Assembly (NCBI GenBank): GCA_934098485.1
Contig: CAKOOH010000005.1
Location: forward strand, 11,617-75,616
DNA: 64,000 nucleotides
Direction of reading: 5' to 3'
Origin: an uncultured Bacilli bacterium
GTDB taxonomy: Bacteria; Bacillota_I; Bacilli_A; RF39; UBA660
Part shown: one piece after another, positions 1 through 64,000 of the stretch
Layout: each line of letters begins with the position of its first letter
Position numbering within the stretch: the stretch's first letter is position 1
Made by a program: the position numbers and the translations under genes
Notes under the pieces: model-generated
Database searches by the model: none
Told to the model about the DNA's origin: nothing
What the model saw: the letters and a program-made list of their open reading frames with translations, nothing else

Positions 1-2437
1 TGGCTTAACTGGTTTTGATACTGATCTAAGAGCTCTTAAAAATATTTTAAACGCTAAAGCCTTTGATAAAAGTGCTGAAGCAAATATTGAAAGACGCAAA
101 AAAGAAGCTGCTGATTTAAAAGCAACTATTGCTGAAGAATATCGTAAAATAAAAGATTTAGGAACTGATCCTAGCAATATTGAAGAAATTAAATCTCGCA
201 CCATTAAATTTAACGAACTAACAAAAGGGTATCATAATGCTCAAAATGTTCTAGACAAGTTAATCAAACAAAGCGAAAGAACTAGTTTATTATCTTTTGA
301 TGATATAACGCGTGCTCAAAATTTAAGTAACCAAATATATGATTCTTTAAATTTTGCTAAAGTTTATGGATTTAGCAGTCCTGAAGTAACGGCCTTAAAT
401 AGTAGTTTTGAAGAGTTAAATAACGATTTTTCTTCCTATCGAGAGTTGATAATAAATGCCTCAAATTTAGAAAAAGAAGTAAAGAAAAGGGAAAATGAAT
501 TAAATAAATTATTTGCTTCCTTAAGTGTAAATGGCGCTGGGGAAATAGATTTAAGTAATGTAAATAAAGTAGCAAGTAACCCTGAACCTAGTAAAACTGA
601 AGCACCAGCCTCAGAACCAATAACAATTAATCCTGCTGAAAGTCTAAACGAAGAAGAAATCGAAGAAAAGAAAGTTATATTTATTGGTTTTAATAATTCT
701 ATTGAAAAAATAGATCGCTTCAAAAGTCTTGAAATAGGTGAGACTTATACTATTAAAGAAGAAACCAAAGACCTATATACTTTTAATGAGGTAATTGGTT
801 ACTATCCTAAATCATCATTTATGACGGAAGAAGAATTTAAAAACATGTATGCTCCTGGTAAAACCGTTTATTTATATGTACCACAAGAAAATGTTGATTT
901 AATAGATGATGAATTAGAATTAAATACACCTTATACTATCAAAAGTGTAGATAATGATAAAATAACCTTTAATGAAATCAGCGGAACTTATCCATTAATG
1001 ACTTTTGTTATTCCAGAAACTTGGAATTGTATCGGTTATTCATTAACAGGTCTAAGAACAAACGATCCAAAATTCGAGGAAAAACTAGGGGATATTTATT
1101 ATCCAAATAAAGACTTAAACAATACAATAGAGGGAAGTCCTAAAGTTGGTGAAAAATTACTATACTTCGGCTTACTAAAAAATAGAACCATTCCTTATTA
1201 TCCTGGTTTAGCCTTTTTAGAAGAATATACAATTAAAGAAATTATTAACATAAATGGCAATAGATTCTTCCGTTTTAATGAAGTAGATGGAACATATTCT
1301 GAAGAAAGTTTTATTACTAGAGAAGAACACAATAAAATATATAATGATGGTATAAAAGCTGGAAAAACTGTTTTATACTATCCAGTTGACACGGAAAAAG
1401 CCGATCCAAACCTAAGATTAGGTGCTGAATACGTCATTAAAGAAGTTAAAGATGGAAAAATATATTTAGAAAATAGTGATAAAGAATACAGTATTCATGA
1501 TTTTTATCCTTGTGTATGGAAAGACATTGTAATTCATAATTTAACTGGGAAACAGCCTATAGAAGTGGAAAATTTTGAACCAATCCCACCACATGGAGAA
1601 CCTGATGATGACTTCTATGTGGTATATAAAGGCAATGCCCCTAAAGGTTTTGAAGATTATTACGCTATTTTAAATAAAGGTCAAAAATATAAAGTTGTTG
1701 ATGAAACTGGTATTTATTATGAAGTTGAACTTCCAAATAATGACACTTTAAAAATTTTAAAATCATATGCCTGTCCATTAAAAGAATGGCAAGAAAGAGA
1801 TAGTTTTGTCATATATAATGGTAAAATTATCAAAGATGCTGAGTGCAAAATTAAAGATTACTGCGAGCTAAATGCTGGACAATCTTATAAAATTATTGAT
1901 ACAACCGAAGATGGTAAGTATTATATTATTGAAGGTTTAGAAAATAAAAAGTTTCCTATATCTGCATTTACACCACTAGAAAAATGGGAAACTTTAAGTG
2001 AAGATGAAAAAGAGCAAATCAAAAACAGTCCTAAACCTCATAAAGTAGTTAATGAAGAAACTAAAGCTAAAGCATTTACTCTTACTTCCTTTGCACTTGC
2101 TATCGCCGGATTAATTGCCGCTGAAGCATCACCTGCTTTAATTACTGGCCTAGTATTATCAAGTGTTGCCATTGGTTCAATCGCTTGCTACATAAGCAAA
2201 CTAAGAAAAAAAGGTAAGCACATTGAACGTCAAGAAATAATCAAACCACTAGTTCAAAAAATTAAAAATGCCTATAATGGAATTAAAAATAATGTCAAAG
2301 AAAAAACAAAATTTAAAAATTCTTTAAATGATATTATTGATGATGACTTAAAAGGCGAATTAATAACTGAAGGTTTACCTGAGGAGATTATTGAAGGCGA
2401 AATCGTTGACACTAACGAACAAGTTAAACAAATGTAA
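1..2437 (+). CDS. Large repeat-containing protein, 5'-partial at the window edge. It has a coiled-coil N-region, degenerate ~60-aa internal repeats (YTIKE...TFNEV.GTYP...GKTV.LYYP) and a C-terminal TM anchor.
   Basis: The frame is open from the window start with no stop until 2437, and there is no in-frame ATG before the TTG at 446. Lys/Glu-rich heptad-like sequence is followed by visible internal repeats. A hydrophobic segment (AFTLTSFALAIAGLIAA...SVAIGSIACYI) lies near the C-terminus. Confidence 0.6.
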   Translation, partial: GLTGFDTDLRALKNILNAKAFDKSAEANIERRKKEAADLKATIAEEYRKIKDLGTDPSNIEEIKSRTIKFNELTKGYHNAQNVLDKLIKQSERTSLLSFDDITRAQNLSNQIYDSLNFAKVYGFSSPEVTALNSSFEELNNDFSSYRELIINASNLEKEVKKRENELNKLFASLSVNGAGEIDLSNVNKVASNPEPSKTEAPASEPITINPAESLNEEEIEEKKVIFIGFNNSIEKIDRFKSLEIGETYTIKEETKDLYTFNEVIGYYPKSSFMTEEEFKNMYAPGKTVYLYVPQENVDLIDDELELNTPYTIKSVDNDKITFNEISGTYPLMTFVIPETWNCIGYSLTGLRTNDPKFEEKLGDIYYPNKDLNNTIEGSPKVGEKLLYFGLLKNRTIPYYPGLAFLEEYTIKEIININGNRFFRFNEVDGTYSEESFITREEHNKIYNDGIKAGKTVLYYPVDTEKADPNLRLGAEYVIKEVKDGKIYLENSDKEYSIHDFYPCVWKDIVIHNLTGKQPIEVENFEPIPPHGEPDDDFYVVYKGNAPKGFEDYYAILNKGQKYKVVDETGIYYEVELPNNDTLKILKSYACPLKEWQERDSFVIYNGKIIKDAECKIKDYCELNAGQSYKIIDTTEDGKYYIIEGLENKKFPISAFTPLEKWETLSEDEKEQIKNSPKPHKVVNEETKAKAFTLTSFALAIAGLIAAEASPALITGLVLSSVAIGSIACYISKLRKKGKHIERQEIIKPLVQKIKNAYNGIKNNVKEKTKFKNSLNDIIDDDLKGELITEGLPEEIIEGEIVDTNEQVKQM

Positions 2438-2454
2438 GAATAGAAGGGAAGATT

Positions 2455-2850
2455 ATGAATATAAAACCAGGAAGACATAAAATTATTAAAGAAGAAATAA
2501 AAAAACAAAAAAACAAAAATGCTGCTTATAAACTAGCAGTAGCAATGGCCGTTGTTGGTATAATCACTCCTACCGGAATAATTATTAAACTCGGTATGGT
2601 CGCTCTTCTATCTTACTTACATAAATTAAGAAAATCTGGTGTTATCAAAGAGGACTATGACGATATTAAGGAGATTATGGATGATACCATTGTTTCCACT
2701 ATCCCTAAAGGATTTATTGAAAAATCCGAAGATAAAGAACTGGAAAGCACTGTTGATATGTGGAACACTGCTACATGGGAAGGATATTATAAACCAGTAG
2801 TAACCTACACAACCAAAAGGGAAGAAAGTTATGGAAGAAGGATTGCGTAA
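2455..2850 (+). CDS. Hypothetical small membrane protein
   Basis: 131-aa ORF directly downstream of the large protein. It has a hydrophobic segment (LAVAMAVVGIITPTGIIIKLGMVALL). Confidence 0.45.
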   Translation: MNIKPGRHKIIKEEIKKQKNKNAAYKLAVAMAVVGIITPTGIIIKLGMVALLSYLHKLRKSGVIKEDYDDIKEIMDDTIVSTIPKGFIEKSEDKELESTVDMWNTATWEGYYKPVVTYTTKREESYGRRIA

Positions 2851-3117
2851 ATGAAAGAATTAGAAAGAAAATATATTACATTAGATAATAATGAAAGATA
2901 CGAAATAGTAGATGAAACAACTCAAAATGGCTTGAAATATTATTTTGCTTCACTAGTAGATGAAAATGACACACCTTTAGTAAAATCTTATATCTTTGAA
3001 GAAGTTATAGAAGATAGCGAAAAATATGTTATCCCTGTTACTGATGAAGAAAGATATAATGCCTTGGCAGCAATATTCATATCAAATTTCAATAAATTAG
3101 TAGACGAAGAAGATTAA
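2851..3117 (+). CDS. Hypothetical acidic small protein
   Basis: 88-aa ORF whose start abuts the stop of the previous gene. Confidence 0.4.
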   Translation: MKELERKYITLDNNERYEIVDETTQNGLKYYFASLVDENDTPLVKSYIFEEVIEDSEKYVIPVTDEERYNALAAIFISNFNKLVDEED

Positions 3118-3179
3118 TTCTTCTTTTTTTATGTATATTTTAATTATATCTAGCCAAATTAATAACAAGGAGAGAAAAT

Positions 3180-3719
3180 ATGAAGAAAAAAATTAGTATA
3201 TTTAGTTTATTATTACTTGTTACTATGTTATTTGGTTGTACAATGGGTAATACCCCTAAAGCAAAAGTTGAAACATTATTAAATAGGTATCAAAGCAAAG
3301 ATACTTCTGTTATTGGAGAACTAGATGATTATTTAAAAACTTTAACTATCGATGATACAAATTATGATGATTATAAAAATGTATATTTAAAACAATATGA
3401 AAATATGAAATATGAAATCAAAGATGAAAAAATAGATGGCGATAATGCTACTGTTGTTACTCAAATTGATGTATATGACTACTACAAAGTAGAGCAAGAT
3501 GTAAATAATTATATCGCTGAAAACCCAAGCGAATTTGCTGATAAAGGTATTTATAATCAAGAAAAAGCCTTAAAATATAAAATTGATAAACTAAACACAG
3601 CTAAAGATAAAGTACAATATACCATTACATTTAACTTAACTAAAGTAAATGATAAATGGACCATTGATACTTTAAGTACCGAAGATTTAGAAAAGATTCA
3701 TGGCACATACGCTCATTAA
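3180..3719 (+). CDS. Lipoprotein of unknown function
   Basis: Signal peptide with a lipobox (LLLLVTMLFGC). An AAGGAGAG ribosome-binding site lies upstream. Confidence 0.7.
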   Translation: MKKKISIFSLLLLVTMLFGCTMGNTPKAKVETLLNRYQSKDTSVIGELDDYLKTLTIDDTNYDDYKNVYLKQYENMKYEIKDEKIDGDNATVVTQIDVYDYYKVEQDVNNYIAENPSEFADKGIYNQEKALKYKIDKLNTAKDKVQYTITFNLTKVNDKWTIDTLSTEDLEKIHGTYAH

Positions 3720-3800
3720 TCTTTTTTTAATTTCTAAAATTTTTACTTTAAGTATTGTCATCTCTTTGCTATAATTGTAACAGTAAGGTAGTGTGATTTT

Positions 3801-4970
3801 ATGAGTAAAAAAAATATGATAATATTAGTAAGTGTTTTAATTTTCGCAATGCTATTAAGTTTTGGCATTTATAAAAAATTAACACTTAAAAAAGATTTAA
3901 GTTCTTCAAAAGATAAAGTCATATCAGTTATAACTTTAGATATAAATCCTAGCATTAAAATAAGTTTAAATGAAGAAGAAGAAGTAATTAACTTTGAAGC
4001 TTTAAATGATGATGCTAAAGAAATTTTAGTAAACTATCAAAACAAAAAATTATCTACTGTTATGGAAGAATTTGTCTCTAAACTAAAAGAAAAAGGATAT
4101 ACTAAAGATAAATTATATATAATAGTAGGTGTAACTGGTAAATTTGATAAAGAACGTGCTACAACGTTAATAAGTGAAGATTTAACTAAAAATGGTGTTA
4201 ATTATGAACTAATAGTGCCTAAGCAAACTAAAGATGCCAAAGAGTTAGCCGAAAAATATAATATAACTGAAAGTAAAGCATCATATATTTCCAAAATTAT
4301 AACTGAGCATCCAGAAGTAAAGATTGAAGACTTAAAAGATATGAACGTAAATAATATTGTTAAAAAAGAAAATGAACTAAGTGCGCCCGTAACAACAACC
4401 ACTGCATCTCCCACAACCACCACAACGAAGGCAAAAACAACAACTACTAAAACAACTAAAGCACCAAGTAATAATTCCCAATCAAGTGGTTCTCAAAGAA
4501 AATGTGATAATGTAAATTATGCTTTAACAAATGAAGAAGCCGCAATTAAGGCTGCCTCTTTAAAAGGAGCTACTGTTATGAAAAATTATTGTAGTATTCT
4601 AATGCCAGAATCATTTGTAACTTTAGCATCAGATGGTAGTTGTGCTTATAAAGTAAGTTTTAAATATCGTACGGAAAGTTGTGTTTACTATATTAGTGTT
4701 GAAACAGGAAACATCTTAAGTAGTTCTTGTGAGCCAGCTACTCTTAATGCCGGAGAAAATCAGTGTATTATAATGGATAATCTAGGCTTAACCAAAAGAG
4801 AAATGCTATATATTTCAAATGAAAGAGACTTAGGTAGTGAATTCGTTTCTGATGTTAAAGACGTTTATGGCACCCCTAATGAAAATGGAGAAAACTTCAT
4901 CTATGAGTATCATGTTTCCAAAACAACTGGTAAAATTACTGAAAAGAAAATAATTGGTATCGTAAAGTAA
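3801..4970 (+). CDS. Membrane-anchored protein with a Thr-rich linker and a Cys-rich C-terminal domain
   Basis: N-terminal TM segment, a poly-Thr stretch (TTTTASPTTTTTKAKTTTTKTTK) and multiple Cys residues in the C-terminal 150 aa. Confidence 0.6.
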   Translation: MSKKNMIILVSVLIFAMLLSFGIYKKLTLKKDLSSSKDKVISVITLDINPSIKISLNEEEEVINFEALNDDAKEILVNYQNKKLSTVMEEFVSKLKEKGYTKDKLYIIVGVTGKFDKERATTLISEDLTKNGVNYELIVPKQTKDAKELAEKYNITESKASYISKIITEHPEVKIEDLKDMNVNNIVKKENELSAPVTTTTASPTTTTTKAKTTTTKTTKAPSNNSQSSGSQRKCDNVNYALTNEEAAIKAASLKGATVMKNYCSILMPESFVTLASDGSCAYKVSFKYRTESCVYYISVETGNILSSSCEPATLNAGENQCIIMDNLGLTKREMLYISNERDLGSEFVSDVKDVYGTPNENGENFIYEYHVSKTTGKITEKKIIGIVK

Positions 4971-5034
4971 AATTATTAAAAGGATAAATATTAATAATTT
5001 ATTATTTAATCGCATAGTTATTACTAGGTGATTT

Positions 5035-6180
5035 ATGATAAAGAAAAAAATATTATTTATCCTTTTATTTTTATTTATGCCCATAATAAATGTTAAAGGA
5101 GAAGAACTAAATTTAGCTGCCAGTGCCGGATCTGCCATTCTAATTGAATCAACAACTGGCAAAATTTTATATGAAAGAAATGCTCATGAAAAAATGGCGC
5201 CTGCCTCCATGACCAAAATTATGACTATGCTTTTAATCATGGAAGCTATAGATGAAGGTAAAATCTCCTTAGATCAAAATATTAATATCTCTGCAAATGC
5301 GGCCTCTATGGGTGGTAGTCAAGTCTTTTTAGAACCAAATACCCAGATGAAAGCAAATGAACTAATTAAATCTATCGCCATTGCTAGTGCTAATGATGCC
5401 GCCGTTGCTATGGCCGAAACTATAAGCGGAACTACTGATGCATTTGTTAAAAAAATGAATGAAAAATGTAAAGCCTTAGGTTGCGAAAATACCTCATTTG
5501 TAAATGTCCATGGCCTAGATGATCCTAATCATTATAGTACTGCTAAAGATATGTCCTTAATTGCAAGTGAATTACTAAAACATGAAGACATCTTAAAATA
5601 TACAAGTATTTATGAAGAATACTTAAAAAAGCCAGATGGATCCACTACATGGATGGTAAATACCAATAAATTAATAAGATTCTATAATGGTTTAGATGGT
5701 TTAAAAACTGGATATACTAAAAATGCTGAATACTGCTTAACAGCAACTGCAAAAAGAAATGGTATGAGATTAATAAGTGTACTTATGAAAGAACCAACTA
5801 GTCAGGTAAGAAATAGTGAAACTGTTGAATTATTAAATTATGGTTTTTCTAACTATAAAATCAAAACTATTATTGAAAAAGAAAAAAGTTTAGGAGAAGT
5901 TGAAGTTGTTGATGGCAAAAAAGAAAAAGTTATGATTAAACTAAAAGATGCCGCTACTGCCTTAGAAAAAATAAATGACGAAAAAAACTATAGTTACAAT
6001 ATCAATGTAGACAAAATAAAAGCACCAGTCAAAGTAGGGGATGTAATTGGTTATTTAGAAATAACCGAAAATGGAACTATAATTAAAAATGTCGATATAA
6101 CTGTAACTGAAAATGTTAATAAAGCAAATATCTGGGACTTATATAAAAGATATTTTAAAAAAGTATTATCAGGTAATTAA
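5035..6180 (+). CDS. dacA: D-alanyl-D-alanine carboxypeptidase (low-MW PBP, PBP5 type)
   Basis: Signal peptide followed by the SxxK (SMTKIMT), SxN (SANDAA) and KTG motifs in the canonical order. Confidence 0.85.
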   Translation: MIKKKILFILLFLFMPIINVKGEELNLAASAGSAILIESTTGKILYERNAHEKMAPASMTKIMTMLLIMEAIDEGKISLDQNINISANAASMGGSQVFLEPNTQMKANELIKSIAIASANDAAVAMAETISGTTDAFVKKMNEKCKALGCENTSFVNVHGLDDPNHYSTAKDMSLIASELLKHEDILKYTSIYEEYLKKPDGSTTWMVNTNKLIRFYNGLDGLKTGYTKNAEYCLTATAKRNGMRLISVLMKEPTSQVRNSETVELLNYGFSNYKIKTIIEKEKSLGEVEVVDGKKEKVMIKLKDAATALEKINDEKNYSYNINVDKIKAPVKVGDVIGYLEITENGTIIKNVDITVTENVNKANIWDLYKRYFKKVLSGN

Positions 6181-6190
6181 AGATTAATTA

Positions 6191-6218
6191 GAAAGTATTA
6201 ATATACTTTCTTTTTTAA
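6191..6218 (+). terminator. Rho-independent terminator after the dacA-like gene
   Basis: Hairpin AGAAAGTAT-taat-ATACTTTCT followed by a T-run. Confidence 0.5.
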
Positions 6219-6356
6219 ATCTAAATAATCTAGTAGAGATAGAAATAAAAAACTATCTCATTTTTATGGTATAATCGTATATGAACAAAGAATTAAATTA
6301 AAGAAAGAATGATATTAAATGAAAGTATTATTTATAGGAGCGGCGGTCATAAGCAA

Positions 6357-6497
6357 TGAGTGCTAGAGAAGAATTCCTTCTTTTAGACAAAGAATTTCAA
6401 AAATCAAAGAAAAAATCTAAACTTGAGACTAAAGTATATGATAAATTAAGATTAGAATTATTAAAATATGAAAGTGAAGAAAATCTTCCCCATTAAA
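6357..6497 (+). CDS. Possible small protein (46 aa, MSARESFLLLDKEFQKSKKKSKLETKVYDKLRLELLKYESEENLPH)
   Basis: Short ORF read directly from the sequence (coordinates are my own count, accurate to within a base or two). It is downstream of an extended -10 (TGGTATAAT at about 6266-6274). No homology is recognised. Confidence 0.25.
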
Positions 6498-6525
6498 TAA
6501 GAATTAATAAATAAGAGGTGTTTTA

Positions 6526-7548
6526 ATGTATACAATAATTGATTATTTAAAATTTTATAGTAATGCTTCATTGAATGAAGTTAAATGGAATAATATTGAT
6601 AATCTAATGGCATCCATTATAGTTTATTTACCAGTTCCATCATTTAAAGAAAATAAAAGCATAAAAGAATTATCTGATTATACTACAAAAAATGAAGCAG
6701 ATATTCGTGGTTTCACGGAAACAAAAGCGGTCGAAATATTAAATATTATTAAAAATAGTAAAAGATATAAAAATATTACTATTTCTAACTTTATTAATAT
6801 TAAAAATGAAGACTCACAATTTGGTGCTTGTATCATCAAAACTGATCAAGAAAAAATTATTAGTTTTAAAGGTACTGATCGCTCTTTAATTGGCTGGCTT
6901 GAAAACTTTAGACTTATGTATGAATATCCCACTTATACCCAAAATCTAGCCATTAAATATCTAAATGATAATATATCTTTTATGGATAAAGATATTTATG
7001 TAGTTGGTCACTCTAAAGGTGGTAATCTTGCAATGGCAAGTGCCATGGAACTATCTGATTCAAAATTTAATAAGATAAAAAAAGTTTGTAATTTTGATGG
7101 GCCAGGATTTAAAAAACAAGAATATGAAAGTAAGAAATTTAAAAGATTAAAATCAAAACTCTTAAATGTCATTCCGACCGGATCCATTATTGGTACTATT
7201 CTTTATAATGATAACTATAAAGTTGTTTCAAGTAATGAATATGCTTTTGATGAACATCATCCAACATCATGGAAACTATTTGGTCAATACTTCGTCGAAG
7301 GTAAATTATCAGCCATCAGTAAACAATTTCATAAAAATACATCAGATGGATTAGAAACCCTAGATAAAGAAAAACTTAAAAAGACTATTGAAACAAGTTT
7401 TAAAAGTTTTGAAAAAGAATATTCAAGTGATTTTACCTCAATTTCCTTTAATGACATTAAAAACGTTTATACAAATATGAAAAATGTCGATCCCGAAATA
7501 AGAGATTATTTATTAGTTTTAATGGAAGAATTAATAAAATATTCATAA
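6526..7548 (+). CDS. Lipase-like alpha/beta hydrolase (DUF2974/Mbeg1-like)
   Basis: Nucleophile elbow GHSKGG (VVGHSKGGNLAMASAMEL). No signal peptide. Confidence 0.6.
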   Translation: MYTIIDYLKFYSNASLNEVKWNNIDNLMASIIVYLPVPSFKENKSIKELSDYTTKNEADIRGFTETKAVEILNIIKNSKRYKNITISNFINIKNEDSQFGACIIKTDQEKIISFKGTDRSLIGWLENFRLMYEYPTYTQNLAIKYLNDNISFMDKDIYVVGHSKGGNLAMASAMELSDSKFNKIKKVCNFDGPGFKKQEYESKKFKRLKSKLLNVIPTGSIIGTILYNDNYKVVSSNEYAFDEHHPTSWKLFGQYFVEGKLSAISKQFHKNTSDGLETLDKEKLKKTIETSFKSFEKEYSSDFTSISFNDIKNVYTNMKNVDPEIRDYLLVLMEELIKYS

Positions 7549-7663
7549 CTCGTTATTCTAGGGTAGCTATAGATTTCTAACTTAAAAAAATCATAATTTA
7601 CAAAATAATATAATTGTGTTACATTATTAATGTAAATTATTTAAAGAAAGGAGTGAGATTAAT

Positions 7664-7729
7664 ATGAAAAATTTACAAGTTATAAATAATGCAGAATTAA
7701 TCGCAACTCCTAACTTATTAAACTTTTAG
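7664..7729 (+). CDS. 21-aa upstream ORF (MKNLQVINNAELIATPNLLNF), a candidate leader peptide
   Basis: Strong ribosome-binding site AAAGGAGTGAG 7 nt upstream of the ATG. The ORF overlaps segment 1 of an alternative-pairing RNA structure. Confidence 0.3.
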   Translation: MKNLQVINNAELIATPNLLNF

Positions 7730-7755
7730 GAATATTCTTTTATGATAATAAAATT

Positions 7756-7782
7756 AATTCTGTATTATGCAGAATTTTTTTG
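7756..7782 (+). terminator. Intrinsic terminator/attenuator hairpin (AATTCTG-tattatg-CAGAATT + T7)
   Basis: 7-bp stem, 7-nt loop and a U-tract. Its 5' arm can alternatively pair with AATGCAGAATTAAT inside the upstream small ORF. Confidence 0.5.
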
Positions 7783-7797
7783 TTAGGAGGATTTTAA

Positions 7798-8247
7798 AAT
7801 GATAATAAAATTAAATTTTATGATAGGGCTGCTCTAGCTATAAAAAATAAAACAAAGAAAGTAGAAATTAGAGCAAATAAAGATAATAAAGAACATGATT
7901 ATAGTAAATTAAAAGAAAATGATATTATAGAGTTTAACAGTAAGAATTTAGGAATATTTTATGTAAAAGTTAAAGAAGTAAATCATTATGAAACACTTGA
8001 GGAATTATTTACTTTAGAAGGAACAAGATATACAACTTCATCTACTAATAATAAGGAAGAAGCAATCAAAAATGTAAGTAAATTAGATGGATATGAAGAT
8101 GCTATTAAGAAAAATGGCGTATACGCTGAATATGTTTTAGTAAATGTATTTGCTTATAATGAAAAAGCGATTAGATTTTATGATAGGCATGGATATCATT
8201 CAAGAATGTATACAAATATAAAGCAAATAATGAAAGATGGATTATAA
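7798..8247 (+). CDS. ASCH-domain protein (GxKxxExR-like motif KTKKVEIR) whose ORF lacks an in-frame canonical start. It is either expressed through a -1 frameshift from the ATG at 7799 or is a pseudogene.
   Basis: Stop-to-stop ORF of 149 codons with an ASCH-like N-region (FYDRAALAIKNKTKKVEIRANKD). A strong ribosome-binding site AGGAGG and the ATG at 7799 are in the +1 frame, which terminates after 12 codons. The heptamer A_AAT_TTT at 7813-7819 bridges the two frames. Confidence 0.5.
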   Translation, partial: NDNKIKFYDRAALAIKNKTKKVEIRANKDNKEHDYSKLKENDIIEFNSKNLGIFYVKVKEVNHYETLEELFTLEGTRYTTSSTNNKEEAIKNVSKLDGYEDAIKKNGVYAEYVLVNVFAYNEKAIRFYDRHGYHSRMYTNIKQIMKDGL

Positions 8248-8304
8248 TGATTATAATTAAAGAATTAAAAAAATACTTTTTTACATATTATAATAGGAGA
8301 AGTA

Positions 8305-10209
8305 ATGAAAATAATTGAATTAAAAGAAGCAAAAAATAATTGTGGTGGCAAAGCCTATGGATTATATAGGCTAATACAAGCAGGTATAAATGTACCTGAA
8401 GGATTTGTTATTGAAGACTCACAATCATTATCAAACGAAAATATTTCTGAATTAGAAAACAGATTAAAAGAATTAGATAAAAATGATAAATTAGCAGTTA
8501 GATCTTCAGCATCTAATGAGGATGGAAATATAAAATCATTTGCTGGAATCTTTGAAACAGTATTAAACGTCAAAAATGATATCAATGATGTTACAAAATC
8601 TATTAAAAAAGTAAATGATAGTGCTAATACTGATAAAACCAAGAATTATTCGAACAACAATTTCCAAATGAATGTCGTAGTGCAAAAAATGATAAACCCT
8701 AAAATATCAGGTATATGTTTTACAAATGTAATTGATTTCTCTGGTAAAAGATGTGTTATGTTTGAATATGTACAAGGAATTGGAGAAACATTAGTTAGCG
8801 GTAAATCAAATTCAAATAGAATAATTGTTAAATATAATAATGATAAATTAGATTATAACCATGCTAGATTAGAAGGAAGTTTAATAAACTTTACTGGTTT
8901 TGAAGCATTATGTAATTTGATAACTAAAGCAATTAACAACTATGATAAAAATCTAGATATAGAGTGGTGTATAGATGAAAACAATGTAGCATATTTATTA
9001 CAAGCAAGACCCGTAACAAAAGAAATATTTATTGAAAAGAGTAGTGATAGTAATAATACAAATACAATAGTTGCATCAAGAGGATGTGTTGAAGCCGAAA
9101 CATATGTAATTGATTCGAATTTAGACTATGAAAAAGTAAAATATGAAATAGAAAATTTTCCTGAGAATAAAATTTTAGTTTGTGATTATACAGAAACATA
9201 TTATCTTCCAGCAATGAAAAAAGCAAAAGGAATAATCACAAATACAGGCTCAGCTTTATGTCACGCGGCAATAGTATCAAGAGAATTAAACATCCCATGT
9301 ATTGTAGGATATGATAACGCAACAACAAAATTTAAAACCGGAACTCTAATCAAATTAGACGCTAATAACAACTCAATTTCTATAGGAAATGAAAACATGT
9401 TAGTATCAAAGGAATATAAATTAAACTTTGGAGAACTTGATTGTTTTGATAATTACATTGAAATTGTGATAGATAATACAAAGATATTTATCGAAAATAC
9501 ATTTGACGGAATATATGTTCATAAACCAGATAGATTAACTAATTCGGAAATTAATGAAATTGAAAAATTTGTTAGAAAAACATTTGGTCAAGTAGCAATA
9601 TTTTCATCAGATGAAAATAAATACTTATGGATTAAAGAAGTAAATCGTTTTCATAAATTACCTTATTTTTCAAAATATTATGAACATGTAAAAGATAGTG
9701 CAAAAAATTTTAATGAATCGAAATTAACTAAAATTCAAAAAAATTTAATTACAATGGCAAGCCAATATTTAACATATAAAAAGACATCAAAAGATACAAT
9801 ATTAAATATTTTTATAGATGAAATTATCGCGTCAATAAATGAAATATTAGATGGAATAATCCCCTTTGGATATCCTATGTATGAATCTTATGTTCAATCA
9901 TTACAATTATTAGAAAAAGAAGGAAAAACATATAATGATTTATTTGGACATATTTTATTTAAAAATGAAAAATTAATAAAAATTCAAAATTTCTTACACG
10001 CAGTTTCAAAAATAAAAGACGAAAGCTATCAAATTGTATGGGATATGGGAGGAAATGATCCGGATTATTTTGAAAAAAGAGATGAAAAAGTAAAACAAAT
10101 ATTAAATAAAAATAATCTTGACGAAGATTTTATGGACATATTTTATGAATTTTATCTTCCTAAATACTATGAAAAATTATTGGAGATAGTTGAAGAAAAC
10201 GAATTATAA
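8305..10209 (+). CDS. PEP-utilising enzyme family dikinase/phosphotransferase-like protein. It has an N-terminal PPDK_N ATP-binding region, a central mobile His domain and an unassigned C-terminal domain of about 300 aa.
   Basis: N-terminus GGKAYGLYRL...VPEGFVI matches the PEP synthase/rifampicin phosphotransferase ATP-grasp signature. The central NTGSALCHAAIVSRELNIPCIVG matches the PEP-utilisers phospho-His motif. Confidence 0.7.
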   Translation: MKIIELKEAKNNCGGKAYGLYRLIQAGINVPEGFVIEDSQSLSNENISELENRLKELDKNDKLAVRSSASNEDGNIKSFAGIFETVLNVKNDINDVTKSIKKVNDSANTDKTKNYSNNNFQMNVVVQKMINPKISGICFTNVIDFSGKRCVMFEYVQGIGETLVSGKSNSNRIIVKYNNDKLDYNHARLEGSLINFTGFEALCNLITKAINNYDKNLDIEWCIDENNVAYLLQARPVTKEIFIEKSSDSNNTNTIVASRGCVEAETYVIDSNLDYEKVKYEIENFPENKILVCDYTETYYLPAMKKAKGIITNTGSALCHAAIVSRELNIPCIVGYDNATTKFKTGTLIKLDANNNSISIGNENMLVSKEYKLNFGELDCFDNYIEIVIDNTKIFIENTFDGIYVHKPDRLTNSEINEIEKFVRKTFGQVAIFSSDENKYLWIKEVNRFHKLPYFSKYYEHVKDSAKNFNESKLTKIQKNLITMASQYLTYKKTSKDTILNIFIDEIIASINEILDGIIPFGYPMYESYVQSLQLLEKEGKTYNDLFGHILFKNEKLIKIQNFLHAVSKIKDESYQIVWDMGGNDPDYFEKRDEKVKQILNKNNLDEDFMDIFYEFYLPKYYEKLLEIVEENEL

Positions 10210-10639
10210 CTTATCAATCACAAATAAAAAATGAAGAAGAAAATTTTTGGTATAATATAAGAAGTATGAATTTACAATTGATTCAACTTTTAGTTTCGCC
10301 AATTAAGCCACTTAGACTATTTATTAAAATATAAAACATTGTATATTAAATTTGGACAGCATCTTTAATATTGATACTGTAATACCATCTAATTTAACTA
10401 AATCATCTTATTATGCTATTTATACCAGAAATGCCCAAAGTGATGATTATACTAATTTAAATTGTTATGTTTTTTACTATTCTAATAAAGCAGGTGATAA
10501 AAATATCCGAGTAGCTTTTTCCAATAATGGCACTCCAATAAGGGACTATCATTTTGATGAAAGTAGTGCGAAAAACTCAAATATTAATAATCATGATTTA
10601 TTAATTTATCAGTATAAAGGCATTATCAAATAATAAAAA

Positions 10640-10670
10640 AAGTAGTTAATTAGTTTTCTACTTTTTCTTT
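10640..10670. terminator. Bidirectional terminator hairpin (AAAGTAG...CTACTTT) between convergent ORFs
   Basis: Inverted repeat flanked by an A-run and a T-run. Confidence 0.4.
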
Positions 10671-10888
10671 TTTTTCGCTTTTAATTTGGCAATCGCATTT
10701 CGAACAAACTGCGCTTGGGTTAATCCTTCTTCTGCAAGTAACATATCAAGTTCTTTCTTTTCTTCTTTTTTTAAATTAATTTTAAGTGGTGAATAATGTT
10801 TTTTCTTATATTCATTTATATACTCATTTTGATTAAATTTCTTTTTTTCGTCTTTAGCCATTTTTAAATCTTCATCCTTTCTTTTCAT
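10658..10888 (-). CDS. Small ribbon-helix-helix (CopG/MobC-like) DNA-binding protein
   Basis: Lys-rich N-tail followed by LTQAQFVRNAIAKLKA, as in RHH proteins. The start is uncertain (the M at 10888 or 10861; the track extends to 10918). The 5' end lies inside the 53-bp direct repeat. Confidence 0.45.
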   Translation of the reverse strand: MKRKDEDLKMAKDEKKKFNQNEYINEYKKKHYSPLKINLKKEEKKELDMLLAEEGLTQAQFVRNAIAKLKAKKKKK

Positions 10889-10929
10889 AAGTATATCACA
10901 TTGGGAGGGTAGTGTCATTAAAATAATAA
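10877..10929. repeat. 53-bp perfect direct repeat, copy 1 (copy 2 at 12620-12672), bracketing the AbiE cassette
   Basis: Identical 53-nt string CTTTCTTTTCATAAGTATATCACATTGGGAGGGTAGTGTCATTAAAATAATAA at both positions. Confidence 0.9.
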
Positions 10930-11048
10930 CATCATGGATTGAAACAAAAGGATAAATTTAATATCACTACTAAAAAATAGTTTTTAAAAAGAGTAATTTT
11001 ATATTTAAAGTTTTTTTAATGAATGTGAGGTAAAAAAAGTTTTCAAGT

Positions 11049-11076
11049 ACACTTAAATGTGATAAAATTTAAGTGT
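11049..11076. promoter_or_regulatory. Perfect 10-bp inverted repeat ACACTTAAAT-n8-ATTTAAGTGT overlapping a TGTGATAAAAT -10-like element, a candidate AbiEi autorepressor operator
   Basis: Palindrome read directly, 16 nt upstream of the AbiEi start. Confidence 0.4.
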
Positions 11077-11091
11077 GAAAGGAAAAACGAT

Positions 11092-11679
11092 ATGGAATAT
11101 GAAAATAAAATTTTAAATTTATTTAAAAATGGTTATTTAATTACTAAAAATGTTACCGATAATAATATTCCTAGGATTTACCTTACTAAACTTATTAAAG
11201 AAAATAAAATAGAAAGAGTAAGTCGTGGAGTATATATTAAAAAGAATGTTTTAGTAGATGAATTTGTCGTATTACAAAGCAAAAGTAAATATGCCATTTA
11301 TTCTAATACAACAGCACTTTATTTACATGGACTTTCTAATAGAATTCCTATTAGATATGATATTACAATTAAAAGTGGGTATAAAGGTTCACTTCAAAAA
11401 GAAGATAATGTTAATTTATTTTATACAAAAAACGAATTATTAGATTTAGGAGTTATTAACTATAAACTAAATTCCGGTAATATTATTAAAGTTTATGATT
11501 TAGATAAAACTATTTGTGACATTATTAAAAATAAAAAGAAAATAGATGCAGAAATTTTTAATAAAGCTATTAGAGAATATTTTTATAGTCAAAAGAAAAA
11601 TACTTTAAAACTATATGAATATGCTAAAAAGATGAATATTTATAATAAGGTAAGAGATACTTTCGAGGTGCTTCAATGA
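11092..11679 (+). CDS. abiEi: AbiEi-family antitoxin/transcriptional regulator (type IV TA, abortive infection)
   Basis: N-terminal wHTH with the AbiEi-typical ...RVSRGVYIKK motif. The 4-nt ATGA overlap with the downstream toxin gene is typical of a TA operon. The ATG at 11092 has the ribosome-binding site AAAGGAAA. Confidence 0.7.
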   Translation: MEYENKILNLFKNGYLITKNVTDNNIPRIYLTKLIKENKIERVSRGVYIKKNVLVDEFVVLQSKSKYAIYSNTTALYLHGLSNRIPIRYDITIKSGYKGSLQKEDNVNLFYTKNELLDLGVINYKLNSGNIIKVYDLDKTICDIIKNKKKIDAEIFNKAIREYFYSQKKNTLKLYEYAKKMNIYNKVRDTFEVLQ

Positions 11680-12527
11680 TTAAAAATAGGGATAGTTTAA
11701 AAGCAAGAACGTCTAATTTAGCTAATAAAACTAATATTCCTAATAAATATTTAATTCAAAGCTTTATGTTTGAAGCTTTATTAAAAAGAATATCAATTTC
11801 TAAATATAAAGATAAATTTATAATTAAAGGTGGCCTCTTATTATCATCTATCTTTGGTGTAAACTTAAGAAGTACTATGGATTTAGATACCACTATAAAA
11901 GGATTATCACTGGATAGAGAAACCATTATTAAAGTTATTAATGATATTATTAGCATTGAAATAGACGATAATATCAAAATTGAAATAGAAAATATTAAAG
12001 ATATTAGAGAAGAAGAATTATATTCGGGTTTTAATGTCAATTTAAAAGCCGAATTCGATGGTTTGAAAACTAATTTAATGATTGATATAACTACAGGAGA
12101 TGTTATTACTTATAAAGAAGTTGAGTTTAAATATAATACCTTATTTGATAATGAAATCATCAATATTATGACTTATAATTTTGAAACTATACTAGCAGAA
12201 AAATTTGAAACAATAATTAGCAGAAATATAGATAATACTAGAATGAAAGATTATTATGATTTATATATGTTTGTTAATTTAAAATGGGATGATATTAATA
12301 AGGATACTTTAAGAAAAGCAATTATAAACACCGCTAAAAATCGTAAAACTTTAGATTACATAGATAATGCTAGTAAATATATAGAATTAATTAGTGATGA
12401 CTCAAGATTAAAATCTCTTTGGAATAGTTATAAAAGTAATTATGATTATGCAAAAAATATAGAGTTTGAAGATACAATATATGCTATTAAAACAATTGGC
12501 AAAATTGTTACATCAGTCGGAATTTAA
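11676..12527 (+). CDS. abiEii: AbiEii/AbiGii-family nucleotidyltransferase toxin (DUF1814)
   Basis: FIIKGGLLLSSIFGVNLRSTMDLDTT matches the GG...R.T.DLD nucleotidyltransferase signature of AbiEii. It is translationally coupled to AbiEi. Confidence 0.75.
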   Translation: MIKNRDSLKARTSNLANKTNIPNKYLIQSFMFEALLKRISISKYKDKFIIKGGLLLSSIFGVNLRSTMDLDTTIKGLSLDRETIIKVINDIISIEIDDNIKIEIENIKDIREEELYSGFNVNLKAEFDGLKTNLMIDITTGDVITYKEVEFKYNTLFDNEIINIMTYNFETILAEKFETIISRNIDNTRMKDYYDLYMFVNLKWDDINKDTLRKAIINTAKNRKTLDYIDNASKYIELISDDSRLKSLWNSYKSNYDYAKNIEFEDTIYAIKTIGKIVTSVGI

Positions 12528-12619
12528 GTGGTAAAAAGTGAAACTGGCTAAGAAAGAAACTAAAAACAACCTTCGAATATAAAAAACATATCATAAAATT
12601 AAAGAAGAAACGTAATCTT

Positions 12620-12672
12620 CTTTCTTTTCATAAGTATATCACATTGGGAGGGTAGTGTCATTAAAATAATAA
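12620..12672. repeat. 53-bp direct repeat, copy 2, carrying a 20-codon remnant of the RHH gene 5' end on the minus strand
   Basis: Identical to 10877-10929. Minus-strand translation gives MTLPSQCDILMKRKKITFLL*. Confidence 0.9.
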
Positions 12673-12774
12673 TGTAGTAATTTTAAAGTATATATATTAT
12701 TAATATAATGAAAAATACTAAGAATCATGGTATAATATTTCTAATTTAATTTGATAAATAAAGGAGGTATTTAA

Positions 12775-13587
12775 ATGGAAGAAATAACCTATAATAAAGT
12801 TGAAGATGAAAAAAGCCCCAAAATAAAACAGTTATATTGGGATATTGCCTTTGGTCTTCAAGACGTAGATGGATTAAAGCCATCTAAATATATGATTGAA
12901 TTATCAAAAGAACATATAAATGGGCAAAAAACGTATCATGAGGTTAAAGAAGAAATTACCTCTTATTATAAGATAAATTATGATAATCATGCTGACGATG
13001 ATGAAGAAGAAGCTGATGAAGTTTCTATCGCAATATACCAAATACTTAATAATAAATCTTTTAGATTTGATTATTTAACTTTAAAAAATTATCATCAAAG
13101 ATTATTTTGTAACTTAAATAAAGAAAAATATAATCCGGGCGTTTTTAGATTGTATAACATAACTAAAGACGAGCCAATTTTAAATGGTGATACAGTAAAC
13201 TATCAATCTTATGATATGATTGAAGAAACTTTAAAATATGATTTTAATGAAGAAGCGGCTCAAAATTATCTTGAGTTTACTGAAGAACAATTAATAAATC
13301 GTATTTGTGAGTTTACATCTAGAATATGGCAAGTACATCCTTTTCAAGAGGGTAATACAAGAACTACAGCTATTTTTATTCAAAAATATTTAAATAGCAT
13401 TGGATTTAAAGTAAACAACGAATTATTTAAAGATAATTCCCAATATTTTAGAAATGCTTTAGTAAGAGCAAATTACACAAATTATAGTAAAGGCATAAGT
13501 GCTGATACCAAATTCCTAAAAATGTTTTTTGAAAATTTATTATTATATAAAAATAATGAATTAAATAATGATGATTTAAAAATATAA
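12775..13587 (+). CDS. Fic/Doc-family protein with a degenerate active-site motif (HPFQEGNTRTT instead of HxFx(D/E)GNGRxxR)
   Basis: The Fic core motif is recognisable but with G-to-T and a missing second Arg. An extended -10 TGGTATAAT and the ribosome-binding site AAAGGAGG lie upstream. Confidence 0.65.
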   Translation: MEEITYNKVEDEKSPKIKQLYWDIAFGLQDVDGLKPSKYMIELSKEHINGQKTYHEVKEEITSYYKINYDNHADDDEEEADEVSIAIYQILNNKSFRFDYLTLKNYHQRLFCNLNKEKYNPGVFRLYNITKDEPILNGDTVNYQSYDMIEETLKYDFNEEAAQNYLEFTEEQLINRICEFTSRIWQVHPFQEGNTRTTAIFIQKYLNSIGFKVNNELFKDNSQYFRNALVRANYTNYSKGISADTKFLKMFFENLLLYKNNELNNDDLKI

Positions 13588-13639
13588 AAATCACATTTTT
13601 CCTTAAATATGCCGAAATTCTCTTTAAATTTTTCTAAAT

Positions 13640-13910
13640 TGTGCTATACTAAGTAAGTAAATCGAAGAAAAAGACAAGTAAAATTTAAACCGGCTTAAAG
13701 AGAGTCAAGATATGGTGGAACTTGATAGCACGTTAAATTTGAATAACACTTTGGAGTGATGTATTGAAAACTAGTAAATACATTCGTATAGATGCGTTAA
13801 ATCTTAAAGTGATCTACAAATGTAGATAAATTGGGTGGTACCGCGGAATTTAAACAGTGTTTCGTCCCTTGAGGATGATATACTGTTTTTTATATATAAA
13901 AGAAAGGAAA
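13640..13910 (+). ncRNA. T-box riboswitch leader of asnS
   Basis: Conserved T-box sequence AAATTGGGTGGTACCGCGG at about 13831-13849, followed by a terminator with a U-run (...CTGTTTTTT). An extended -10 TGTGCTATACT lies upstream. A candidate Asn specifier AAC is in GAATAACAC. Confidence 0.7.
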
Positions 13911-13917
13911 AAAAATT

Positions 13918-15306
13918 ATGGATTATGTATTTTTAAGCGATTTATACGCAAGTGAAAAAGAATATTTAGATAAGGAAGTAAAAGTAAAAGGTTGGATTAG
14001 AAATCATCGACCTCAAAAAGAATTTGGTTTTATTGATTTTTCTGATGGCACTTGTTTTAAACATTTACAAATTGTCTATACAAATAAACTAAGTGACTTT
14101 GACAAAATAACTAAATTACATAATGGTTCTAGTATTGAAGTAACTGGTGTATTTACTCATTCTGAAGGAAAAGGGCAAGACTATGAATTAAAAGCAAACT
14201 CTATTACTCTATTAGGTGACTGTGCTGAGGATTTTCCATTGCAACCTAAAAAACATAGTATGGAGTTTTTAAGAAACATTGCGTACTTAAGACCTAGAAG
14301 TAACACTTTTCAAGCCGTATTTAGAGTAAGAAGTGTTGCCGCTTTTGCTATTCACAAATACTTTCAAGAAAAAGGTTATATATATGTTCATACACCACTA
14401 TTAACAACTGCTGACTGTGAAGGCTCAGATCAAATGTTTAAAGTAACCACTTTAGATTTTGATAACTTACCAAAAACTGAAGATGGCAAAGTGGATTTTA
14501 GTAAAGACTTATTCAATAAAAAAACCTTTATAACTGGCTCTGGTCAATTACATGGGGAAACATTTGCCCTAGCATTTAGTAAAATTTATACTTTTGGTCC
14601 TACTTTCAGAACTGAAAACTCTAATACAAAAACTCACGCTAACGAGTTCTGGATGATTGAACCAGAAATTGCTTTTGCTGACATTAATGATTTAATGGAC
14701 ATTGAAGAAGACTTCTTAAAATATATTGTTAAATATGTCCTAGATACATGCCCAGATGAAATAGATTTCTTTGATAAATTCGTTGAACCAGGCTTAAAAG
14801 AAAAATTAGAAAAAGTTATTAGCAGTAAATTTGTAAGAATAGACCATAAAGACGTTATTGATTTACTAAAAAACAGTGGCGAAAAATGGGAATTTACTCC
14901 TGACTATGATGATGACCTTGCTAAAGAACACGAAAAATGGCTAACAACTCATTTTAATGGCCCTGTTTTTGTTAAAAACTGGCCTAAAGACATTAAAGCA
15001 TATTACATGAAATTAAACCCTGATGGCAAAACTGTTGCGGGAGTTGATTTAGAAGTTCCTGGTGCTGGTGAACTTATTGGTGGCTCTCAAAGAGAAGAAG
15101 ACCTTGAAGCACTACAAAAAAGAATGAAAGAAATGAATGTTGACGAGTCATTAATCGATTGGTACATTAACTTAAGAAGATACGGAACTTGTGTTCACTC
15201 AGGCTTCGGCATGGGCTTCGAAAGATTAATTATGTATATAACAGGTATGACAAACATTAGAGACGTATGTCCATATCCTAGAACCCCAGGTAGTTGCTTA
15301 TATTAG
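13918..15306 (+). CDS. asnS: Asparaginyl-tRNA synthetase
   Basis: Class IIb aaRS. The C-terminal motif-3 region GFGMGFERLIMYITGMTNIRDV and an N-terminal OB-fold anticodon-binding region are present. Confidence 0.95.
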   Translation: MDYVFLSDLYASEKEYLDKEVKVKGWIRNHRPQKEFGFIDFSDGTCFKHLQIVYTNKLSDFDKITKLHNGSSIEVTGVFTHSEGKGQDYELKANSITLLGDCAEDFPLQPKKHSMEFLRNIAYLRPRSNTFQAVFRVRSVAAFAIHKYFQEKGYIYVHTPLLTTADCEGSDQMFKVTTLDFDNLPKTEDGKVDFSKDLFNKKTFITGSGQLHGETFALAFSKIYTFGPTFRTENSNTKTHANEFWMIEPEIAFADINDLMDIEEDFLKYIVKYVLDTCPDEIDFFDKFVEPGLKEKLEKVISSKFVRIDHKDVIDLLKNSGEKWEFTPDYDDDLAKEHEKWLTTHFNGPVFVKNWPKDIKAYYMKLNPDGKTVAGVDLEVPGAGELIGGSQREEDLEALQKRMKEMNVDESLIDWYINLRRYGTCVHSGFGMGFERLIMYITGMTNIRDVCPYPRTPGSCLY

Positions 15307-15442
15307 AAGATAACCTTAAATTATCTTCTTTTTTTGTTTTTGCATCTAGTAACCTTGATTTTTAGCGCCTTCGGTAGTAAAATCTTAATAACATTTATAA
15401 ATAATAATAACTTAAATATTAATTTTCTTAGGGGGAGTTTAT

Positions 15443-16876
15443 ATGGCGAATATCACACTACAAGATTTAATTAATAATATTAAATCTTACAATAAGGAAG
15501 AAGTAGAAATAATCAAAAAAGCCTATTACTATGCAGAAAATTTGCATGCCGGTCAGTATCGCCAAAGTGGGGAGCCTTACATAACCCATCCTTTAAATGT
15601 TGCCTATATACTTAGTCAAATGCACGCTGATAGGGACACCATAATCGCCGCTTTACTCCACGACACCCTAGAAGATACTTCTGCGACGCTAGAAGATATT
15701 CATCATGAATTTAATGATACCATCGCTCATTTAGTTGATGGTGTTACTAAACTTTCCAAAATGAATTTTTCATCTAAACAAGAAAGAAATGCTGCTAACA
15801 CCCGTAAAATCATAACAAGCATAACTGAAGATGTTAGAATTATCATAATTAAACTAGCCGATCGCCTTCATAATATGCGCACCTTAGAATTTAAATCTTC
15901 TGCCAAGCAAAAAGAAAATGCTCTAGAAACTCTCGAAATATTTGTCCCTCTTGCTTACTATATTGGTGCTTATAATCTAAAAAGTGAATTAGAAGATTTA
16001 TCATTAAAATATTTAAATCCCGACGACTATCAAAGAGTCAGTGAAAAACGGGCTTTAATTGAAACCAAATATGAAAGTATTTTAAAAGAAATGCTCGAAA
16101 ATATCGACTTTTTATTAAAGCAAAACAAAGTGCCTCATGAAATAAAAATGCGTCTTAAAAATCTTTATGGCATTTATAAATCTCTTATAAGTGGCGTGAA
16201 ACTAAATGACATCCATGACTTAGTAGCCTTACAAATCATGGTAGAAACAGTAAACGATTGCTACCGAACTTTAGGCCTAGTTCATCAAATATATCATCCT
16301 ATCAATTATGAATTTAAAGACTATATTTGCAATCCTAAACCTAATATGTATCAGTCTTTGCATTCAAATCTATATGTTCCAACAAATCATATTGTGCAAG
16401 CCCAAATTAGAACCTTTGATATGGATAAAATTGCCTCATATGGTCTTACCGCTTACTGGGATAAACTAAAAGGCAAAGCCAGAGATGCCATGCAAGAAGA
16501 CTTACGAACTAAATTTAAATTTTTTAAAACTTTAACTGAAATTGATGAGACTTTTTTAGATAATGCTGACTTTGTAAGCCAAGTTAAAAAAGAACTACTA
16601 TCTGGTACCATCTGTGTTTACACTTCATCTGGAAAATCCATTGAAATGCCACTAGGTTCTACCGCTATTGACTTTGCTTACAGCCTAAGTACTGATATTG
16701 GTGATACTATGGTAGGTGCCGTTATTAATGGTAAAACAATGCCTGCTGATACCGTTTTACAAAATGGTGATTACATAAAAATCATAACCGATGCTATGTC
16801 ATTTGGCCCTAAAAAAGGCTGGGTAGATAAAGTTATAACTACGGCTGCCCACCGAGAACTAATTAAATTTAAATAA
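15443..16876 (+). CDS. Short RelA/SpoT-homologue (HD hydrolase + synthetase-like + TGS domains, 477 aa, no C-terminal regulatory domains)
   Basis: HD motifs (YITHPLNVAYIL, ALLHDTLEDT). Synthetase-like region YQSLHSNLYVP...QAQIRTFDMDKIASYGLTAYW. TGS domain ICVYTSSGKSIEMPLGSTAIDFAY. Confidence 0.8.
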   Translation: MANITLQDLINNIKSYNKEEVEIIKKAYYYAENLHAGQYRQSGEPYITHPLNVAYILSQMHADRDTIIAALLHDTLEDTSATLEDIHHEFNDTIAHLVDGVTKLSKMNFSSKQERNAANTRKIITSITEDVRIIIIKLADRLHNMRTLEFKSSAKQKENALETLEIFVPLAYYIGAYNLKSELEDLSLKYLNPDDYQRVSEKRALIETKYESILKEMLENIDFLLKQNKVPHEIKMRLKNLYGIYKSLISGVKLNDIHDLVALQIMVETVNDCYRTLGLVHQIYHPINYEFKDYICNPKPNMYQSLHSNLYVPTNHIVQAQIRTFDMDKIASYGLTAYWDKLKGKARDAMQEDLRTKFKFFKTLTEIDETFLDNADFVSQVKKELLSGTICVYTSSGKSIEMPLGSTAIDFAYSLSTDIGDTMVGAVINGKTMPADTVLQNGDYIKIITDAMSFGPKKGWVDKVITTAAHRELIKFK

Positions 16877-16893
16877 AAAACTAAGGAGAAATT

Positions 16894-17559
16894 ATGAAAA
16901 GAATCTTAATTATTGAAGATGATAAAAAACTTGCTAATGAATTAAAATACCTATTAAACACTCACGGTTATGATGCTGATAAAATAGAAAGCTTTACCGG
17001 AAATATCGTAGATGACATTATCGCTTCTAGATCCGATTTAATCTTACTTGATATAAATCTTCCTTTCGAAAGTGGCGAAACCATCTTAAAAAACTTACGC
17101 AAAACATCTAATACACCCGTAATTATGCTAACTAGTAAAGTAGGGGAAATAGATGAAGTCTTATCCCTTAGTTATGGAGCCGATGATTATATTACTAAAC
17201 CGTATAACCCCACCATTTTACTTTTACATATCGAGGCCATTTTAAAAAGAACCATGCCTAAACAAGATATCATTAACTATAAAGGCGTGACAATAAACCT
17301 AAATAAAAGTTCCCTTACTGATGGCATCAAAGAAATACCTCTAACTAAAAGTGAAATGATTATCTTTAAATATTTACTAGATAATCAAAACAAAATTGTT
17401 TCAAGAGATGCTTTAATGACCGCCCTTTGGGATAATGACGACTATATAAATGATAATGCTTTAACTGTAAATATCAGTAGGCTAAGAGGCAAACTAGAAG
17501 CATTTCACATCGAAAAAAATTTAGAAACTAGAAAAGGGCAAGGTTACATCTTATTATGA
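16894..17559 (+). CDS. OmpR-family response regulator (BceR-like)
   Basis: Receiver Asp pocket (IIEDD, LILLDINLP) and a C-terminal winged helix. It overlaps the kinase gene by ATGA. Confidence 0.9.
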   Translation: MKRILIIEDDKKLANELKYLLNTHGYDADKIESFTGNIVDDIIASRSDLILLDINLPFESGETILKNLRKTSNTPVIMLTSKVGEIDEVLSLSYGADDYITKPYNPTILLLHIEAILKRTMPKQDIINYKGVTINLNKSSLTDGIKEIPLTKSEMIIFKYLLDNQNKIVSRDALMTALWDNDDYINDNALTVNISRLRGKLEAFHIEKNLETRKGQGYILL

Positions 17560-18566
17560 AAGCATCTTTATATTTAAAAGATAAAATTATTGAAATATTT
17601 ATCTTTCTTCTAACCATTATTATCATAACCCTTTTCTTTGTCGCCTATAAAATGCCAGTATCTTTAATAATTATTACTCTTATTATTATAAATGTTTTAT
17701 TTATCACTTGCTTTATGATAGACTATCAAAAAAAGAAAACCTTTTATAACTTTTATCTACTTACTTTAAATAGATTAGATCAAAAATATCTAATTTTAGA
17801 AACTCTCACTAAGCCATCTTTTTATGAAGGCCAAATTTTATATGACAGTTTATATGAAATAAATAAATCTATGCTAGAAAAAATAAATGCCTATAAAGAA
17901 AATGTTAATGACTTTAAAGAATACATTGAAACATGGATTCATGAAGTAAAAATTCCTATTGCCTCAATGGAACTAATGCACTTTAATCACCAAGATAAAT
18001 TAAGTAAATCCCTAAAAGAGGAAATTGATCGCCTTGATGATTATACTGAAAAAGTTCTTTATTATGTCCGCAGTGAAAACGCTGAAAAAGACTATCTTAT
18101 CAAAAAAGTAAACCTAAATAAAATAATTCATAACGTACTAATCAAAAATAAAAATATTCTTTTAGAAAATAAGATCGATGTCATAACCGATAATAAAAGC
18201 ACTTTCGTTTTTAGTGATGCCAAATGGTTAGAATTTATTATTAATCAAATTTTAAGTAACAGCGTTAAATATCATAGTAAAGAAAACCCTTATATTAAAA
18301 TAAGTATTACCAAAGAAGATAATTTAGTTTTTTTAAATATATATGATAATGGGATAGGTATTAGTAAAAAAGACTTACCTCGCGTATTTGAAAAAACTTT
18401 TACCGGAACAAATGGTCATCAAAATAGTAAATCTACCGGTATGGGACTTTATATTGTTAAAAATTTAATAAACAAACTCGGTCATCAAATAACTATTTCA
18501 TCTAAAGAAAAAGAATATACTAAAGTAACCATAACTTTTGCTTTAAATGATTATTATCATCTCTAA
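17556..18566 (+). CDS. Intramembrane-sensing histidine kinase (BceS-like)
   Basis: Two N-terminal TM helices with a minimal extracellular loop. The H-box HEVKIPIASMEL and an ATPase G-box (YDNGIGI, TGMGLYI) are present. Confidence 0.85.
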   Translation: MKASLYLKDKIIEIFIFLLTIIIITLFFVAYKMPVSLIIITLIIINVLFITCFMIDYQKKKTFYNFYLLTLNRLDQKYLILETLTKPSFYEGQILYDSLYEINKSMLEKINAYKENVNDFKEYIETWIHEVKIPIASMELMHFNHQDKLSKSLKEEIDRLDDYTEKVLYYVRSENAEKDYLIKKVNLNKIIHNVLIKNKNILLENKIDVITDNKSTFVFSDAKWLEFIINQILSNSVKYHSKENPYIKISITKEDNLVFLNIYDNGIGISKKDLPRVFEKTFTGTNGHQNSKSTGMGLYIVKNLINKLGHQITISSKEKEYTKVTITFALNDYYHL

Positions 18567-18584
18567 TATTACAAAATTGTAATA
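18567..18584. promoter_or_regulatory. Perfect 8-2-8 palindrome TATTACAA-aa-TTGTAATA overlapping a TATAAT -10 (18583-18588), a candidate response-regulator operator for the ABC transporter operon
   Basis: Read directly. It sits immediately after the kinase stop and 70 nt upstream of the ABC ATPase start. Confidence 0.4.
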
Positions 18585-18655
18585 TAATTGTAAGATTAAA
18601 ATAGCGACAAAATCGCGTTTTTTTTATAAACTATTCTGGTAAGGAGAGAAAAATT

Positions 18656-19423
18656 ATGGAAAATATATTAAAAGTTGAAAAAGTCGAAAAATACTACGGG
18701 AATAAGTCAAGTCTTACAAAAGCTATTGACAATATTTCTTTTGCAGTTAAACCCCAAGAATTCATTGCCATAATGGGCGCCAGTGGTTCGGGAAAAACAA
18801 CTCTTTTAAATTTAATCTCCACGATAGATAAAGTAACTACTGGCCATATCTATGTTGATGGAGAAGACATCACGACCTTAAAAGGCAACAAACTAAATGC
18901 CTTTCGCCGTGAAAAATTAGGTTTTATCTTTCAAGATTTTAATTTGTTAGATACTTTAACGGGATATGAAAATATTGCTCTTGCTTTATCAATTTTAAAT
19001 GTTCCTCATAAAGAAATTGCCAAAAGAATTGAAGATATAGCGGAGAAACTAAACATCACAAAAATACTAAATAAATATCCATATCAAATGAGCGGTGGCG
19101 AAAAACAAAGAATTGCTTCTGCTAGAGCCATTATAACTAACCCCAAATTAGTTTTAGCCGATGAACCAACCGGAGCCCTAGACTCTAAGTCATCTAAAGC
19201 TTTATTAGAAAGTTTTGAATATTTAAATGAAACTTTAGCATCTACAATTATTATGGTAACTCATGATGCATTTACTGCTAGTTACGCTTCCAGAGTAATC
19301 TTTATTAAAGACGGCAAAATATTTAACGAATTAATTAAAGGAGACGCTACTAGAAAAGAATTCTTTAATAGTATCATTGATGTCGTTACTCTTCTAGGAG
19401 GGGATTTAAATGATGCTTTGTAA
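18656..19423 (+). CDS. ABC transporter ATP-binding protein (BceA-like)
   Basis: Walker A GASGSGKTTLLN, ABC signature LSGGEKQRIASARA and Walker B LVLADEPTGALD. Confidence 0.9.
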   Translation: MENILKVEKVEKYYGNKSSLTKAIDNISFAVKPQEFIAIMGASGSGKTTLLNLISTIDKVTTGHIYVDGEDITTLKGNKLNAFRREKLGFIFQDFNLLDTLTGYENIALALSILNVPHKEIAKRIEDIAEKLNITKILNKYPYQMSGGEKQRIASARAIITNPKLVLADEPTGALDSKSSKALLESFEYLNETLASTIIMVTHDAFTASYASRVIFIKDGKIFNELIKGDATRKEFFNSIIDVVTLLGGDLNDAL

Positions 19424-21401
19424 GTTATCAATAAATAACCTAAAAAAGAGTTTTAAAGATTACGCTATTTATTTCTTTACTTTAATCTTAGGTGTTTGTA
19501 TATTTTATATATTTAATTCCTTAGATAGTCAAACCGCGATGCTTAAAGTATCATCTTCAACTAGAGAAATTATTGTTTTATTAATAAAAGCCTTATCCGG
19601 TGTATCCGTATTTGTCTCTTTAGTTTTAGGCTTTTTAATCATTTACGCATCTAGATTTTTAATTAAAAAAAGAAAAAAAGAGTTTGGCGTCTATCTAACC
19701 TTAGGAATGAGCAAACGCAAAATATCTTTAATGCTTTTCCTAGAAACCTTACTGATTGGTATTATATCTTTAGTAATTGGACTACTACTAGGAACTTTTA
19801 TATCCCAAATAACCAGTGTATTTATCGCTAATATGTTTGAAGCTAATTTAACTAATTATACCTTTACATTCTCAAAAAGTGCCGCTTTAAAAACTATTAT
19901 GTATTTTGGCGTTATCTACTTAGTTGTCATTATTTTTAACACGGTAATTATTAATAAATGTAAGCTAATTGACTTGTTATCATCAAATCGTAAAACCGAA
20001 AAAGTAAAAATTAAAAATCCTCGTGTCTGTGTAAGCCTGTGTCTTCTTTCTATGATTATTTTGGGAGTTGCTTACTATATGGTAACTGGTGGCATAAATA
20101 AACTAATGGATTATGATGCATCAATTCTTTTACTACCTATATTTCTAGGCGGCCTCGGAACCTTTTTATTCTTCTTTTCGGTATCTGGCTTATTTTTAAA
20201 TATCTTTAGCAAATTTAAATCTCTATACTATAAAGAATTAAATGCTTTTACCTTTAAACAAATAAGCAGTAAAATTAATACCATGGTAGTATCTATATCT
20301 GTAATATGTATTTTATTGTTTATGACTATCTGCATATTATCAAGTGCTTTTTCCATTAAGAATTATTTAAATGATTCTATAAACAAATATGCCCCAGCAG
20401 ATTTCGAATATGAATATTTTGCAAATGACATAGAAGATATTAATAAATTATATGAAGAAAATGGCGTTTTAAAATATTTTAAGAATTATGTTGTCATAGA
20501 TAATTACACTTTTGAAGATTTTACTTATGAAAAACTATTTGATAAATATTATGATGAAATTTTTGCTAAATATGGCATACTAAATGTTACCTCATCTGTA
20601 GAAATGATTAAATTATCTGATTATAATAAACTTGCGGGTATTTATCACTTTACCAAAGAAAGTCTAAAAGATAATGAATTCTTAATTTCTTGTAACTTTA
20701 AAGAAGAAACTTATAATTACTTATTAAGCAAAACTAAAGAATTTAAAATTCTTAATCAAACTCTAATCAGCAAAAGTGATAATGTCATAGATAGTTTTAT
20801 ATATATGGGTGCTAATCCTACTAATGGCGGTTTTCTAATTGTTCCTGATCATGTTTTAGAAAAGGCTAAACCAACCTATAAAGTATTAGTAGGGAATTTT
20901 ATCACCCAAGATAGTGAAGAACAAAGAAATTTAATTACTAAAATTAATCGCCTTCATTATCAAGATTCTTTTTCTGTTAATACTAAAAATGATATTAAAG
21001 ATTCATCAAATGGTTTATCTGTTATGGTAACTTTTATTGGTTTATATCTAGGTATTATATTTCTAATTTCATCATCCGCTATCTTAGCCTTAAAGGCCTT
21101 ATCCGATGCCATTGATGATAAAGGTAAGTATCTTATTTTAAGAAATATTGGTGCCGATGAAAAAGATATCAATAAATCTTTATTTAAACAAACTTTAATA
21201 TTTTTTATGGTACCGCTTTCTCTTGCTATAATTCATACCATTTTTGGTATTAAATTTTGTATGATTATTTTAAATTCCATGGGTATTAATAATCTAATCA
21301 AACCAATATTTTTAACCTCACTATTTTTAATCTTTATTTATGGTAGTTATTTCTTTATTACATATTTATATAGTAAAAATTTAATTAAAACAAATCGTTA
21401 A
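19410..21401 (+). CDS. FtsX-like ABC permease with 10 TM helices and a large extracellular loop (BceB-like)
   Basis: 663 aa with a 4-TM + large loop + 6-TM hydrophobicity pattern. It overlaps the upstream ATPase gene. Confidence 0.85.
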   Translation: MMLCKLSINNLKKSFKDYAIYFFTLILGVCIFYIFNSLDSQTAMLKVSSSTREIIVLLIKALSGVSVFVSLVLGFLIIYASRFLIKKRKKEFGVYLTLGMSKRKISLMLFLETLLIGIISLVIGLLLGTFISQITSVFIANMFEANLTNYTFTFSKSAALKTIMYFGVIYLVVIIFNTVIINKCKLIDLLSSNRKTEKVKIKNPRVCVSLCLLSMIILGVAYYMVTGGINKLMDYDASILLLPIFLGGLGTFLFFFSVSGLFLNIFSKFKSLYYKELNAFTFKQISSKINTMVVSISVICILLFMTICILSSAFSIKNYLNDSINKYAPADFEYEYFANDIEDINKLYEENGVLKYFKNYVVIDNYTFEDFTYEKLFDKYYDEIFAKYGILNVTSSVEMIKLSDYNKLAGIYHFTKESLKDNEFLISCNFKEETYNYLLSKTKEFKILNQTLISKSDNVIDSFIYMGANPTNGGFLIVPDHVLEKAKPTYKVLVGNFITQDSEEQRNLITKINRLHYQDSFSVNTKNDIKDSSNGLSVMVTFIGLYLGIIFLISSSAILALKALSDAIDDKGKYLILRNIGADEKDINKSLFKQTLIFFMVPLSLAIIHTIFGIKFCMIILNSMGINNLIKPIFLTSLFLIFIYGSYFFITYLYSKNLIKTNR

Positions 21402-21449
21402 AAAAGTCTATGATTTCCACTTCATTTGGGTAATACCATAGACTTTTTG
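21402..21449. terminator. Terminator hairpin (AAAAAGTCTATG...CATAGACTTTTT), part of conserved module copy 1
   Basis: 12-nt arms with A-run and T-run flanks. The same arms recur at 56922-56972. Confidence 0.55.
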
Positions 21450-21465
21450 TATGCAGAATATTAAC

Positions 21466-21494
21466 TTGACATGGGGTGGGGTTATTAGTACAAT
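21466..21494 (+). promoter_or_regulatory. Sigma-A type promoter TTGACA-17-TACAAT, module copy 1
   Basis: Consensus -35 with 17-bp spacing to the -10. It is followed by a ~30-nt leader with the ribosome-binding site GGGGTGA before the ATG at 21524. Confidence 0.6.
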
Positions 21495-21523
21495 TATATA
21501 GAAAATATCGGGGTGAATTAAGT

Positions 21524-23671
21524 ATGAGAAATTTTCTATATAAGAGAAAAATAATATATATAATTTTAATTGTAGTTGGGATTATTGCATTAACAGGAAC
21601 AACTTATGCGATATTTACAACAACGACCACTCAAGAAGGCACAAATACAATTAATACTTTAAAGTGCTTAGAACTAACATTTTCTAATCAAAGTGATGCG
21701 ATTAATTTAGATAATACATATCCTATGAGTGATGAAAGAGGAAAAAAGAATACACCTTATACATTTACTTTAACTAATAAATGTGGTGCATATGTGGAGT
21801 ATTCGCTAGGTCTAGCCATAAATACAAGTAATACTTTAGAAAATAAATATATAAAAACAATGTTTTCTTTAAAAAATGAAGATGGTGAAACAGTTCTTTT
21901 AACTGATAGATTAGAAGGAAAAGATTATGAAGGAAAGAAAACCTACATTCTTAAAAATGATGGCCTAGAAAATAATGCTAGTAAAGACTATAAACTAACA
22001 TTATGGATTGATGAGTCTTTAACTAATTCACAAATGAACTCAGATTTTAAAGGAAATATTATATTACAATTAAAGGCTACAAAATCACCTATTACAGTGG
22101 AATGTGATAAAGGGGATAACTCAGTAATTATAAATAAAGTTTCTTCTCAAAGTGAAGCCGTTTTTACTAAAAATTGTAAAGTTGTAGGAACCGCTAAGTA
22201 TGTTAGCAGTGATGAAGTACTTGTATATAAAGTGAAATTAGAAAACAGAAGTAATACTTATGAGGGGCTTGGTTTAAGTTATAGTCTAAGTAGTACCAAT
22301 ACATCAAATAATGGTAAAATTATGCCAAGTGTAAGTAAAGAGTATATTGGCACCGATGATGTTATATTAGGTAGTGGCATAATCGAAGGTGGAACTACGG
22401 TAGAACATGATTATAATTTAAAGATCTTTTTAAATAATATTGGAGTGCTTTCTAGTGATGTATTAAGTTCTGCATTTAAAGGACAAATAAAAATAGAATA
22501 TAGTACAGCACCTAAAGAACCAACAGGGTGGAGTGAAGCAAAAAGTGGAACCTTACTAGCCGGAATAAAAACTAATAATAATACATATACGCAGTTAATT
22601 ACTAGTCCTGGAAAAGAAACATCTTCTAGTAGTGAAGCCATCTTAGCCGCCGCACCCGATGATTATGGTATGAGTTATTATTATAGAGGAGCCGTAACCA
22701 ATAATTATGTAGAGTTTGCAAATAAATGCTGGAGGATTGTAAGAGTAACTGGAGATGGTTCAATCAAATTAGTTCTTCATAATGATAATGTAAATAATGT
22801 ATCTAGTCCATGTGCTGCATCAAATAATAGTAATACGGCTGCTTTTGCAAGATATAGTGGAACAACGTATACAACAGCATTTAATACAGCGGCAGATGAT
22901 AATACTTATGTTGGCTTTATGTATGGAGCAGCCGGATCAAGTACTTATGCTGCGACTCACGCAAATACCAATAAAAGTACGATTTTACAAAATTTAGAGA
23001 CTTGGTACAATAATAATTTAACTGCATACGAAAATAAACTAGCTGATACTATTTGGTGTAATGATAAAAGTACCCAAAAAAGTCAGTCTCTAATAACTAC
23101 TAGTTTAAATACTACCACAAATAAAATTACCAAAAGTACGTCTGCTTATCCCGGCTTAGGTTATGGAACTGATAAAACCCTATATAGTGGCCGCCAAAGA
23201 AGCAGAACAAATTACTATTTCACTAATTCCGCAAATCAGCAATATGGAACCGCCGGAACGGGACCAGATCTTATATGTCCAAATGACGATTTAGATGGCA
23301 ATTTATCAAAGTTTACCGCTTATGATACCATTAATGGTAATGGAGCCTTAGATAAAAAAATCGGCTTACTTACAACAGACGAAGTACTACTTGCTGGTAG
23401 TGTCGACTGGCATATATATGTAGCCCTTAATTATAAAATGGCAAGCATCACTAGTTACATAATAGAAAATACCAAAAATATAAAATACTGGACGTTATCC
23501 GCATATAATTTCGCAGATGAAGCAAATATTATTTATGTTGGAAGTGCTTACGCCCTTGGTAATGGTGTTGCCACCACTAGTCAAGGTTTAAGACCCGCAA
23601 TTTCTTTAAAAAGTGACACTACAATATCTAAAGGAACTGGTACTTCATCCAATCCATTTGTTATAAGTTAA
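21524..23671 (+). CDS. Secreted/surface protein with a SipW-cognate-type signal peptide and a TasA/camelysin-like N-domain (~190 aa), fused to a ~500-aa unassigned C-terminal region
   Basis: Signal anchor ...ALTGTTYAIFTTT parallels TasA ...LVGGGTWAAFND. The N-domain is paralogous (~65% identity) to the N-domain of the ORF at 58699. The track ORF starts at GTG 21476 inside the promoter; ATG 21524 with a ribosome-binding site is preferred. Confidence 0.6.
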   Translation: MRNFLYKRKIIYIILIVVGIIALTGTTYAIFTTTTTQEGTNTINTLKCLELTFSNQSDAINLDNTYPMSDERGKKNTPYTFTLTNKCGAYVEYSLGLAINTSNTLENKYIKTMFSLKNEDGETVLLTDRLEGKDYEGKKTYILKNDGLENNASKDYKLTLWIDESLTNSQMNSDFKGNIILQLKATKSPITVECDKGDNSVIINKVSSQSEAVFTKNCKVVGTAKYVSSDEVLVYKVKLENRSNTYEGLGLSYSLSSTNTSNNGKIMPSVSKEYIGTDDVILGSGIIEGGTTVEHDYNLKIFLNNIGVLSSDVLSSAFKGQIKIEYSTAPKEPTGWSEAKSGTLLAGIKTNNNTYTQLITSPGKETSSSSEAILAAAPDDYGMSYYYRGAVTNNYVEFANKCWRIVRVTGDGSIKLVLHNDNVNNVSSPCAASNNSNTAAFARYSGTTYTTAFNTAADDNTYVGFMYGAAGSSTYAATHANTNKSTILQNLETWYNNNLTAYENKLADTIWCNDKSTQKSQSLITTSLNTTTNKITKSTSAYPGLGYGTDKTLYSGRQRSRTNYYFTNSANQQYGTAGTGPDLICPNDDLDGNLSKFTAYDTINGNGALDKKIGLLTTDEVLLAGSVDWHIYVALNYKMASITSYIIENTKNIKYWTLSAYNFADEANIIYVGSAYALGNGVATTSQGLRPAISLKSDTTISKGTGTSSNPFVIS

Positions 23672-23783
23672 ACTAAAAATAAGAAGATTTTAGACAAAAC
23701 ACATCTATTTGTTGCATAAATTTTTTAATTCTAGACAAGGCAACTAAAATCTTTTAAAATGATAATAGAAAGGAGTTTATATA

Positions 23784-24350
23784 ATGTTACAGAAGTTAAA
23801 CAAATTATATTTATCATCAATAATAATTTCTATTTTAATGTTTATTTTAGGTTTAATCTTTATTATTTTTCCTGAAGTATCATTTACAACTATGACTTAT
23901 GCTTTATCTGCAATACTTATAGTAAACGGAATTTACTTTATCGTTGATAAAGAATCTAGTATATTTTCATCAAGTTTCTTAACTTTAGGAGTAGTTGAAT
24001 TATTACTAGGAATTATTATGATAATTAATCCAGACATCGTAAAAACATTATTCCCAATCTTTGCTGGCATCGTAATCATTACTAAAGCCGCTTTAGATTT
24101 TAGATTAGCGATTATGCTATCTAAATACGATATTGGTAGTTGGGTATCTATGTTAATATCTTCTATAATTTCTATAATTTGTGGTATCATCATTGTTATT
24201 AATCCGGAAATAGGTGCTCTTGCTCTTACAACATCTCTAGGCATTTTAATCTGTGCTACATCCGTTACTGGTGTAATTGATACTATAATTATTAAAAAGA
24301 ATATTAAAGAAATTGTAAAATTACTAGATAATAAAAAAGAAGCAAAATAA
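23784..24350 (+). CDS. DUF308/HdeD-like small membrane protein
   Basis: Four hydrophobic helices with repeated G-rich motifs. Ribosome-binding site AAAGGAG. Confidence 0.55.
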   Translation: MLQKLNKLYLSSIIISILMFILGLIFIIFPEVSFTTMTYALSAILIVNGIYFIVDKESSIFSSSFLTLGVVELLLGIIMIINPDIVKTLFPIFAGIVIITKAALDFRLAIMLSKYDIGSWVSMLISSIISIICGIIIVINPEIGALALTTSLGILICATSVTGVIDTIIIKKNIKEIVKLLDNKKEAK

Positions 24351-24386
24351 AAAGAGTTCACATCATTTCAAATGTGAATTTTTTTT

Positions 24387-24968
24387 TTATAAACTTAAAA
24401 TATCTTCAGGAATTAAAATCTTTAAATAATTAATTAAATCTTCTTTGGTGTATTTGCCGGTTCCATTAATCCATTCAACTCCAATATTAATAACCCCGCC
24501 TAAATAAAATTTCGCAATAACTTCTCTAGGAATTTTTGTTTTAATATCATCAAGTTCTAATCTTTTTAAGACATCATTATTTACAACACTAAGTAAAATA
24601 TCCATCATAATACTATTTCTATTATTAACCATAATTGTATTATAAATATCTTTTTTATCTTCAATATGATCTAAAAATAAACTAATTAATTGAATGTAGT
24701 AATCTCTAATATTTAAATTTTTATTACTTTTTTCTAATTCTTTAACAAATTCTTCCTTTAAAAAATTCAAAAAATCTTGTAAAAGTTCATATTTATCTTG
24801 GTAATGAGCATAAAAAGTCGAGCGATTTATTAAAGCTTTAGTACAAATATCTGATACCTTAATCTCTTCAAACTCCTTTTCCTTCATTAATTCAATTAAA
24901 CTATTATATAAGACATTTTTAGTTTTAACCACCCTTAAATCAGTTTTTTCCTTCATAAACATCACCAA
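24387..24968 (-). CDS. TetR/AcrR-family transcriptional regulator
   Basis: N-terminal HTH (VSDICTKALINRSTFYAHYQDKYELL). It is divergent from the MMPL transporter gene. Confidence 0.8.
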   Translation of the reverse strand: MVMFMKEKTDLRVVKTKNVLYNSLIELMKEKEFEEIKVSDICTKALINRSTFYAHYQDKYELLQDFLNFLKEEFVKELEKSNKNLNIRDYYIQLISLFLDHIEDKKDIYNTIMVNNRNSIMMDILLSVVNNDVLKRLELDDIKTKIPREVIAKFYLGGVINIGVEWINGTGKYTKEDLINYLKILIPEDILSL

Positions 24969-25132
24969 GTAAATTATAAATCAAAAACCTACAAAAGAAA
25001 AGATAACTACTAAAATGTTGCTTATTATCAATACATAACTATAAAAGTGTTGGAAAACATACAAAAATAGAAATATATTTATTCACATTTCGCCTATAGA
25101 ATAATAGAATGTATAGCGAAGGAGAAATTTAT

Positions 25133-28100
25133 ATGAAAAAATTTGCTAAAAAAATATGCGAAAAGAAAAAGTTAATCATATTTATATCAGCCTGCTTATT
25201 AGTCTTATCTTTTATTGGTATGTCCTTAACTAGAGTAAATTATGATATTTTAGTGTACTTACCAGAAGATATTGAAACTATCAAAGGTCAAAATATCTTA
25301 ACTGAAGATTTCGATATGGGTTCTTATTCCATCGCGGTCATTGAAAACTCTAAAGGAAAAGATATCCTAAAATTAGAAGAAAGAATTAAAAAGGTTGAAG
25401 GAGTAAATAACGTTGTATCTTTATATGATGTAATTGGTACTAATATTGATATCAATATGTTGCCAAGTGAAATTAAAGATCATTTCCATGAAGAAAATAC
25501 CGACATGCTATTTATTACCTTTGCTGGTGGTACATCAAGTGAAGAAACTATTAATGCAGTTAAAGAAATTCGTACTCTTGATGACAATTTAAATCTTGGT
25601 GGGATGAGTTCCATGGTTCTCGATACCATGAATTTGTCTGAAAGTGAAATTACCATTTATATTATTATTGCGGTTGCTCTATGTACTTTAGTCTTAGAGT
25701 TATCCCTAGATTCATATGTAGCCCCTATATTACTTTTACTTAATATTGGTGCTGCTATCCTAGTAAACTTAGGAACAAATGTCTTTCTAGGCCAAATATC
25801 CTATATAACTAAAGCCTTAGTTGCTGTTTTACAATTAGGTGTTACTACTGATTTTTCTATTTTCTTATACCATTCATATGAAGATAAAAAGAAAAAATAT
25901 AAAGATAAAGAAGAAGCTATGTCCGAAGCCATTTCTGAAACATTTACATCTGTTATTGGTTCATCCCTAACAACTATTGCTGGCTTCCTAGTTCTATGCT
26001 TTATGCAGTTAACTTTAGGTAAAGATTTAGGCATCGTTATGGCTAAAGGTGTTTTACTAGGTTTAGTATCTGTTCTTACTTTATACCCTTGCTTAATTTT
26101 AACATTTGATAAATTTCTAGAAAAAACTAAACATAAGAGTTTATCATTAAACTTTAATAAACTAAACACCTTTGTTGTTAAACATCATGTCATTTTATTC
26201 TGCATCTTCTTAGTATTACTTGTTCCTATGTATCTATCTTACCGTAAATGTGAAGTTTACTATAAAATCGATAGATCCTTACCAGATACTTTAGAAAGTA
26301 TTAAAACTAATGAATACTTAAAAGATCATTACAATATCGTAAGTCCTGAAATTATTTTATTAGATGCTAAAGATAAACCTAATAAAGTAAACGCTTTAAC
26401 TGATGAACTTAGAAAAGTTGAAGGAGTCGATTTTGTATTATCATTTGATAAATTACAAGAATATGGCTTTACAGAAAATATGTTAAGTGAAGATATTCTA
26501 AAAATATTTAAAAATGATAAATATCAAATGATTTTAGTAAACTCATTATATGAAGTAGCATCTGATGAGCTAAATAATCAAATAACTATTGTAAATGATA
26601 TCGTTAAAAACTATGATGAAAATGCCATAGTAGCAGGTGAGGGGCCTTTAATGAAAGACCTAATAACTACTAGTAATACTGACTTTAATAACGTTAATAC
26701 TTATTCAATTGTCATTATCTTACTAATCTTATTATGTGTTCTTAAAAATGCTTTCTTGCCTATACTACTTATTGCCGCTATCGAATTTGCTATCTTTACT
26801 AATATGAGTATTTCTTACTATAGTGGTGCCGTTTTACCATTTGTTGCTCCAATTGTTCTTGGTACTATTCAGTTAGGTGCTACTATCGATTATGCTATCT
26901 TACTTACAACTACTTACAAAAATAATCGTAAAGAAACTAAAGACAAAAAAGAAGCGATGATTAAAACTTTAAATTATAATGGTGCATCTATTTTAACTAG
27001 TGGTTTATGCTTCTTTGCTGCTACCTTTGGAGTAGGGGTATATTCCGATATAGATATGGTTGGTTCTCTATGTACTTTAATTAGCCGTGGTGCTTTAATA
27101 AGTATGTTTATTGTTATCACTGTTTTACCAGGAATATTATTAATAAGTGATAAATTATTTATCAAAGAAGAAAGGAAAGATAATATGAAAAAAAATAATA
27201 AAAAATTAGCTGTATTAGCTCTTAGTGCTTTTATGCTAACTGCTAATGCCCTAAACGTTAATGCTTTAACAAAAGTAGAAACTGTTTATGGTAAATTAGA
27301 TTCCACAGGAAAAAGCAAATCTATTTATATAAATGAAAGACTTTTAAATAGTTCTAAATTAAATCAAATAAATGATTATACGGAACTTAAAAATATTTTA
27401 AATATTAATGGTGATGAAACTTACACTATTGATGGTAACAAAATAACTTGGGAAAGTAATGGAAACAATATTTTCTATCAAGGAACTTATGAAAAATCTT
27501 TACCTATAAATATCTCTATCTCATATAAATTAGATGGTAAAGACATTAAACTTGAAGATTTACTTGGTCAAAAAGGTAAAGTAGAAGTAACTATTAAATA
27601 TGTTAATAATGATAAACATACCGTTAAAATTAATGGTAAAAATGAAACTATGTATACACCATTTACTATTATGTTTGGTACTATTTTACCAAGTGATGCT
27701 GAAAATATCAGTGTAACAAATGGTAAAATAATTTCTACTGGTACTAAAAATGTTGTAGTTGCCTTAAGTGCGCCTGGCCTTTATGACAATTTAAAACTTG
27801 ATAATTTAAAAGACTTAAATAAAATTGTCTTATCTTATAATACTGATAACTTTGAGCTTCCATCAATGTACAATGTTGTTAGTCCTAAATTAATATCAAG
27901 TAGTGATATTAGTAAACTAAATGATTTAGATAAAATCTATAGTAAAGTTGATGAATTAAGTCAAAATATGGATTTAATAGATAACAGTACTAAAGAATTA
28001 AAAAATGGTTCTAATTCTTTAAAAAGTGCTTTATCTTCATCTATTAATACTTTAAAAAATGATAAAAGTAATGCTTTAAATGAAGCTGCTTTAAAAGGCA

Positions 28101-28963
28101 TTGTTGATGCTGCTGTAAGTGGTGTAAATGAAACATTCACTGATGAATATAAAAAAGCCATCGCTGATTCTGCTTGGGAAACTGTTAAAGCAAATTTAAA
28201 TGAAACAGATGAAAACTTACAAAATAGTATTTCTGAAACTGTTAAAAATAATTTAACGGCTGCTATTACTAAATATATTGAATTTAAACAAATTGATATT
28301 GTAAATGATACTAAAGTATGTTTAACTGCTACTAAAACTTTAGAAGCTTTAGGAAAAACTCCTGATGAAATGACTCCTGAAGAAAAACAAAGTTGTGCTA
28401 ATGTTAATGAAATAAATACCTTACAAAATATTTTAACTGAAAGTTATACTAGCACTGCTACAGAAGTAAGCTCTAAAGTAACTATGGGTGTTGCTGAAAA
28501 AGTATCTAAAAATGTTGCTGTATCTGCTAGTTATAATGCTGCTATAAATACCGCTAAAAGTGTATCTTCTAGTGTATCAACAAATGTTGCTAATAGTGTC
28601 AAAACTGCTGCAACTAATTCCTTTGCTACTTCTCTAAATACTTTATATGAAAACATTTCTTTAATTGATAATGGCTTAAATGAACTATCAAGTGGTGTTA
28701 CTAAATTTAATAATGAAGGAATTAAAACTATCGCCAGTCTAGTAAATAATGATGTCAAAGGATTATCTGAAAGACTAGAAAAAACTGCCTCTTTAGGAGA
28801 AAACTATAAATCTGTTATGAATCATAATAACTTAGATAAAGATAGTGAAACAAAATTTGTTTTAGTTGTTGATGGTGAAAAGAAAGAAGAAACTAAAAAC
28901 ACTACTGTTAAAGAAAATACTAAAACATCTCTATGGCAAAAAATCAAAAATATCTTCAAATAA
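25133..28963 (+). CDS. MMPL/RND-superfamily membrane transporter with a ~600-aa C-terminal extracellular extension
   Basis: Two 6-TM bundles separated by soluble loops (MMPL architecture) in residues ~1-690, then an Asn/Ser/Thr-rich non-membrane tail. The ATG at 25133 has the ribosome-binding site GAAGGAG. Confidence 0.75.
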   Translation: MKKFAKKICEKKKLIIFISACLLVLSFIGMSLTRVNYDILVYLPEDIETIKGQNILTEDFDMGSYSIAVIENSKGKDILKLEERIKKVEGVNNVVSLYDVIGTNIDINMLPSEIKDHFHEENTDMLFITFAGGTSSEETINAVKEIRTLDDNLNLGGMSSMVLDTMNLSESEITIYIIIAVALCTLVLELSLDSYVAPILLLLNIGAAILVNLGTNVFLGQISYITKALVAVLQLGVTTDFSIFLYHSYEDKKKKYKDKEEAMSEAISETFTSVIGSSLTTIAGFLVLCFMQLTLGKDLGIVMAKGVLLGLVSVLTLYPCLILTFDKFLEKTKHKSLSLNFNKLNTFVVKHHVILFCIFLVLLVPMYLSYRKCEVYYKIDRSLPDTLESIKTNEYLKDHYNIVSPEIILLDAKDKPNKVNALTDELRKVEGVDFVLSFDKLQEYGFTENMLSEDILKIFKNDKYQMILVNSLYEVASDELNNQITIVNDIVKNYDENAIVAGEGPLMKDLITTSNTDFNNVNTYSIVIILLILLCVLKNAFLPILLIAAIEFAIFTNMSISYYSGAVLPFVAPIVLGTIQLGATIDYAILLTTTYKNNRKETKDKKEAMIKTLNYNGASILTSGLCFFAATFGVGVYSDIDMVGSLCTLISRGALISMFIVITVLPGILLISDKLFIKEERKDNMKKNNKKLAVLALSAFMLTANALNVNALTKVETVYGKLDSTGKSKSIYINERLLNSSKLNQINDYTELKNILNINGDETYTIDGNKITWESNGNNIFYQGTYEKSLPINISISYKLDGKDIKLEDLLGQKGKVEVTIKYVNNDKHTVKINGKNETMYTPFTIMFGTILPSDAENISVTNGKIISTGTKNVVVALSAPGLYDNLKLDNLKDLNKIVLSYNTDNFELPSMYNVVSPKLISSSDISKLNDLDKIYSKVDELSQNMDLIDNSTKELKNGSNSLKSALSSSINTLKNDKSNALNEAALKGIVDAAVSGVNETFTDEYKKAIADSAWETVKANLNETDENLQNSISETVKNNLTAAITKYIEFKQIDIVNDTKVCLTATKTLEALGKTPDEMTPEEKQSCANVNEINTLQNILTESYTSTATEVSSKVTMGVAEKVSKNVAVSASYNAAINTAKSVSSSVSTNVANSVKTAATNSFATSLNTLYENISLIDNGLNELSSGVTKFNNEGIKTIASLVNNDVKGLSERLEKTASLGENYKSVMNHNNLDKDSETKFVLVVDGEKKEETKNTTVKENTKTSLWQKIKNIFK

Positions 28964-29199
28964 TTTAATAAAAATATCTAAAACATCTTATCAAAAGGTA
29001 AGGTGTTTTTTTATAACAATTCTAAAATCACCATAAAAACCCGCAAATAAGTCAAATTATCTTGTACAAATTCATAAAATTTGCTAATATATTAATGGTT
29101 TTAAACCAATATGTACATAAACGGATTAAAGTGCCCAGTGGCCTAGCCGGTGCTTTAAGAAGATGTTTATGGGTAAATAACGAAAGGATTGTGAAAATT

Positions 29200-30129
29200 A
29201 TGGCTGTTGTTTCTATGAGTTACTTATTAGAAGCAGGTGTTCATTTTGGACATCAAACAAAAAGATGGAATCCTAAAATGAAGGAATACATCTTTACATC
29301 TAGAGATGATATTTATATTATCAATCTAGAAAAAACTGCTGCATGCATTGAAACTGCTTATGCAGAAATTAAAAAAATCGCTGAAAACGGAGGAAGTTTC
29401 TTATTTGTTGGAACTAAAAAACAAGCTCAAGAAGCCTCTAAAGAAGAAGCTGAAAGAAGTGAATCTTTCTATGTAGTAGAAAGATGGTTAGGTGGAACTC
29501 TTACTAACTTTAGAACTATTAGAAAAAGAATTAAACGTCTAGAAGAAATTGAAAAAATGGAAAATGACGGAACATTCGATGTTTTACCTAAAAAAGAAGT
29601 TATCGGACTTAAAAAAGAATACGAAAAATTAAATAAAGTATTATGTGGTATCCGTAACATGGAAAAATTACCTAATGCTTTAATTATTGTTGATCCTAAA
29701 AAGGAAATTAACGCTATTCGTGAAGCAAGAAAATTAAATATCCCAGTATTTGGTTTAGTAGATACTAACTGTGATCCTGATGATGTAGATTTTGTTATTC
29801 CTGCTAATGATGATGCTGTAAGAAGTGTAAAAGTTGTTCTAGGTGTTTTAACAAATGCCATTTGTGAAGCTAAAAATTTAGAAATCGTTGATTATATCAC
29901 TGAAGAAGAAAAACCTAAAAAAGAAGCTAAGGCAAAAACTGTTAAAGAAATATTTGTTGAAAGTTTAGAAAAAGAAGAAACTAAAGAAGCAATTAAAGAA
30001 GAAAAAATTGTTGAAGATGAAGATTTAACTTTAAAAACTTTAACAGAACTTAAAAATATTGCTAAGAAAAAGGGTATCAAAGGATACTCATCAATGAAAA
30101 AAGAAGAATTATTATTAGCGTTAAAATAG
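29200..30129 (+). CDS. rpsB: 30S ribosomal protein S2 with a Lys-rich C-terminal extension ending in a Rho_N/SAP-like motif
   Basis: [27 protein letters not shown] is the canonical S2 N-terminus. The tail is ...[37 protein letters not shown]-rich structured leader lies upstream. Confidence 0.9.
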
Positions 30130-30138
30130 GAGGAAATT

Positions 30139-31011
30139 ATGATAGATGCTAAAAGTGTTGCTGAATTAAGAGCAAAAACTGGTGCTGGTATGATGGACTG
30201 CAAAAAAGCCTTAACTGAAACTAATGGCGATATGGATGCAGCCGTTGACTATTTAAGAGAAAAAGGTATTGCTAAAGCTGCTAAAAAAGAATCAAGAATT
30301 GCTGCTGAAGGCTTAGCAAACGTCTATATTAGTGGTAACAAAGCTGTTATCTTAGAAGTTAATAGTGAAACTGATTTTGTTAGTAAAAATGATGAATTTA
30401 AAGGTATGTTAGATACTATTGGAAATACTATTTTAAATAGTAATGTAACTACTTTAGAAGAAGCTCTAACTCTTCCATGTGAAGAAGGAACAATTAATGA
30501 TTTAATCATTGCTAAAACTGCTAAAATCGGTGAAAAACTATCTCTAAGAAGAATTGAAGTATTAACTAAAAATGATAATGAAAACTTTGGTTCATACTTA
30601 CATATGGGTGGTAAAATTGCTGTTTTAACTTTACTTGAAGGTGCAAATGAGGACGTTGCTAAAGATGTTGCTATGCAAGCAGCTGCTATGAAACCTGAAT
30701 TTGTAACTAGCGAAGAAATTCCTGCTGAACGTGTTGAAAAAGAAAGAGCTATCTTTAAAGAACAAGCTATGAACGAAGGAAAACCTGCTGAAATAGCTGA
30801 AAAAATGGTTGAAGGAAGATTACATAAATTCTTTAAAGAAATTTGCTTAGTTAGTCAAGCATTTATTAAAGATAGTGATTTAGATGTTGAAACTTACGTA
30901 AAAAATAATGGCGGAAAAGTTTTAAAAATGATTCGTTATGAAGTAGGCGAAGGTATGGAAAAAAGAAATGATAACTTTGCTGAAGAAGTTATGAGCCAAA
31001 TTAATAAATAG
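30139..31011 (+). CDS. tsf: Elongation factor Ts
   Basis: N-terminal UBA-like SVAELRAKTGAGMMDCKKAL and a dimerisation core. Confidence 0.95.
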   Translation: MIDAKSVAELRAKTGAGMMDCKKALTETNGDMDAAVDYLREKGIAKAAKKESRIAAEGLANVYISGNKAVILEVNSETDFVSKNDEFKGMLDTIGNTILNSNVTTLEEALTLPCEEGTINDLIIAKTAKIGEKLSLRRIEVLTKNDNENFGSYLHMGGKIAVLTLLEGANEDVAKDVAMQAAAMKPEFVTSEEIPAERVEKERAIFKEQAMNEGKPAEIAEKMVEGRLHKFFKEICLVSQAFIKDSDLDVETYVKNNGGKVLKMIRYEVGEGMEKRNDNFAEEVMSQINK

Positions 31012-31019
31012 AGGCTTAT

Positions 31020-31679
31020 ATGAATAAAAACGTAATAACTGGTATTATACTAGGAATCATCGTTTTAATCTTGTGCTATATCGCATTTAATTGGGAAAAA
31101 GAAACTGTAATAGATGAAACTCCATCATATACTATTACTAATGATTCATTAAAATTCAAAAAAGAATTTGAAGCAAATAATGATAAGAAAAATAAAGTTA
31201 ATATTTCCATTAAAAATTATAGTACTGTTACATATTCATCATATGAAGAAATATTTAAGAAACTAGAATCAGATGAAAGTTATATTCTTTTCTTTGCATC
31301 AAGTACTGATGAAAATTCTCGAATAATGGCTTCTATCTTAGTTGATAAAGCCCTTACTTTAAAAGAAGATATTTATTATTTAGATATAACTAATGATGTT
31401 GACAAAAAAGAATTAACTAAAGATGGCAAAATTAAAACTATCAAAAAAGGTTCTGATAATTATTATGAATTAGTTAAAAAACTAAATGGTTATTTGCCAT
31501 CTTATGAAGGCCTTAAAGATGATACTATCAAAAGAGTATACATCCCTACAGTAGTTTTTGTATCTAAAGGCAAAATTATTAAAATGGTAAATATTCCATC
31601 TGAAATTGATAATAGAAAATATAGTAAAACTTTATCTGATGAAGAACTAAAAATATTAAGTGATGCTTTAAATGTTTAA
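31020..31679 (+). CDS. Membrane-anchored hypothetical protein (N-terminal TM, ~190-aa extracytoplasmic domain)
   Basis: Signal-anchor ITGIILGIIVLILCYIAF. It is followed by the terminator at 31681-31712. Confidence 0.5.
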   Translation: MNKNVITGIILGIIVLILCYIAFNWEKETVIDETPSYTITNDSLKFKKEFEANNDKKNKVNISIKNYSTVTYSSYEEIFKKLESDESYILFFASSTDENSRIMASILVDKALTLKEDIYYLDITNDVDKKELTKDGKIKTIKKGSDNYYELVKKLNGYLPSYEGLKDDTIKRVYIPTVVFVSKGKIIKMVNIPSEIDNRKYSKTLSDEELKILSDALNV

Positions 31680-31680
31680 A

Positions 31681-31712
31681 TAGAAAGTAAGAAAATACAC
31701 TTTCTATTTTTA
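31681..31712 (+). terminator. Rho-independent terminator (AGAAAGT-aagaaaatac-ACTTTCT + T-run)
   Basis: Read directly. An extended -10 TGATATAAT follows at about 31720-31729. Confidence 0.55.
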
Positions 31713-31753
31713 TTTTCTTTTGATATAATTACCTTAGAATGCGGAGGCCTGTT

Positions 31754-33418
31754 ATGAAAAAAGGATTTACCTTAATTGAAATGATAATATCTGTTACTCT
31801 TCTTGCATTTATTGCCGTTATAATTATGATTAATCTTAATAAAAATATTAAAGACCAAGAAGCTAAAGAGTATGCTGAATTTGTTGAGAAAGTTAAAGCT
31901 GCCGCTAATATTTATATGGCCGCTAATCCTGATTCAGAAGCATTTGCCAAAGACGAAAACGGTTATAATATTATTAGTATTGAACTTTTAGAAGAGTCTG
32001 GGTTATTAAGTGCCGATTCTCTTATTGATCCTGAAACAAATCTTCGTTTAAGTGATGAATCTACCGATGTTTCTAAAAAATATATTAAAATTTATGATGA
32101 TGAAAAATTAGAAAATAATGAAAAATCCGAAGCGACTTTAATTGAATATCCTGCTACAGGAGAAATCAATAAATATATAAGAACTGTAGAATATGAAATG
32201 AATGGCTTTGGTTCTTGTAACACTCAAAAACCAGTTGTAGGAGAAACTATCAGTATATGTAATCCTACTGATGATAATGCTACCTTTGTTAAATGGTTTT
32301 TAGATAGTGAATTAAGTAGTGAAGGTCCTAATGGTAATGACGAATATAAACCAATGGAAGATGTAAAATTTTATGCTAAATGGTATAAAAATAAAAGTTC
32401 AACTATTAGAGCGATGAAAATAGAAAGTGCCACTTCTAATCATGATGATTACAAAGTAAAAGTAACTTTAGATATTATCGATGTTTATGGTGGAAAATTA
32501 AAAGTATGTCTAAGTAAAACCAACAATATGGATACTTGTCAAAACTGGGAAGAAATTGATTCTGCTAAAGATTCTGTAACTACATATACTAAAGAAGTAA
32601 ATTTACAAGAAATGTTTGATTCTAGTTACACCACTGGTTCTGGAAAAAGTGCCAAATTATATGCTTTTGTTCAAAATACGGCATATGAAGAAGCCTTAAA
32701 AGAACGTAGAAGTACGACTAATTTAGTTGCATCAGCATATAAAACCTATAAAATATATTTATTTTGTACTGAAGTAACTGTAACATCAGAGGGAACTTAT
32801 GGTGATTGCTCAGCCCAATGTGGTGGTGGCACTAAAAGCAGAATGAATAAAGTTAAAGACAAATATTATGATGCATCATATATATTATGTGCTGATTCTA
32901 AAGAAGAAACAAGCTGTAATACAATGGATTGTTGTTCTAGTACCGTTAAGCAAGAAGGAACATATGGTGCTTGCTCAGCCAAATGCGGTGGTGGTACACA
33001 AAGTATGACTATCAATTATGTATCTGCATATGATAGCAGCAAAGTTTGTAGTTCAAAAACTGAAACCAAACAGTGTAATACCCAAGATTGTTGTTCATCA
33101 ACATATGCATCATACTCATATGGTGCTTGCTCAGCATCTTGTGGATCAGGATCGCAAAGTGTAACCATAAATTATTATTCATCATATGATAACCGCTATT
33201 GTAGTAGTGAATCCACTAGTCAGACATGCAATGCTGGAAGTTGTTGCCCGGATGGATATAAGGAAGCGTATGGACAATTTGGATGTAGTAATCCTAATAT
33301 TGGTTGTTATAAGTTAAGATACAGAACCAATGAATGCTGGGAATGCAATTCATGTGGTAATTGGGGTGAACAAGTTTGGACTAACAATGGTTATTGTATA
33401 AAATGGGTTTGCCCATAG
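31754..33418 (+). CDS. Type IV prepilin-like protein (class III signal MKKG|FTLIEM) with a large C-terminal domain ending in three thrombospondin type-1-like Cys repeats plus a Cys-rich cap
   Basis: Prepilin peptidase motif G|FTLIEM with Glu at +5 and a 20-aa hydrophobic helix. Three repeats contain CSAxCGGGTxS(R/M)...C...CNTxDCC. The ribosome-binding site GGAGG 7 nt before the ATG at 31754 is preferred over the ATG at 31739. Confidence 0.7.
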   Translation: MKKGFTLIEMIISVTLLAFIAVIIMINLNKNIKDQEAKEYAEFVEKVKAAANIYMAANPDSEAFAKDENGYNIISIELLEESGLLSADSLIDPETNLRLSDESTDVSKKYIKIYDDEKLENNEKSEATLIEYPATGEINKYIRTVEYEMNGFGSCNTQKPVVGETISICNPTDDNATFVKWFLDSELSSEGPNGNDEYKPMEDVKFYAKWYKNKSSTIRAMKIESATSNHDDYKVKVTLDIIDVYGGKLKVCLSKTNNMDTCQNWEEIDSAKDSVTTYTKEVNLQEMFDSSYTTGSGKSAKLYAFVQNTAYEEALKERRSTTNLVASAYKTYKIYLFCTEVTVTSEGTYGDCSAQCGGGTKSRMNKVKDKYYDASYILCADSKEETSCNTMDCCSSTVKQEGTYGACSAKCGGGTQSMTINYVSAYDSSKVCSSKTETKQCNTQDCCSSTYASYSYGACSASCGSGSQSVTINYYSSYDNRYCSSESTSQTCNAGSCCPDGYKEAYGQFGCSNPNIGCYKLRYRTNECWECNSCGNWGEQVWTNNGYCIKWVCP

Positions 33419-33430
33419 AAAGAAGGTATT

Positions 33431-34228
33431 ATGAAAAATAATAAAAAAGTGTTTATAATTGTAGGATTTCTAATATTCCTTTTTCTAAGTTTAATAATTA
33501 TCCTAATATTAAATAAAAAAAATATTTTAAATCCTAATCCCCAAACCACAACTAAAGAAATAGAACTCGATCCTAAAAACTATGCTCCCGCCATTGCTAG
33601 TTCACTAAGTTATTTTAATAATTGCAATACTGGTTACAAGTTTGATTTTGGCAATAAAGACAAAATAGAATACAATGACTTATCTACGGATTTTATATAT
33701 AATACAGTATACAATTACTTATATAATCAAAATAAAATAAAAATAACTAAAAGTGATAATCCTAATAAAGAAGCCATATTATCCGAAACTAATTATATAG
33801 AAGAAGAATTTTCTTTAGATGCTTTTCTATCTGCTTATCAGTACTTATATGGAATTAATTCCCAAGACATTAAATATGAAAATAGTTTTAAAATAGGGCA
33901 GTATACATTTACTTTAAATAACAATAAATTCTATACTAAAAAAACATCAAGTCCAGATTGCTTTTCTAATAATACGACAAATTATTTATTAGTAAACCAA
34001 AAATTAGGCAAAGATTTTATAGAAATAACCTATATAGTTTATTATTCCAAACATGAATATGCAGATAATGTAATGAATGAGTATGCTGTGAATATCGATA
34101 ATGGCGAAATTATTTGTAAAACATCTAACGTAAACAGTACGGAAAACATTGATAAATTGACTAAATATAGCTTTACTTTCATCAAAAAAGGAAATAATTA
34201 TATTTTTAATAACATAACAAAATCATAA
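33431..34228 (+). CDS. Membrane-anchored partner protein A1 (paralogue of 34242-35027)
   Basis: N-terminal TM. Motifs shared with its paralogue: CNTGY.FDF, ...KYSFTFIKKGNNYIFNN. No homology is recognised. Confidence 0.5.
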   Translation: MKNNKKVFIIVGFLIFLFLSLIIILILNKKNILNPNPQTTTKEIELDPKNYAPAIASSLSYFNNCNTGYKFDFGNKDKIEYNDLSTDFIYNTVYNYLYNQNKIKITKSDNPNKEAILSETNYIEEEFSLDAFLSAYQYLYGINSQDIKYENSFKIGQYTFTLNNNKFYTKKTSSPDCFSNNTTNYLLVNQKLGKDFIEITYIVYYSKHEYADNVMNEYAVNIDNGEIICKTSNVNSTENIDKLTKYSFTFIKKGNNYIFNNITKS

Positions 34229-34241
34229 TAAGGAATTTACT

Positions 34242-35027
34242 ATGAAAAGACAAAACTATAAAAAATTAAAAATAACTTTAATTACCGGTTTATTATTTAT
34301 TTTAACTGTGGGCTTTGGCCTTATTTATCTTCTTAATTCTAAAGAAAAACAGCCCATTTTCGATAATTCCAAAGTTACTCATAAAATAGATAACTCTGAT
34401 ATAACAACTTTATTAAACAAGATAACTTCGTCTTATGGTACTTGTAACACCGGCTATGCCTTAGATTTCAAAGAAAAAAATGTTCTTTTAGCAAATGAAT
34501 TAGATGAAAATTTTAAATATAATATAATTTATAATATTTTAAAAAGAAATAATAAGATAGTTAAGCAGTACAAAACTAAAAATGAACAAACCACTGAAGA
34601 ACCAGCATCTTTTTTCGATAAAACTAAATACACCGAAATATTAACTATCAGTGATTTTACAGAAGTTTATACAAGTTTATTTGGTTATAAACCAGAAGAA
34701 ATGCTCCCATCCTTTAAATTAGGTAACAAAATATATTCTTCCAATGGTAGTAGTTATTCGGCAAATATTGATGAAGCCGAAGAAGAAGATTGTACTTACA
34801 GTACCAAATATTCTATCTACTTTGCCACTTCTTCTAAAGAAGAAATTACTTTAGAATATATTTTATATTTTGAAACCAATAATAAAGCTTATACTGACGC
34901 TGATTTCAAAAATTCAGTATGTGGTTCTAGCAAAGTAAACGATTATAAAGATAATTTTATAAAATACCGTTTTACCTTTAAAGGAAATAATAATAATTAC
35001 GTTTTAAAAAACGTAAGTTTAGTTTAA
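34242..35027 (+). CDS. Membrane-anchored partner protein A2
   Basis: Paralogue of A1 (CNTGYALDF, KYRFTFKGNNNNYVLKN) with an N-terminal TM. Confidence 0.5.
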   Translation: MKRQNYKKLKITLITGLLFILTVGFGLIYLLNSKEKQPIFDNSKVTHKIDNSDITTLLNKITSSYGTCNTGYALDFKEKNVLLANELDENFKYNIIYNILKRNNKIVKQYKTKNEQTTEEPASFFDKTKYTEILTISDFTEVYTSLFGYKPEEMLPSFKLGNKIYSSNGSSYSANIDEAEEEDCTYSTKYSIYFATSSKEEITLEYILYFETNNKAYTDADFKNSVCGSSKVNDYKDNFIKYRFTFKGNNNNYVLKNVSLV

Positions 35028-35043
35028 TTAGGAAATATGTAAA

Positions 35044-36711
35044 ATGGAAAATAAGTTAAAAAAAGGGTTTACCTTAATTGAAATGATTATATCTGTTACT
35101 CTTCTTGCTTTTATTGCCGTTATAATTATGATTAATCTTAATAAAAATATTAAAGACCAAAAAGCTAAAGAGTATGCTGAATTTGTTGAGAAAGTTAAAG
35201 CTGCCGCTAATATTTATATGGCCGCTAATCCTGATTCAGAAGCATTTGCCAAAGACGAAAACGGTTATAATATTATTAGTATTGAACTTTTAGAAGAGTC
35301 TGGGTTATTAAGTGCCGATTCTCTTATTGATCCTGAAACAAATCTTCGTTTAAGTGATGAATCTACCGATGTTTCTAAAAAATATATTAAAATTTATGAT
35401 GATGAAAAATTAGAAAATAATGAAAAATCCGAAGCGACTTTAATTGAATATCCTGCTACAGGAGAAATCAATAAATATATAAGAACTGTAGAATATGAAA
35501 TGAATGGCTTTGGTTCTTGTAACACTCAAAAACCAGTTGTAGGAGAAACTATCAGTATATGTAATCCTACTGATGATAATGCTACCTTTGTTAAATGGTT
35601 TTTAGATAGTGAATTAAGTAGTGAAGGCCCTAATGGTAATGACGAATATAAACCAATGGAAGATGTAAAATTTTATGCTAAATGGTATAAAAACAAAAGT
35701 TCAACTATTAGAACGATGAAGATCGAAAGCGCTACATCTAACCATAATGATTACAAAGTAAAAGTAACTTTAGATATTATCGATGTTTATGGCGGAAAAT
35801 TAAAGGTTTGCATTAATAAAACCAGCAACGTAAATACTTGTCAAAACTGGGAAGAAATTGATTCCGTTAAAGATTCTGTAACAACGTATACCAAAGAAGT
35901 AAATTTACAAAAAATGTTTGGCTATAGTTATAAAACTGGCTCTGGTAAAAGTGCTACATTATATGCTTTTGTTCAAAATGCTGCTTATGATGATGCTGTA
36001 AAAGATAATAGAATTGCAACTAATTTAGTTGCATCAGCAAATAAAACTTATAAAATATATTTATTTTGTAGCGAGTTAACCGTAACAAGCACAGGAAAAT
36101 ATAGCGAATGTTCAGCCAAATGTGGTGGAGGTACTAAAAGTAGAACAAATAAAGTTAAGGACAAATACTATAGTACTTCTTATGTAACATGTGCCGATAA
36201 AACTGAAAAAACTAGTTGCAATACAGAAGGTTGCTGCTCAAAGACCGTTAAACAAGAAGGATTATATGGTGCCTGCTCAGCCGAATGCGGTGGCGGTACT
36301 CAAAGTAGAACCATCACCTATGTATCTGCGTTTGATAGCAGCATACCATGTGGTTCTAAAACTGAAAGTAAAAAATGTAATACCGACGATTGTTGTTCTT
36401 CAGTTTATGCATCATATTCTTATGGAACGTGTTCATCATCATGTGGTGGCGGATGGCAAAATATAACTATAACTTATTATTCATCATTTGACAATCGCTA
36501 TTGTAGTGAAGAAACCACTAATCAGGACTGCAATTCTGGAAGTTGCTGCCCAGATGATTATTATGAATTGTATAGTGATCGTTTTAGTTGTAATCCTGTT
36601 TGTTATACATTAAGACCAGCAGATAATATTTATGAAAATATTCATCATACTTGCCGCGATGGATCGAAGTATAGTGAAGATGGGTATTGTTATTATTATA
36701 TTTGTCCATAA
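35044..36711 (+). CDS. Type IV prepilin-like protein, paralogue 2, with thrombospondin type-1-like repeats
   Basis: MENKLKKG|FTLIEM. The first ~215 residues are almost identical to 31754-33418. The C-terminus has CSAKCGGGTKSR, CSAECGGGTQSR and CSSSCGGGWQN repeats. Confidence 0.7.
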   Translation: MENKLKKGFTLIEMIISVTLLAFIAVIIMINLNKNIKDQKAKEYAEFVEKVKAAANIYMAANPDSEAFAKDENGYNIISIELLEESGLLSADSLIDPETNLRLSDESTDVSKKYIKIYDDEKLENNEKSEATLIEYPATGEINKYIRTVEYEMNGFGSCNTQKPVVGETISICNPTDDNATFVKWFLDSELSSEGPNGNDEYKPMEDVKFYAKWYKNKSSTIRTMKIESATSNHNDYKVKVTLDIIDVYGGKLKVCINKTSNVNTCQNWEEIDSVKDSVTTYTKEVNLQKMFGYSYKTGSGKSATLYAFVQNAAYDDAVKDNRIATNLVASANKTYKIYLFCSELTVTSTGKYSECSAKCGGGTKSRTNKVKDKYYSTSYVTCADKTEKTSCNTEGCCSKTVKQEGLYGACSAECGGGTQSRTITYVSAFDSSIPCGSKTESKKCNTDDCCSSVYASYSYGTCSSSCGGGWQNITITYYSSFDNRYCSEETTNQDCNSGSCCPDDYYELYSDRFSCNPVCYTLRPADNIYENIHHTCRDGSKYSEDGYCYYYICP

Positions 36712-36930
36712 AAGAAATAATAAAATAAATAAAGATTCTATAGAAATAATATGCAGTTTATTATTCCAAGCATGAATTTATAGATGTTACGTTAATTAAG
36801 TAACTCATAAAGTAAATATTAATTAATTTCCAATAATATAAAGAGTGTTAGACAGAATTCTAATGCTTTTTCTTTACATTTATATTAAAAAAACTCTTGT
36901 TTTATTATATAATATTAATAGGTGATAAAA

Positions 36931-38010
36931 ATGCGTGTAATTATAACTGCTGGAGGTACTGGTGGCCATATCTATCCCGCTCTTGCTATTTTAAATAAAA
37001 TTAAAGAAAAAGAACCAAATTCCGAGTTTATCTATATTGGTACTCATAACCGAATGGAGAAAGATATTGTTCCTGCTGCGGGCTACCATTATGAATCTAT
37101 CGAGATTTATGGCTTTAGTAAAACTATGATAAAAAGAGATGTAAAAAATATTTCTTTAATTTATAAAGCCTATAAAAAATGTTTAAAAATAATGAAAGAC
37201 TTTAAACCTGACGTTGTTATCGGCGTTGGTGGTTACGTTACATTTCCTGTTATTATGGCCGCTAATAAATTACATATTAAAACTTTTATTCATGAACAAA
37301 ATAGTATTCCCGGTAAAAGTAATAAAGTTCTTGCCAAAAAGGCTGATCTAATAGGGGTAAGTTTTAAAGACTCTATAAAATACTTTAATCCGGAAAAATG
37401 TAAATTAACCGGTAATCCTTGTGGTGAAAATGCCTTAGATATTAAAGCCGCTAGTAAAACTAAATATCATATGCACGCTAATAAAAAAGGCGTCTTAATT
37501 GTTCAAGGAAGCCTTGGAAGTAATGTAATTAATAATAAAATGAAAGAATTTTTATCTAGTATTGATAATGAAAACTATGAAGTTTTATATGTTACTGGCA
37601 AAGATTATTATGAAGAATTTTCTAAAAATAAATTTAGTAAAAATGTTATAATCGTGCCATACGTTGATAATTTAAGTGCTTTAATAAAAGATATGGACTT
37701 AATTGTTACAAGGGCAGGAGCAAGTATTATAAGTGAAATTATGGCCTTAAGAAAACCAGCAATATTTATACCAAGCCCATATGTTGCTAATAATCATCAG
37801 TATTATAATGCTTTATCAATTAAAGATGCCCATGCTGGTGCCATGATTGAAGAAAAAGATTTAAATAAAGATATATTAAAAAATAAAATAAATGAAATCC
37901 TAAGTGATAAAAAGTTATACGCCGAATATGAAACAAATTTAGCAAAAATGAGTATTGATAATAGTAGTACATATATCTATGAATTATTAAAAGAATTAAT
38001 AAAGAAATAA
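36931..38010 (+). CDS. murG: UDP-N-acetylglucosamine--N-acetylmuramyl-(pentapeptide) pyrophosphoryl-undecaprenol GlcNAc transferase
   Basis: N-terminus MRVIITAGGTGGHIYPALAI (the G-loop of MurG). The ribosome-binding site AGGTGA precedes the ATG at 36931. Confidence 0.9.
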   Translation: MRVIITAGGTGGHIYPALAILNKIKEKEPNSEFIYIGTHNRMEKDIVPAAGYHYESIEIYGFSKTMIKRDVKNISLIYKAYKKCLKIMKDFKPDVVIGVGGYVTFPVIMAANKLHIKTFIHEQNSIPGKSNKVLAKKADLIGVSFKDSIKYFNPEKCKLTGNPCGENALDIKAASKTKYHMHANKKGVLIVQGSLGSNVINNKMKEFLSSIDNENYEVLYVTGKDYYEEFSKNKFSKNVIIVPYVDNLSALIKDMDLIVTRAGASIISEIMALRKPAIFIPSPYVANNHQYYNALSIKDAHAGAMIEEKDLNKDILKNKINEILSDKKLYAEYETNLAKMSIDNSSTYIYELLKELIKK

Positions 38011-38020
38011 GAGGGAAAAT

Positions 38021-38710
38021 ATGGCAAAGAAGAAGAAAAAATTAAATGTTAGAAAATTATTTGTATTTATTCTTTTTCTATACCTTTTTTTTGCGTTTAT
38101 CTATACTTTAATGAAAATGCCTATTAAAAATATTATTATCACCGGAAATACCCTTGTTAAAGACTATGAAGTAATAGAGGCTGCAGATATTAAAGATTAT
38201 CCTGCTATTCTTACTTTAAAAACCAGAAAAATTAAAAGAGAATTAGAAAGTATGCCTCTTATTAAAAGTGCCGAAATTAAACGCAATTTAAAATTCCAAT
38301 TAAAAATAAACATTACTGAAAATAAGATTGTCTGTTTATATAAAAGTACCGATAAATATTTATTAGATGATGGAAGCAGTTTAGATAATAATAAAACTTA
38401 TGAAGGTATTCCTACATTAATTAATTATACCCCTGAAGATATTTTAAAAGAATTTTTAAGTGGACTTGGAACCCTAGATTATGGTACGATAGGGGGAATC
38501 AGTGAAATATCATATAGCCCTGCTGTTAATGAAAAAAATGAAACGATTGATGCTACTAGATTTATTTTAAAAATGAATGATGGCATAATTGTTTATGTAA
38601 ATACGGCAAAAATAAATTTACTTAAACAATATCAAAAAATTTATGCATCCTTAGAAGATAAAAAAGGTATCTTGCATTTAGATAGTGGGGGCTATTTGGA
38701 GGTAAAATAA
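38021..38710 (+). CDS. Cell division protein FtsQ/DivIB-like (N-terminal TM + POTRA-like)
   Basis: Single TM after a Lys-rich N-terminus. Position downstream of murG as in dcw clusters. Confidence 0.65.
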   Translation: MAKKKKKLNVRKLFVFILFLYLFFAFIYTLMKMPIKNIIITGNTLVKDYEVIEAADIKDYPAILTLKTRKIKRELESMPLIKSAEIKRNLKFQLKINITENKIVCLYKSTDKYLLDDGSSLDNNKTYEGIPTLINYTPEDILKEFLSGLGTLDYGTIGGISEISYSPAVNEKNETIDATRFILKMNDGIIVYVNTAKINLLKQYQKIYASLEDKKGILHLDSGGYLEVK

Positions 38711-39291
38711 TGAATTACAATGAAGAAATGAAAAAAATAATTCAAAATAAAAAAGGCCGTAAATTATTATTACATAGTTGTTGCGGTCCTTGTTCATCTA
38801 GTGTTATTGAAAGATTAAAAGATGATTTTGACATTACTGTTTTATATTATAACCCTAATATAGAGCCTTTCGAAGAATATGAAAAACGTAAAAATGAACA
38901 GATGCGCCTATTAGATATTTATCATATTAAACATATGGATATCGATTATTTAAATGAAGAATATAGGAGTAAAGTTATAGGCCATGAAAATGATAAAGAA
39001 AATGGTCCTAGATGCCATTTATGCTATGAATTAAGATTAGAAAAAACGGCTAAACTAGCAAAAGAAAATGGTTTTGATTATTTTTGTACAACTTTAACAG
39101 TAAGTCCTTACAAAAGTAGTCCAGTAATTAATGAAATTGGTTTAAAATTAGAAGAAAAATACCATATTGACTATTTAGTATCAGACTTTAAAAAAGAAGA
39201 AGGCTATAAAAGAAGTATTGAATTATCAAAAGAATATAATTTGTATAGACAAGATTATTGTGGATGCTTATACAGTAAAAATCAAGATTAA
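38710..39291 (+). CDS. queH: Epoxyqueuosine reductase QueH (DUF208)
   Basis: LLLHSCCGPCSS and the later Cys cluster CHLCYELR...CGC are typical of QueH. Confidence 0.8.
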   Translation: MNYNEEMKKIIQNKKGRKLLLHSCCGPCSSSVIERLKDDFDITVLYYNPNIEPFEEYEKRKNEQMRLLDIYHIKHMDIDYLNEEYRSKVIGHENDKENGPRCHLCYELRLEKTAKLAKENGFDYFCTTLTVSPYKSSPVINEIGLKLEEKYHIDYLVSDFKKEEGYKRSIELSKEYNLYRQDYCGCLYSKNQD

Positions 39292-39333
39292 AATTTAGCT
39301 ATTAATTAAAGAGATAATAAAAAGGAGAAACAA

Positions 39334-39756
39334 ATGAAGAAAAATAATGGGTTTACATTAATTGAACTTTTAGCCGTTGTTGTTTTACTAGGAGTTTTAG
39401 TAACAATAGTAGTAACGCAAGGAACAGATATTTTTCATACAACGAAAAATAAAATTAGCAAGATAAATGAAAAAAACTTAAAAGACTCTGCTAGTTCTTT
39501 AGCTGATTCTATTCTTATGTGTGAACTAGATGATAATATATATAATGAATTAAATTTAGACCAAGGTAGTCGCAGCTGTTCTTATTTAAAAAATAAATTA
39601 TTTAATGATGGAGTGGAAGTAAGCGTTGAAAGTCTTAAAAAGTTAGATCTTTTTGAAGATGTATCAAATATTTGTAATGGTAACATGACTATTAAGGCAA
39701 ATGAAAGTGATTATAAATTAACTATTACATTTAATGAAGATTTAATATGCAAGTAG
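39334..39756 (+). CDS. Type IV prepilin/pseudopilin-like protein (MKKNNG|FTLIELLAVVVLLGVL)
   Basis: Class III signal peptide with Glu at +5. 140 aa. Confidence 0.7.
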   Translation: MKKNNGFTLIELLAVVVLLGVLVTIVVTQGTDIFHTTKNKISKINEKNLKDSASSLADSILMCELDDNIYNELNLDQGSRSCSYLKNKLFNDGVEVSVESLKKLDLFEDVSNICNGNMTIKANESDYKLTITFNEDLICK

Positions 39757-39765
39757 GAGGTTAAC

Positions 39766-40743
39766 ATGGGATTATTTAATAAATTTAAAAATCTTTTCAA
39801 AAAAGAAGAAAAAGACGAAGAAGAATTACAAAAATATGATGAAGGGTTAGAGAAGACTCGTAAAGAATTCATATCAAATATTAATATTTTAGGTCATAAA
39901 TATACTAAAGTGACTGATGAATACTTTGATGAATTAGAAGAAACACTAATTAAAGCCGATATTGGTGTTAAAACGGTTATGAATTTTCTTGATAAATTAA
40001 GAAAAAGAGTTAAAGATGAAAAAATTGAAAATACTGAAGATTTAAGAGAAATTATTATTGATGAATTATTTATGATTTATGTTAATGAAGACTCTCTAAC
40101 CGATAAAATAAATATGGCTGAAGAAGGCCCTACGGTTATATTAATGGTTGGTGTTAATGGAGTAGGAAAAACTACCACCATTGGCAAACTAGCAAATAAA
40201 TATCACAAAGAAGGTAAAAAAGTTATGTTAGTTGCTGGTGATACTTTTAGGGCTGGTGCTACTGAGCAGTTAAAAGAGTGGGCTAAGGCAACTGATTCGT
40301 TATTTGTGGGAAAAGAAAATATGGATCCTGCCAGCGTCATTTATGATGGTTTAGAAGAGGCTATTAAGGAAAATGTAGATATTATATTAATTGATACTGC
40401 CGGCAGACTTCAAAATAAAGTAAATCTTATGAATGAACTTGAAAAGATCAATAAAGTAATTGGCAAATTTATACCCGGTGCACCTCATGAAACTCTTTTA
40501 ATAATTGATGCTACTACGGGTCAAAATGGTATAAGTCAGGCTTCTAGTTTTAAAGAAATTACCAATATAACCGGCCTTGTTTTAACTAAATTAGACGGCA
40601 CTGCTAAAGGTGGTATTGTGCTCGCTATTAAAGAAGAAGTAAATTTACCTGTAAAATTCGTTGGTTTAGGCGAAGGCATTGATGATTTAAAATCATTTGA
40701 TATTGAAGAATATATTTATGGTTTATTAAAGGACTTAATGTAA
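39766..40743 (+). CDS. ftsY: Signal recognition particle receptor FtsY
   Basis: NG domain motifs GVNGVGKTTT, DTAGR and TKLDG. Confidence 0.95.
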   Translation: MGLFNKFKNLFKKEEKDEEELQKYDEGLEKTRKEFISNINILGHKYTKVTDEYFDELEETLIKADIGVKTVMNFLDKLRKRVKDEKIENTEDLREIIIDELFMIYVNEDSLTDKINMAEEGPTVILMVGVNGVGKTTTIGKLANKYHKEGKKVMLVAGDTFRAGATEQLKEWAKATDSLFVGKENMDPASVIYDGLEEAIKENVDIILIDTAGRLQNKVNLMNELEKINKVIGKFIPGAPHETLLIIDATTGQNGISQASSFKEITNITGLVLTKLDGTAKGGIVLAIKEEVNLPVKFVGLGEGIDDLKSFDIEEYIYGLLKDLM

Positions 40744-41024
40744 TGGAAGAAATATTATATTATTCTGCTTTATATGATTACTATGGTGGTCTTTTTACAT
40801 CAGTTCAAAAAGAATATTTTGAAGAATATTTCTTTAATAATTTATCCCTTCAAGAAATTGCCGATAACCATCAAATTAGTAAAAATGCCGTAAGTAAATG
40901 TTTAAAAGAAGTAAAAGAAAAACTAAAATTTTATGAAGAAAAACTTCATTTGTTAGAAAATAAAGATAAAATTGAAAAAATTCTTCCCAAAGAAGAATTA
41001 GATAAAATCATTAAATTCATATAA
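40743..41024 (+). CDS. ylxM: YlxM/UPF0122 sigma-70 region-4-like HTH protein
   Basis: LSLQEIADNHQISKNAVSKCLKEVKEKL. It overlaps the ftsY stop (ATGTAATGG). Confidence 0.8.
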   Translation: MEEILYYSALYDYYGGLFTSVQKEYFEEYFFNNLSLQEIADNHQISKNAVSKCLKEVKEKLKFYEEKLHLLENKDKIEKILPKEELDKIIKFI

Positions 41025-41027
41025 AAA

Positions 41028-41459
41028 TTAAACCACTATTTGACGGTTTAATTTTTTTTGGTTTATATAAGCAGTAAAATTAAATATTATAATTGGAATA
41101 AATATCGCAAGTGTACTTATATTATTTATAAAACTATCTTTAATATTAATTGCTAAAATTAATAATACAACCCATAAATAAGAACTTATTAAAATAAATT
41201 TTAGATCCCGGTAATAAAAACCAACTAATTTAAAAGCCGCTATTAAACAAATGCTTAAAATAATCAGTGCCCACCATGTACTTGTGTACATATTTTGAAT
41301 TAATAAAGCTAAATCATTAGTAGTATTAATAACGCTTTCTGCATAATTAAGTCTATCTAAATAATTGAAATAACATAAAAGAAATAGGGCAAGTACATTA
41401 TCACCAATAGTTAAAAAACCGAGTAATTTAGATCTTTTACTAAATATTTTTTTAATCAT
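41028..41459 (-). CDS. Hypothetical membrane protein (4 TM)
   Basis: Hydrophobic profile only. Confidence 0.45.
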   Translation of the reverse strand: MIKKIFSKRSKLLGFLTIGDNVLALFLLCYFNYLDRLNYAESVINTTNDLALLIQNMYTSTWWALIILSICLIAAFKLVGFYYRDLKFILISSYLWVVLLILAINIKDSFINNISTLAIFIPIIIFNFTAYINQKKLNRQIVV

Positions 41460-42329
41460 TTAATCATCACTTTCTATCATTTTTAAAGCATCCGCTATAA
41501 TAAGAGAGCCTCTAGATGCTAGCATATCATATTTTTTCTCATAAAACTTATTATTAAATTTAAAATATGCATAAGTTTTATTATCTTTATAATTTAAATA
41601 AACTCCTAAAAAGTTACGATCGCTATTTAAAATAAATTCTTTATATCTATCTAAATAATCATCAGAAAGCATTTCTAAACCCGTACTTTCAAATTCTATT
41701 TTCTCAAATTTATACTTTTTATATCTAACATTATTAAAAGCAAAAAGTAGATCACTCATATCAGTTTCCCTAAAATACTTCTTAAAATATTCATCAAAAT
41801 CCGTTTTATTAGAAAGACTTAAAATTAAATCTTTTGATTCCTGATTATATCTTGAACTGCGTCCAAAAGCACTATCATCCGCTGCAGCCATCAAAATCAT
41901 CTTTTTTTCATTTTCACTAAAATTATAAGTATCTTTAAATAACTGATATATAACTACTGTCGTTGAAACTAAATTTTTTATTACGGCATTATTAAAATTA
42001 CTACATTTTAAATGATGGTCAATCGCACCAATAACTAGAGTTTCATCATTAATAGATTGCTTAACATCATTATGATCCACTAAAAAATAATGATACTTCC
42101 TTTTTTCCTTTCTTTTTAAAATTACCGGTTTATAACTAGTTACATCACTTACCATTTTTTTAGTTTGCTGTGATAAAATATCATCTTCCCATATACCATA
42201 TGTAGCTTTAATATTCATTTTATTTAAAATATTAGAAACTAGCACACTTGCTAAACAAGAATCAGTATCCGGATTTTTATGTCCTATTATCATAATATTG
42301 TCAGCACTTCTTAATTTCTCAAGATTCAT
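41460..42329 (-). CDS. DHH-family phosphoesterase
   Basis: N-terminal MIIGHKNPDTDSCLAS (DHH motif I-II) and a later DHH-like IGAIDHH. Confidence 0.65.
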   Translation of the reverse strand: MNLEKLRSADNIMIIGHKNPDTDSCLASVLVSNILNKMNIKATYGIWEDDILSQQTKKMVSDVTSYKPVILKRKEKRKYHYFLVDHNDVKQSINDETLVIGAIDHHLKCSNFNNAVIKNLVSTTVVIYQLFKDTYNFSENEKKMILMAAADDSAFGRSSRYNQESKDLILSLSNKTDFDEYFKKYFRETDMSDLLFAFNNVRYKKYKFEKIEFESTGLEMLSDDYLDRYKEFILNSDRNFLGVYLNYKDNKTYAYFKFNNKFYEKKYDMLASRGSLIIADALKMIESDD

Positions 42330-42373
42330 AATTATCCTTTCTAATTTTAAAATAATGCGGAAGAAAAAGCAGA

Positions 42374-43567
42374 TTAGTCATCTGCTAAATTATCAAAATA
42401 ACCAGAAACGTATACAACTGGAGTACCTTTATCACCAGAACCTGATGTTAAATCACATAACGAACCAACTAAATCAGTAATGCGGCGTGGAGTAGTACCA
42501 AGTGATACATTCTTACCAACTAAATTATCTTCCTTCGCTTTAATTTCTTTCTTTATAGCATCCTTAAGTTCATCGCCTTTTAAATCAGCAAACATATTAT
42601 CTGATACATATTTAAGTTTTATTTCATTAGGCGTGCCTTCTAAGCCTTTTGTATAAGCAGGGGATACCACTGGATCAGCAAGTTCCCAAATATGACCAAC
42701 TGGATCTTTAAAAGCACCATCACCATAAACCATAACTTCAATTGTTTTGCCCGTTTTTTCTTTAAGTTTAGTTTGAATTTCATTAACCAAAGTATTTCCT
42801 GTCTTTGGAAATAACTTTAATCTTTCGTCTGTTGATTTATTAGAACCAAGTAATCCAAAATCGGGGTTAAAACCAGAACCATTAACCGGTTTATTTAAAA
42901 CATCTGCTAAAGAATAAACATTTGCTCCCGCTTTTTCTAATAACTTTTTCGTTTTAGCTCTCGTATGAATATCACAAACAAGAACGTCCTTTTCATAATT
43001 TAGAATTTCTAATGGATTATTTGCAAAAACAAATTCTACTTCACAATTTTCTTTATGACAAAAATCTCTATAATAGTCAACCATATTTATTCCTGTAAAT
43101 GGATGAATCCATGAACTAAAATACTCTTTATATTCATCTTCATTAATTGTACTTCCTAAATTAAACTTGCTATTATCTAAAATTTCCTCACTCATAATTC
43201 CATTACCAACTTCATCACTTGGAAAAGAGAGTAACATCGTAATTTTATTCATACTTCTAGCAATACCCTTTAAAATCATTGAAAAACGATTTCTTGATAA
43301 AATAGGGTAAACAACTCCAATTTCTTTATTAGGAAATTTTTCACTTAAATCGGTAACAATATCATCAACTGTCACATAATTTCCTTCACTAATTCCCACA
43401 ACTGCCTCTGTAATTGCGACAATATCTTTATCTTTAAATGAAAAACCTTCATTTTCACTTGCTTTTATTAATGAATCAACCACTATATCGGCAAGATTAT
43501 CTCCTTCTTTAATAATAGGTGTTCTAATTCCTCTTACGGTAGTTCCTACACATCTCATATCATTCAC
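42374..43567 (-). CDS. CofE-like (F420-0:gamma-glutamyl ligase family) protein with a C-terminal extension
   Basis: N-terminus RTPIIKEGDNLADIVV...DKDIVAITEAVVGISEG resembles the CofE ligand-binding fold. Confidence 0.5.
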   Translation of the reverse strand: MNDMRCVGTTVRGIRTPIIKEGDNLADIVVDSLIKASENEGFSFKDKDIVAITEAVVGISEGNYVTVDDIVTDLSEKFPNKEIGVVYPILSRNRFSMILKGIARSMNKITMLLSFPSDEVGNGIMSEEILDNSKFNLGSTINEDEYKEYFSSWIHPFTGINMVDYYRDFCHKENCEVEFVFANNPLEILNYEKDVLVCDIHTRAKTKKLLEKAGANVYSLADVLNKPVNGSGFNPDFGLLGSNKSTDERLKLFPKTGNTLVNEIQTKLKEKTGKTIEVMVYGDGAFKDPVGHIWELADPVVSPAYTKGLEGTPNEIKLKYVSDNMFADLKGDELKDAIKKEIKAKEDNLVGKNVSLGTTPRRITDLVGSLCDLTSGSGDKGTPVVYVSGYFDNLADD

Positions 43568-43632
43568 ATCCTTCTACTATAAATTTTACGATTGTTTAAA
43601 TAATTAGTCAATTTAAAATGTTAAGTAGATGT

Positions 43633-44085
43633 TTAATAATCTAAAGTAAGGAGATGAAAACTATTTTCGGGAATGCTTAAATTTAATTTATCATAAATTC
43701 CTTTAACGTCTAAAAAACTAACGGAATTTGAAAACCATGATAATACATCTCTTGCATTAGATTTTCTTTTTCCAGTAATTCTATTAAGTAAATCTACGGT
43801 ATTTTCATTACTTCTAACAATTTTAAAATGATACTTTTCTAAAACTTCATTAATAAGTAACATAACAATAGGACTTGTAATACTAACTTCTAAATCTCTA
43901 GAAAAAGTCATCATCAAATATGAAATAACCATAAAAGCATCTTTTTCTTCCATGTTTTCGGGAAGAATAAATGTACTAAGTGGCATATCAAATGATTTAT
44001 TATCGGAAAGAAGTTGATAATAATTTAATCTATAACTCTTTATAGTAGGGCTTACTTTTACAAAATTTTTAGGTTTCATAACCAT
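43633..44085 (-). CDS. Hypothetical protein
   Basis: 150-aa ORF with no recognised motif. Confidence 0.4.
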   Translation of the reverse strand: MVMKPKNFVKVSPTIKSYRLNYYQLLSDNKSFDMPLSTFILPENMEEKDAFMVISYLMMTFSRDLEVSITSPIVMLLINEVLEKYHFKIVRSNENTVDLLNRITGKRKSNARDVLSWFSNSVSFLDVKGIYDKLNLSIPENSFHLLTLDY

Positions 44086-44205
44086 CCTTTCTTAATATAA
44101 ATATATTATATGGAAAGTATATTAATTAATAAATAATAATTTTATTTGCAAGAAATGAGCTGGCAACAAAAAACGACTTCTTAAAAAGTCGCTTATAATC
44201 TAAAC

Positions 44206-44281
44206 TGGTGGAGAATAGGAGACTCGAACTCCTGACCCTCACGGTGCAAGCGTGATGCTCTACCAACTGAGCTAATTCCCC
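44206..44281 (-). tRNA. tRNA-Ala (anticodon UGC), CCA encoded
   Basis: The reverse complement GGGGAATTAGCTCAGTTGGTAGAGCATCACGCTTGCACCGTGAGGGTCAGGAGTTCGAGTCTCCTATTCTCCACCA folds as a cloverleaf with the anticodon loop CUUGCAC. Confidence 0.9.
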
Positions 44282-44364
44282 AAAGAACATATTAATTTTA
44301 GCATATGAATATTCTAAAATCAAGTATTCTTTTTTAATTTTGCGTTAATTTTTAATTATTTTTC

Positions 44365-45147
44365 CTAAAAAGAAGTCCATCCGCCATCGACAGGTAAAAT
44401 GACACCATTTACATAGCTAGCATCATCACTTGCTAAAAATAGGGCAGCAGTTGCAATTTCACTAGCTTCTCCTAGTTCGGGACTACAAGCAATAACTGTT
44501 TTAGCACGATTATAACCATCCATATTTGGCATTCCCATTGAAGAACTTATATTGGTCTTAATTCCTCCTGGTGCAATGGCATTAACTCTAATTCCATCTG
44601 GCATATACATATAAGCAGTGTTCTTAGTTAAAGAATTTAAAGCTGCTTTAGAAGCACAATAAATTGCTCCTGCGCATGTATGTGATCCTCCAACTGAAGA
44701 AATATTTATAATATTACCCTTCGTTTTATTTTCTTTAAAAACATTAACAGCCTTATTCATTGCCCACATAGGACCATAAAAATTAGTTTTCATAACTCTT
44801 TCATACATTTCATCTGTGATATTTCCTACTGGACTCATATCATCCATAACACCAGCATTATTTACTAAAATATCGAAAGAGCCAAATTTCTCTAAAGCAA
44901 AATCAATCATTTTTTCATTAGTTTCCTTTAAACTAATATCGCCAGCAAATATTTCTAATTTACCTTTTTCATTACTAAGTTCATTTAATAACGCTTCTAA
45001 TTTTTCTTTTCTTCTAGCAACTGCTACCACATTCGCACCATTTTTAACGAATAATTTAGTAATTGCTTCACCCATACCAGATGAAGCCCCAGTTACTACA
45101 ACGGTTTTATTTTCTAACTTCATTTTTACATCCTCCATATTTTTCAT
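44365..45147 (-). CDS. Short-chain dehydrogenase/reductase (SDR) family oxidoreductase
   Basis: TGASSGMGEA cofactor motif, the NNAG motif and the catalytic YCASKAA (YxxxK). Confidence 0.85.
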   Translation of the reverse strand: MKNMEDVKMKLENKTVVVTGASSGMGEAITKLFVKNGANVVAVARRKEKLEALLNELSNEKGKLEIFAGDISLKETNEKMIDFALEKFGSFDILVNNAGVMDDMSPVGNITDEMYERVMKTNFYGPMWAMNKAVNVFKENKTKGNIINISSVGGSHTCAGAIYCASKAALNSLTKNTAYMYMPDGIRVNAIAPGGIKTNISSSMGMPNMDGYNRAKTVIACSPELGEASEIATAALFLASDDASYVNGVILPVDGGWTSF

Positions 45148-45215
45148 TATAAAAAAATCTTATATCAAAGTCAAACCATTTTATTTTGCTGCATATTAAG
45201 TTAATTATTCTTTCT

Positions 45216-45551
45216 TTAAAGCAAATCTGCATACTTTATTTTGACTATTTCGCAAAAATGAATATCTTTTTCATTGTCTAAAACTATTTTTTGCTGTGAC
45301 TTTAAAATCTTTGTAACCGTTCCTTTAATCATTTTAAGATATCCCTTTTGATAAATTGTAATCTCAATCGGAATAACATTAAAATATGATTCAAATATTT
45401 TACTTTCTAAATATTCCATTTGTTCATCAGAAAGAGAAGGCTTATATATTTTGGCTTTATCATTTTCAATCTCTTTAATTAAATATTTACTATTTACAAC
45501 GGAGTTAAAAGGTGCCCATTTAATCATTCCCCGATCATGCACTATGACCAC
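45216..45551 (-). CDS. YolD-like protein (accessory to a Y-family polymerase)
   Basis: Small protein immediately downstream of, and overlapping, the Y-family polymerase gene, as for yolD/yozL in Bacillus. Confidence 0.55.
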   Translation of the reverse strand: MVIVHDRGMIKWAPFNSVVNSKYLIKEIENDKAKIYKPSLSDEQMEYLESKIFESYFNVIPIEITIYQKGYLKMIKGTVTKILKSQQKIVLDNEKDIHFCEIVKIKYADLL

Positions 45552-46794
45552 CTATTTTTTTATTACGAGCTTTAGCAGTTGAATCAGCAAGTAAACTAGA
45601 AGCCTTTAAAATACTATTAGCCCCAAATTTATTTTTAATTTTATCAATAGCTTCATTTTCTTGTTTTTTCAAAGTAACCTCTTCATAAGTTTCAAACAAA
45701 TTAAGCTGCACCCCAACATTATCTGATAACTTTCCGTAGCAAAGGCTTACTTTTCTAATTGGCAAATACTCATAATACCTATCAAAAATACTTTCACAAA
45801 TATTATAAATTAAATTAACATCATCAGTCGCTGTATCTAGTTTTTGCATATGATAAAACCCACCACCAATACTTTTAGAATAACCAATACCAAGTCCAAT
45901 TAAAGAAGTATGCTTCTTATTTTCTCTTAATCTCTTTGTTAAAACATCAATCATCTCTTTAATAATAAGCATTATATTATTTTCATCATAATCTTTAAAT
46001 AAAATCTGACTGTGACTCATAGATTTATCTTTTGGTGCATAATTAAAATCACTAATTTTTGCTAAATCAATGCCATTAGCGTGATTCCAAAGTTCCTCAC
46101 CAATTACTCCAAACTTTTCTTTTAATTTATTTTTATTATAACAAGCAATATCCCCAATTTTAAATAATCCTAGTTTATTAAGCCTTTTTTCTAATCTAGA
46201 ACCAATACCCCACATTTTAGATAGGGGAGTAATATTCCATAGCTTGCTTTGCACATCATCATAAGTCCAAACCGCTATATTATCCGGAGTATGCTTAGCC
46301 TCAATATCCATTGCTACTTTAGCCATCAATAAATTGGGCCCAATTCCTGCCGTTGCTGTAAGTCCTGTTTTATCTTTAATTCTTTTTAATATTGTTTTAG
46401 CAAGTTCTAAAGAAGTCATTTTATACATCTTTAAATAATCAGTTACATCAATAAAAACTTCATCAATAGAGTACACATGCATATCTTCACTAGCTACAAA
46501 TTCTAAATAAATACTAAGAACTTCTTTACTTTTCTTTATATATAAACTCATTCTCGGAGGTACTTTTAAAATCTTAATATTTTTAGGTAGTTCATAAACG
46601 CGGCACCTACCTGGAACACCTAACTTTTTTAGATAAGGAGAAACTGCTAAAGTAATCGCTCCATTTCTATTAGGGTCACATACCACTAAAGGCACTTTAA
46701 AAGCATCCAGTCCTCTTTCTACACACTCACAAGAGGCAAAAAAACTCTTTAAATCAATGGCAATAATTTCTCTTTTAATAAATACATTATCCAT
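45535..46794 (-). CDS. Y-family DNA polymerase (DinB/UmuC/UvrX-like)
   Basis: N-terminus IIAIDLKSFFASCE with catalytic Asp. The palm/fingers/little-finger organisation is recognisable. Confidence 0.9.
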   Translation of the reverse strand: MDNVFIKREIIAIDLKSFFASCECVERGLDAFKVPLVVCDPNRNGAITLAVSPYLKKLGVPGRCRVYELPKNIKILKVPPRMSLYIKKSKEVLSIYLEFVASEDMHVYSIDEVFIDVTDYLKMYKMTSLELAKTILKRIKDKTGLTATAGIGPNLLMAKVAMDIEAKHTPDNIAVWTYDDVQSKLWNITPLSKMWGIGSRLEKRLNKLGLFKIGDIACYNKNKLKEKFGVIGEELWNHANGIDLAKISDFNYAPKDKSMSHSQILFKDYDENNIMLIIKEMIDVLTKRLRENKKHTSLIGLGIGYSKSIGGGFYHMQKLDTATDDVNLIYNICESIFDRYYEYLPIRKVSLCYGKLSDNVGVQLNLFETYEEVTLKKQENEAIDKIKNKFGANSILKASSLLADSTAKARNKKIGGHSA

Positions 46795-46922
46795 CCTTCT
46801 TCACCTCCTAATAATTATAAAACAATTGTATGATATAGTCAATTTCCAAATATTGGCATTATTCTTAACCAGTCATTTTCTTTTTGCTTTCTTTCGTTTA
46901 TAATATCTATAAAGGTGATTTT

Positions 46923-49100
46923 ATGGAAGCAGAAGTTTTAATTGGTTATGGCGCTAAAATAATAGATAAAGCCTTTTCTTATGATGTGCCTAAAAACTTA
47001 GAAGATAAACTAAAAGTCGGTATGAAAGTAGTCGTGCCTTTTGGCAAAACAACTACTAATGGTTTTGTCATTAATATTAAAAATAAAACAAGTGAAAATG
47101 AACTAAAATCCATAACCAGTATAGCAGATGAAACGTTCGTTTTAAATGATGAACTATTAAAACTCGGAAAATATATTAAAGAAACCACTTTATGCTCCCT
47201 AGTTACAAGTTATCAGTGCATGCTTCCTTCTAGTATGAAAATCAAAAATATTAAAAGTAGCTACCAAAAATATGATGAGTATCTTATCTTAAATAGTCGT
47301 GATTTAGCCAAGGACTTTATTAAGAATAATGCCCGTAAAAAGCGTGCCTTAACTTTACTTAATGATCTTCTAAATACAGATAAAGTATTAAAGAAGAACT
47401 ATTCATCCGCCATAGTAGAACCTTTACTTAATGAAAATATTATTAAAATTGTTAAAGAAAATAAATACCGCATTAATAAAACCAATGATAAAGAGACTGC
47501 TAAAAAATTAACGGATGAACAATTAAATGTCTATGAAAGTATTACTTCATCACTAAATACTAATGATATTTTTTTACTTTTAGGTGTAACTGGTTCTGGT
47601 AAAACGGAAGTATATATGCAAGTCATAGAAAAAGTTATTGCTGAAAAGAAAAATGTCATCATGTTAGTTCCCGAAATAAGTTTAAGTATGCAAATAGTAA
47701 ACCGTTTTTATGAACGCTTTGGTAGTAGTGTTGCTATTTTTCATAGTGCTTTATCTGAAGGTGAAAAATATGATGAATACCATAAAATATTAAATGGTGA
47801 TGTTCACTTAGTAGTTGGAACTAGAAGCGCCATCTTCGCGCCATTTCCTAATATCGGCTTAATCATTTTAGATGAAGAACAAAGTTCTAATTATAAGCAA
47901 GACAATAATCCTAGATATCATGCCAAAGACATTGCCATTTGGCGCAGTCAGTATCATCATTGTCCTATTATTTTAGGAAGCGCGACCCCTTCATTAGAAA
48001 GTATGGCAAGAGCAAGTAAAGGAGTATATAAACTTTTAACTTTAAAAAATAGAATTGGAAGTGCTAAACTTCCTAAAATTACTTTAGTCGATATGCAAGT
48101 AGAATATAAAAAAAGAAATATGATTGTAAGCGATAAATTAGACTCTCTTATCAAAGAAAGAATTAATAATCATGAGCAAGTTATCATCTTTTTAAATAGA
48201 AGGGGCTTTACCACTATAAAAACATGCAAAAATTGTGGTTTTACTTTTAAATGTCCTCACTGTGATATAACTTTAATTTATCATAAATCTTCTAACCATC
48301 TAAGATGCCACTACTGCGGATATACTTTATTAAATACTGATATTTGTCCTGAATGCCATGAAGAAGCCCTAACTTCATATGGCCTTGGTACAGAAAAACT
48401 AGAAGAAGAATTAAAAATAAGATATAAAGATGCTAATATTCTTAGAATGGATGCTGACACCACCAGTAAAAAGGGTAGTAGTGAAGCGATGATTAAACAA
48501 ATCGAAAATGGTGATATTGATATTATTATCGGCACGCAAATGATAAGTAAAGGTTTCGATTTTCCTAAAGTAACTTTAGTTGGTATTATTAATGCTGATG
48601 AAACTTTAAATATTCCTGATTTTCGTAGTGGTGAACGTACTTATGAATTAATAAGTCAAACCGCGGGAAGAGCCGGACGTAAAGACCTTCCCGGCGAAGT
48701 CATCATTCAAACCTTTAATCCTGAAAATAAAACGCTTTTATATGTTGCCAATAATGATTATTTAGGAATGTATAACTATGAAATGAATATTCGTAAAACT
48801 CTTAAATATCCACCATATTTTTATTTGACTATTATTAAAATTGCTTCTAAAGACTATAATATGGCCAGTAGTGAAATTTCTAAAGTTTATAGTTTTTTAA
48901 ATAAAAATTTAAATAATGTTATTATGTTAGGTCCAACTACCGCCCCAATGTTTAAAGTAAATGGTATTTACCGTTTTCAAATAATTTTAAAATATAAAAA
49001 TTATGAGTTCATCAAAAATACTTTAATATCACTTGATGATTTATATAAAACAAATACTAAAGTAAATTTAGAAATTGATAATAATCCTAGTAGACTTTAA
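46923..49100 (+). CDS. priA: Primosomal protein N' (replication restart helicase)
   Basis: Walker A GVTGSGKTEVY, DEEQ box and Cys-rich zinc-binding region (CKNCGFTFKCPHCD...CHYCG...CPEC). The ribosome-binding site AAAGGTGA precedes the ATG at 46923. Confidence 0.9.
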   Translation: MEAEVLIGYGAKIIDKAFSYDVPKNLEDKLKVGMKVVVPFGKTTTNGFVINIKNKTSENELKSITSIADETFVLNDELLKLGKYIKETTLCSLVTSYQCMLPSSMKIKNIKSSYQKYDEYLILNSRDLAKDFIKNNARKKRALTLLNDLLNTDKVLKKNYSSAIVEPLLNENIIKIVKENKYRINKTNDKETAKKLTDEQLNVYESITSSLNTNDIFLLLGVTGSGKTEVYMQVIEKVIAEKKNVIMLVPEISLSMQIVNRFYERFGSSVAIFHSALSEGEKYDEYHKILNGDVHLVVGTRSAIFAPFPNIGLIILDEEQSSNYKQDNNPRYHAKDIAIWRSQYHHCPIILGSATPSLESMARASKGVYKLLTLKNRIGSAKLPKITLVDMQVEYKKRNMIVSDKLDSLIKERINNHEQVIIFLNRRGFTTIKTCKNCGFTFKCPHCDITLIYHKSSNHLRCHYCGYTLLNTDICPECHEEALTSYGLGTEKLEEELKIRYKDANILRMDADTTSKKGSSEAMIKQIENGDIDIIIGTQMISKGFDFPKVTLVGIINADETLNIPDFRSGERTYELISQTAGRAGRKDLPGEVIIQTFNPENKTLLYVANNDYLGMYNYEMNIRKTLKYPPYFYLTIIKIASKDYNMASSEISKVYSFLNKNLNNVIMLGPTTAPMFKVNGIYRFQIILKYKNYEFIKNTLISLDDLYKTNTKVNLEIDNNPSRL

Positions 49101-49197
49101 ATTTTATCTCGGAATTCTTAATTCAAAAGATATCTTTTTTTCTTATTTTCTTTTGGAAAGTAGATTTTTTTATGATATACTGGAAAAGGTGATAAAA

Positions 49198-51690
49198 GTG
49201 GAAGACGCATTAAAAAGAATTCACGACTATAGTTTAGAAGAAATTATGGGTTTAAGATTTGCCCGTTATTCCAAATATATAATTCAAGATCGTGCTATAC
49301 CTGACGTAAGAGATGGCTTAAAACCAGTTCAAAGAAGAATTATTTATGCTATGTATCGCGATAAAAACACTTATGATAAACAATTTAAAAAATGTGCTAA
49401 TGCTGTAGGTAACGTATTAGGTAAATATCATCCACATGGAGACTCATCCGTTTACGAAGCCTTAATTCGTATGAGTCAAAAGTGGAAACAAAATCACACT
49501 TTAGTAGAAGTAGATGGTAACAATGGTTCTGTTGATGGCGACCCACCAGCAGCATATCGTTATACCGAATGTAGACTTTCTAAAATAAGTGAGGAACTTT
49601 TAAAAGATATTGATAAAGACACTGTGGTTATGGCTCCTAACTATTCTGATACCTTATTAGAGCCTACCGTTTTACCGGCTAAATTTCCTAACCTTTTAGT
49701 TAATGGAACTAACGGTATTTCCGCTGGGTACGCTACTAACATACCACCTCATAACTTAATTGAAGTATGTGATGCTATTATTAAAAGAATAGATAGTCCT
49801 AATTGTCATGATGAATCTATTTTTGAAATAATAAAAGGACCCGATTTTCCTACTGGTGGCATTGTTGAAGGAACTGATGGAATTATATCAGCCTTTAAAA
49901 CTGGTAAAGGAAAACTTATTGTTAGATCAAAATATACCTTTGAAAAAAATAAAGGTAAAGAGCAAATTATAATTACTGAAATACCTTTTGAAGTTAATAA
50001 ACGTGTTTTAGTTGAAAAAATTGATGAAATAAGATATGAAAAAAAATTAGATGGCATTGCGGAAGTAAGAGATGAATCTGATAAAGAATCATCAATCAGA
50101 GTTGTAATTGATTTAAAACAAGGCACTGATAAAGATTTAGTATTAAAATATCTACTTAAAAATACTGACCTTCAAACATCATACAACTACAACATGGTAT
50201 GTATAGATAAACGTAGACCACGACTTTTAGGTATTATTCCTATTATCGATGCTTATATTGATCATCAAAAAGATGTTGTAACTAAAAGAACTAAATTTGA
50301 TTTAGATTTTGCCTTAAAAGAAATGCATATAACTGAAGGATTAGTTAAGGCTATCAGTATTTTAGATGAAGTAATCGCTGTCATTCGCGGTAGTCAAAAC
50401 AAGCAAGATGCTATCATGAACTTAGTTAAAAAATATGATTTTACCGAAGAACAAGCAACTGCAATCGTTATGCTTCAGTTATATAGACTTACTAATACTG
50501 ATATAACTATATTAGAAGAAAAATTAGAAAACCTACGTAAAATCATTAATGAATTAAATCTAATTTTAAGTGATGAAAACAAATTAAAATTAGTAATTAA
50601 GGAAGAACTTCGCCGTATTAAAAAAGAATATGGCACTCCTAGAAAAACAGAAATTTCAAATTTTGTTACCGAACTTAAAATTGACGAAAAAGACTTAATT
50701 ACTAAAGAAGATGTTATTATCATTTTAACTAAAGATGGTTACTTAAAAAAAGTAAGTAAAAAATCTCATGATAGTAATGATGGTGAAACAGCCCTAAAAC
50801 CAGGCGATTACGTTATAAATTACTTACAAACTAACACTTTAAATAAATTATGCATATTTACATCTCTAGGAAACTACTTGTATATTCCTATTCATGAAAT
50901 ACCATCATGCAAGTGGAAAGATTTAGGTAAACATGTAAGTAATATTGTAACTATGAATCCTGATGATAAAGTAGTAAATGCTTATGTTATTAATGAAGAA
51001 ATTACCAACCCAATTGTAACTTTCTTTACTAAAGATGGCATGGTAAAACAAACTTCCCTAAATGATTTCATTGTTAGTCGTTATAATAAAGTATATACCG
51101 CGATGAAAATTAAAGATAACGATGAAGTAGTAAACGTTTGGATCACTAAACCATATACATTAATAATTACGGAAAGTGGCTACTATCTAAATTATAATAC
51201 TAGTGAAATACCTGTAAGTGGTGCAAAAACTAGTGGCGTAAAGGGAATTAATTTAAAAGAAGACCATGTTGTAGCAGGTTTAACATTTACCGATGATGAT
51301 GAATATATTGATATATTTACAAATAAAGGAACAGCTAAACGTATTAAACTAAAAGATTTAAATACTTTATCAAGAGCCAAAAGAGGTACTACTTTAATTA
51401 AAAAAGTAAAATCAACTAACTATGAAGTAATTAATGCTATGATTGCTAGCACTAAAGATGTAATCGGTTTATTATCTGGTAATGAAATTAATTATTTAAA
51501 AAATAGTGAAATTGCTATCATGGATTTAACATCAACTGGGTCTGTCATTACTAAGCAAAAAATAGATAAAGTCTTCATCTTAAAAGAATTAAAAGTCATT
51601 ATTGATAAAAATGCCGAAACAATTCTTCCTAAAGATGAACAAGCAACCGAAATGACCATTGATGATTTCCTAGATGATTTTAAATTATAG
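49198..51690 (+). CDS. parC: Type IIA topoisomerase subunit A. Probably topoisomerase IV ParC, since no GyrA-box and no adjacent B subunit are seen.
   Basis: EEIMGLRFARYSKYIIQDRAIPDVRDGLKPVQRRIIYAM is the canonical GyrA/ParC N-terminus. The GTG start at 49198 is preceded by AAAGGTGA. Confidence 0.8.
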   Translation: MEDALKRIHDYSLEEIMGLRFARYSKYIIQDRAIPDVRDGLKPVQRRIIYAMYRDKNTYDKQFKKCANAVGNVLGKYHPHGDSSVYEALIRMSQKWKQNHTLVEVDGNNGSVDGDPPAAYRYTECRLSKISEELLKDIDKDTVVMAPNYSDTLLEPTVLPAKFPNLLVNGTNGISAGYATNIPPHNLIEVCDAIIKRIDSPNCHDESIFEIIKGPDFPTGGIVEGTDGIISAFKTGKGKLIVRSKYTFEKNKGKEQIIITEIPFEVNKRVLVEKIDEIRYEKKLDGIAEVRDESDKESSIRVVIDLKQGTDKDLVLKYLLKNTDLQTSYNYNMVCIDKRRPRLLGIIPIIDAYIDHQKDVVTKRTKFDLDFALKEMHITEGLVKAISILDEVIAVIRGSQNKQDAIMNLVKKYDFTEEQATAIVMLQLYRLTNTDITILEEKLENLRKIINELNLILSDENKLKLVIKEELRRIKKEYGTPRKTEISNFVTELKIDEKDLITKEDVIIILTKDGYLKKVSKKSHDSNDGETALKPGDYVINYLQTNTLNKLCIFTSLGNYLYIPIHEIPSCKWKDLGKHVSNIVTMNPDDKVVNAYVINEEITNPIVTFFTKDGMVKQTSLNDFIVSRYNKVYTAMKIKDNDEVVNVWITKPYTLIITESGYYLNYNTSEIPVSGAKTSGVKGINLKEDHVVAGLTFTDDDEYIDIFTNKGTAKRIKLKDLNTLSRAKRGTTLIKKVKSTNYEVINAMIASTKDVIGLLSGNEINYLKNSEIAIMDLTSTGSVITKQKIDKVFILKELKVIIDKNAETILPKDEQATEMTIDDFLDDFKL

Positions 51691-51736
51691 TCTAAAAACC
51701 ACTTATTAAAAATATAATTTAATAGGTGGTTTTATA

Positions 51737-52108
51737 ATGGATAAAAAAGAAGAATTTAAAAGTTTTGTCCAAAAGCATCCCGAACTAGTATCATATATTA
51801 AAGATAAGAAAAATACTTGGCAAGATTTTTACGAAATTTATGATATGTACGGTGATGATAAAAAAGTTTGGGATAAATATAAAGATGAAAGTCCTTTAAA
51901 CGAAGAAGAAAGTAGGGCTAAAAGTACATCTTTAGCCGAGCTAGCTAGTTTAGTTAAAAATATTAATATTGATAATGTTCAAAAATATATCAATAATGCC
52001 CAAAAGGCCATAAATGTAATTCAAGAACTTACCAGTAAGAATCCTGTAAAAACAGAAAACGTTATTCCTAAAAGTCCTAGGCCCATAACCAAATTTTTTG
52101 GTGATTAA
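51737..52108 (+). CDS. YlbD-like small protein
   Basis: 123 aa with a conserved acidic N-terminus. It is adjacent to a YlbE-like ORF, as in the Bacillus ylbD-ylbE pair. Confidence 0.45.
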   Translation: MDKKEEFKSFVQKHPELVSYIKDKKNTWQDFYEIYDMYGDDKKVWDKYKDESPLNEEESRAKSTSLAELASLVKNINIDNVQKYINNAQKAINVIQELTSKNPVKTENVIPKSPRPITKFFGD

Positions 52109-52329
52109 TGAAAACAGAAATTTTAATAAAAATTAATAATGATAAAAATCTTCATGATTATTTAAGAAAAAATTCTTATTGGTATAAATATTTAAATCGC
52201 AGTGATAAATATTATAAAGATTTACTAAGCGAGTATAAAAAAGATAAACGAAATGAAAAAGCAAATAAAGTAACTGACACTTTAAGTACATTAGATACCG
52301 TTAATACTATCTTTAAAATGCTAAAATAG
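52108..52329 (+). CDS. YlbE-like small protein
   Basis: 73 aa, Lys/Tyr-rich, translationally coupled (TAATG) to the previous ORF. Confidence 0.45.
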   Translation: MKTEILIKINNDKNLHDYLRKNSYWYKYLNRSDKYYKDLLSEYKKDKRNEKANKVTDTLSTLDTVNTIFKMLK

Positions 52330-52383
52330 CATTGACTTTACTTACTACTTTTTATATAATTTATTTAGAAAGTAGGAGAGAGA

Positions 52384-52905
52384 ATGAAAAATAAAAAAGG
52401 TTTTACTTTAGTAGAATTATTAGCAGTTATCGTTGTTTTAGCAATTATCATGATTATCGCTGTACCATCTGTATTAAATAGTATGACAGATGCTCGTAGA
52501 AACTCATTTGCTGTTTATGGTGAAAAACTAATTAACTCAGCACAAGCACAATCTCAAGCAACTGCCATGGTTAATGGAACAATAAAAAAATGTTATACTG
52601 TTAGCGAATTAGTTGATGGTGCTCATGGTACATACGAAGGCTACGTTCAAAGACTAGTTCATGGTGAAAAAGAATATTATTTCTTAACGCTAAGAGATGC
52701 TAACTATGCTGCCGTAAATATACTTGCTCAAGAACTTGAAGCAGTAAAATCAGGCGTACAAACTACATATAAAACCCATGTAATTGTTGGAAGAGACACA
52801 ATTGATGCTGATACAGAAGGAAAGAAAGTTGACTTTACAAAATGTCCTGAAACACCTACTGTATCTGAGACTGATATTCCAAACACAACAACAACAACTT
52901 CTTAA
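52384..52905 (+). CDS. Type IV pilin-like protein (MKNKKG|FTLVELLAVIVVLAII), Thr-rich C-terminus
   Basis: Class III signal peptide with Glu at +5. Ribosome-binding site AGGAGAGAG. Confidence 0.7.
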   Translation: MKNKKGFTLVELLAVIVVLAIIMIIAVPSVLNSMTDARRNSFAVYGEKLINSAQAQSQATAMVNGTIKKCYTVSELVDGAHGTYEGYVQRLVHGEKEYYFLTLRDANYAAVNILAQELEAVKSGVQTTYKTHVIVGRDTIDADTEGKKVDFTKCPETPTVSETDIPNTTTTTS

Positions 52906-52963
52906 TAAAAAAGTTCAGTTTGAAACTGACTTTTTTTGTGTTATAATCTTTATGGTGATTTAA

Positions 52964-53839
52964 ATGATAATCGGTTCACATGTAAGATTTAAAAATGATC
53001 AATTACTTGGAAGTGTTAATGAATCTCTTAGTTATGGCTCTAATGCTTTCATGTTTTATACTGGTGCTCCTCAAAATACCGTGCGTTCTAGTATTAATGA
53101 TGAATATACTTTTTTAGCGCTAAATAAAATGAAAGAAAATAATATCTCTTTAGAAAATGTTATATGTCATGCGCCTTATATCATCAACTTAGCAAATAAT
53201 ATGGAGCCAGAAAAGTATGAATTTAGCATTGAATTTTTAAGAAAAGAATTAGATAGATGTAAACAAATGCAAATAAAATATATTGTTCTTCATCCTGGAT
53301 CTGCTGTTAAGCATGATAAAGTAACCGCTATAAGTAATATTATAAATGGTTTAAATAAAGTTATTAGAAAAGACGATGTAACTACTATTTTACTCGAAAC
53401 AATGGCGGGAAAAGGCACTGAAATAGGTTCTAAGATGGATGAATTATGGTCTATAATTAAAAATATCGAATTAAAAGACCACATCGGTGTCTGTTTAGAT
53501 ACTTGCCATTTAAATGATTCTGGAGTTGATTTAAAAGAATTCGACCGTTACTTAGAGTTATTTAATAAGTATATTGGCATCGATAAAATAAAATGTATTC
53601 ATATAAATGATTCTAAAAACGCGTTAGGTTCCCATAAAGATCGCCATGAAAATATTGGTTATGGCACGATTGGCTTTGATACTTTAATGAATATAATTAA
53701 TCATCCCAAATTAAAAGATGTTCCTAAAATATTAGAAACACCATATATTAATGATAAACCTCCATACAAAGAAGAAATCGCTATGATCAAAAGTGACACT
53801 TTTAATGACAACCTAATTATGGATGTTATAAATAACTAA
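52964..53839 (+). CDS. nfo: Endonuclease IV (AP endonuclease family 2)
   Basis: TIM-barrel AP endonuclease with conserved His/Asp/Glu metal ligands (HAPYIINLA, VLHPGS, CLDTCH, IHINDS). Confidence 0.9.
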   Translation: MIIGSHVRFKNDQLLGSVNESLSYGSNAFMFYTGAPQNTVRSSINDEYTFLALNKMKENNISLENVICHAPYIINLANNMEPEKYEFSIEFLRKELDRCKQMQIKYIVLHPGSAVKHDKVTAISNIINGLNKVIRKDDVTTILLETMAGKGTEIGSKMDELWSIIKNIELKDHIGVCLDTCHLNDSGVDLKEFDRYLELFNKYIGIDKIKCIHINDSKNALGSHKDRHENIGYGTIGFDTLMNIINHPKLKDVPKILETPYINDKPPYKEEIAMIKSDTFNDNLIMDVINN

Positions 53840-54119
53840 TATATTTCTTAATTAATTTTTCAATTTTTTGAAAGTTTTCTTCGGAAAACTTTTCTTTATA
53901 TGCACTAAGATCAAAACTATCTCTATTTTTTATAACTTCCCGATAATTATTCTTAATAAAATTATAAACAAAATCGGTTTCCTCATCACTTAAAGCAATA
54001 TCATTCTTATAAGCAAAGTCTCTAACATTACTTACGCTCATATTTCTTACATACAAATCAATAATATCCATATCTTCACCCTTATATATCATATGTAATA
54101 AATTCTTAAAATAAACCAT
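53826..54119 (-). CDS. Hypothetical small protein
   Basis: 97-aa ORF convergent with nfo. The start is uncertain. Confidence 0.35.
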   Translation of the reverse strand: MVYFKNLLHMIYKGEDMDIIDLYVRNMSVSNVRDFAYKNDIALSDEETDFVYNFIKNNYREVIKNRDSFDLSAYKEKFSEENFQKIEKLIKKYISYL

Positions 54120-54128
54120 AATAAAAAT

Positions 54129-56057
54129 ATGAAAAGAAATATAGTGGTTTTGCTCATTGTAACTATCAATTTAATTTGTTTATATCGTATTATTTCCTTA
54201 AATCAAAATAATGCTTATACCATAAATAATTCCGTATTTGAAGGTTTAACTGCCCCAAGAGGGCGCATTCTTGATGTAAAAGGCAATATTTTAGTGGACA
54301 ACATTGGTGTCAAATCTTTAGTCTTTAATAAACTTAATATTAAAAATAGTGAAGTTATAACTATCAGTGAAAAACTCGCGGAAATAATTGATATTAATGA
54401 AAATCTAACTGACTATGATAAAAGATATTATTACTATTTAAATAATAAAAATGAAATAGATAAATTAATAAGCAGTGATTCTTTAAAAAAATACGAAGAA
54501 AGAAAAATTAGTTCTAAAGACATTTTAGAAGAAAAATTATCTTTAATAAGTGAGGAAAAATTAAATAAAGTAAATTCTAAAGCTGCTTATATTTATAAAT
54601 TACTAACAGATGGTTACAGTTATGAAGATAAAATAATCAAAAAAGATTTAACTAAAGAAGAATATAACAAGGTAAATAGCATGGATTTAAAAGGCATTAG
54701 AACTGAAATAACTTGGGAGCGTTACTATCCATATAAAAGTTTACTAAGAGATGTATTAGGTGTAGTATCATCATATAAACAAGGAATTCCTTACGAACTT
54801 AAAAATTATTATCTTAAAAAAGGTTACAAATTAAACGACCGAGTAGGAGTTACCAACTTAGAATATATTTATGATGATTATTTAAAAGGAACTAAAGCAA
54901 AGTACGAAGTTAAAGATAATAAAATAACTAAAATAAAAGACGAAGAAAAAGGTAAAGACTTAGTCTTAAGTATTGATATTAATATGCAAATGGATATTGA
55001 AAAAATCATGGAAGAAGAAATGCTTACGGCTAAAAAAGAATATAACACTAAATATTATAATACCTCATATATGGTAGTTAGTAATCCCGTTACTGGTGAA
55101 GTTATTTCTTTAATTGGAAAAAATTTAAATGATGATCAAACCTTTAATGACTACTCTTATTATAATGTTATAAATTCTTTTACAATTGGTAGTGCGGTAA
55201 AAGGAGCTAGTATTTCTGTCGGTTACAACAATCATATTATTGATGAAAATACTAAAGTAAAAGATGGCTGTGTTTATTTAAAAAATCAAGGTGGCAAATG
55301 TTCTTGGAAAACTTTAGGAGTTATGAATGATATTGAAGCCCTTCGCATGAGTAGTAATTATTTTCAGTATCTAATCGCCGTTGGCTTAACTGGTCATAAA
55401 TATAAAGCGGGATTAACTTTAAATGCTAATAAAAGTCATTTTGACATATACCGAGATACCTTTGCATCATATGGCCTTGGGACTAAAACTAATATTGATT
55501 TAATAAATGAAAGTACTGGTCAAAAAGGCACAACTTACAGTGATGATTTATTACTTAATATGTCTATTGGCCAGTACGATACCTATACGCCTATTAGCTT
55601 AAGTCAGTATATAAATACCATTGCTACGGGAAAGAGAAAAGAATTATCTTTACTTAAATATGTTTTAAATAATGATGGCTCAATCTACTATGAAAAACAA
55701 AATAAAGTTTTAAATAAACCCTTAATTGAAGATAAATATTTAGACCGCATTAGAAAAGGCTTGTATGAGGTAAATAAAAGTGGTACTGGTTATTCATATA
55801 CAACTCATAAATTTACATCTGCTGGCAAAACAGGTACTGCCGAAAGTTTTATGGACACAGATTTAGATGGTAAAATCGATAAACAAACTGTTTCAACTTC
55901 CTATATTATGTATGCACCCTTTGAAGAACCTAAATTTAGCATAATAATTGTTAGTCCTAATATAAAATATAAGAATAATGTATCTAATTATAAATATCCT
56001 ATAAATGCTAAAATAATGAGAAGAGTAAGTACTTTAGTTTATGATAATTATGCTTAA
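54129..56057 (+). CDS. Class B penicillin-binding protein (PBP2/FtsI-like transpeptidase)
   Basis: N-terminal TM. Transpeptidase motifs SAVK (SxxK) and KTGTAE (KTG). Confidence 0.85.
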   Translation: MKRNIVVLLIVTINLICLYRIISLNQNNAYTINNSVFEGLTAPRGRILDVKGNILVDNIGVKSLVFNKLNIKNSEVITISEKLAEIIDINENLTDYDKRYYYYLNNKNEIDKLISSDSLKKYEERKISSKDILEEKLSLISEEKLNKVNSKAAYIYKLLTDGYSYEDKIIKKDLTKEEYNKVNSMDLKGIRTEITWERYYPYKSLLRDVLGVVSSYKQGIPYELKNYYLKKGYKLNDRVGVTNLEYIYDDYLKGTKAKYEVKDNKITKIKDEEKGKDLVLSIDINMQMDIEKIMEEEMLTAKKEYNTKYYNTSYMVVSNPVTGEVISLIGKNLNDDQTFNDYSYYNVINSFTIGSAVKGASISVGYNNHIIDENTKVKDGCVYLKNQGGKCSWKTLGVMNDIEALRMSSNYFQYLIAVGLTGHKYKAGLTLNANKSHFDIYRDTFASYGLGTKTNIDLINESTGQKGTTYSDDLLLNMSIGQYDTYTPISLSQYINTIATGKRKELSLLKYVLNNDGSIYYEKQNKVLNKPLIEDKYLDRIRKGLYEVNKSGTGYSYTTHKFTSAGKTGTAESFMDTDLDGKIDKQTVSTSYIMYAPFEEPKFSIIIVSPNIKYKNNVSNYKYPINAKIMRRVSTLVYDNYA

Positions 56058-56162
56058 AACTAAAAAATTCCTTCATAAAGCCACATAAAACTCATAATTT
56101 ATATTGATAAACCTTTAAAATATATGATATAATACTAAGGCAATGAAAAAGGAGGAATAACC

Positions 56163-56330
56163 ATGGCTAAGAAAAATGAAAATCGTGAAAGCATTGAATT
56201 AAAATGCAGCGTTTGTGGTTCATTTATAAGACCAAGTGAAAAAAATAAAGCAAACACTCCAGATAAGTTAGAAATTAAAAAATTCTGTCCAAAATGTAAA
56301 AAAGTCCAAGTGTTTAAAGAGAAAAAATAA
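56163..56330 (+). CDS. rpmG: 50S ribosomal protein L33
   Basis: 55 aa MAKKNENRESIELKCSVCGS...KKFCPKCKKVQVFKEKK with two CxxC pairs. Ribosome-binding site AAAGGAGG. It was not in the ORF track because it is short. Confidence 0.9.
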   Translation: MAKKNENRESIELKCSVCGSFIRPSEKNKANTPDKLEIKKFCPKCKKVQVFKEKK

Positions 56331-56345
56331 TAAAGGAGTAATTTT

Positions 56346-56906
56346 ATGAATGTTAATATTAATGATATTAAAAACGGTATGACTTTAATTCTAGATGGAA
56401 ATTTATGCATGGTTATCGATTTCCAACATGTTAAACCCGGAAAAGGTCCTGCTTTTGTAAGAATTAAATATCGTAATCTAAGAACTGGTGCTACAGTTGA
56501 AGATACATTTAATACAACTCTAAAATTAGAAAAGGCTCATGTTGATAAATTACATATGCAATATCTATACAAACAAGGTAATGACTATGTATTTATGAAT
56601 ACTGATGATTATAGCCAAATGGAAATTAACGAATCTATCATTGGTGATGATGTTAAATTCCTAAAAGAGGGTTTAGAAATTGAAGTTCAAATGTATCAAG
56701 GTGAAATATTAGGTATTGTTTTACCAGAAAAAATTGAATATACAGTAACTGAAACAACTGATGCTGTAAAAGGTAATACAACTAATAACGCTATGAAAGA
56801 TGCTACTATTGAAAGTGGTTATGTAATAAAAGTTCCTATGTTTATCTCTCAAGGAGAAAAAATTATTGTAACTACTAAAGATGGTAAATATTCATCAAGA
56901 GCATAA
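56346..56906 (+). CDS. efp: Elongation factor P
   Basis: 186 aa. KPGKGPAFVRIKYRNLRTG contains the conserved modified-Lys loop. Confidence 0.95.
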   Translation: MNVNINDIKNGMTLILDGNLCMVIDFQHVKPGKGPAFVRIKYRNLRTGATVEDTFNTTLKLEKAHVDKLHMQYLYKQGNDYVFMNTDDYSQMEINESIIGDDVKFLKEGLEIEVQMYQGEILGIVLPEKIEYTVTETTDAVKGNTTNNAMKDATIESGYVIKVPMFISQGEKIIVTTKDGKYSSRA

Positions 56907-56921
56907 TACCAATATATAATT

Positions 56922-56972
56922 AAAAAGTCTATGGTTTTACTACTACACGTGGTTAATACCATAGACTTTTTG
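56922..56972. terminator. Terminator hairpin (AAAAAGTCTATGGT...ACCATAGACTTTTT), module copy 2
   Basis: 14-nt arms. It is homologous to 21402-21449. Confidence 0.55.
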
Positions 56973-56988
56973 TATGTGCAATATTAAC

Positions 56989-57018
56989 TTGACGTGTGGG
57001 GTGGGTTATTAGTATAAT
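56989..57018 (+). promoter_or_regulatory. Sigma-A type promoter TTGACG-18-TATAAT, module copy 2
   Basis: Homologous to 21466-21494. The shared leader GAAAATATCGGG(G/A)GTGA follows. Confidence 0.6.
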
Positions 57019-57047
57019 TAAAGTGAAAATATCGGGAGTGATTTATT

Positions 57048-58673
57048 ATGCATATGAATATAGTCAGTGACAAAATTGGTACGTTTTTAAACTATGTTAA
57101 AAAGGATAAGAAGCTTTTGCTTGTGTTAATAATTACTATTTTAGTTTTACTTTCTTTAATATTAAACATTGCTTTTAGTTTTCTTTTACAAAAGACCGAA
57201 AAACCTAGTACAAATATTACTGTCGGCGATTTAAAATATAGTATGGTAATTAACAATGTTAATTTAAATTCTTCGGTAGGAACAAAACTACCGACTAACA
57301 CAATCATTGGTGATCGAATAATAGTGTTAAAAAGTAAAAAAACCGAGCAGTTTAATATTGTATTAACATCAAATAACGATAAAAGCACTTATTATGAAAT
57401 AATTTATCATGTTTGTTCCGATGAAAACTGTACTAGTTTTATCGATACTCCCGAAACAATTCAAATCGCGTACCATGTTGATTCACTTTCTCCCATTACC
57501 GATTTAATCGCATCTAATGAATCAAGAACAATCACCATTGTAACTGATAATCAATCTACTCAAGATTATTACGTAGAAGTGGATTTAAATGTTGGATATA
57601 AACATAATAAATTAGTCCTTCAAAAACAGATAACTAATAAATTTACGCCGCCATATTTAAGTGGTAACTTAGATATAATTGCGACCGTTAATGGGGAAGA
57701 AATAGATGGATTTCCTACGGAGCCAGATTATGAAACAAATTTTGTCTGCAAAGAAAATGATGGTACTATTTCTAAGGCCAAAGGTATTTTTAGATACACA
57801 GCCGCTAATGGTTGGGAATTTGATGTTTATGGTCTAACTAGAAATCATACAACTTGTTATATTTCATTTACAAGTACAGAGTATGTAGTAACTTATGAAC
57901 TATTATCAACTAGACTAGATTGTGCTAATATTACGGCTAAACCAGACGAACCGATAATTACCTATACTGGAAACTGTGATATAACTTCAGAAACCGAAAA
58001 AACTGATGGAAGTCACAGATGGAAATTAAAATTTACCACAAGTGGCACTCTTTCTATAAGAGGCCAAATGTTTGTTGATGCATTCCTAGTAGGTGGCGGC
58101 CAAGGAGGAGCCAAAAAAGGAGTTGGTGGTGATGGTGGAAAAACAATTAGATATAATACCGTTAGACTTGCTAATGATGATACTTACACTGTAACAATTG
58201 GTGCCGGAGGCGCTGGTGGTGTAGAAGGTAGCACGAATGGTAAATTAGGAAGCCCTAGCACATTGATTTCCAGGACTTCAGCCGAAAACTTTTCTTTAAC
58301 TTCCGCAAATGGTTATGATACTAACGCTGGCGGTGCTGGTGGGTCAGACGATGATGCTAGTAATAATAAACCAGGGCAGTGCCGTACAGACAAATACTCA
58401 GCTGAATTTCACGATCCAACTTCTGGTATTTATTATGCCGGTGGCGGTGGTGGAAGTGGTGGCCAAAAAAGCTGGTACTCTAGCGGTCAATATTGGTATA
58501 GGGACATTGCTGGCGGTTCATCATGCGGTGATGGTGCTAGTGCCGGAAGTAGTGATGGGGAAAATCCTGCCGATCCAGCCGAAGATAATACCGGTGCTGG
58601 TGGCGGTGGCGGTCGTTTTGCTGGAGGTACTGGTGGTAGTGGAATTATTATAATTCGTGATACTAGAGCGTAA
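57048..58673 (+). CDS. Membrane-anchored protein with a C-terminal ALK/LTK-type glycine-rich domain (PF12810-like)
   Basis: N-terminal TM. The C-terminal 280 aa carry GGG-rich blocks (VGGGQGGAKKGVGGDGG, AGGGGGSGGQ, GAGGGGGRFAGGTGGSG) interspersed with a WEFDVYG start, as in glycine-rich domains. Confidence 0.6.
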   Translation: MHMNIVSDKIGTFLNYVKKDKKLLLVLIITILVLLSLILNIAFSFLLQKTEKPSTNITVGDLKYSMVINNVNLNSSVGTKLPTNTIIGDRIIVLKSKKTEQFNIVLTSNNDKSTYYEIIYHVCSDENCTSFIDTPETIQIAYHVDSLSPITDLIASNESRTITIVTDNQSTQDYYVEVDLNVGYKHNKLVLQKQITNKFTPPYLSGNLDIIATVNGEEIDGFPTEPDYETNFVCKENDGTISKAKGIFRYTAANGWEFDVYGLTRNHTTCYISFTSTEYVVTYELLSTRLDCANITAKPDEPIITYTGNCDITSETEKTDGSHRWKLKFTTSGTLSIRGQMFVDAFLVGGGQGGAKKGVGGDGGKTIRYNTVRLANDDTYTVTIGAGGAGGVEGSTNGKLGSPSTLISRTSAENFSLTSANGYDTNAGGAGGSDDDASNNKPGQCRTDKYSAEFHDPTSGIYYAGGGGGSGGQKSWYSSGQYWYRDIAGGSSCGDGASAGSSDGENPADPAEDNTGAGGGGGRFAGGTGGSGIIIIRDTRA

Positions 58674-58698
58674 ATAAAAAACATTGGGTGATTTTAAT

Positions 58699-60990
58699 AT
58701 GAGAAATTTTCCATATAAAAGAAAAATAATATATATAGTTTTAATTATCATGGGAATTATTACATTAACTGGTACAACCTATGCGATATTTACAACAACA
58801 ACTACGCAAGAAGGAACAAATACAATTAATCTTTTAAAGTGCTTAGAATTAGAGTTTTCTAATCAAAAAAATATTATCAATTTAACAAATACCTATCCTA
58901 TGCGTGATGAAAGAGGAAGTAAAAATCCTCCATATACATTTACTTTAACAAATAAATGTGGAATATATTTAGAATATTCAATCGGATTAGCGGTAAACAA
59001 AAATAACACCTTAGAAGACAAATATGTTAAAACAATTTTTTCCCTTTCAAATAATGATGGTGAACCTGTTTTATTAACAGACAGACAAGAAGGAAACACT
59101 TATAATGATAGAAAAACATATATTTTTAGAAATGATGGTTTAGAAAACGGGGAGAGCAAGGATTACAAATTAGTATTGTGGCTAGATGGAACTGCCAGTG
59201 ACTCTGAGATGCAAAAAAGTTTCACTGGTAATATAATAATTAATACAAAGCCAATTAAAAATGAAGATCAAAAAACAATAACTGTCGATTTAAATGGTGG
59301 AAATTTATTACAAGAATTAAACGAAGTATATAGAGAAGGAATGAAAATAAAATTACCCGTGCCAGCCAAAGCCGGATATCATTTTGATAAATGGGAAATA
59401 ACTGCGGGCGATGCTACCATTGATAAAAATAACTATTTAACTATTGGCAAAGAGAATATCACTTTAAAAGCCTATTATGCCGGTGGTGTAACTCTTACAT
59501 TAGAATTAAATGGTGGAAATACTACACAAACCTTTAAAGAGGATTATGGTCAAGGTGAAACAATAACGTTAATAGAACCAACAAAAGAAGGCTATTTATT
59601 TGGCGGTTGGAAAATCATAAGTGGAAATGGAATAATAAATGGTAGCACCTTAACAATGAATACCGAAAGTGTCGTAATAGAGGCAATTTGGAAAAAACAA
59701 GTAACTTTAACAGTAGAACTTAATGGTGGGAGAACTACGCAATCTTTTAAAGATGAATACTTTGAAGGCGATAAGATAACTCTAAATGAACCAACAAAAG
59801 AAGGTTATTTATTTGGTGGTTGGAAAATCACCAGCGGTGATGGAATAATAAATGGAAATATATTAACAATAAGTGCAGAAAACATAAAACTAGAAGCAAC
59901 TTGGAAAAAACGAGTAACTTTAACTGTCGATTTAAACGGTGGCATTACTACTCAAAATTTTAAATCAGCATATGGTGAAAAAGATGAAATTACCTTAACC
60001 ATTCCCACAAGATCGAATATTGCATTTATCGGTTGGGAGATAGTATCTGGGGATGCTACAATAAATAATAATAAACTAATCTTTGGATCAAACGATGTAA
60101 GCATTAGAGCCTTATGGCGAGAAACATGGACTTTTGACTTTACGGGTTCGGAGCAAACATTTACTGTGCCATATAGAGGCGTGTATAAACTAGAAATATG
60201 GGGAGCGCAAGGTGGAAGTGTTTCTTATTCAGGAACCTATAATGGTGGTTATGGGGGATATTCAAATGGTAGTATTAATTTAACTAAGAACGAAGTACTA
60301 TATATTAATGTAGGCGGTTCTGGAAGTGGTGGAGTAGCAACATCTTCATATTCCGGAGGATATAATGGTGGTGGCTCTACTAATGAAACTAGGGGCACAG
60401 ATCATTATCATGCATCAGGTGGTGGCGCTACGCATATTGCCAATGTTTCTGGAATATTATCATCTCTATCATCAAAAACTAGTAATATTTTAATTGTTGC
60501 TGGCGCTGGCGGTGGCGGCTACCGACATACTGAATCAGAAAAATATTCTAGTATAGGCGGTTCTGGTGGTGGCATACAAGGCACTGATTCAACTACCAAT
60601 GGTAGTAATGGTAAACAAGGATTAGGTGGATATCAAACCGCTGGTGGGAAATATGAAGGTGGCAGTGGTTCTAGCAGTATTTTTGGAAGTTTTGGCCAAG
60701 GTGGAACGCCAGGTAACTCTTGGGGCTCTGCTGGTGGCGGCGGCTTTTATGGCGGTGGTGCATCTAATGGCGATGTTGGATCAAGCGGTAATAGCGGTGG
60801 TGGCGGTGGCTCTGGTTATATTGGAAATTCGCTTCTTTCAGATAAAGTAATGTATTGTTATAATTGTACATCATCATCTGAAAATGCCACAAAAACCATA
60901 TCAACTACATGTACGAATTCATCAGCCACAGAAAACTGTACAAAACAAGGTAACGGCTATGCAAGAATAACATTTATAAATTTATCATAA
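58699..60990 (+). CDS. Secreted/surface protein: SipW-cognate-type signal + TasA-like N-domain + Flg_new (Listeria-Bacteroides) repeats + ALK/LTK-type glycine-rich domain + Cys-containing tail
   Basis: N-terminus MRNFPYKRKIIYIVLIIMGIITLTGTTYAIFTTTTTQEG. Repeated LNGG.TTQ.F...GE.ITL.EPTKEGYLFGGWKI.SG Flg_new units from about 59278 to 60120. Glycine-rich-domain blocks follow: WTFDFTG...YINVGGSGSGG...HASGGGATHI...IVAGAGGGGY...GSAGGGGFYGGGASNG...NSGGGGGSGYIGNS. Confidence 0.7.
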   Translation: MRNFPYKRKIIYIVLIIMGIITLTGTTYAIFTTTTTQEGTNTINLLKCLELEFSNQKNIINLTNTYPMRDERGSKNPPYTFTLTNKCGIYLEYSIGLAVNKNNTLEDKYVKTIFSLSNNDGEPVLLTDRQEGNTYNDRKTYIFRNDGLENGESKDYKLVLWLDGTASDSEMQKSFTGNIIINTKPIKNEDQKTITVDLNGGNLLQELNEVYREGMKIKLPVPAKAGYHFDKWEITAGDATIDKNNYLTIGKENITLKAYYAGGVTLTLELNGGNTTQTFKEDYGQGETITLIEPTKEGYLFGGWKIISGNGIINGSTLTMNTESVVIEAIWKKQVTLTVELNGGRTTQSFKDEYFEGDKITLNEPTKEGYLFGGWKITSGDGIINGNILTISAENIKLEATWKKRVTLTVDLNGGITTQNFKSAYGEKDEITLTIPTRSNIAFIGWEIVSGDATINNNKLIFGSNDVSIRALWRETWTFDFTGSEQTFTVPYRGVYKLEIWGAQGGSVSYSGTYNGGYGGYSNGSINLTKNEVLYINVGGSGSGGVATSSYSGGYNGGGSTNETRGTDHYHASGGGATHIANVSGILSSLSSKTSNILIVAGAGGGGYRHTESEKYSSIGGSGGGIQGTDSTTNGSNGKQGLGGYQTAGGKYEGGSGSSSIFGSFGQGGTPGNSWGSAGGGGFYGGGASNGDVGSSGNSGGGGGSGYIGNSLLSDKVMYCYNCTSSSENATKTISTTCTNSSATENCTKQGNGYARITFINLS

Positions 60991-61002
60991 AAATACCCAT
61001 GA

Positions 61003-61045
61003 AAAGACAAAAAGATTTATGCGTATAATTTGTATAAATCTTTTT
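61003..61045 (+). terminator. Rho-independent terminator (AAAAAGATTTAT-n13-ATAAATCTTTTTT)
   Basis: Read directly after the stop at 60990. Confidence 0.55.
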
Positions 61046-61094
61046 TATAATATGAAATCGATAAAAAATGATATATATTATCGGTATATAATAG

Positions 61095-61168
61095 TTGCTT
61101 AAATTTGAAAATAGTCTAAAATTTAAGCAAGATTTAAGCAAGATTTAAGCAAGATAAATTGCTTAAAT
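61095..61168. repeat. Operator-like array: TTGCTTAAAT ... three tandem (G)ATTTAAGCAA units ... TTGCTTAAAT, upstream of the Fic gene
   Basis: Three direct 11-bp repeats flanked by their inverted copies. A -10 GATATAAT follows at about 61181-61188. Confidence 0.8.
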
Positions 61169-61211
61169 CCCATTTTTACGATATAATAAATAATAATGAA
61201 GGTGATTTACT

Positions 61212-62210
61212 ATGGATAATTATAATCCACCATTTACAATTACTAATACAATGCTTGATTATATCTCATCAATAATGGAAAAAATCGGTAAAATTGATAA
61301 TTATACTTATTTGGAAAAAATGCCTAATCTTAGAAGAAATAATAAAATTAAATCTATTCATTCATCTTTAGCGATTGAAGCAAATTCATTATCACTATCT
61401 GAAGTTAAAGATGTAATTGCTGGCAAATATGTTTTAGGCCCCCAAAAAGAAATCCAAGAAGTATTAAATGCCTACAAAGCCTATGAAATGATTAAAGAAG
61501 TTAATCCTTATTCTTTAAAAGATTTAAAAATGGTTCACGGCGTCATGACTGAAAAAACCATTATACTATCTGGAAAATTTAGAACTGGTGGCGAAGGTGT
61601 TTTTGATAGTAAAGGACACTGCATTCATGTCTGTCCGCCGGCAAAACAAGTAGAACCTTTAATGGTTCAACTGTTTGCTTGGATTAAAAATAACAAAGAT
61701 ACTATCCATCCTTTAATATTATCATCAGTATTCCATTATGAATTCGTATTTATTCATCCATTTGCTGATGGTAATGGAAGAATGGCTAGATTATGGCAAA
61801 ATATATTATTAACAAACTGGAAAGATTTTTTCGAATATTTACCAATTGAAACAAGAATAAAAGAATATCAAAGTGAATACTATGCTGCAATTTCCCATTG
61901 TCATGAAGCAGCAAGTTCAAATGAATTTATTGAGTTTATGTTAAAAATGATAGATGAAGTACTTGAAAGCTTAGTAAAAGTGACAAGAGAAAATCTAACT
62001 GAAAAAGATATTAACGTTAATAAACTACTAAATATAATGACTATAAATGTACCCATGAGCGCTTATGAAATAATGGAAAAATTAGAAATAAAATCCAAAG
62101 AAACTTTAAGATCAAAATATTTAGATCCAGCAATTGAAGAAGGCTTAATTCTTTTAACAATTCCTGATAAACCAACTAGTAAAAACCAAATGTATTATAA
62201 AGCAAAATAA
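61212..62210 (+). CDS. Fic-family protein with the canonical HPFADGNGRMARLW motif
   Basis: Complete HxFx(D/E)GNGRxxR motif. An N-terminal SLAIEAN segment resembles, but does not exactly match, the inhibitory (S/T)xxxE(G/N) helix. Confidence 0.8.
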   Translation: MDNYNPPFTITNTMLDYISSIMEKIGKIDNYTYLEKMPNLRRNNKIKSIHSSLAIEANSLSLSEVKDVIAGKYVLGPQKEIQEVLNAYKAYEMIKEVNPYSLKDLKMVHGVMTEKTIILSGKFRTGGEGVFDSKGHCIHVCPPAKQVEPLMVQLFAWIKNNKDTIHPLILSSVFHYEFVFIHPFADGNGRMARLWQNILLTNWKDFFEYLPIETRIKEYQSEYYAAISHCHEAASSNEFIEFMLKMIDEVLESLVKVTRENLTEKDINVNKLLNIMTINVPMSAYEIMEKLEIKSKETLRSKYLDPAIEEGLILLTIPDKPTSKNQMYYKAK

Positions 62211-62269
62211 AATCATTAGGCCTCTTGATTTATATTTAAAATATGTGTTAAAATAAACGAAGAAAACGA

Positions 62270-62470
62270 AGATATAGGACAATAATTAAGAATGTTTTAT
62301 AGAAAGTTAGTGGCTGATGGAAACTAATAAACTACTTAATTTATCTACCTATTAGTGGTGTTAATCGCACCCGGCCTAGCCGTTATTATAATAAAGTAGT
62401 TTAAGGATGGTACCGCATTTATATGCTCCTTTGGTATCATCTTTTTTATTTTATTTAAGGGCTAATCTAT
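62270..62470 (+). ncRNA. Probable T-box leader of serS
   Basis: T-box-like AAGGATGGTACCGCA, followed by an overlapping terminator GATGGTACC...GGTATCATC + T6. It is located directly upstream of serS. Confidence 0.5.
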
Positions 62471-62491
62471 TATTAAGAAAGGATGATAAAA

Positions 62492-63775
62492 ATGATAGAT
62501 ATTAAATTAATTAGAGAAAACAAAGAATTAGTAAAAGAAAATATCAAAAAGAAATTTCAAGATGAAAAATTACCTTTAGTTGATGAAGTTCTTGAACTTG
62601 ATAAAGAAGTTAGAGAAGCAAAATTAAAAGGTGATAATTTAAGAAGCGAAAAAAATAATCTTTCTAAAAGCATTGGTATGCTTATGAAAGAAGGAAAAAA
62701 AGAAGAAGCTGAAAAAATAAAGCAAAAAATTGCTGATATGGACGCGCAAATCAAAATCTTAGAAATATCTGAAGAAAAAAAGAATGCTTTAATAAAAGAA
62801 AAAATGATGGTAATACCTAATATAATTGACCAATCAGTTCCGATTGGCAAAGATGATAGTGAAAACGTTGAAGTTGAAAAATTTGGAGATCCTTTAGTTC
62901 CAACATATGAAATTCCGTATCACGCTGATATCATCATGAATTTAAATGGGATGGATAAAGATGCTGCTGGGCGTACTAGTGGCGAAGGTTTTTATTACTT
63001 ACTAGGTGATATAGCTCGTTTACATGAAGCTATGATTGCTTATGCCAGAGATTATATGATTGCTAAAGGATTTACATATGCTATTCCGCCATTTATGATT
63101 CATGCTAATGTTGTTACCGGGGTTATGTCTTTTCCGGAAATGGAAGCCATGATGTATAAAATTGAAGGCGAGGACTTATACCTAATTGGCACATCCGAAC
63201 ATTCTATGATTGGTAAATTTAAAGATCAAATGCTAAAAAAAGAGGAATTACCAATTAAAATGACTTCATACTCTCCTTGCTTTAGAAAAGAAGGTGGCTC
63301 TCACGGCTTAGAAGAAAGAGGTTTGTATCGTGTTCATCAGTTCGAAAAAGAAGAAATGATTGTTCTTTGCGAACCAGAAGATTCTATGAAATATTATGAA
63401 GAAATGTGGAAATACACTGTAGAAATCTTTAGAAACTGGTGCGTTCCTGTAAGACAATTAGAATGCTGCTCTGGTGATTTAGCCGATCTAAAAGTTAAAT
63501 CATGCGATATCGAAGCATGGAGTCCTAGACAAAAGAAATATTTTGAAGTAGGTTCTTGTTCAAATTTAGGAGATGCTCAAGCAAGAAGATTAGGAATAAG
63601 AGTAAAAGGTGAAAATGGCAACTATTTCTTACATACTCTAAATAACACCGTTGTCGCATCGCCTCGTGGACTAATTGCTGTATTAGAAAATAATTATAAT
63701 GAAGATGGCAGCGTTACTATTCCGGAAGTTCTAAGACCATATATGGGTGGTTTAGAAAAAATACAGCCAAAGTAA
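62492..63775 (+). CDS. serS: Seryl-tRNA synthetase
   Basis: N-terminal coiled-coil arm and class II core (FRKEGGSHGLEERGLYRVHQFEKEE, GSCSNLGDAQARRL). The start is taken as the 4th codon of the track ORF (MIDIKLIREN). Confidence 0.95.
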   Translation: MIDIKLIRENKELVKENIKKKFQDEKLPLVDEVLELDKEVREAKLKGDNLRSEKNNLSKSIGMLMKEGKKEEAEKIKQKIADMDAQIKILEISEEKKNALIKEKMMVIPNIIDQSVPIGKDDSENVEVEKFGDPLVPTYEIPYHADIIMNLNGMDKDAAGRTSGEGFYYLLGDIARLHEAMIAYARDYMIAKGFTYAIPPFMIHANVVTGVMSFPEMEAMMYKIEGEDLYLIGTSEHSMIGKFKDQMLKKEELPIKMTSYSPCFRKEGGSHGLEERGLYRVHQFEKEEMIVLCEPEDSMKYYEEMWKYTVEIFRNWCVPVRQLECCSGDLADLKVKSCDIEAWSPRQKKYFEVGSCSNLGDAQARRLGIRVKGENGNYFLHTLNNTVVASPRGLIAVLENNYNEDGSVTIPEVLRPYMGGLEKIQPK

Positions 63776-63796
63776 TTTTTTGAAATTATCGTATAA

Positions 63797-63833
63797 ATAA
63801 TAAAAATCTCAAAGTATCACGCTTTGAGATTTT
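63797..63833. terminator. Bidirectional terminator (AATCTCAAAG-tatcac-GCTTTGAGATT + T-run)
   Basis: Read directly after the serS stop. Confidence 0.6.
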
Positions 63834-64000
63834 TCACTTTGTAAATTTGCTTTTTCATTTTCTTTTATGCTTAATATTTCATTAGGTGTTTTTAAATCAC
63901 CATTTTTTCTTTGCTTTTCTAACTTAGCATTATATTCATCTACAAATAATTTATAATTCGCCATGCCCTTATTTTTAATAAGCTTTGCTATTTGTTTCAT
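63809..64000 (-). CDS. Small ORF convergent with serS, possibly 5'-partial at the window edge
   Basis: 63-aa minus-strand ORF starting at the last base of the window. No motif is recognised. Confidence 0.3.
   Translation of the reverse strand: MKQIAKLIKNKGMANYKLFVDEYNAKLEKQRKNGDLKTPNEILSIKENEKANLQSEKSQSVIL

Follow-up and report, generated by a model that had tools for sequence, protein, structure and literature searches.

PpsA and PPDK are built from an ATP-grasp domain, a phosphohistidine swivel domain and an acceptor domain, the last being a PEP/pyruvate TIM barrel at the C-terminus (PF02896). The PEP-utilising superfamily also includes RPH and the prodigiosin ligases PigC/RedH, whose ATP-grasp and swivel-histidine machinery serves a secondary metabolite instead of pyruvate; RPH and PigC have the acceptor-binding domain in the middle and the swivel domain at the C-terminus. 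Natural-product or capsule biosynthesis involves two further PPDK-like kinases, the phosphoramidon/talopeptin dipeptide N-kinase TalE and the L-glutamine kinase Cj1418, whose targets are a peptide amine or an amide nitrogen (PMC6482885). TalE, Cj1418 and RPH are precedents for non-pyruvate acceptors in the superfamily. A PEP-utilising dikinase is not mentioned in the searched reviews of ThiF-type RiPPs, and full-text searches on the combined terms were likewise empty. Here, we analysed a 64-kb stretch of DNA from an uncultured Bacilli bacterium (hereafter the window) that carries a dikinase gene whose decisive context is invisible in the window alone: the gene belongs to a family of RiPP-like clusters and has been orphaned.

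The ORF at 8305-10209 on the plus strand is real and encodes a product of 634 aa, with the following parts:

8305-10209, plus strand: PPDK-like dikinase gene, orphan copy (PPDK_N and PEP-utilizers matches, homologues, intact in six strains)
8305-9039, plus strand: ATP-grasp nucleotide-binding domain, aa 1-245 (PF01326, invariant residues, Foldseek)
9157-9369, plus strand: phosphohistidine swivel domain, aa 285-355 (PF00391), with the His320 codon at 9262-9264
9388-10206, plus strand: family-specific C-terminal domain, aa 362-634, presumed to bind the acceptor (AF2, database negatives, rarity, invariant residues)

The initial annotation had described a PEP-utilising dikinase with an ATP-grasp N-terminus, which is confirmed by Pfam matches to PPDK_N (PF01326; E 4.3e-36, 125 bits, cut-off 27) and PEP-utilizers (PF00391, aa 285-355; E 4.8e-23, 81 bits, cut-off 23.1). 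Foldseek with the ATP-grasp domain retrieved PPDK, RPH and PpsA, and the N-terminal domain also matches the NCBIfam model NF004508 (E 2.5e-28), which we take to be possibly the Cj1418 model. Approximately 77 homologue clusters align with the dikinase over its full length at 32-100% identity, and this homology, which includes the C-terminal domain, places it in the cluster-dikinase family as defined in this analysis. The ATP-grasp residues G14, G15, K16, R66, S67, S68, E72, D73, D218, E220, Q233 and R235 are unvaried across the family, as is H320 in 49 sequences, where it lies inside GSAL(C/S)HAAIVSRE; the window copy retains every family-invariant residue. K16, R66, D218/E220, Q233/R235 and the His motif GSALCHAAIVSRE are conserved between PpsA/PPDK and the dikinase. 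The product is a His-swivel dikinase of the PEP-utilising superfamily, the dikinase chemistry itself being predicted.

PpsA and PPDK provide the top sequence and structure matches for aa 1-360, and their domain order is that of the dikinase. The swivel domain is indeed central, as the initial annotation had pointed out, but this is the normal PpsA/PPDK order; the oddity is that the PF02896 barrel is replaced by an unrelated domain of 273 aa. A central-metabolism PEP synthase or PPDK with a divergent C-terminus would fit the N-terminal hits and the shared order. However, the dikinase has no Pfam match to PF02896, Foldseek matched the model of its C-terminal domain to neither PPDK nor PpsA, its family is linked to RiPP-like clusters, and its scores lie far below the cut-offs of the NCBIfam equivalogs (NF005057, a PpsA model, 176.7 against 598; TIGR01418, 171.4 against 739.75; TIGR01828, a PPDK model, 45.3 against 843.45). 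An assignment as PpsA/PPDK was therefore rejected, and we regard a central-metabolism enzyme as extremely improbable, in agreement with the earlier exclusion of central metabolism.

An assignment as RPH was rejected as well, because the RPH domain order and the rifampin-binding domain are absent and the score against the RPH equivalog NF041857 is low (115.7 against a cut-off of 999). PDB matches of the dikinase to RPH are limited to the ATP-grasp and swivel parts, Foldseek of the C-terminal domain model found no match to the RPH structures 5fbs and 5hv1, and the acceptor domains of RPH and PigC show no similarity to the C-terminal domain. Equivalog scores (NF052631, 169.3 against 1300; NF052632, 148.3 against 1350) and architecture led us to reject PigC/RedH. 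TalE and Cj1418 offer a precedent for a peptide-derived acceptor (PMC6482885), their sequence relationship to the dikinase being that of the shared catalytic domains; the substrate of TalE is a dipeptide made by an ATP-grasp enzyme and not a ribosomal peptide. A secondary-metabolite phosphotransferase, as first proposed, remains the best reading of the dikinase.

The C-terminal domain (273 aa) is uncharacterised and rare, and sits where the pyruvate-binding end of a PEP synthase would be. AF2 predicts a small beta-sheet with a helix module, followed by a helical bundle (pLDDT 90.5, pTM 0.88). That this region could not be assigned to a known domain holds: aa 362-634 have no match in Pfam, NCBIfam, PADLOC or PDB sequences, and the Foldseek search proposed with the initial annotation gave no match for the model in PDB or BFVD. 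A profile search of 1.84 billion proteins yielded 88 representatives, all sharing one architecture. Residues R424, K439, E506, G522 and Y614 are invariant in the domain and present in the window copy. The order of secondary-structure elements in its first part might be read as that of an RRE (PqqD-like), the three-strand, three-helix winged-helix module by which some RiPP-modifying enzymes bind the leader peptide, but hhalign against the N-termini of ThiF-like proteins was not significant. We presume that the domain binds the acceptor.

In relatives at 33-89% identity, the dikinase gene is linked to a gene cluster (loci L004-L009, L013, L014, L096-L099, L101, L103 and L105). There it is the first enzyme gene, directly after a gene for a conserved 29-aa peptide ending in C-x-x-H-R-S; the peptide is conserved in eight loci and is found upstream of the dikinase in L004, L007, L009, L096, L098 and L100-L105. 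Downstream lie genes for rSAM-SPASM, ThiF-like, cytoplasmic SBP_bac_5-like, PLP-dependent and ABC-F proteins, and the cluster of one clade also encodes an M3-like peptidase. The ThiF-like enzyme carries an N-terminal extension of ~100 aa, and the ABC-F protein is of the ribosome-protection type, scoring above the NF000355 cut-off. The clusters of relatives showed no exporter gene. This locus has the appearance of a previously undescribed RiPP-like cluster from gut Bacilli. Its likeness to the ThiF-like/rSAM RiPP clusters (microcin C, pantocin A and streptococcal grc) consists in the short precursor and the ThiF-like and rSAM-SPASM enzymes, the same elements that are combined in the streptococcal grc cluster (PMC12596934). 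The window, in contrast, has none of the partner genes of such clusters.

The surroundings of the dikinase gene in the window comprise the following features:

6526-7548, plus strand: Mbeg1-like alpha/beta hydrolase gene (PF11187, E 1e-54), a conserved upstream neighbour in orphan and cluster-bearing strains
7665-7781, plus strand: 21-codon ORF (MKNLQVINNAELIATPNLLNF) with a strong RBS, then a hairpin and T-run at 7756-7781 (sequence, ORF list of the identical L001 region, repeat D5)
7798-8247, plus strand: pseudogene joining the N-terminal part of an ASCH-deaminase to the C-terminal ~40 codons of a GNAT gene (translations, comparison with L001/L106)
8259-10232, plus strand: the one stretch near the gene with homology to cluster-linked relatives (L096 and L105, blastn)
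10233-13587, no strand: replacement DNA where relatives have cluster genes (Pfam, PADLOC, repeats, no similarity to L096)
10352-10633: 93-aa ORF within the replacement DNA
10658-10918, minus strand: RHH/RepB-like gene within the replacement DNA
10877-10929 and 12620-12672: 53-bp direct repeats flanking AbiE
11059-12527: AbiEi/AbiEii, within the replacement DNA and between the direct repeats
12775-13587: Fic gene within the replacement DNA

Homology of the window to L096/L105 is restricted to 6462-7548 and 8259-10232. The second segment starts 46 nt before the ORF, ends 23 nt after it and is 91.4% identical to L096/L105 (blastn), where its equivalent is preceded by the peptide gene and followed by the rSAM-SPASM gene. 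Similarity to L096 was not found beyond 10232. The gene for the 29-aa precursor is absent upstream of the window dikinase, the matching region being replaced, and the linked ThiF-like, SBP_bac_5-like, ABC-F and (rSAM) genes are absent from the 64-kb window, in which tblastn with the cluster proteins hit the dikinase, a generic ABC ATPase and nothing else. The 21-codon ORF at 7665-7781 is unrelated to the cluster precursor peptide. The window copy is an orphan: its precursor gene and every partner gene have given way to other DNA or been deleted, and the breakpoints lie no more than ~50 nt from the ORF. A second orphaning is seen in another species, where L003 and L098 have flanks that are 99% identical; L003 lacks the 206-nt peptide region and 6.6 kb spanning rSAM to ABC-F, and the ORF is intact between the two deletions. 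At least two independent orphaning events have thus occurred. L010 and L012 form an orphan clade, and L102 retains the peptide and the enzyme alone.

The initial annotation had taken 6526-10209 for an AT-richer accessory island. The region is strain-variable and slightly AT-richer, but it looks like a patchwork more than a unit, and a coherent horizontally acquired island is not supported. The proposed composition check shows that the five genes in 6526-13587 have a GC content of 21-25%, compared with 28.9 +/- 3.4% for the other 40 ORFs (dikinase gene, GC 25.0%, GC3 13.9%); the shift is real but mild, and several genes in other parts of the window match it in AT content. No integrase was found in 6-14 kb of the window, and parts of the region vary independently between strains. 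The Mbeg1-like gene (94% aa identity to its L096 counterpart, which lies ahead of peptide, dikinase and rSAM) and the dikinase gene hold the same relative positions in L096, a related strain with the full cluster, and the material between and after them has been swapped piecemeal. AbiE, which had been placed immediately next to this region, is separated from the dikinase gene by the 93-aa ORF and the ribbon-helix-helix gene, and its cassette is a variably present segment of 1.69 kb between the 53-bp direct repeats.

These data bear on the proposal of a horizontally acquired antibiotic (e.g. rifamycin) phosphotransferase or an AbiE-linked defence enzyme within one accessory island. The membership of RPH in the same superfamily, the mild AT-richness and variability of the region, and the nearby AbiE and Fic genes, the latter encoding a match to the PADLOC candidate PDC-S72, would be consistent with it. 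Against it stand the RPH comparison above, the lack of a PADLOC match for the dikinase, the absence of AbiE from the sister strains L106 and L107, which keep the dikinase gene, and the vertical history of the locus, beside the same Mbeg1-like gene in a cluster-bearing strain; plasmid or phage relatives were searched for and not found. We consider this proposal very unlikely, and neither the rifamycin nor the defence part of the original suggestion is upheld.

The orphan ORF is under purifying selection while the adjoining ASCH-deaminase/GNAT genes decay. All six orphan alleles are full-length and intact, with dN/dS among them of 0.08-0.19 at 8-26 substitutions per pair; dN/dS is 0.17 between the window and L096, and 0.09 between L003 and L098. 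A non-functional relic of a decayed cluster, not yet hit by inactivating mutations, would explain the loss of the precursor and partner genes and the visible decay of the surrounding DNA. It would also fit the promoter search, in which no specific promoter was identified, since the frequency of promoter-like sites does not exceed that in shuffled sequence. However, selection on the six alleles and retention of all invariant residues argue against a relic, as do the 90% cluster of 55 members (634 aa in each of the 15 members listed), the same precise and independent retention in L003, where two deletions lie beside an intact ORF, and the persistence of the L010/L012 clade down to 58% identity. 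A relic is accordingly judged quite unlikely. The dikinase could also be a biosynthetic enzyme whose peptide, ThiF, rSAM and other partners are encoded elsewhere in the same genome. The tblastn search covered the 64-kb window, which leaves room for such partners, and a biosynthetic enzyme would fit both its location directly behind the precursor gene in relatives and the L102 pair of peptide and enzyme. On the other side, the clusters of a sister strain and species (L096, L098) are contiguous at exactly this locus, and splitting by two tight replacements with re-creation elsewhere is unparsimonious and would be needed twice. This explanation seems unlikely, if a little less so than a relic.

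We lean towards an orphaned, still selected cluster dikinase with a stand-alone role, in which acceptor, chemistry and role are proposed as follows. If the dikinase works like PpsA, PPDK and RPH, its ATP-grasp domain would bind ATP, the beta-phosphoryl group would pass to His320 on the swivel domain with release of AMP and Pi, and the swivel domain would then donate this group to an acceptor bound by the C-terminal domain, which stands in for the PEP/pyruvate TIM barrel. Because the dikinase heads a RiPP-like cluster in relatives, its natural acceptor is most likely the 29-aa precursor ending in C-x-x-H-R-S or a matured derivative. The orphan copy may work alone on the cluster product of neighbouring strains, inactivating it as an immunity-like phosphotransferase or serving as a salvage/activation kinase. 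More tentatively, the family may represent a new RiPP-tailoring class in which the C-terminal domain binds the C-x-x-H-R-S peptide or its product, and the orphans may phosphorylate and inactivate a translation-targeting product as resistance or immunity enzymes. If true, human-gut Bacilli would maintain producers and immune-only strains as alternative states of a single locus. As with orphan immunity genes of bacteriocin loci, one chromosomal locus holds either the full cluster or a single retained gene; this polymorphism is seen in two species, and purifying selection acts on the gene that is kept. Unlike a typical immunity protein, however, the retained dikinase resembles a biosynthetic enzyme, and the obvious resistance candidate of the clusters is the ABC-F gene, which the orphans have lost. 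The gene's location immediately behind the precursor gene, like the peptide-enzyme pair of L102, points to biosynthesis more than to immunity, and a secreted antibiotic with immunity is weakened as a scenario because exporter genes were not seen in the clusters.

The neighbouring ASCH-deaminase and GNAT genes are found in three different lesion states. L106 has both genes intact, encoding a 251-aa ASCH/dCMP-deaminase and a 165-aa GNAT protein, whereas the pseudogene at 7798-8247 arose by an 859-bp deletion relative to L106. L001, L002 and L095 carry a different deletion of 294 bp in this region. The frame at 7798-8247, previously listed as an ASCH-domain ORF, is a frameshifted deletion fusion whose ASCH match falls below the Pfam cut-off (16.6 against 21.2 bits); it spans 149 codons and has no start, because 1 nt is missing, compared with L001, after codon 6 of the reading frame that begins with the ATG at 7799.

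The enzyme studied here is a PPDK-like dikinase encoded by the following ORF:

8305-10209, + strand, dikinase, 634 aa

The protein matches Pfam PPDK_N (E = 4e-36), which confirms the ATP-grasp N-terminus recognized in the initial annotation, and a PEP-utilizers phosphohistidine domain follows at residues 285-355 (E = 5e-23). This swivel domain does lie mid-protein, as had been stated, but it is not the anomaly it was taken for, since the swivel domain of PpsA and PPDK is normally central. The anomaly is instead that the C-terminal PEP/pyruvate TIM barrel of PpsA and PPDK has been replaced by another domain. The NCBIfam models matched by the dikinase (PpsA, PigC/RedH and RPH) cover only its first ~370 residues and score far under their curated cut-offs (176.7 against 598, 169 against 1300 and 115.7 against 999, respectively). 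No PADLOC model matched the dikinase, and its PDB sequence matches (PpsA, RPH, pyruvate kinase and Enzyme I) end at around residue 370. Using Foldseek with an AlphaFold2 model of the full-length protein (pLDDT 85), PPDK, RPH and PpsA were matched via the N-terminal two domains only. Among 49 aligned full-length homologues (31-89% identity), G14, G15, K16, R66, S67, S68, E72, D73, D218, E220, Q233 and R235 are invariant in the ATP-grasp domain and His320 in the swivel domain. Every family-invariant residue is present in the window dikinase, which has a three-domain architecture with all catalytic-type residues. Full-length homologues fall into ~77 clusters, none of them named, with gut metagenomes or "Bacilli/Firmicutes bacterium" MAGs as their source. 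A contig scan with the full-length alignment was uninformative on the family, its patterns being drawn from the generic swivel motif; 80 of 80 loci were ordinary PEP-utilising enzymes whose match was confined to residues 1-430 of the dikinase.

Past residue ~360, no Pfam match was found. The C-terminal 279 aa alone gave no NCBIfam match, and a profile of the region run against PDB sequences, together with Pfam scans member by member, returned only noise, in agreement with the initial annotation, which could not assign this region and had proposed a Foldseek check. In the AlphaFold2 model of residues 362-634 (pLDDT 90.5, pTM 0.88), a sheet of three to four strands with helices precedes a long-helix bundle; Foldseek with this model gave no match in the PDB (best E 0.19, TM <=0.25) or in viral structures. 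When 1.84 billion representative proteins were searched exhaustively by HMMER using the C-terminal profile, 88 were recovered. Full-length matches are 590-735 aa long with the domain at the C-terminus; PPDK_N and the swivel domain were also present in the 3 long and 6 of 7 short matches scanned, the short ones being N-truncated fragments. Across the 49 homologues, R424, K439, E506, G522 and Y614 are invariant in this region, and E420, W442, E445, R448, F563, Y588 and R592 nearly so. The C-terminal domain is real, conserved, rare and confined to this architecture. Sequence evolution is faster in the C-terminal than in the N-terminal half of the protein, equally so among copies linked to the gene cluster described below. 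The domain begins strand-strand-strand-helix, an order that we take to resemble the secondary structure of RiPP recognition elements (RREs); an RRE relationship, sought by hhalign between this domain and the N-terminal extension of the ThiF-like cluster protein, was not significant.

In relatives, the dikinase gene belongs to a RiPP-like gene cluster:

L004-L008 and L103 (43% identity): rSAM, M3-like peptidase, 29-aa ORF, dikinase, ThiF-like, PLP-decarboxylase-like, unknown 401-aa protein, SBP_bac_5-like, ABC-F
L009 and L097-L099 (64-70% identity): 29-aa ORF, dikinase, rSAM-SPASM, ThiF-like, SBP_bac_5-like, aminotransferase, ABC-F
L013 and L014 (33% identity): ABC-F, dikinase, ThiF-like, SBP_bac_5-like
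Cluster spans: L004, 4872-16106; L009, 7851-16394; L098, 8782-17312

Both the length and the sequence of the 29-aa ORF are conserved (e.g. MLKFIKSLFSKKLDKNDLELLAICETHRS, MVKFLKRVFRKKSDLTDKQLLASCCVHRS and MIKFFRRVFSKRSELTDKQLLTNCCIHRS), and it ends in C-x-x-H-R-S; in L009 and L105, also a cluster-bearing locus, a hairpin and T-run separate it from the dikinase RBS. The rSAM proteins are similar to SPASM peptide maturases, the ThiF-like protein carries an N-terminal extension of ~100 aa, the SBP_bac_5-like proteins have no signal peptide, and the PLP enzymes are either decarboxylase-like or GntC-like aminotransferases. The M3-like peptidase is confined to one clade. The ABC-F is of the ARE type and exceeds the NCBIfam cut-off for ribosomal-protection-like ABC-F (470.9 vs 380 bits); no cluster protein reached the cut-offs for named systems. 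Reviews of ThiF-type RiPPs make no mention of a PEP-utilising dikinase, and a full-text literature search for the dikinase superfamily combined with a ribosomal-peptide pathway found nothing relevant. The cluster bears the hallmarks of an undescribed pathway of RiPP-like, or peptide-scaffolded, type in gut Bacilli, and to it belongs this rare family of PEP-utilising dikinases, whose presumed acceptor domain is novel. A PEP-utilising dikinase scaffold fitted with a previously undescribed, presumed acceptor domain is now linked to a peptide natural-product cluster, so far uncharacterised, of uncultured Bacilli from the human gut. At L010/L011 (3928-12852), a distant family member with 35% identity lies beside TyrRS, a TrpRS-like paralogue and a MetRS/CysRS-like paralogue, with two Peptidase_S51 genes, a 41-aa ORF and a PfkB-SIS fusion, and with archaeal-type SAM synthetase and thermosome genes nearby; here the enzyme family may serve a different pathway.

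The window copy is an orphan of this cluster, kept by selection. Using tblastn with all cluster proteins against the 64-kb window, the dikinase alone was recovered. As the partner search spans this window only, the pathway may be unlinked, with partners elsewhere in the same genome. The nearest cluster-linked relatives of the window dikinase, L096 and L105 (85-89% aa and 91.4% DNA identity), also carry the upstream Mbeg1-like gene (94% aa identity to that of the window), followed by a promoter, peptide gene and terminator in ~200 nt, the dikinase and rSAM-SPASM. Homology of the window to these loci is limited to 6462-7548 (the Mbeg1-like gene) and 8259-10232, i.e. from 46 nt upstream to 23 nt downstream of the dikinase ORF. 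The peptide-gene position is occupied by a 21-codon ORF with a hairpin, plus an ASCH/GNAT remnant, and the rSAM-to-ABC-F position by a 93-aa ORF, an RHH gene, AbiEi/AbiEii and Fic, and then asnS. The 21-codon ORF at 7665 was considered as a candidate precursor and rejected, as it has no resemblance to the conserved 29-mer.

We next consider whether the orphan is a neutral relic of the lost cluster. Between orphan and cluster-linked dikinases, dN/dS is 0.17 (window vs L096) and 0.09 (orphan L003 vs cluster-linked L098). In the window species, six of six orphan alleles are intact at 634 codons, with pairwise dN/dS of 0.08-0.19 (e.g. 16 synonymous vs 10 non-synonymous changes). The adjacent genes provide an internal control. 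In strain L106, the genes for ASCH/cytidine-deaminase (251 aa) and GNAT (165 aa) are intact (8634-9943), whereas in the window (7798-8247) an 859-bp deletion fuses the two and a 1-nt frameshift is added, so the ASCH-domain ORF of the initial annotation does not stand as a gene; an additional deletion of 294 bp is present in L001 (9786-9989), L002 and L095. The pair is thus found in three allelic states of decay in one species while the dikinase beside it stays intact, which argues against a neutral relic. Promoter-like sites were not commoner than in shuffled sequence in a promoter/terminator scan, which is therefore silent on dikinase expression. At 7665-7814, the 21-codon ORF (MKNLQVINNAELIATPNLLNF) has a strong RBS and is followed by a hairpin and T-run (7756-7781), and the ASCH gene has its RBS and start region duplicated through an imperfect direct repeat of 32 nt (7726-7757 and 7783-7814); this segment could be a leader-peptide attenuator of the decayed ASCH-deaminase/GNAT operon.

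Orphaning occurred independently in a second species. L098 has the order AsnB, peptide, dikinase, rSAM, ThiF, SBP5, aminotransferase, ABC-F, rpsF, whereas L003, with flanks 99% identical, has AsnB, dikinase, rpsF; both the peptide region (206 nt) and 6.6 kb of downstream DNA are absent from it. AsnB was discarded as a functional link to the dikinase, as L098 shows that it just flanks the cluster insertion site. Despite these flanks, the dikinase genes are only 93.5% identical (L003 9987-11931 vs L098 8904-10846), and dS is 0.26 for the dikinase and 0.06 for the adjacent asnB, suggesting that the two states are old alleles, not a recent deletion, or were exchanged by recombination. L102 keeps only the peptide and dikinase of the cluster, between rbgA and rnhB. 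This minimal module (8714-12076; precursor peptide, dikinase and a 359-aa predicted multi-pass membrane protein) splits the normally adjacent rbgA(ylqF)-like GTPase gene and rnhB, and a type III restriction enzyme gene adjoins it. Orphans are nested within cluster-linked clades. Stand-alone copies also make up a clade further off, with L010/L011 and L012, which share 58% identity.

By analogy with PpsA, PPDK and RPH, the ATP-grasp domain would bind ATP, His320 would be phosphorylated with release of AMP and Pi, and the swivel domain would ferry the phosphoryl group to an acceptor held by the C-terminal domain. Gene linkage points to the 29-aa peptide or a matured derivative as the putative acceptor. 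TalE and Cj1418, of the same superfamily, phosphorylate peptide or amide nitrogens (PMC6482885). Recurrent precise retention and purifying selection suggest that orphan copies act alone, and their target is most plausibly the cluster product that related strains release in the communities they share; Hadza gut metagenomes are the source of both L001 (orphan) and L105 (cluster-bearing). The stand-alone role may be inactivation, i.e. immunity-like, or salvage or activation. The immunity version is weakened, as the clusters showed no exporter gene, orphans have lost the ABC-F, which is the natural resistance candidate, and the position of the dikinase within the cluster looks biosynthetic. The less likely case of an unlinked pathway elsewhere in the genome, beyond the 64-kb window, weakens it further. 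Repeated precise retention after cluster loss yields a testable hypothesis of a new phosphorylation-based immunity/resistance mechanism or a salvage step, for which L096 and the window strain, and L098 and L003, are natural matched pairs.

The initial annotation placed the dikinase in an AT-richer accessory island; its observations were largely right with corrections, and its interpretation partly so. The five genes in 6526-13587 have a GC of 21-25% and GC3 of 12-15%, against 28.9 +/- 3.4% and 17.9 +/- 3.0% in the rest of the window (~28% GC overall). The shift is real but modest, and several other window genes are equally AT-rich. Rather than forming a single unit, the stretch is a patchwork: synteny with a cluster-bearing relative holds for the Mbeg1-like gene and dikinase, and the ASCH/GNAT remnant, AbiE cassette and remaining genes vary independently between strains. 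No integrase was found at 6-14 kb of the window, and no family member on viral contigs or plasmids. The AbiE cassette (AbiEi/AbiEii, 11059-12527) occupies 1.69 kb between perfect 53-bp direct repeats (10877-10929 and 12620-12672); strains L106 and L107 have a single repeat copy and lack the 1.69 kb, indicating gain or loss through an event involving the repeats. Unlike AbiE, the Fic-domain protein (12775-13587), a match to the PADLOC candidate defence family PDC-S72 (E = 5e-80), is kept in both.

Follow-up and report, generated by a model that had tools for sequence, protein, structure and literature searches.

Cargo that carries no integrase of its own but is bounded by att or attC repeats is familiar from the CIMEs of Streptococcus thermophilus (ICESt1/CIME) and from integron cassettes. 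Prophages and their satellites contain defence hotspots, i.e., small variable loci of 1–5 kb located by conserved phage anchor genes (Rousset et al., 2022, PMC9122126). The closest described system at the level of the genes themselves is AbiE of Lactococcus pNP40 and S. agalactiae, with which the locus considered here shares a bicistronic overlapping operon, a wHTH AbiEi, DUF1814 nucleotidyltransferase (NTase) motifs I–IV, an inverted repeat in the promoter and carriage on mobile elements or in defence islands (Dy et al., 2014, PMC3985639). The label “type IV” is in flux, since a preprint from 2026 places AbiE in type VII and describes a toxin whose auto-phosphorylation is induced by AbiEi (10.64898/2026.01.19.700257).

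The window, the whole 64-kb stretch of DNA that was analysed, comes from an uncultured low-GC Bacilli gut bacterium and contains an AbiE system of the canonical type, housed in a small defence islet of variable content, a kind of locus that is already known. The islet lies between a phage-related RHH gene and the T-box leader of asnS, and the direct repeats flanking the AbiE operon are a duplicated promoter, in all likelihood a recombination scar rather than the ends of a new mobile cassette. From left to right, the features are:

10658–10861, minus strand: RHH gene, 67 aa, CopG/RepB-RCR_reg-like, phage-related (PF10723, 22.6 bits, cutoff 21)
10877–10929, minus strand: 53-mer copy 1, predicted RHH promoter and 5′-UTR
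10918–10913 (−35, ATGACA) and extended −10 TGATATACT ending at 10890, minus strand: boxes of copy 1, by promoter consensus
10930–11032, plus strand: dead CBASS E2-like 3′ end and downstream spacer, left end of the insert (by alignment to locus L077)
11040–11076, plus strand: predicted abiE promoter, TTTTCA-17-TAAAAT with TG, and 10-bp inverted repeat (promoter and repeat scan)
11092–11679, plus strand: abiEi, 195 aa, antitoxin and autorepressor by family (PF13338, PADLOC AbiEi)
11676–12527, plus strand: abiEii, 283 aa, DUF1814 nucleotidyltransferase toxin by family (PF08843, PADLOC AbiEii)
12536–12581, plus strand: dead 5′ stub of a type I restriction-modification (R-M) hsdM gene, ATG changed to CTG, then GCTAAGAAAGAA (by alignment to relatives)
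12581–12610, plus strand: fic-like 30-nt fragment, codons 51–60 (counterpart in the resident fic, 12926–12955)
12614–12672, minus strand: 53-mer copy 2 with 5–6 extra nt of the RHH 5′-UTR, second copy of the predicted RHH promoter
12708–12736, plus strand: predicted Fic promoter (promoter scan)
12775–13587, plus strand: Fic-domain gene, candidate defence gene PDC-S72 (PF02661; PADLOC PDC-S72, 5.3e-80)
13656–13872, plus strand: T-box leader (RF00230, 143.6 bits)
13918–15306, plus strand: asnS (tRNA-synt_2, Pfam annotation)

The assignment of the gene pair to AbiE, already made by the first-pass annotation, rests on profile matches, motifs, an operator-like inverted repeat and the gene overlap. 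AbiEi scores 26.5 bits against PF13338 (cutoff 25), matches the PADLOC AbiEi model PDLC02225 at 1.2e-62 over residues 1–194 of 195 and contains RVSRGVY, while AbiEii matches PF08843 at 129.8 bits (2.1e-37) and the PADLOC AbiEii model at 3e-91. The NTase motifs of AbiEii are defined as G[GS]x15DhD with an Arg (I/II), K..R (III) and +DxxD (IV) (PMC3985639). All four are present here, motifs I/II as G52-G53, 15 residues and D69-L-D71 with R65, motif III as K176..R183 and motif IV as K191-DYYD; the residue preceding GG is Lys, not hydrophobic. The antitoxin gene comes first and shares an ATGA overlap with the toxin gene. An inverted repeat with perfectly matching 10-bp arms, ACACTTAAAT-8-ATTTAAGTGT (11049–11058 and 11067–11076), overlaps the −10 box and is a putative AbiEi operator; it is kept, together with the abiE promoter, in AbiE modules of other contexts. 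The arrangement differs from that of S. agalactiae, where two 23-bp repeats stand in place of the single repeat with an 8-nt spacer found here. By analogy with the family, we infer that AbiEii would arrest growth and that AbiEi would both neutralize AbiEii and repress the operon, probably via the inverted repeat over the −10 box. The pair would thereby act as an abortive-infection toxin-antitoxin system that confers resistance to phages.

The repeats at 10877–10929 and 12620–12672 are identical over all 53 nt when compared within the window, in agreement with the first-pass annotation. A third copy is absent from the 64-kb window with up to three mismatches allowed (none expected from shuffled sequences), and no inverted repeat was found within the 53-mer. 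The RHH protein is taken to be 67 aa long, starting at Met-20 of an 86-aa open reading frame (MAKDEKKKF, window position 10861), because this is where the orthologue of L031, the sister species, and the phage homologues begin. Counted from this ATG, the 53-mer occupies the region 16–68 nt upstream. It had been described as a duplicated 5′ coding end of RHH; it lies outside the coding sequence, in the promoter and 5′-UTR, and the 20-codon dead RHH remnant reported in copy 2 is an artefact of the over-extended reading frame. On the minus strand, the 53-mer reads ATGACA-17 nt-TGATATACT, a 10/12 match to the sigma-70 consensus with an extended −10 box, and it is homologous to a phage promoter, TTGACATTGTCCCCCCAATGTGATATACT, located 5′ of a 37-aa/RHH operon. 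Consensus match and homology together identify it as the predicted sigma-70 promoter and 5′-UTR of the phage-related RHH gene. Copy 2 points leftward, toward the 3′ end of abiEii, and no terminator-like site is predicted across 10600–12800. In L015, which represents a more basal filled haplotype, the duplication comprises 58 nt (TCATC plus the 53-mer), accompanied by a 2-nt TT insertion. A test for within-species constraint on the 53-mer was uninformative, since the strains are 99.2–100% identical over the region.

Relatives of the RHH protein are few, with only 19 homologue clusters in total, and the seven that were sampled fall into two groups. Two of them, the 100% cluster and L031 P0242, come from the chromosome, at the same locus as in the window. 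The other five, all from other organisms, lie beside a phage or prophage lysis module, with an integrase on the opposite side where the contig extends; the single RHH relative in IMG/VR is phage-borne. Comparison of shared and non-shared DNA 5′ of the promoter between L050 and L063 suggests that the att junction of these phages is situated about 120 nt 5′ of the −35 box, past a terminator hairpin and outside the promoter. A role of RHH as an antitoxin to Fic was considered and dropped, since Fic has its own promoter and occurs without RHH elsewhere, and both phages and L031 have RHH but no Fic.

The single-copy empty site that the first-pass annotation had predicted exists within the same species. 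Four independent assemblies (L032, L047, L048, and L049) each have RHH, Fic and asnS with a single 53-mer, the difference from the window being exactly 1,743 bp. They were found via a DNA-pattern scan and 99%-identical Fic variants; look-ups with the exact window proteins return only filled alleles. When L032 is aligned, window positions 10615–10929 and 12620–16000 map with a 53-nt overlap, and L047–L049, from other samples, hold one 53-mer apiece. The corresponding junctions are:

Empty allele, single 53-mer: ...AAATCTTCATC, 53-mer, TGTAGTAATTTT...
Circle expected upon precise excision: ...ACGTAATCTT, 53-mer, CATCATGG... (equally given as ...GAAGAAACGTAATCTT, 53-mer, CATCATGGATTG...)

It is hardly credible that empty sites or repeats are artefacts of assembly, i.e., of collapsed repeats or chimeric joins. 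Among the k=31 Logan contigs, some do break exactly at the repeat, and L008 begins at 12620, but 53 bp is shorter than the reads and than the final MEGAHIT/SPAdes k-mers. Moreover, the filled structure occurs in more than 20 assemblies and the empty one in four from differing samples and assemblers, with flanking SNPs linked to the empty structure (12744G; 10667A or 10826G/12682C).

Filled alleles are found in both flank clades; across 1.69 kb they differ at only four sites, and derived states occur on either side, which points to a single origin. Both distal-flank clades are mixed, one with L015/L025 filled and L032/L047 empty, the other with L048/L049 empty and L011/L018 filled, so that either later recombination or repeated events are needed; an active site-specific system would fit this pattern too. 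Precise empty sites look the same as precise deletions between repeats, so that insertion or deletion would account for the two states. The promoter block of L031, the sister species, stops at the same nucleotide as that of the window, and the next 16 nt are identical to the start of abiEi, which hints at an older or recurrent presence of AbiE at this exact point. Three different sequences abut the same promoter-block end within 1 nt, namely the CBASS-E2′/AbiE fragment, the Fic module and the abiEi-like stub of L031. The T-box leader and asnS form the fixed right border of the islet, whose cargo was sampled in three states: none in L031, Fic/PDC-S72 in the empty alleles, and AbiE plus Fic in the window. 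The Fic gene is common to filled and empty alleles and is not flanked by 53-mer repeats, and no close relative of it was found in IMG/VR viral contigs.

The insert, 1,743 bp (1.74 kb) by the difference between filled and empty alleles, consists of a CBASS E2-like 3′ remnant, the AbiE operon, a dead hsdM 5′ stub and a 30-nt fic-like scrap. Its left 103 nt align with L077 positions 3249–3359 at a score of 57 (genomic null mean 14, maximum 27), where the counterpart is the end of a 170-aa protein called “E2” by PADLOC, following NucC and a cyclase. The hsdM stub aligns to the hsdM start that lies 3′ of abiEii in L033, L074, and L079. The fic scrap is identical to the resident fic at 26 of 30 positions, with all four differences being G to A; its score of 22 exceeds the null maximum of 19 among 2,831 random 813-nt windows, and among 120 homologues KTYH is confined to the resident Fic lineage. 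Judging from these alignments, the insert is a ragged patchwork whose source was a larger defence island of foreign origin. Of the inserted cassette that had been annotated, the insertion/deletion polymorphism stands; a defined cassette does not, because the ends are truncated foreign genes. Three other sources of the left filler were tried and set aside: the Fic upstream region (collinear, not significant, p = 0.1–0.3), the abiEi 5′ end (not significant) and the L031 spacer (marginal, p = 0.015 by shuffling, superseded by the L077 E2 3′ match).

The same alignments bear on a model in which a local tandem duplication covering the promoter, the Fic upstream region and codons 1–60 of fic came first and an AbiE fragment later replaced most of copy one. 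Such a history would place the scrap of fic codons 51–60 directly left of copy 2, where it is found, and would account for a left filler collinear with the Fic upstream region that ends in GAGGTA at the expected Fic ribosome-binding site. However, the filler is homologous to the L077 E2 3′ end, a match that largely refutes the model, and its resemblance to the Fic upstream region does not reach significance. Furthermore, scrap and 53-mer have diverged unequally, contrary to a single duplication: four of eight G/C sites are changed in the scrap and none of 15 in the 53-mer (Fisher p about 0.008). The two are thus not simply of the same age, barring error-prone copying of the scrap or constraint on copy 2. 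Duplication before AbiE arrival is accordingly very unlikely.

The preferred reading, with a probability of about 0.55, is that a fragment of a foreign defence island was captured once, by illegitimate recombination, at the border of the RHH promoter, with about 58 bp of target being duplicated. With the locus anatomy, the empty sites, the source of every piece and the promoter identity shown, we infer the order of events and the mode of repair as follows. A piece of roughly 1.65 kb would have been torn from a foreign island comprising CBASS (NucC-cyclase-E2), AbiE and type I R-M. A single illegitimate recombination of the microhomology type would have placed it in the spacer between RHH and Fic, precisely on the distal edge of the RHH promoter. 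Repair of the right junction may then have copied in the fic-like scrap and, for a second time, about 58 bp of the RHH 5′-UTR and promoter, the direct repeat being a by-product. The empty alleles would represent the pre-insertion state, still segregating within the species, and both states may be exchanged or lost through ordinary homologous recombination between flanks or repeats, with no dedicated recombinase. Four points weigh against this reading: the filled and empty alleles in both flank clades, the equivalence of precise empty sites and precise deletions, the unequal divergence of scrap and 53-mer, and the abiEi start sequence next to the promoter block of L031.

The origin of the second promoter can also be read differently. 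The filled allele may be a recombinant of two islet alleles, with the promoter imported rather than duplicated in situ, a possibility that is unlikely but has to be taken seriously. An older allele A would have contained RHH, promoter, E2′, AbiE, hsdM′ and a decaying fic, and a fragment of allele B (promoter, Fic upstream region, Fic, and asnS) would have arrived from another strain, joined by a homology anchor on the asnS/fic side and by an illegitimate left joint inside the old fic. This explains directly why a fic scrap diverged at 4/30 positions adjoins a copy 2 diverged at 0/53, since the 53-mer is identical in all strains and an imported copy would be identical as well. It also accommodates the abiEi-like sequence directly after the promoter block in L031, and homology-facilitated illegitimate recombination is a documented route to variable-locus arrays (PMC5361080). 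Allele A, with AbiE, no second promoter and the remaining fic, was however not found in about 30 assemblies, and the 5–6 extra nt of RHH 5′-UTR and the small junction indel suit an in-situ copy equally well.

The distribution of the parts elsewhere argues against a mobile unit. The core of the 53-mer was searched as a 24-mer or 20-mer. Among 185,579 species genomes it is present in two, both times at this orthologous locus, and its 20-mer is found in none of the contigs of the metagenome collection. Copies of the 53-mer flanking other cargo, which the first-pass annotation had proposed to seek, are therefore lacking in both collections, and the repeats occur nowhere else there. Conversely, the AbiE core (about 11040–12490) is 76–92% identical at about 40 other loci in at least three defence-island contexts; the 53-mer is absent from all of these, and the limits of homology vary between 10928 and 11058 at the left end and between 12490 and 12581 at the right. 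The insert contains no integrase, as had been stated, and no recombinase is annotated by Pfam within about 10 kb on either side.

These observations leave it improbable that the 53-mer serves as an att-like site for an integrase-less 1.74-kb cassette of the CIME or integron type, moved in trans by, e.g., the integrase of the RHH phage. The idea draws on the perfect direct repeats and precise empty sites, on filled and empty alleles in both flank clades, on the relationship of the RHH/promoter block to phages in which it adjoins the integrase/attP region, and on the meeting of three different sequences at the end of that block. On the other hand, a recurring att site, conserved element termini and a cognate recombinase were not found, the neighbouring Fic cargo is unflanked, and the predicted phage att junction falls outside the promoter. 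The site-specific, att-like cassette regenerating RHH that was originally proposed is given up, as the repeat is a promoter confined to one locus, the ends are truncated genes and AbiE occurs elsewhere without the 53-mer. No matching terminal inverted repeats are present among the pairs reported for 9000–15000, and a transposon, IS or MITE was rejected on this ground, on the single copy and on a duplication that is too long; 53–58 bp is far above known target-site duplication lengths. A search of INPHARED phages with window positions 10640–12780 gave no match, AbiEii relatives in IMG/VR reach 42–43% identity at most, and a plasmid donor was rejected because PLSDB returned for the same query only distant AbiEii genes (68–79% over 4–13% of the query).

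A more speculative possibility, in our view a long shot, is that the distal edge of the RHH promoter is a nucleotide-precise recurrent capture site. It would then be a relic phage site at which integrases of related phages cut in trans, the 58-bp duplication would stem from a staggered or att-type event, and copy 2 might act as an RHH-controlled antisense attenuator of abiEii. If true, a relic att capture point or promoter-driven antisense control of a toxin would be the only routes to something new at this locus.

If one-off capture is the correct reading, the locus offers a natural example of a single defence operon chipped from a large island into an islet by a phage-derived anchor, in which every junction can be read (CBASS stub, R-M stub, fic scrap, and duplicated promoter). 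It would also indicate that AbiE copies at separate loci keep exchanging sequence. Such a case is useful to models of defence-island turnover, albeit unsurprising. For annotation, it cautions that long perfect direct repeats together with an empty site are insufficient for calling a mobile cassette.

Compared with CIMEs and integron cassettes, the islet similarly presents recombinase-free cargo between direct repeats and a precise empty site, but its repeat is unique to the locus, the cargo ends are ragged, and there is neither an attC-like structure nor an identified integrase. The T6SS immunity arrays of V. cholerae (PMC5361080) and Rhs orphan arrays resemble it in that foreign modules are found by a conserved anchor together with truncated junction leftovers; the unusual outcome here is that the anchor itself (58 bp) has been duplicated, the pathway being read from sequence in the present case. 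The resemblance to prophage-associated hotspots lies in a variable slot of 0–2.7 kb by a phage-related RHH/promoter anchor, with AbiE and PDC-S72 as defence cargo that varies by genome, across the only three states sampled (PMC9122126). Unlike those hotspots, the anchor is an isolated chromosomal gene outside any intact prophage, and turnover has left behind a duplicated promoter.

The stretch that separates the RHH promoter from the asnS leader forms a small islet of variable content, which exists in at least three states: a filled arrangement, an empty arrangement and that of a sister species. In the window (G+C ~28%), an identical 53-nt direct repeat (CTTTCTTTTCATAAGTATATCACATTGGGAGGGTAGTGTCATTAAAATAATAA) brackets an AbiE gene pair, as the first-pass annotation had described. 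The repeat has exactly two copies, no third site being found in the window at up to 3 mismatches (chance expectation, none), and its 18-nt core returns the same two sites only. The islet and its neighbours comprise:

10658-10861, minus strand: RHH gene, 67 aa
10877-10929: first copy of the 53-mer
11040-11068, plus strand: abiE promoter, TTTTCA-17-TAAAAT with TG
11092-11679, plus strand: abiEi, 195 aa, contains RVSRGVY
11676-12527, plus strand: abiEii, 283 aa, overlaps abiEi by ATGA
12620-12672: second copy of the 53-mer
12775-13587: fic
~13638-13650: asnS promoter, TTGTGCTATACT
13656-13872, plus strand: T-box leader upstream of asnS (RF00230, 143.6 bits)

A scan with the 24-nt core of the 53-mer against 185,579 species, each represented by a single genome, recovered two contigs with a single copy each, L032 and L031. 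The former is a MAG of an uncultured Bacilli organism, recovered from Hadza samples and 95–99% identical to the window. Along it lie a PPDK-like gene, a DUF gene, RHH, a single 53-mer, Fic and asnS, in this order; window segments 10615-10929 and 12620-16000 both align with it and overlap by exactly the 53-mer. Three assemblies from other samples (L047–L049) share this structure, so that relatives do carry the empty site, and >20 assemblies have the filled arrangement, in which both copies of the repeat are intact. In the sister-species contig L031 (~87% identity), the asnS promoter and T-box come straight after RHH and the promoter block, and both Fic and AbiE are absent from the locus. The T-box and asnS promoter mark the fixed right edge of the islet. 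Its cargo is defensive, consisting of AbiE and a Fic protein matching the PADLOC candidate defence family PDC-S72 (5e-80). All close matches derive from human gut metagenomes, chiefly from Hadza and other non-industrial cohorts. The L031 contig (CAVIQT010000074.1) was deposited within a “Phocaeicola vulgatus” MAG and is probably mis-binned, as its asnS (88% identical to the window), RHH, PBP5-type carboxypeptidase and low G+C fit a Bacilli organism.

Variation also extends upstream of RHH (6526-10633; window compared with strains L012, L015, L025, and L026), where some strains have a 149-aa gene that others lack; it is replaced by a dCMP-deaminase-like gene and an acetyltransferase in L015/L025 and by a PEMT-like gene in L026. 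Downstream of RHH, a ~90-bp indel at ~10618 makes the ORF 93 aa long in the window versus 124 aa in clade-B strains.

The minus-strand ORF beside the insert can be read as 86 aa. However, the L031 orthologue and the phage homologues all begin at the equivalent of Met-20 (MAKDEKKKF...), which gives the 67-aa gene listed; its product scores as RepB-RCR_reg/RHH in Pfam. The 53-mer lies entirely upstream of this start, so that neither a duplicated 5′ end of the RHH gene nor a 20-codon dead remnant of it, as first annotated, is present; the remnant is an ORF artefact. On the minus strand the repeat reads ATGACA, 17 nt, TGATATACT, the top promoter-like match of the region in both copies, and the phage promoter of the RHH operon (TTGACATTGTCCCCCCAATGTGATATACT) is visibly homologous to its core (ATGACACTACCCTCCCAATGTGATATACT). 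Given its position upstream of the start, its promoter-like sequence and this homology, the repeat is a duplicated phage-derived promoter and 5′-UTR. The second copy (12614-12672, minus strand) matches 10/12 consensus positions, has an extended -10 and is directed towards abiEii from its 3′ end, with no terminator predicted in between; this strong predicted promoter could give rise to antisense transcripts of the toxin-antitoxin genes, and RHH may control it.

Homologues of the RHH protein are very few (19 clusters among 5.8 billion proteins). Genomic context was examined for seven homologue clusters. Two of them, the 100% cluster and L031 (P0242), are chromosomal at this same locus, beside AbiE or directly beside asnS, while all five from other organisms lie in phages or prophages and adjoin the lysis module, with a tyrosine or large serine integrase on the far side wherever the contig extends there. 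A 37-aa ORF separates RHH from the integrase side in four of these five phage contexts, none being called at the loci of homologue P0250. This conserved ORF is called between promoter and RHH in the phage loci L050 and L052, is readable in L059, L060, and L063 though not among their called genes or listed ORFs, and is missing from the window lineage. The same five loci encode an RVT_1 reverse transcriptase of ~350–400 aa, situated between the genes for lysis and tail and suggestive of diversity-generating retroelements.

The identification of the pair as AbiEi/AbiEii holds: besides the ATGA overlap, PADLOC matches were obtained for AbiEi over its full length (1.2e-62; Pfam AbiEi_4, 26.5 bits, cutoff 25) and for AbiEii (3e-91; Pfam AbiEii, 129.8 bits). 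AbiEii retains G52G53, followed after 15 residues by D69-L-D71 with R65, as well as K176...R183 and K191-D-Y-Y-D, motifs found essential in the S. agalactiae toxin by mutagenesis (PMC3985639). A perfect 10-bp inverted repeat (ACACTTAAAT-8-ATTTAAGTGT), kept in related AbiE modules, overlaps the promoter. Both genes are thus AbiE members in every feature that sequence can test. By family membership, AbiEii would be a DUF1814 nucleotidyltransferase toxin which AbiEi neutralises while autorepressing the operon, the toxin presumably being set free upon phage infection. AbiE has been classed as type IV (PMC3985639); type VII, in which the antitoxin induces toxin auto-phosphorylation, is the class favoured by a 2026 preprint (10.64898/2026.01.19.700257).

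The unique part of the insert spans 1,690 bp. Related AbiE modules with 76–92% DNA identity occur at many other loci, in serine recombinase/KAP NTPase/AbiE/type I R-M (L033–38, L074, L079), YolD/AbiE/PBP (L039–46, L073) and CBASS/AbiE/PDC-S01 (L077) contexts, and the 53-mer is absent from all of them. A 92%-identical AbiEii comes from a MAG of Candidatus Coprovivens, a genus placed in Bacilli incertae sedis. The core common to the modules covers ~11040-12490, beyond which homology stops at varying points. On the left, 10932-11029 matches the final ~20 codons of an E2-like gene and the spacer behind it, as they occur in the NucC-cyclase-E2 CBASS operon of L077 (score 57; null mean 14, maximum 27); the 3′ end of this gene is the source type of the filler. 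The window copy is dead, as it contains stops and a small deletion. In L077 (1139-6251), a compact defence island, a NucC-like nuclease, a CD-NTase cyclase and a minimal E2-like protein directly precede AbiE, which is followed by an AAA_14/DUF4143 ATPase (PDC-S01, 1.5e-161).

On the right, 12536-12581 corresponds to the start of hsdM, which follows abiEii in L033, L074, and L079, with ATG changed to CTG. A 30-nt fic-like scrap (12581-12610) is 26/30 identical to resident fic codons 51–60, all four differences being G to A; it scores 22, above all 2,831 random windows, and its KTYH is confined, among the 120 best homologues, to the lineage of the resident Fic. It is followed by ACG, 5–6 nt of RHH 5′-UTR (AATCTT in the window, TCATC+TT in haplotype L015) and the second 53-mer. 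At the left joint, promoter end and E2 remnant overlap by only ~2 nt (AA). Because an E2 3′ stub lies on the left, and an hsdM 5′ stub, the fic scrap and 5′-UTR pieces lie on the right, the insert is a random foreign defence-island fragment, with genes truncated at both ends and a multi-piece right junction. Junctions of this kind typify illegitimate joining of the microhomology or template-switch type, and not a cassette with defined termini.

This anatomy suggests a single illegitimate capture at the distal edge of the RHH promoter, in which ~58 bp of target would have been duplicated. The leading alternative would have the second promoter copy come with an incoming Fic allele that joined inside an older, decaying fic; it would account for the scrap having diverged more than the 53-mer (G/C sites changed 4/8 vs. 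0/15; Fisher p ~0.008), but the “allele A” required was not found. The site-specific, att-like cassette insertion initially proposed is unlikely, since the repeat is unique to this locus and flanks no other cargo elsewhere, the insert ends are ragged, Fic is not flanked by the repeat, and no recombinase lies within ~10 kb, in line with the lack of an integrase noted earlier inside the insert. A weaker point against it comes from the related phages, where the end of the L050/L063 match upstream of the promoter suggests that the att junction lies ~120 nt past the -35 box.

The distal flanks split the assemblies into two clades, 3–12% diverged from asnS onward. By these flanks, filled L015/L025 cluster with empty L032/L047, and the derived 13404T, 13441A, and 13620A are common to empty L048/L049 and filled L011/L018/L019. 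The RHH-to-Fic core, far more uniform (≤0.4%) than the distal flanks, points to movement of the islet between backgrounds by homologous recombination. Between clades the filled inserts differ at four sites, which outgroup modules resolve into two derived changes per side, in keeping with a filled allele that arose once. On the right flank, the nearest SNP (12744G) is common to all empties and L015. Ancestral empties and empties formed by precise deletion between the repeats fit the population data equally, and these do not require a site-specific recombinase. Dense SNP tracts within abiEii or abiEi in L021 (window-equivalent 11797-12056) and L003 (11332-11517) match AbiE alleles of other loci, at 20/20 sites the YolD-AbiE-PBP type (L039/L073) and at 16/16 the KAP-AbiE-hsdM type (L033); AbiE copies of different loci or hosts exchange sequence by gene conversion.

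In L031, a 62-nt spacer (1895-1956) directly follows the promoter block and precedes the asnS promoter; its first 16 nt equal the abiEi start (TATGGAATATGAAAAT). It aligns to the first ~50 nt of abiEi with a score of 27 (shuffle p = 0.004), which no genomic window reached. This suggests that an AbiE system, older or independent, occupied precisely this boundary and was deleted afterwards. Since three different partners abut the same nucleotide and this abiEi-like 16-mer is present, the promoter edge could be a recurrent, recombinase-targeted capture point, although we consider this quite improbable. In the related gut bacterium L066, Fic occurs in an unrelated context as a promoter-plus-CDS module, with homology confined to 12760-13588 (85%).

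As the repeat does not recur, the ends are not conserved and no recombinase lies within ~10 kb, the locus falls outside every known cassette or transposon family. The islet is comparable in behaviour to the small defence hotspots found next to conserved phage genes (PMC9122126), and its junctions resemble homology-facilitated illegitimate recombination arrays (PMC5361080).

Follow-up and report, generated by a model that had tools for sequence, protein, structure and literature searches.

Two paralogous proteins of an uncultured Bacilli bacterium share an N-terminal module with a TasA-like signal-peptide motif and carry unrelated C-terminal cargo

The TasA and CalY proteins are the closest described systems to the protein family treated here. 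Their signal peptides, as judged from a set of 119 sequences, contain an h-region with a median of 16 residues, the -1 Ala at residue 27 and the motif GGT[FWY]AxF, and an aromatic residue at P2' has been shown to make a poor substrate for the P-type peptidase LepB, TasA requiring the ER-type peptidase SipW (PMC10269814). The fold of TasA belongs to the class of jelly-roll-type beta-sandwiches (PMC9245690), and its donor strand consists of residues 28-38 (PMC9674648). Characterised members of the TasA superfamily are single-domain subunits of 100-350 aa. In the accessory proteins of the TapA/AbpB type, the signal peptide is followed by a conserved N-terminal strand plus beta domain and then by distal domains, for which a role as anchor or adhesin has been proposed (PMC9245690; PMC9674648). 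The same order of parts is found in the family, but the beta-sandwich of TapA is macroglobulin-like and not a jelly-roll, and the likeness is one of architecture. Uncultured gut Bacilli with small genomes, which appear in MAG records as 'Tenericutes', Mycoplasma sp. CAG or Erysipelotrichaceae-like, occur in abundance in the guts of humans and animals, and their cell surfaces are, to our knowledge, essentially uncharacterised.

The window analysed is a stretch of 64,000 nucleotides from an uncultured Bacilli bacterium of the gut with low GC content, in which two genes, A and B, were found to code for proteins with a common N-terminal module. Gene A is organized as follows.

21466-21494, forward strand: promoter-like site of gene A, TTGACA-17-TACAAT (11/12 matches)
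21524-23671, forward strand: gene A (715 aa), with signal peptide or anchor, conserved N-domain, unassigned middle and large C-terminal module
21524-21610, forward strand: residues 1-29, putative signal peptide or uncleaved anchor, with n-region MRNFLYKRK, 15-residue h-region and c-region GTTYA
21611-21667, forward strand: residues 30-48, conserved segment I-F-T4-Q-x3-N-x-I-x-T-x-C, poorly modelled, a candidate donor or interaction strand
21668-22093, forward strand: residues 49-190, predicted nine-stranded jelly-roll-type beta-sandwich forming the core of the family N-domain (AF2, pLDDT 85)
22094-22558, forward strand: residues 191-345, beta-rich middle region without Pfam match or family assignment
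22559-23668, forward strand: residues 346-715, C-terminal passenger module (DDYGxSYYYRG...CWRIVR...GDGS...RPAISLK) with a DUF6273-like end

Translation of gene A likely starts at the ATG at 21524, which is favoured because the promoter-like site extends across the alternative GTG at 21476; a Shine-Dalgarno-like sequence (GGGGTG) is present upstream of the gene. A protein identical to A is encoded on a contig from a Hadza gut metagenome. The corresponding features around gene B, including the gene directly preceding it (the partner gene), are listed below.

56989-57018, forward strand: promoter-like site ahead of the partner gene, TTGACG-18-TATAAT (11/12 matches)
57048-58673, forward strand: partner gene (541 aa), with hydrophobic N-terminal segment, beta-rich region and Gly_rich_2 domain
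58699-60990, forward strand: gene B (763 aa), with N-module, four Flg_new-type repeats and ALK_LTK_GRD glycine-rich domain
58699-59268, forward strand: residues 1-190 of B, the N-module in common with A
within gene B, forward strand: about residues 200-478, four Flg_new/Flg_new_2 repeats (Pfam)
60175-60978, forward strand: residues 493-760 of B, ALK_LTK_GRD glycine-rich domain (E = 7e-34)
61142-61169, forward strand: terminator-like hairpin after B

A comparison of A and B by BLASTP (E = 3e-75) shows similarity restricted to about the first 190 residues, which are identical at 70.5% of the protein and 73.5% of the nucleotide positions, and the strings LTGTTYAIFTTTTTQEGTNTIN and YTFTLTNKCG occur in both proteins. 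A first-pass annotation of this DNA had estimated the identity of the shared region slightly lower, at about 65%, and was correct in describing complete divergence further downstream, as well as in assigning Flg_new repeats and a glycine-rich domain to one of the two proteins. The alignments support A and B as paralogs with a common N-terminal module and unrelated C-terminal cargo; no third copy of the module was found in the window by tblastn.

As to the cargo of A, a possible second copy of the N-domain in the middle region (residues ~234-330) was dismissed, the profile match being not significant (i-E = 0.54). The match of residues 601-697 (nt 23324-23614) to DUF6273 is sub-threshold (E = 2.3e-4, 21.5 bits versus a cutoff of 23.5), while the C-terminal module as a whole is found again in 27 of the 155 representatives of the family; a search for PDB relatives of this module by sequence found none. 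The cargo of B, of the partner and of many family members is also common to the surface proteins of Mollicutes and Firmicutes with DUF285/BspA-like LRR, Flg_new or glycine-rich (PF12810, PF21722) domains, but these known families cover the cargo alone and not the N-terminal module. The partner protein starts with 25 uninterrupted hydrophobic residues and contains a Gly_rich_2 domain (PF21722) at residues 332-537 (E = 4e-16), and its N-domain aligns weakly with the family profile (hhalign 53%). Its gene ends 25 nt ahead of B and probably forms one operon with it, and homologs of the partner are located directly upstream of B-like genes in four related loci (L002, L010, L012 and L013). Around the first homologs, no recurrent genes for enzymes or secretion components were seen, only paralogs and partners of the 541-aa type.

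A view on the family as a whole shows that A and B are far from isolated. An exhaustive profile search with the N-module returned 5,383 cluster representatives at E <= 1e-3, mostly from uncultured gut Bacilli, and a view of the family as rare, based on the seven matches of a single-sequence word-index search, was abandoned; the genome scan for family loci was run with an alignment of eight sequences. The module is not covered by any Pfam or NCBIfam model and, as far as profile matches can tell, represents a large family without annotation that heads thousands of proteins. In the best 150 of the 5,383 matches the domain is located at or near the N-terminus and never internally, with protein lengths of 168-1129 aa. 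Stand-alone proteins account for 45 of 155 representatives and occur as tandem copies in three related loci (L006, L025 and L032), while the remaining members (about 70%) are fused to large C-terminal cargo of the LRR (DUF285), glycine-rich, Flg_new or DUF6273-like types. Fusion to passenger domains, which had been regarded as unusual in the first-pass annotation, does set the family apart from TasA and CalY, but is the rule within the family itself.

The N-termini of A and B have the geometry of Gram-positive Sec signal peptides. The n-region of the family carries a net charge of +3, the h-region has a median of 16 residues (5th-95th percentile 13-18), and the -1 Ala is found at a median position of residue 27, the latter two medians being the same as in TasA and CalY. 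Both A and B contain the sequence G-T-T-Y-A-I-F, in which the putative cleavage position of A lies after T-Y-A, and the family motif G-x-[ST]-[YF]-A-x-[WFY] is conserved in the 155 representatives with values of 80% for G, 100% for [ST], 99% for [YF], 99% for [AS] and 94% for [WFY], followed further downstream by Q (97%), N (99%) and C (100%). The cleavage context of SipW substrates, as previously claimed for A and B, is reproduced position for position, and the likeness to TasA/CalY extends to a conserved strand directly after the putative cleavage position and a domain of the jelly-roll class.

The curated models give a different picture, since neither of the two that had been suggested for checking the relationship recognizes A or B. 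With TIGR04088 (curated cutoff 19 bits), the first 55 residues of A and of B gave no match at E <= 10, with TasA as control scoring 41.3 bits, and no match was seen for 46 relatives either; scores below the cutoff were obtained for a distant relative (P0007, 8.1 bits) and a protein from a further related locus (L036, 16.7 bits). PF12389 (Peptidase_M73; gathering threshold 22.5 bits) matched neither A nor B and, at E <= 10, none of the N-domains of these 46 relatives, and distant relatives reached 18.4 and 14.2 bits, below the threshold. Weak Pfam matches among these 46 relatives were to DUF2140 (8/46, best 4e-4), Fimbrial (3) and archaeal Pilin_N (2), all far below threshold. Moreover, the TasA/CalY signatures F-[ST/N]-D and LKPGD are missing from the family, whose two invariant cysteines and Q-x3-N motif have no counterpart in TasA. 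An hhalign comparison of the family profile with a TasA/CalY profile yielded 68% (E = 4.7e-5), with 78 columns aligned and the two motifs in register; the value fell to 6% when the n/h-region was left out and to 0.8% without the motif. This match is carried almost wholly by the generic signal-peptide region, and because it drops without that region, homology of the mature domain to TasA is not demonstrated.

At the level of structure, the AF2 model predicts the N-domain core to be a generic jelly-roll of the TasA fold class, with P67, P78, N85, C87 and W161 as invariant residues. In the segment ahead of it, C48 does not vary within the family and Q37 and N41 hardly do, yet residues 31-42 have pLDDT values below 50 and are left unplaced in the monomer model, as would be expected of a donor strand; residues 30-48 are therefore a candidate for a donor or interaction strand. 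Among the best 50 Foldseek matches the TM-scores were low (<= 0.39), and the top matches included a PA14-type insert of a beta-glucosidase, a CBM27 and an alginate-binding CBM. The archaeal filaments of the TasA superfamily (AbpA of the bundling pili, PDB 7UEG; AbpX, CanA and Tafi) show TM-scores of 0.32-0.34 to the family, and the TasA homolog AbpA is the second-best PDB match. TasA itself is not among these 50. The TasA/camelysin-like N-domain of the first-pass annotation is supported at the level of the jelly-roll fold class, but not by the curated models. Sequence searches of the PDB with both family profiles and one distant relative found nothing relevant.

A signal peptidase gene was looked for in the window and in related loci. 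The [GSAT]SM.P box is absent from all window ORFs of at least 80 aa, no S24/S26 Pfam match was obtained among 23 ORFs scanned, and the sipW-tapA-tasA operon context is likewise absent from the window, in agreement with the earlier statement that it contains no SipW-type peptidase. Only one of 36 related loci (L028) contains a signal peptidase nearby, an archaeal-type SPase I that scores 89 bits with TIGR02228 and 73 bits with the SipW model and is encoded 1.4 kb from a family member, which is a further point in common with TasA/CalY; in between are the genes of two further small proteins, both containing [ST][YF]Ax[FYW] and one of them weakly camelysin-like. A metagenome scan with this peptidase led to six distant loci, two of them high in GC, without family members. 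Attachment of A and B as lipoproteins or by sortase was rejected: A, B and the partner contain no lipobox Cys (and no Cys within the first 35 residues), no LPXTG-like motif near the C-terminus and no C-terminal hydrophobic run or TM segment. If cleaved, A and B would therefore need another mode of attachment.

The reading preferred here, to which we assign a probability of roughly 0.45, regards A and B as modular surface proteins that are exported by Sec, cleaved in a SipW-like manner, attached via a strand and used for the display of cargo. Their N-module would consist of a Sec-type signal peptide with the c-region motif G-x-[ST]-[YF]-A | x-[WFY], a strand of ~18 residues rich in invariant positions, and the jelly-roll beta-sandwich with its two invariant cysteines, whereas the variable C-terminal parts may represent binding or adhesive cargo (DUF6273-like in A, Flg_new plus glycine-rich in B). 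After export, an ER/archaeal-type (SipW-like) peptidase encoded elsewhere in the genome would cut after S/T-Y-A, and the freed N-terminal strand and the jelly-roll may then bind to like modules of paralogs, either standing alone or fused to cargo, or else to a partner anchored in the membrane, by which the cargo would be displayed as in donor-strand-based assemblies of the TasA superfamily. Paralogy, the family with its modularity, signal-peptide geometry, motif conservation and fold class are established by the analysis; cleavage and the type of peptidase are inferred, and A and B possibly represent a distantly related, divergent branch of that superfamily, while donor-strand assembly of the N-module is a speculative extension of the model. 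A much wider proposal, in which the family forms a new and very large clade of the TasA superfamily, stand-alone and cargo-carrying subunits co-assemble by donor-strand exchange into decorated fibres after SipW-type processing, and partners of the 541-aa type serve as membrane base for a sortase-independent display of adhesins, appears rather unlikely at present. Defining the N-module would annotate a large block of the dark matter among surface proteins of gut Bacilli and provide a handle on the display of adhesins without LPXTG or lipobox signals. Should the TasA-type processing motif be functional, subunits with cargo would have to be counted among the clients of SipW-dependent secretion and possibly among the building blocks of donor-strand fibres.

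A possible, though doubtful, alternative is that the hydrophobic N-terminus remains uncleaved as a signal-anchor, making A and B type II membrane proteins with a membrane-proximal jelly-roll stalk that keeps the cargo at a distance from the cell, a sortase-independent mode of display in gut Bacilli with small genomes, the similarity to the TasA motif being convergent, for example as an aromatic belt at the membrane interface. Such an anchor would fit the single continuous helix of residues 2-31 in the AF2 model of A, which runs through the motif, and the run of 27 hydrophobic residues (10-36), and it would supply the means of attachment missing elsewhere in the proteins for adhesin-like cargo (DUF285 LRR, Flg_new) that is expected to be cell-bound. 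The failure of the curated SipW-signal and TasA models and the absence of a visible signal peptidase from the window and 35 of the 36 related loci point in the same direction. However, the short and tightly distributed h-region and the polar-small c-region, in which -3 and -1 are occupied by small residues, represent classic cleavable geometry, and the near-absolute conservation at -3, -2, -1 and +2 is hard to explain by a plain anchor. An example of the latter is provided by the uninterrupted hydrophobic segment of the partner, which has no such c-region, and the cargo-less members of 190 aa, some of them in tandem pairs, make little sense as stalks. With a plain membrane anchor and stalk, the N-module would still be a useful new family, but a mechanistically ordinary one.

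Processing by a SipW-like enzyme would also be dispensable if an ordinary Sec signal were cut by P-type signal peptidase I and the N-domain were a jelly-roll for binding carbohydrates or other ligands, similar to CBM or PA14 domains and placed on secreted or wall-associated proteins, unrelated to TasA and not polymerising. With S/T at -3 and A at -1 the general (-3,-1) rule is obeyed, the top structural matches include domains of this kind, and kinship with TasA could not be established for the mature domain. We consider this unlikely, as all structural matches are weak, the aromatic residue at P2' disfavours P-type peptidases (PMC10269814), the five-position motif is kept across thousands of divergent proteins, unlike in ordinary signal peptides, and the domain directly follows the signal in the best 150 matches, unlike in mobile CBMs. 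The preferred reading has even less to fear from a type IV pilin-like protein or pseudopilin retaining its N-terminal helix after cleavage by prepilin peptidase, as might be suggested by the lollipop shape of the AF2 model, in which a beta domain sits at the end of a long N-terminal helix, and by the few Pilin_N and Fimbrial matches among the relatives. This is highly improbable and effectively refuted for A and B, since neither they nor the family consensus contain G/A-F-T-L-x-E or any other class III motif, no match to N_methyl (PF07963) was obtained, and the conserved residues follow the hydrophobic segment instead of preceding it. Separately from these genes, the window encodes a genuine pilin at 52384-52905 (MKNKKGFTLVELL...), which matches N_methyl at 1.5e-8.

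The two genes at the center of this analysis are real open reading frames in low-GC DNA (about 28% GC over the window):

21466-21494, + strand: promoter-like site TTGACA-17-TACAAT, covering an alternative GTG start of A
21524-23671, + strand: gene A, 715 aa
58699-60990, + strand: gene B, 763 aa

Because the promoter-like site covers the alternative GTG and the sequence GGGGTG precedes the ATG at 21524, this ATG is a credible start codon of A. The first-pass annotation correctly described A and B as sharing an N-terminus of about 190 residues and as unrelated downstream, as judged from BLASTP and Pfam searches. The similarity is limited to approximately the first 190 residues (the N-module; E = 3e-75, 70.5% protein and 73.5% DNA identity), beyond which B carries four Flg_new/Flg_new_2 repeats and an ALK_LTK_GRD glycine-rich domain, and the sole Pfam match of A is a sub-threshold DUF6273 near its C-terminus. 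The window holds no third N-module copy. A Hadza human-gut metagenome contig carries the A-bearing stretch with its genes in identical order. Upstream of A (16894-21401, + strand), genes for a response regulator and a histidine kinase accompany those of an ABC ATPase/FtsX permease in a bacitracin-type sensing/efflux layout; downstream (24387-28963) come the gene of a DUF308 membrane protein, a TetR gene in divergent orientation, and the gene of an MMPL transporter of 1,284 aa. No flanking gene is obviously tied to A, which has its own promoter-like site.

The N-terminal 190 residues of A and B match no model in Pfam (2025) or NCBIfam 20.0. A word-index search retrieved only 7 relatives. When 1.84 billion cluster representatives were searched exhaustively with an HMMER profile, 5,383 matched at E <= 1e-3, including 3,050 at E <= 1e-10. 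In the best 150 of these 5,383 matches, which are proteins of 168-1129 aa, the module is N-terminal or nearly so. None of the 135 relatives with precomputed annotation carries a Pfam domain on it or a name beyond 'hypothetical protein'. The genomes bearing it are those of uncultured gut Bacilli, labeled in the records as uncultured Bacilli, Tenericutes, Mycoplasma sp. CAG:956, Erysipelotrichaceae, or Ca. Faecenecus, with at least five paralogs in the Hadza MAG CAKOOC01. Family members are also present on four contigs deposited as Phocaeicola vulgatus or Muribaculaceae MAGs (L015, L028, L030, L031), which are probably mis-binned Bacilli contigs, since their GC contents of 25-31% are far under that of Bacteroidales. 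As judged from sequence, the family is large, unannotated, and mainly confined to poorly known gut Bacilli. Architectures were counted over 155 representatives, 45 of which stand alone at about 190 aa, with tandem copies in some loci (L006, L025, L032). The A-type C-terminal module occurs in 27, another module without family assignment in 26, DUF285-type leucine-rich repeats in 20, glycine-rich domains in 7, and a module common to the C-terminal region of the relative P0018 in 6. The N-module is thus an N-terminal 'base' shared by proteins with widely differing cargo.

An AlphaFold2 model from a 46-sequence alignment is confident (pLDDT 85) and consists of a helix (2-31), a low-confidence stretch (31-42), and a nine-stranded beta-sandwich (49-185). 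Residues C48, P67, P78, N85, C87, and W161 are invariant, and Y28, Q37, and N41 nearly so. Over the 155 representatives, the N-terminal motif reads G (80%)-x-[ST] (100%)-[YF] (99%)-[AS] (99%)-x-[WFY] (94%)-x2-T-x2-Q (97%)-x3-N (99%)-x-[IVL]-x-[TS]-x-C (100%). The n-region has a net charge of +3, the conserved glycine follows the last charged residue at a median of 16 residues (13-18, 5th-95th percentile), and the putative -1 alanine lies at median residue 27. This geometry, with small residues at -3/-1, is that of a cleavable Gram-positive Sec signal peptide.

The first-pass annotation had proposed a SipW-type signal and a TasA/camelysin-like N-domain. The resemblance in motif and signal geometry is real and family-wide: all five constrained positions of the family motif agree with GGT[FWY]A|xF, the motif in 119 TasA/CalY sequences, and the medians of the h-region (16) and length (27) are identical. 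Membership in the curated families was not recovered. The SipW-cognate model TIGR04088, searched with a cutoff as lenient as E <= 10, matched the first 55 residues of neither A nor B (the TasA N-terminus scored 41 bits as positive control), and the TasA/camelysin model PF12389 matched neither A, B, nor any of 46 family N-domains. PDB sequence searches with family profiles gave nothing relevant. Foldseek against the PDB found only generic jelly-roll/beta-sandwich matches (TM <= 0.39), including a PA14 insert, CBM27, viral capsids, and TNF-like domains, with TasA absent from the best 50. Aligned by hhalign to a TasA/CalY profile built from a homolog search, the family profile reached 68% probability over 78 columns, dropping to 6% without the n- and h-regions and to <1% without the cleavage motif as well, which indicates that the signal peptide supplies most of the match. 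Homology of the mature domain to TasA/CalY is therefore unproven. A bridge could be provided by proteins of about 545 aa at two related loci, whose N-termini are intermediate between the family and camelysin/TasA (GISYAYFT / GGITYAFFT ... NIKPSN ... KTFTLTG.NTT):

L034, 3205-4842: distant relative
L036, 3279-4910: distant relative
L036, 16458-18056: distant relative

These match the family profile at ~4e-7. Their scores of up to 16.7 bits with TIGR04088 (cutoff 19) and up to 18.4 bits with PF12389 (GA 22.5) fall just short of the thresholds.

Also in favor of a relationship, the family motif has an aromatic P2' residue, the feature through which TasA is poorly cut by the P-type LepB and needs the ER-type SipW (PMC10269814). 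Across 492 kb (the window, which holds none, plus 36 related loci), a single ORF resembles a signal peptidase. It encodes a signal peptidase I of archaeal type, scoring 89 bits with TIGR02228 and 73 bits with the SipW model, and is located 1.4 kb from a family member:

L028, 2397-5018: 192-aa archaeal/SipW-type peptidase I; 241-aa protein, weakly camelysin-like; 197-aa opposite-strand protein; 201-aa stand-alone family member

The two small proteins sit between the peptidase and the family member, and all three candidate substrates show [ST][YF]Ax[FYW] after a hydrophobic segment.

Our preferred reading, with a probability of about 0.45, is that A and B are exported by Sec as modular surface proteins, that a SipW-like ER-type peptidase encoded elsewhere would cut the signal peptide after S/T-Y-A, and that the freed conserved strand and jelly-roll would attach them to like modules or an anchored partner, thereby displaying the cargo. 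Export as modular surface proteins is very probable in itself and cleavage by a SipW-type enzyme about evenly balanced. Donor-strand assembly is rather doubtful; the conserved N-terminal strand finds no place in our monomer model, and in this respect resembles the TasA donor strand (residues 28-38; PMC9674648). A serious minority possibility is that the N-terminus stays uncleaved as an anchor with the jelly-roll as a stalk, which is simple, agrees with the continuous helix of the model, and accounts for the absence of any other anchor: A, B, and the product of the gene preceding B show neither an LPXTG motif nor a lipobox cysteine, nor a hydrophobic segment at the C-terminus (all three have even cysteine counts). 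However, an anchor poorly explains why the h-region is short and varies so little in length, why positions -3, -2, -1, and +2 are conserved, and why some members stand alone; were it correct, these proteins would simply form a new surface-protein family anchored through the N-terminus. Cleavage of an ordinary signal by a general peptidase, leaving a CBM-like binding domain, seems quite improbable. A type IV pilin reading was rejected, as the class III motif present in the window's genuine pilin (52384-52905) is absent. Under the preferred SipW-like reading, the nearest known kind would be the SipW/TasA-type exported jelly-roll proteins, with which the family shares a TasA-like signal peptide at motif level, and of which it would be a variant with base-plus-cargo architecture, whereas characterized TasA-superfamily subunits are single-domain proteins of 100-350 aa.

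B is preceded by a partner gene:

56989-57018, + strand: strong promoter-like site of the partner-B pair
57048-58673, + strand: partner gene, 541 aa, 25 nt upstream of B
61142-61169, + strand: terminator-like hairpin downstream of B

Given the single promoter-like site and the hairpin after B, both genes probably form one operon, and four related loci (L002, L010, L012, L013) carry a partner homolog directly ahead of their B-like genes. The partner starts with 25 uninterrupted hydrophobic residues without a polar c-region, contains a Gly_rich_2 domain (PF21722), and has a beta-rich region whose hhalign match to the family profile is weak (53%). We infer a membrane-anchored distant paralog, which, speculatively, may tether or cooperate with B and its own glycine-rich domain. 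The GC content rises to 34-35% at 58000-62000, compared to ~28% elsewhere in the window; the GGN-rich glycine domains of partner and B account for the rise, rather than a foreign origin.

Further features of the window are the following:

446-2437, + strand: 663-aa ORF with TTG start, repetitive internal units of ~60 aa, and a C-terminal transmembrane segment
11059-12527, + strand: AbiEi/AbiEii type IV toxin-antitoxin pair
12775-13587, + strand: Fic/DOC protein, after this pair
52384-52905, + strand: lone type IV pilin/pseudopilin gene (MKNKKGFTLVELL...; N_methyl E = 1.5e-8)
61212-62210, + strand: second, Fic-like ORF just downstream of B, assigned by eye

No pilus assembly genes were noticed beside the pilin gene. 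The 663-aa ORF, which has no Pfam match, may encode another uncharacterized envelope protein.
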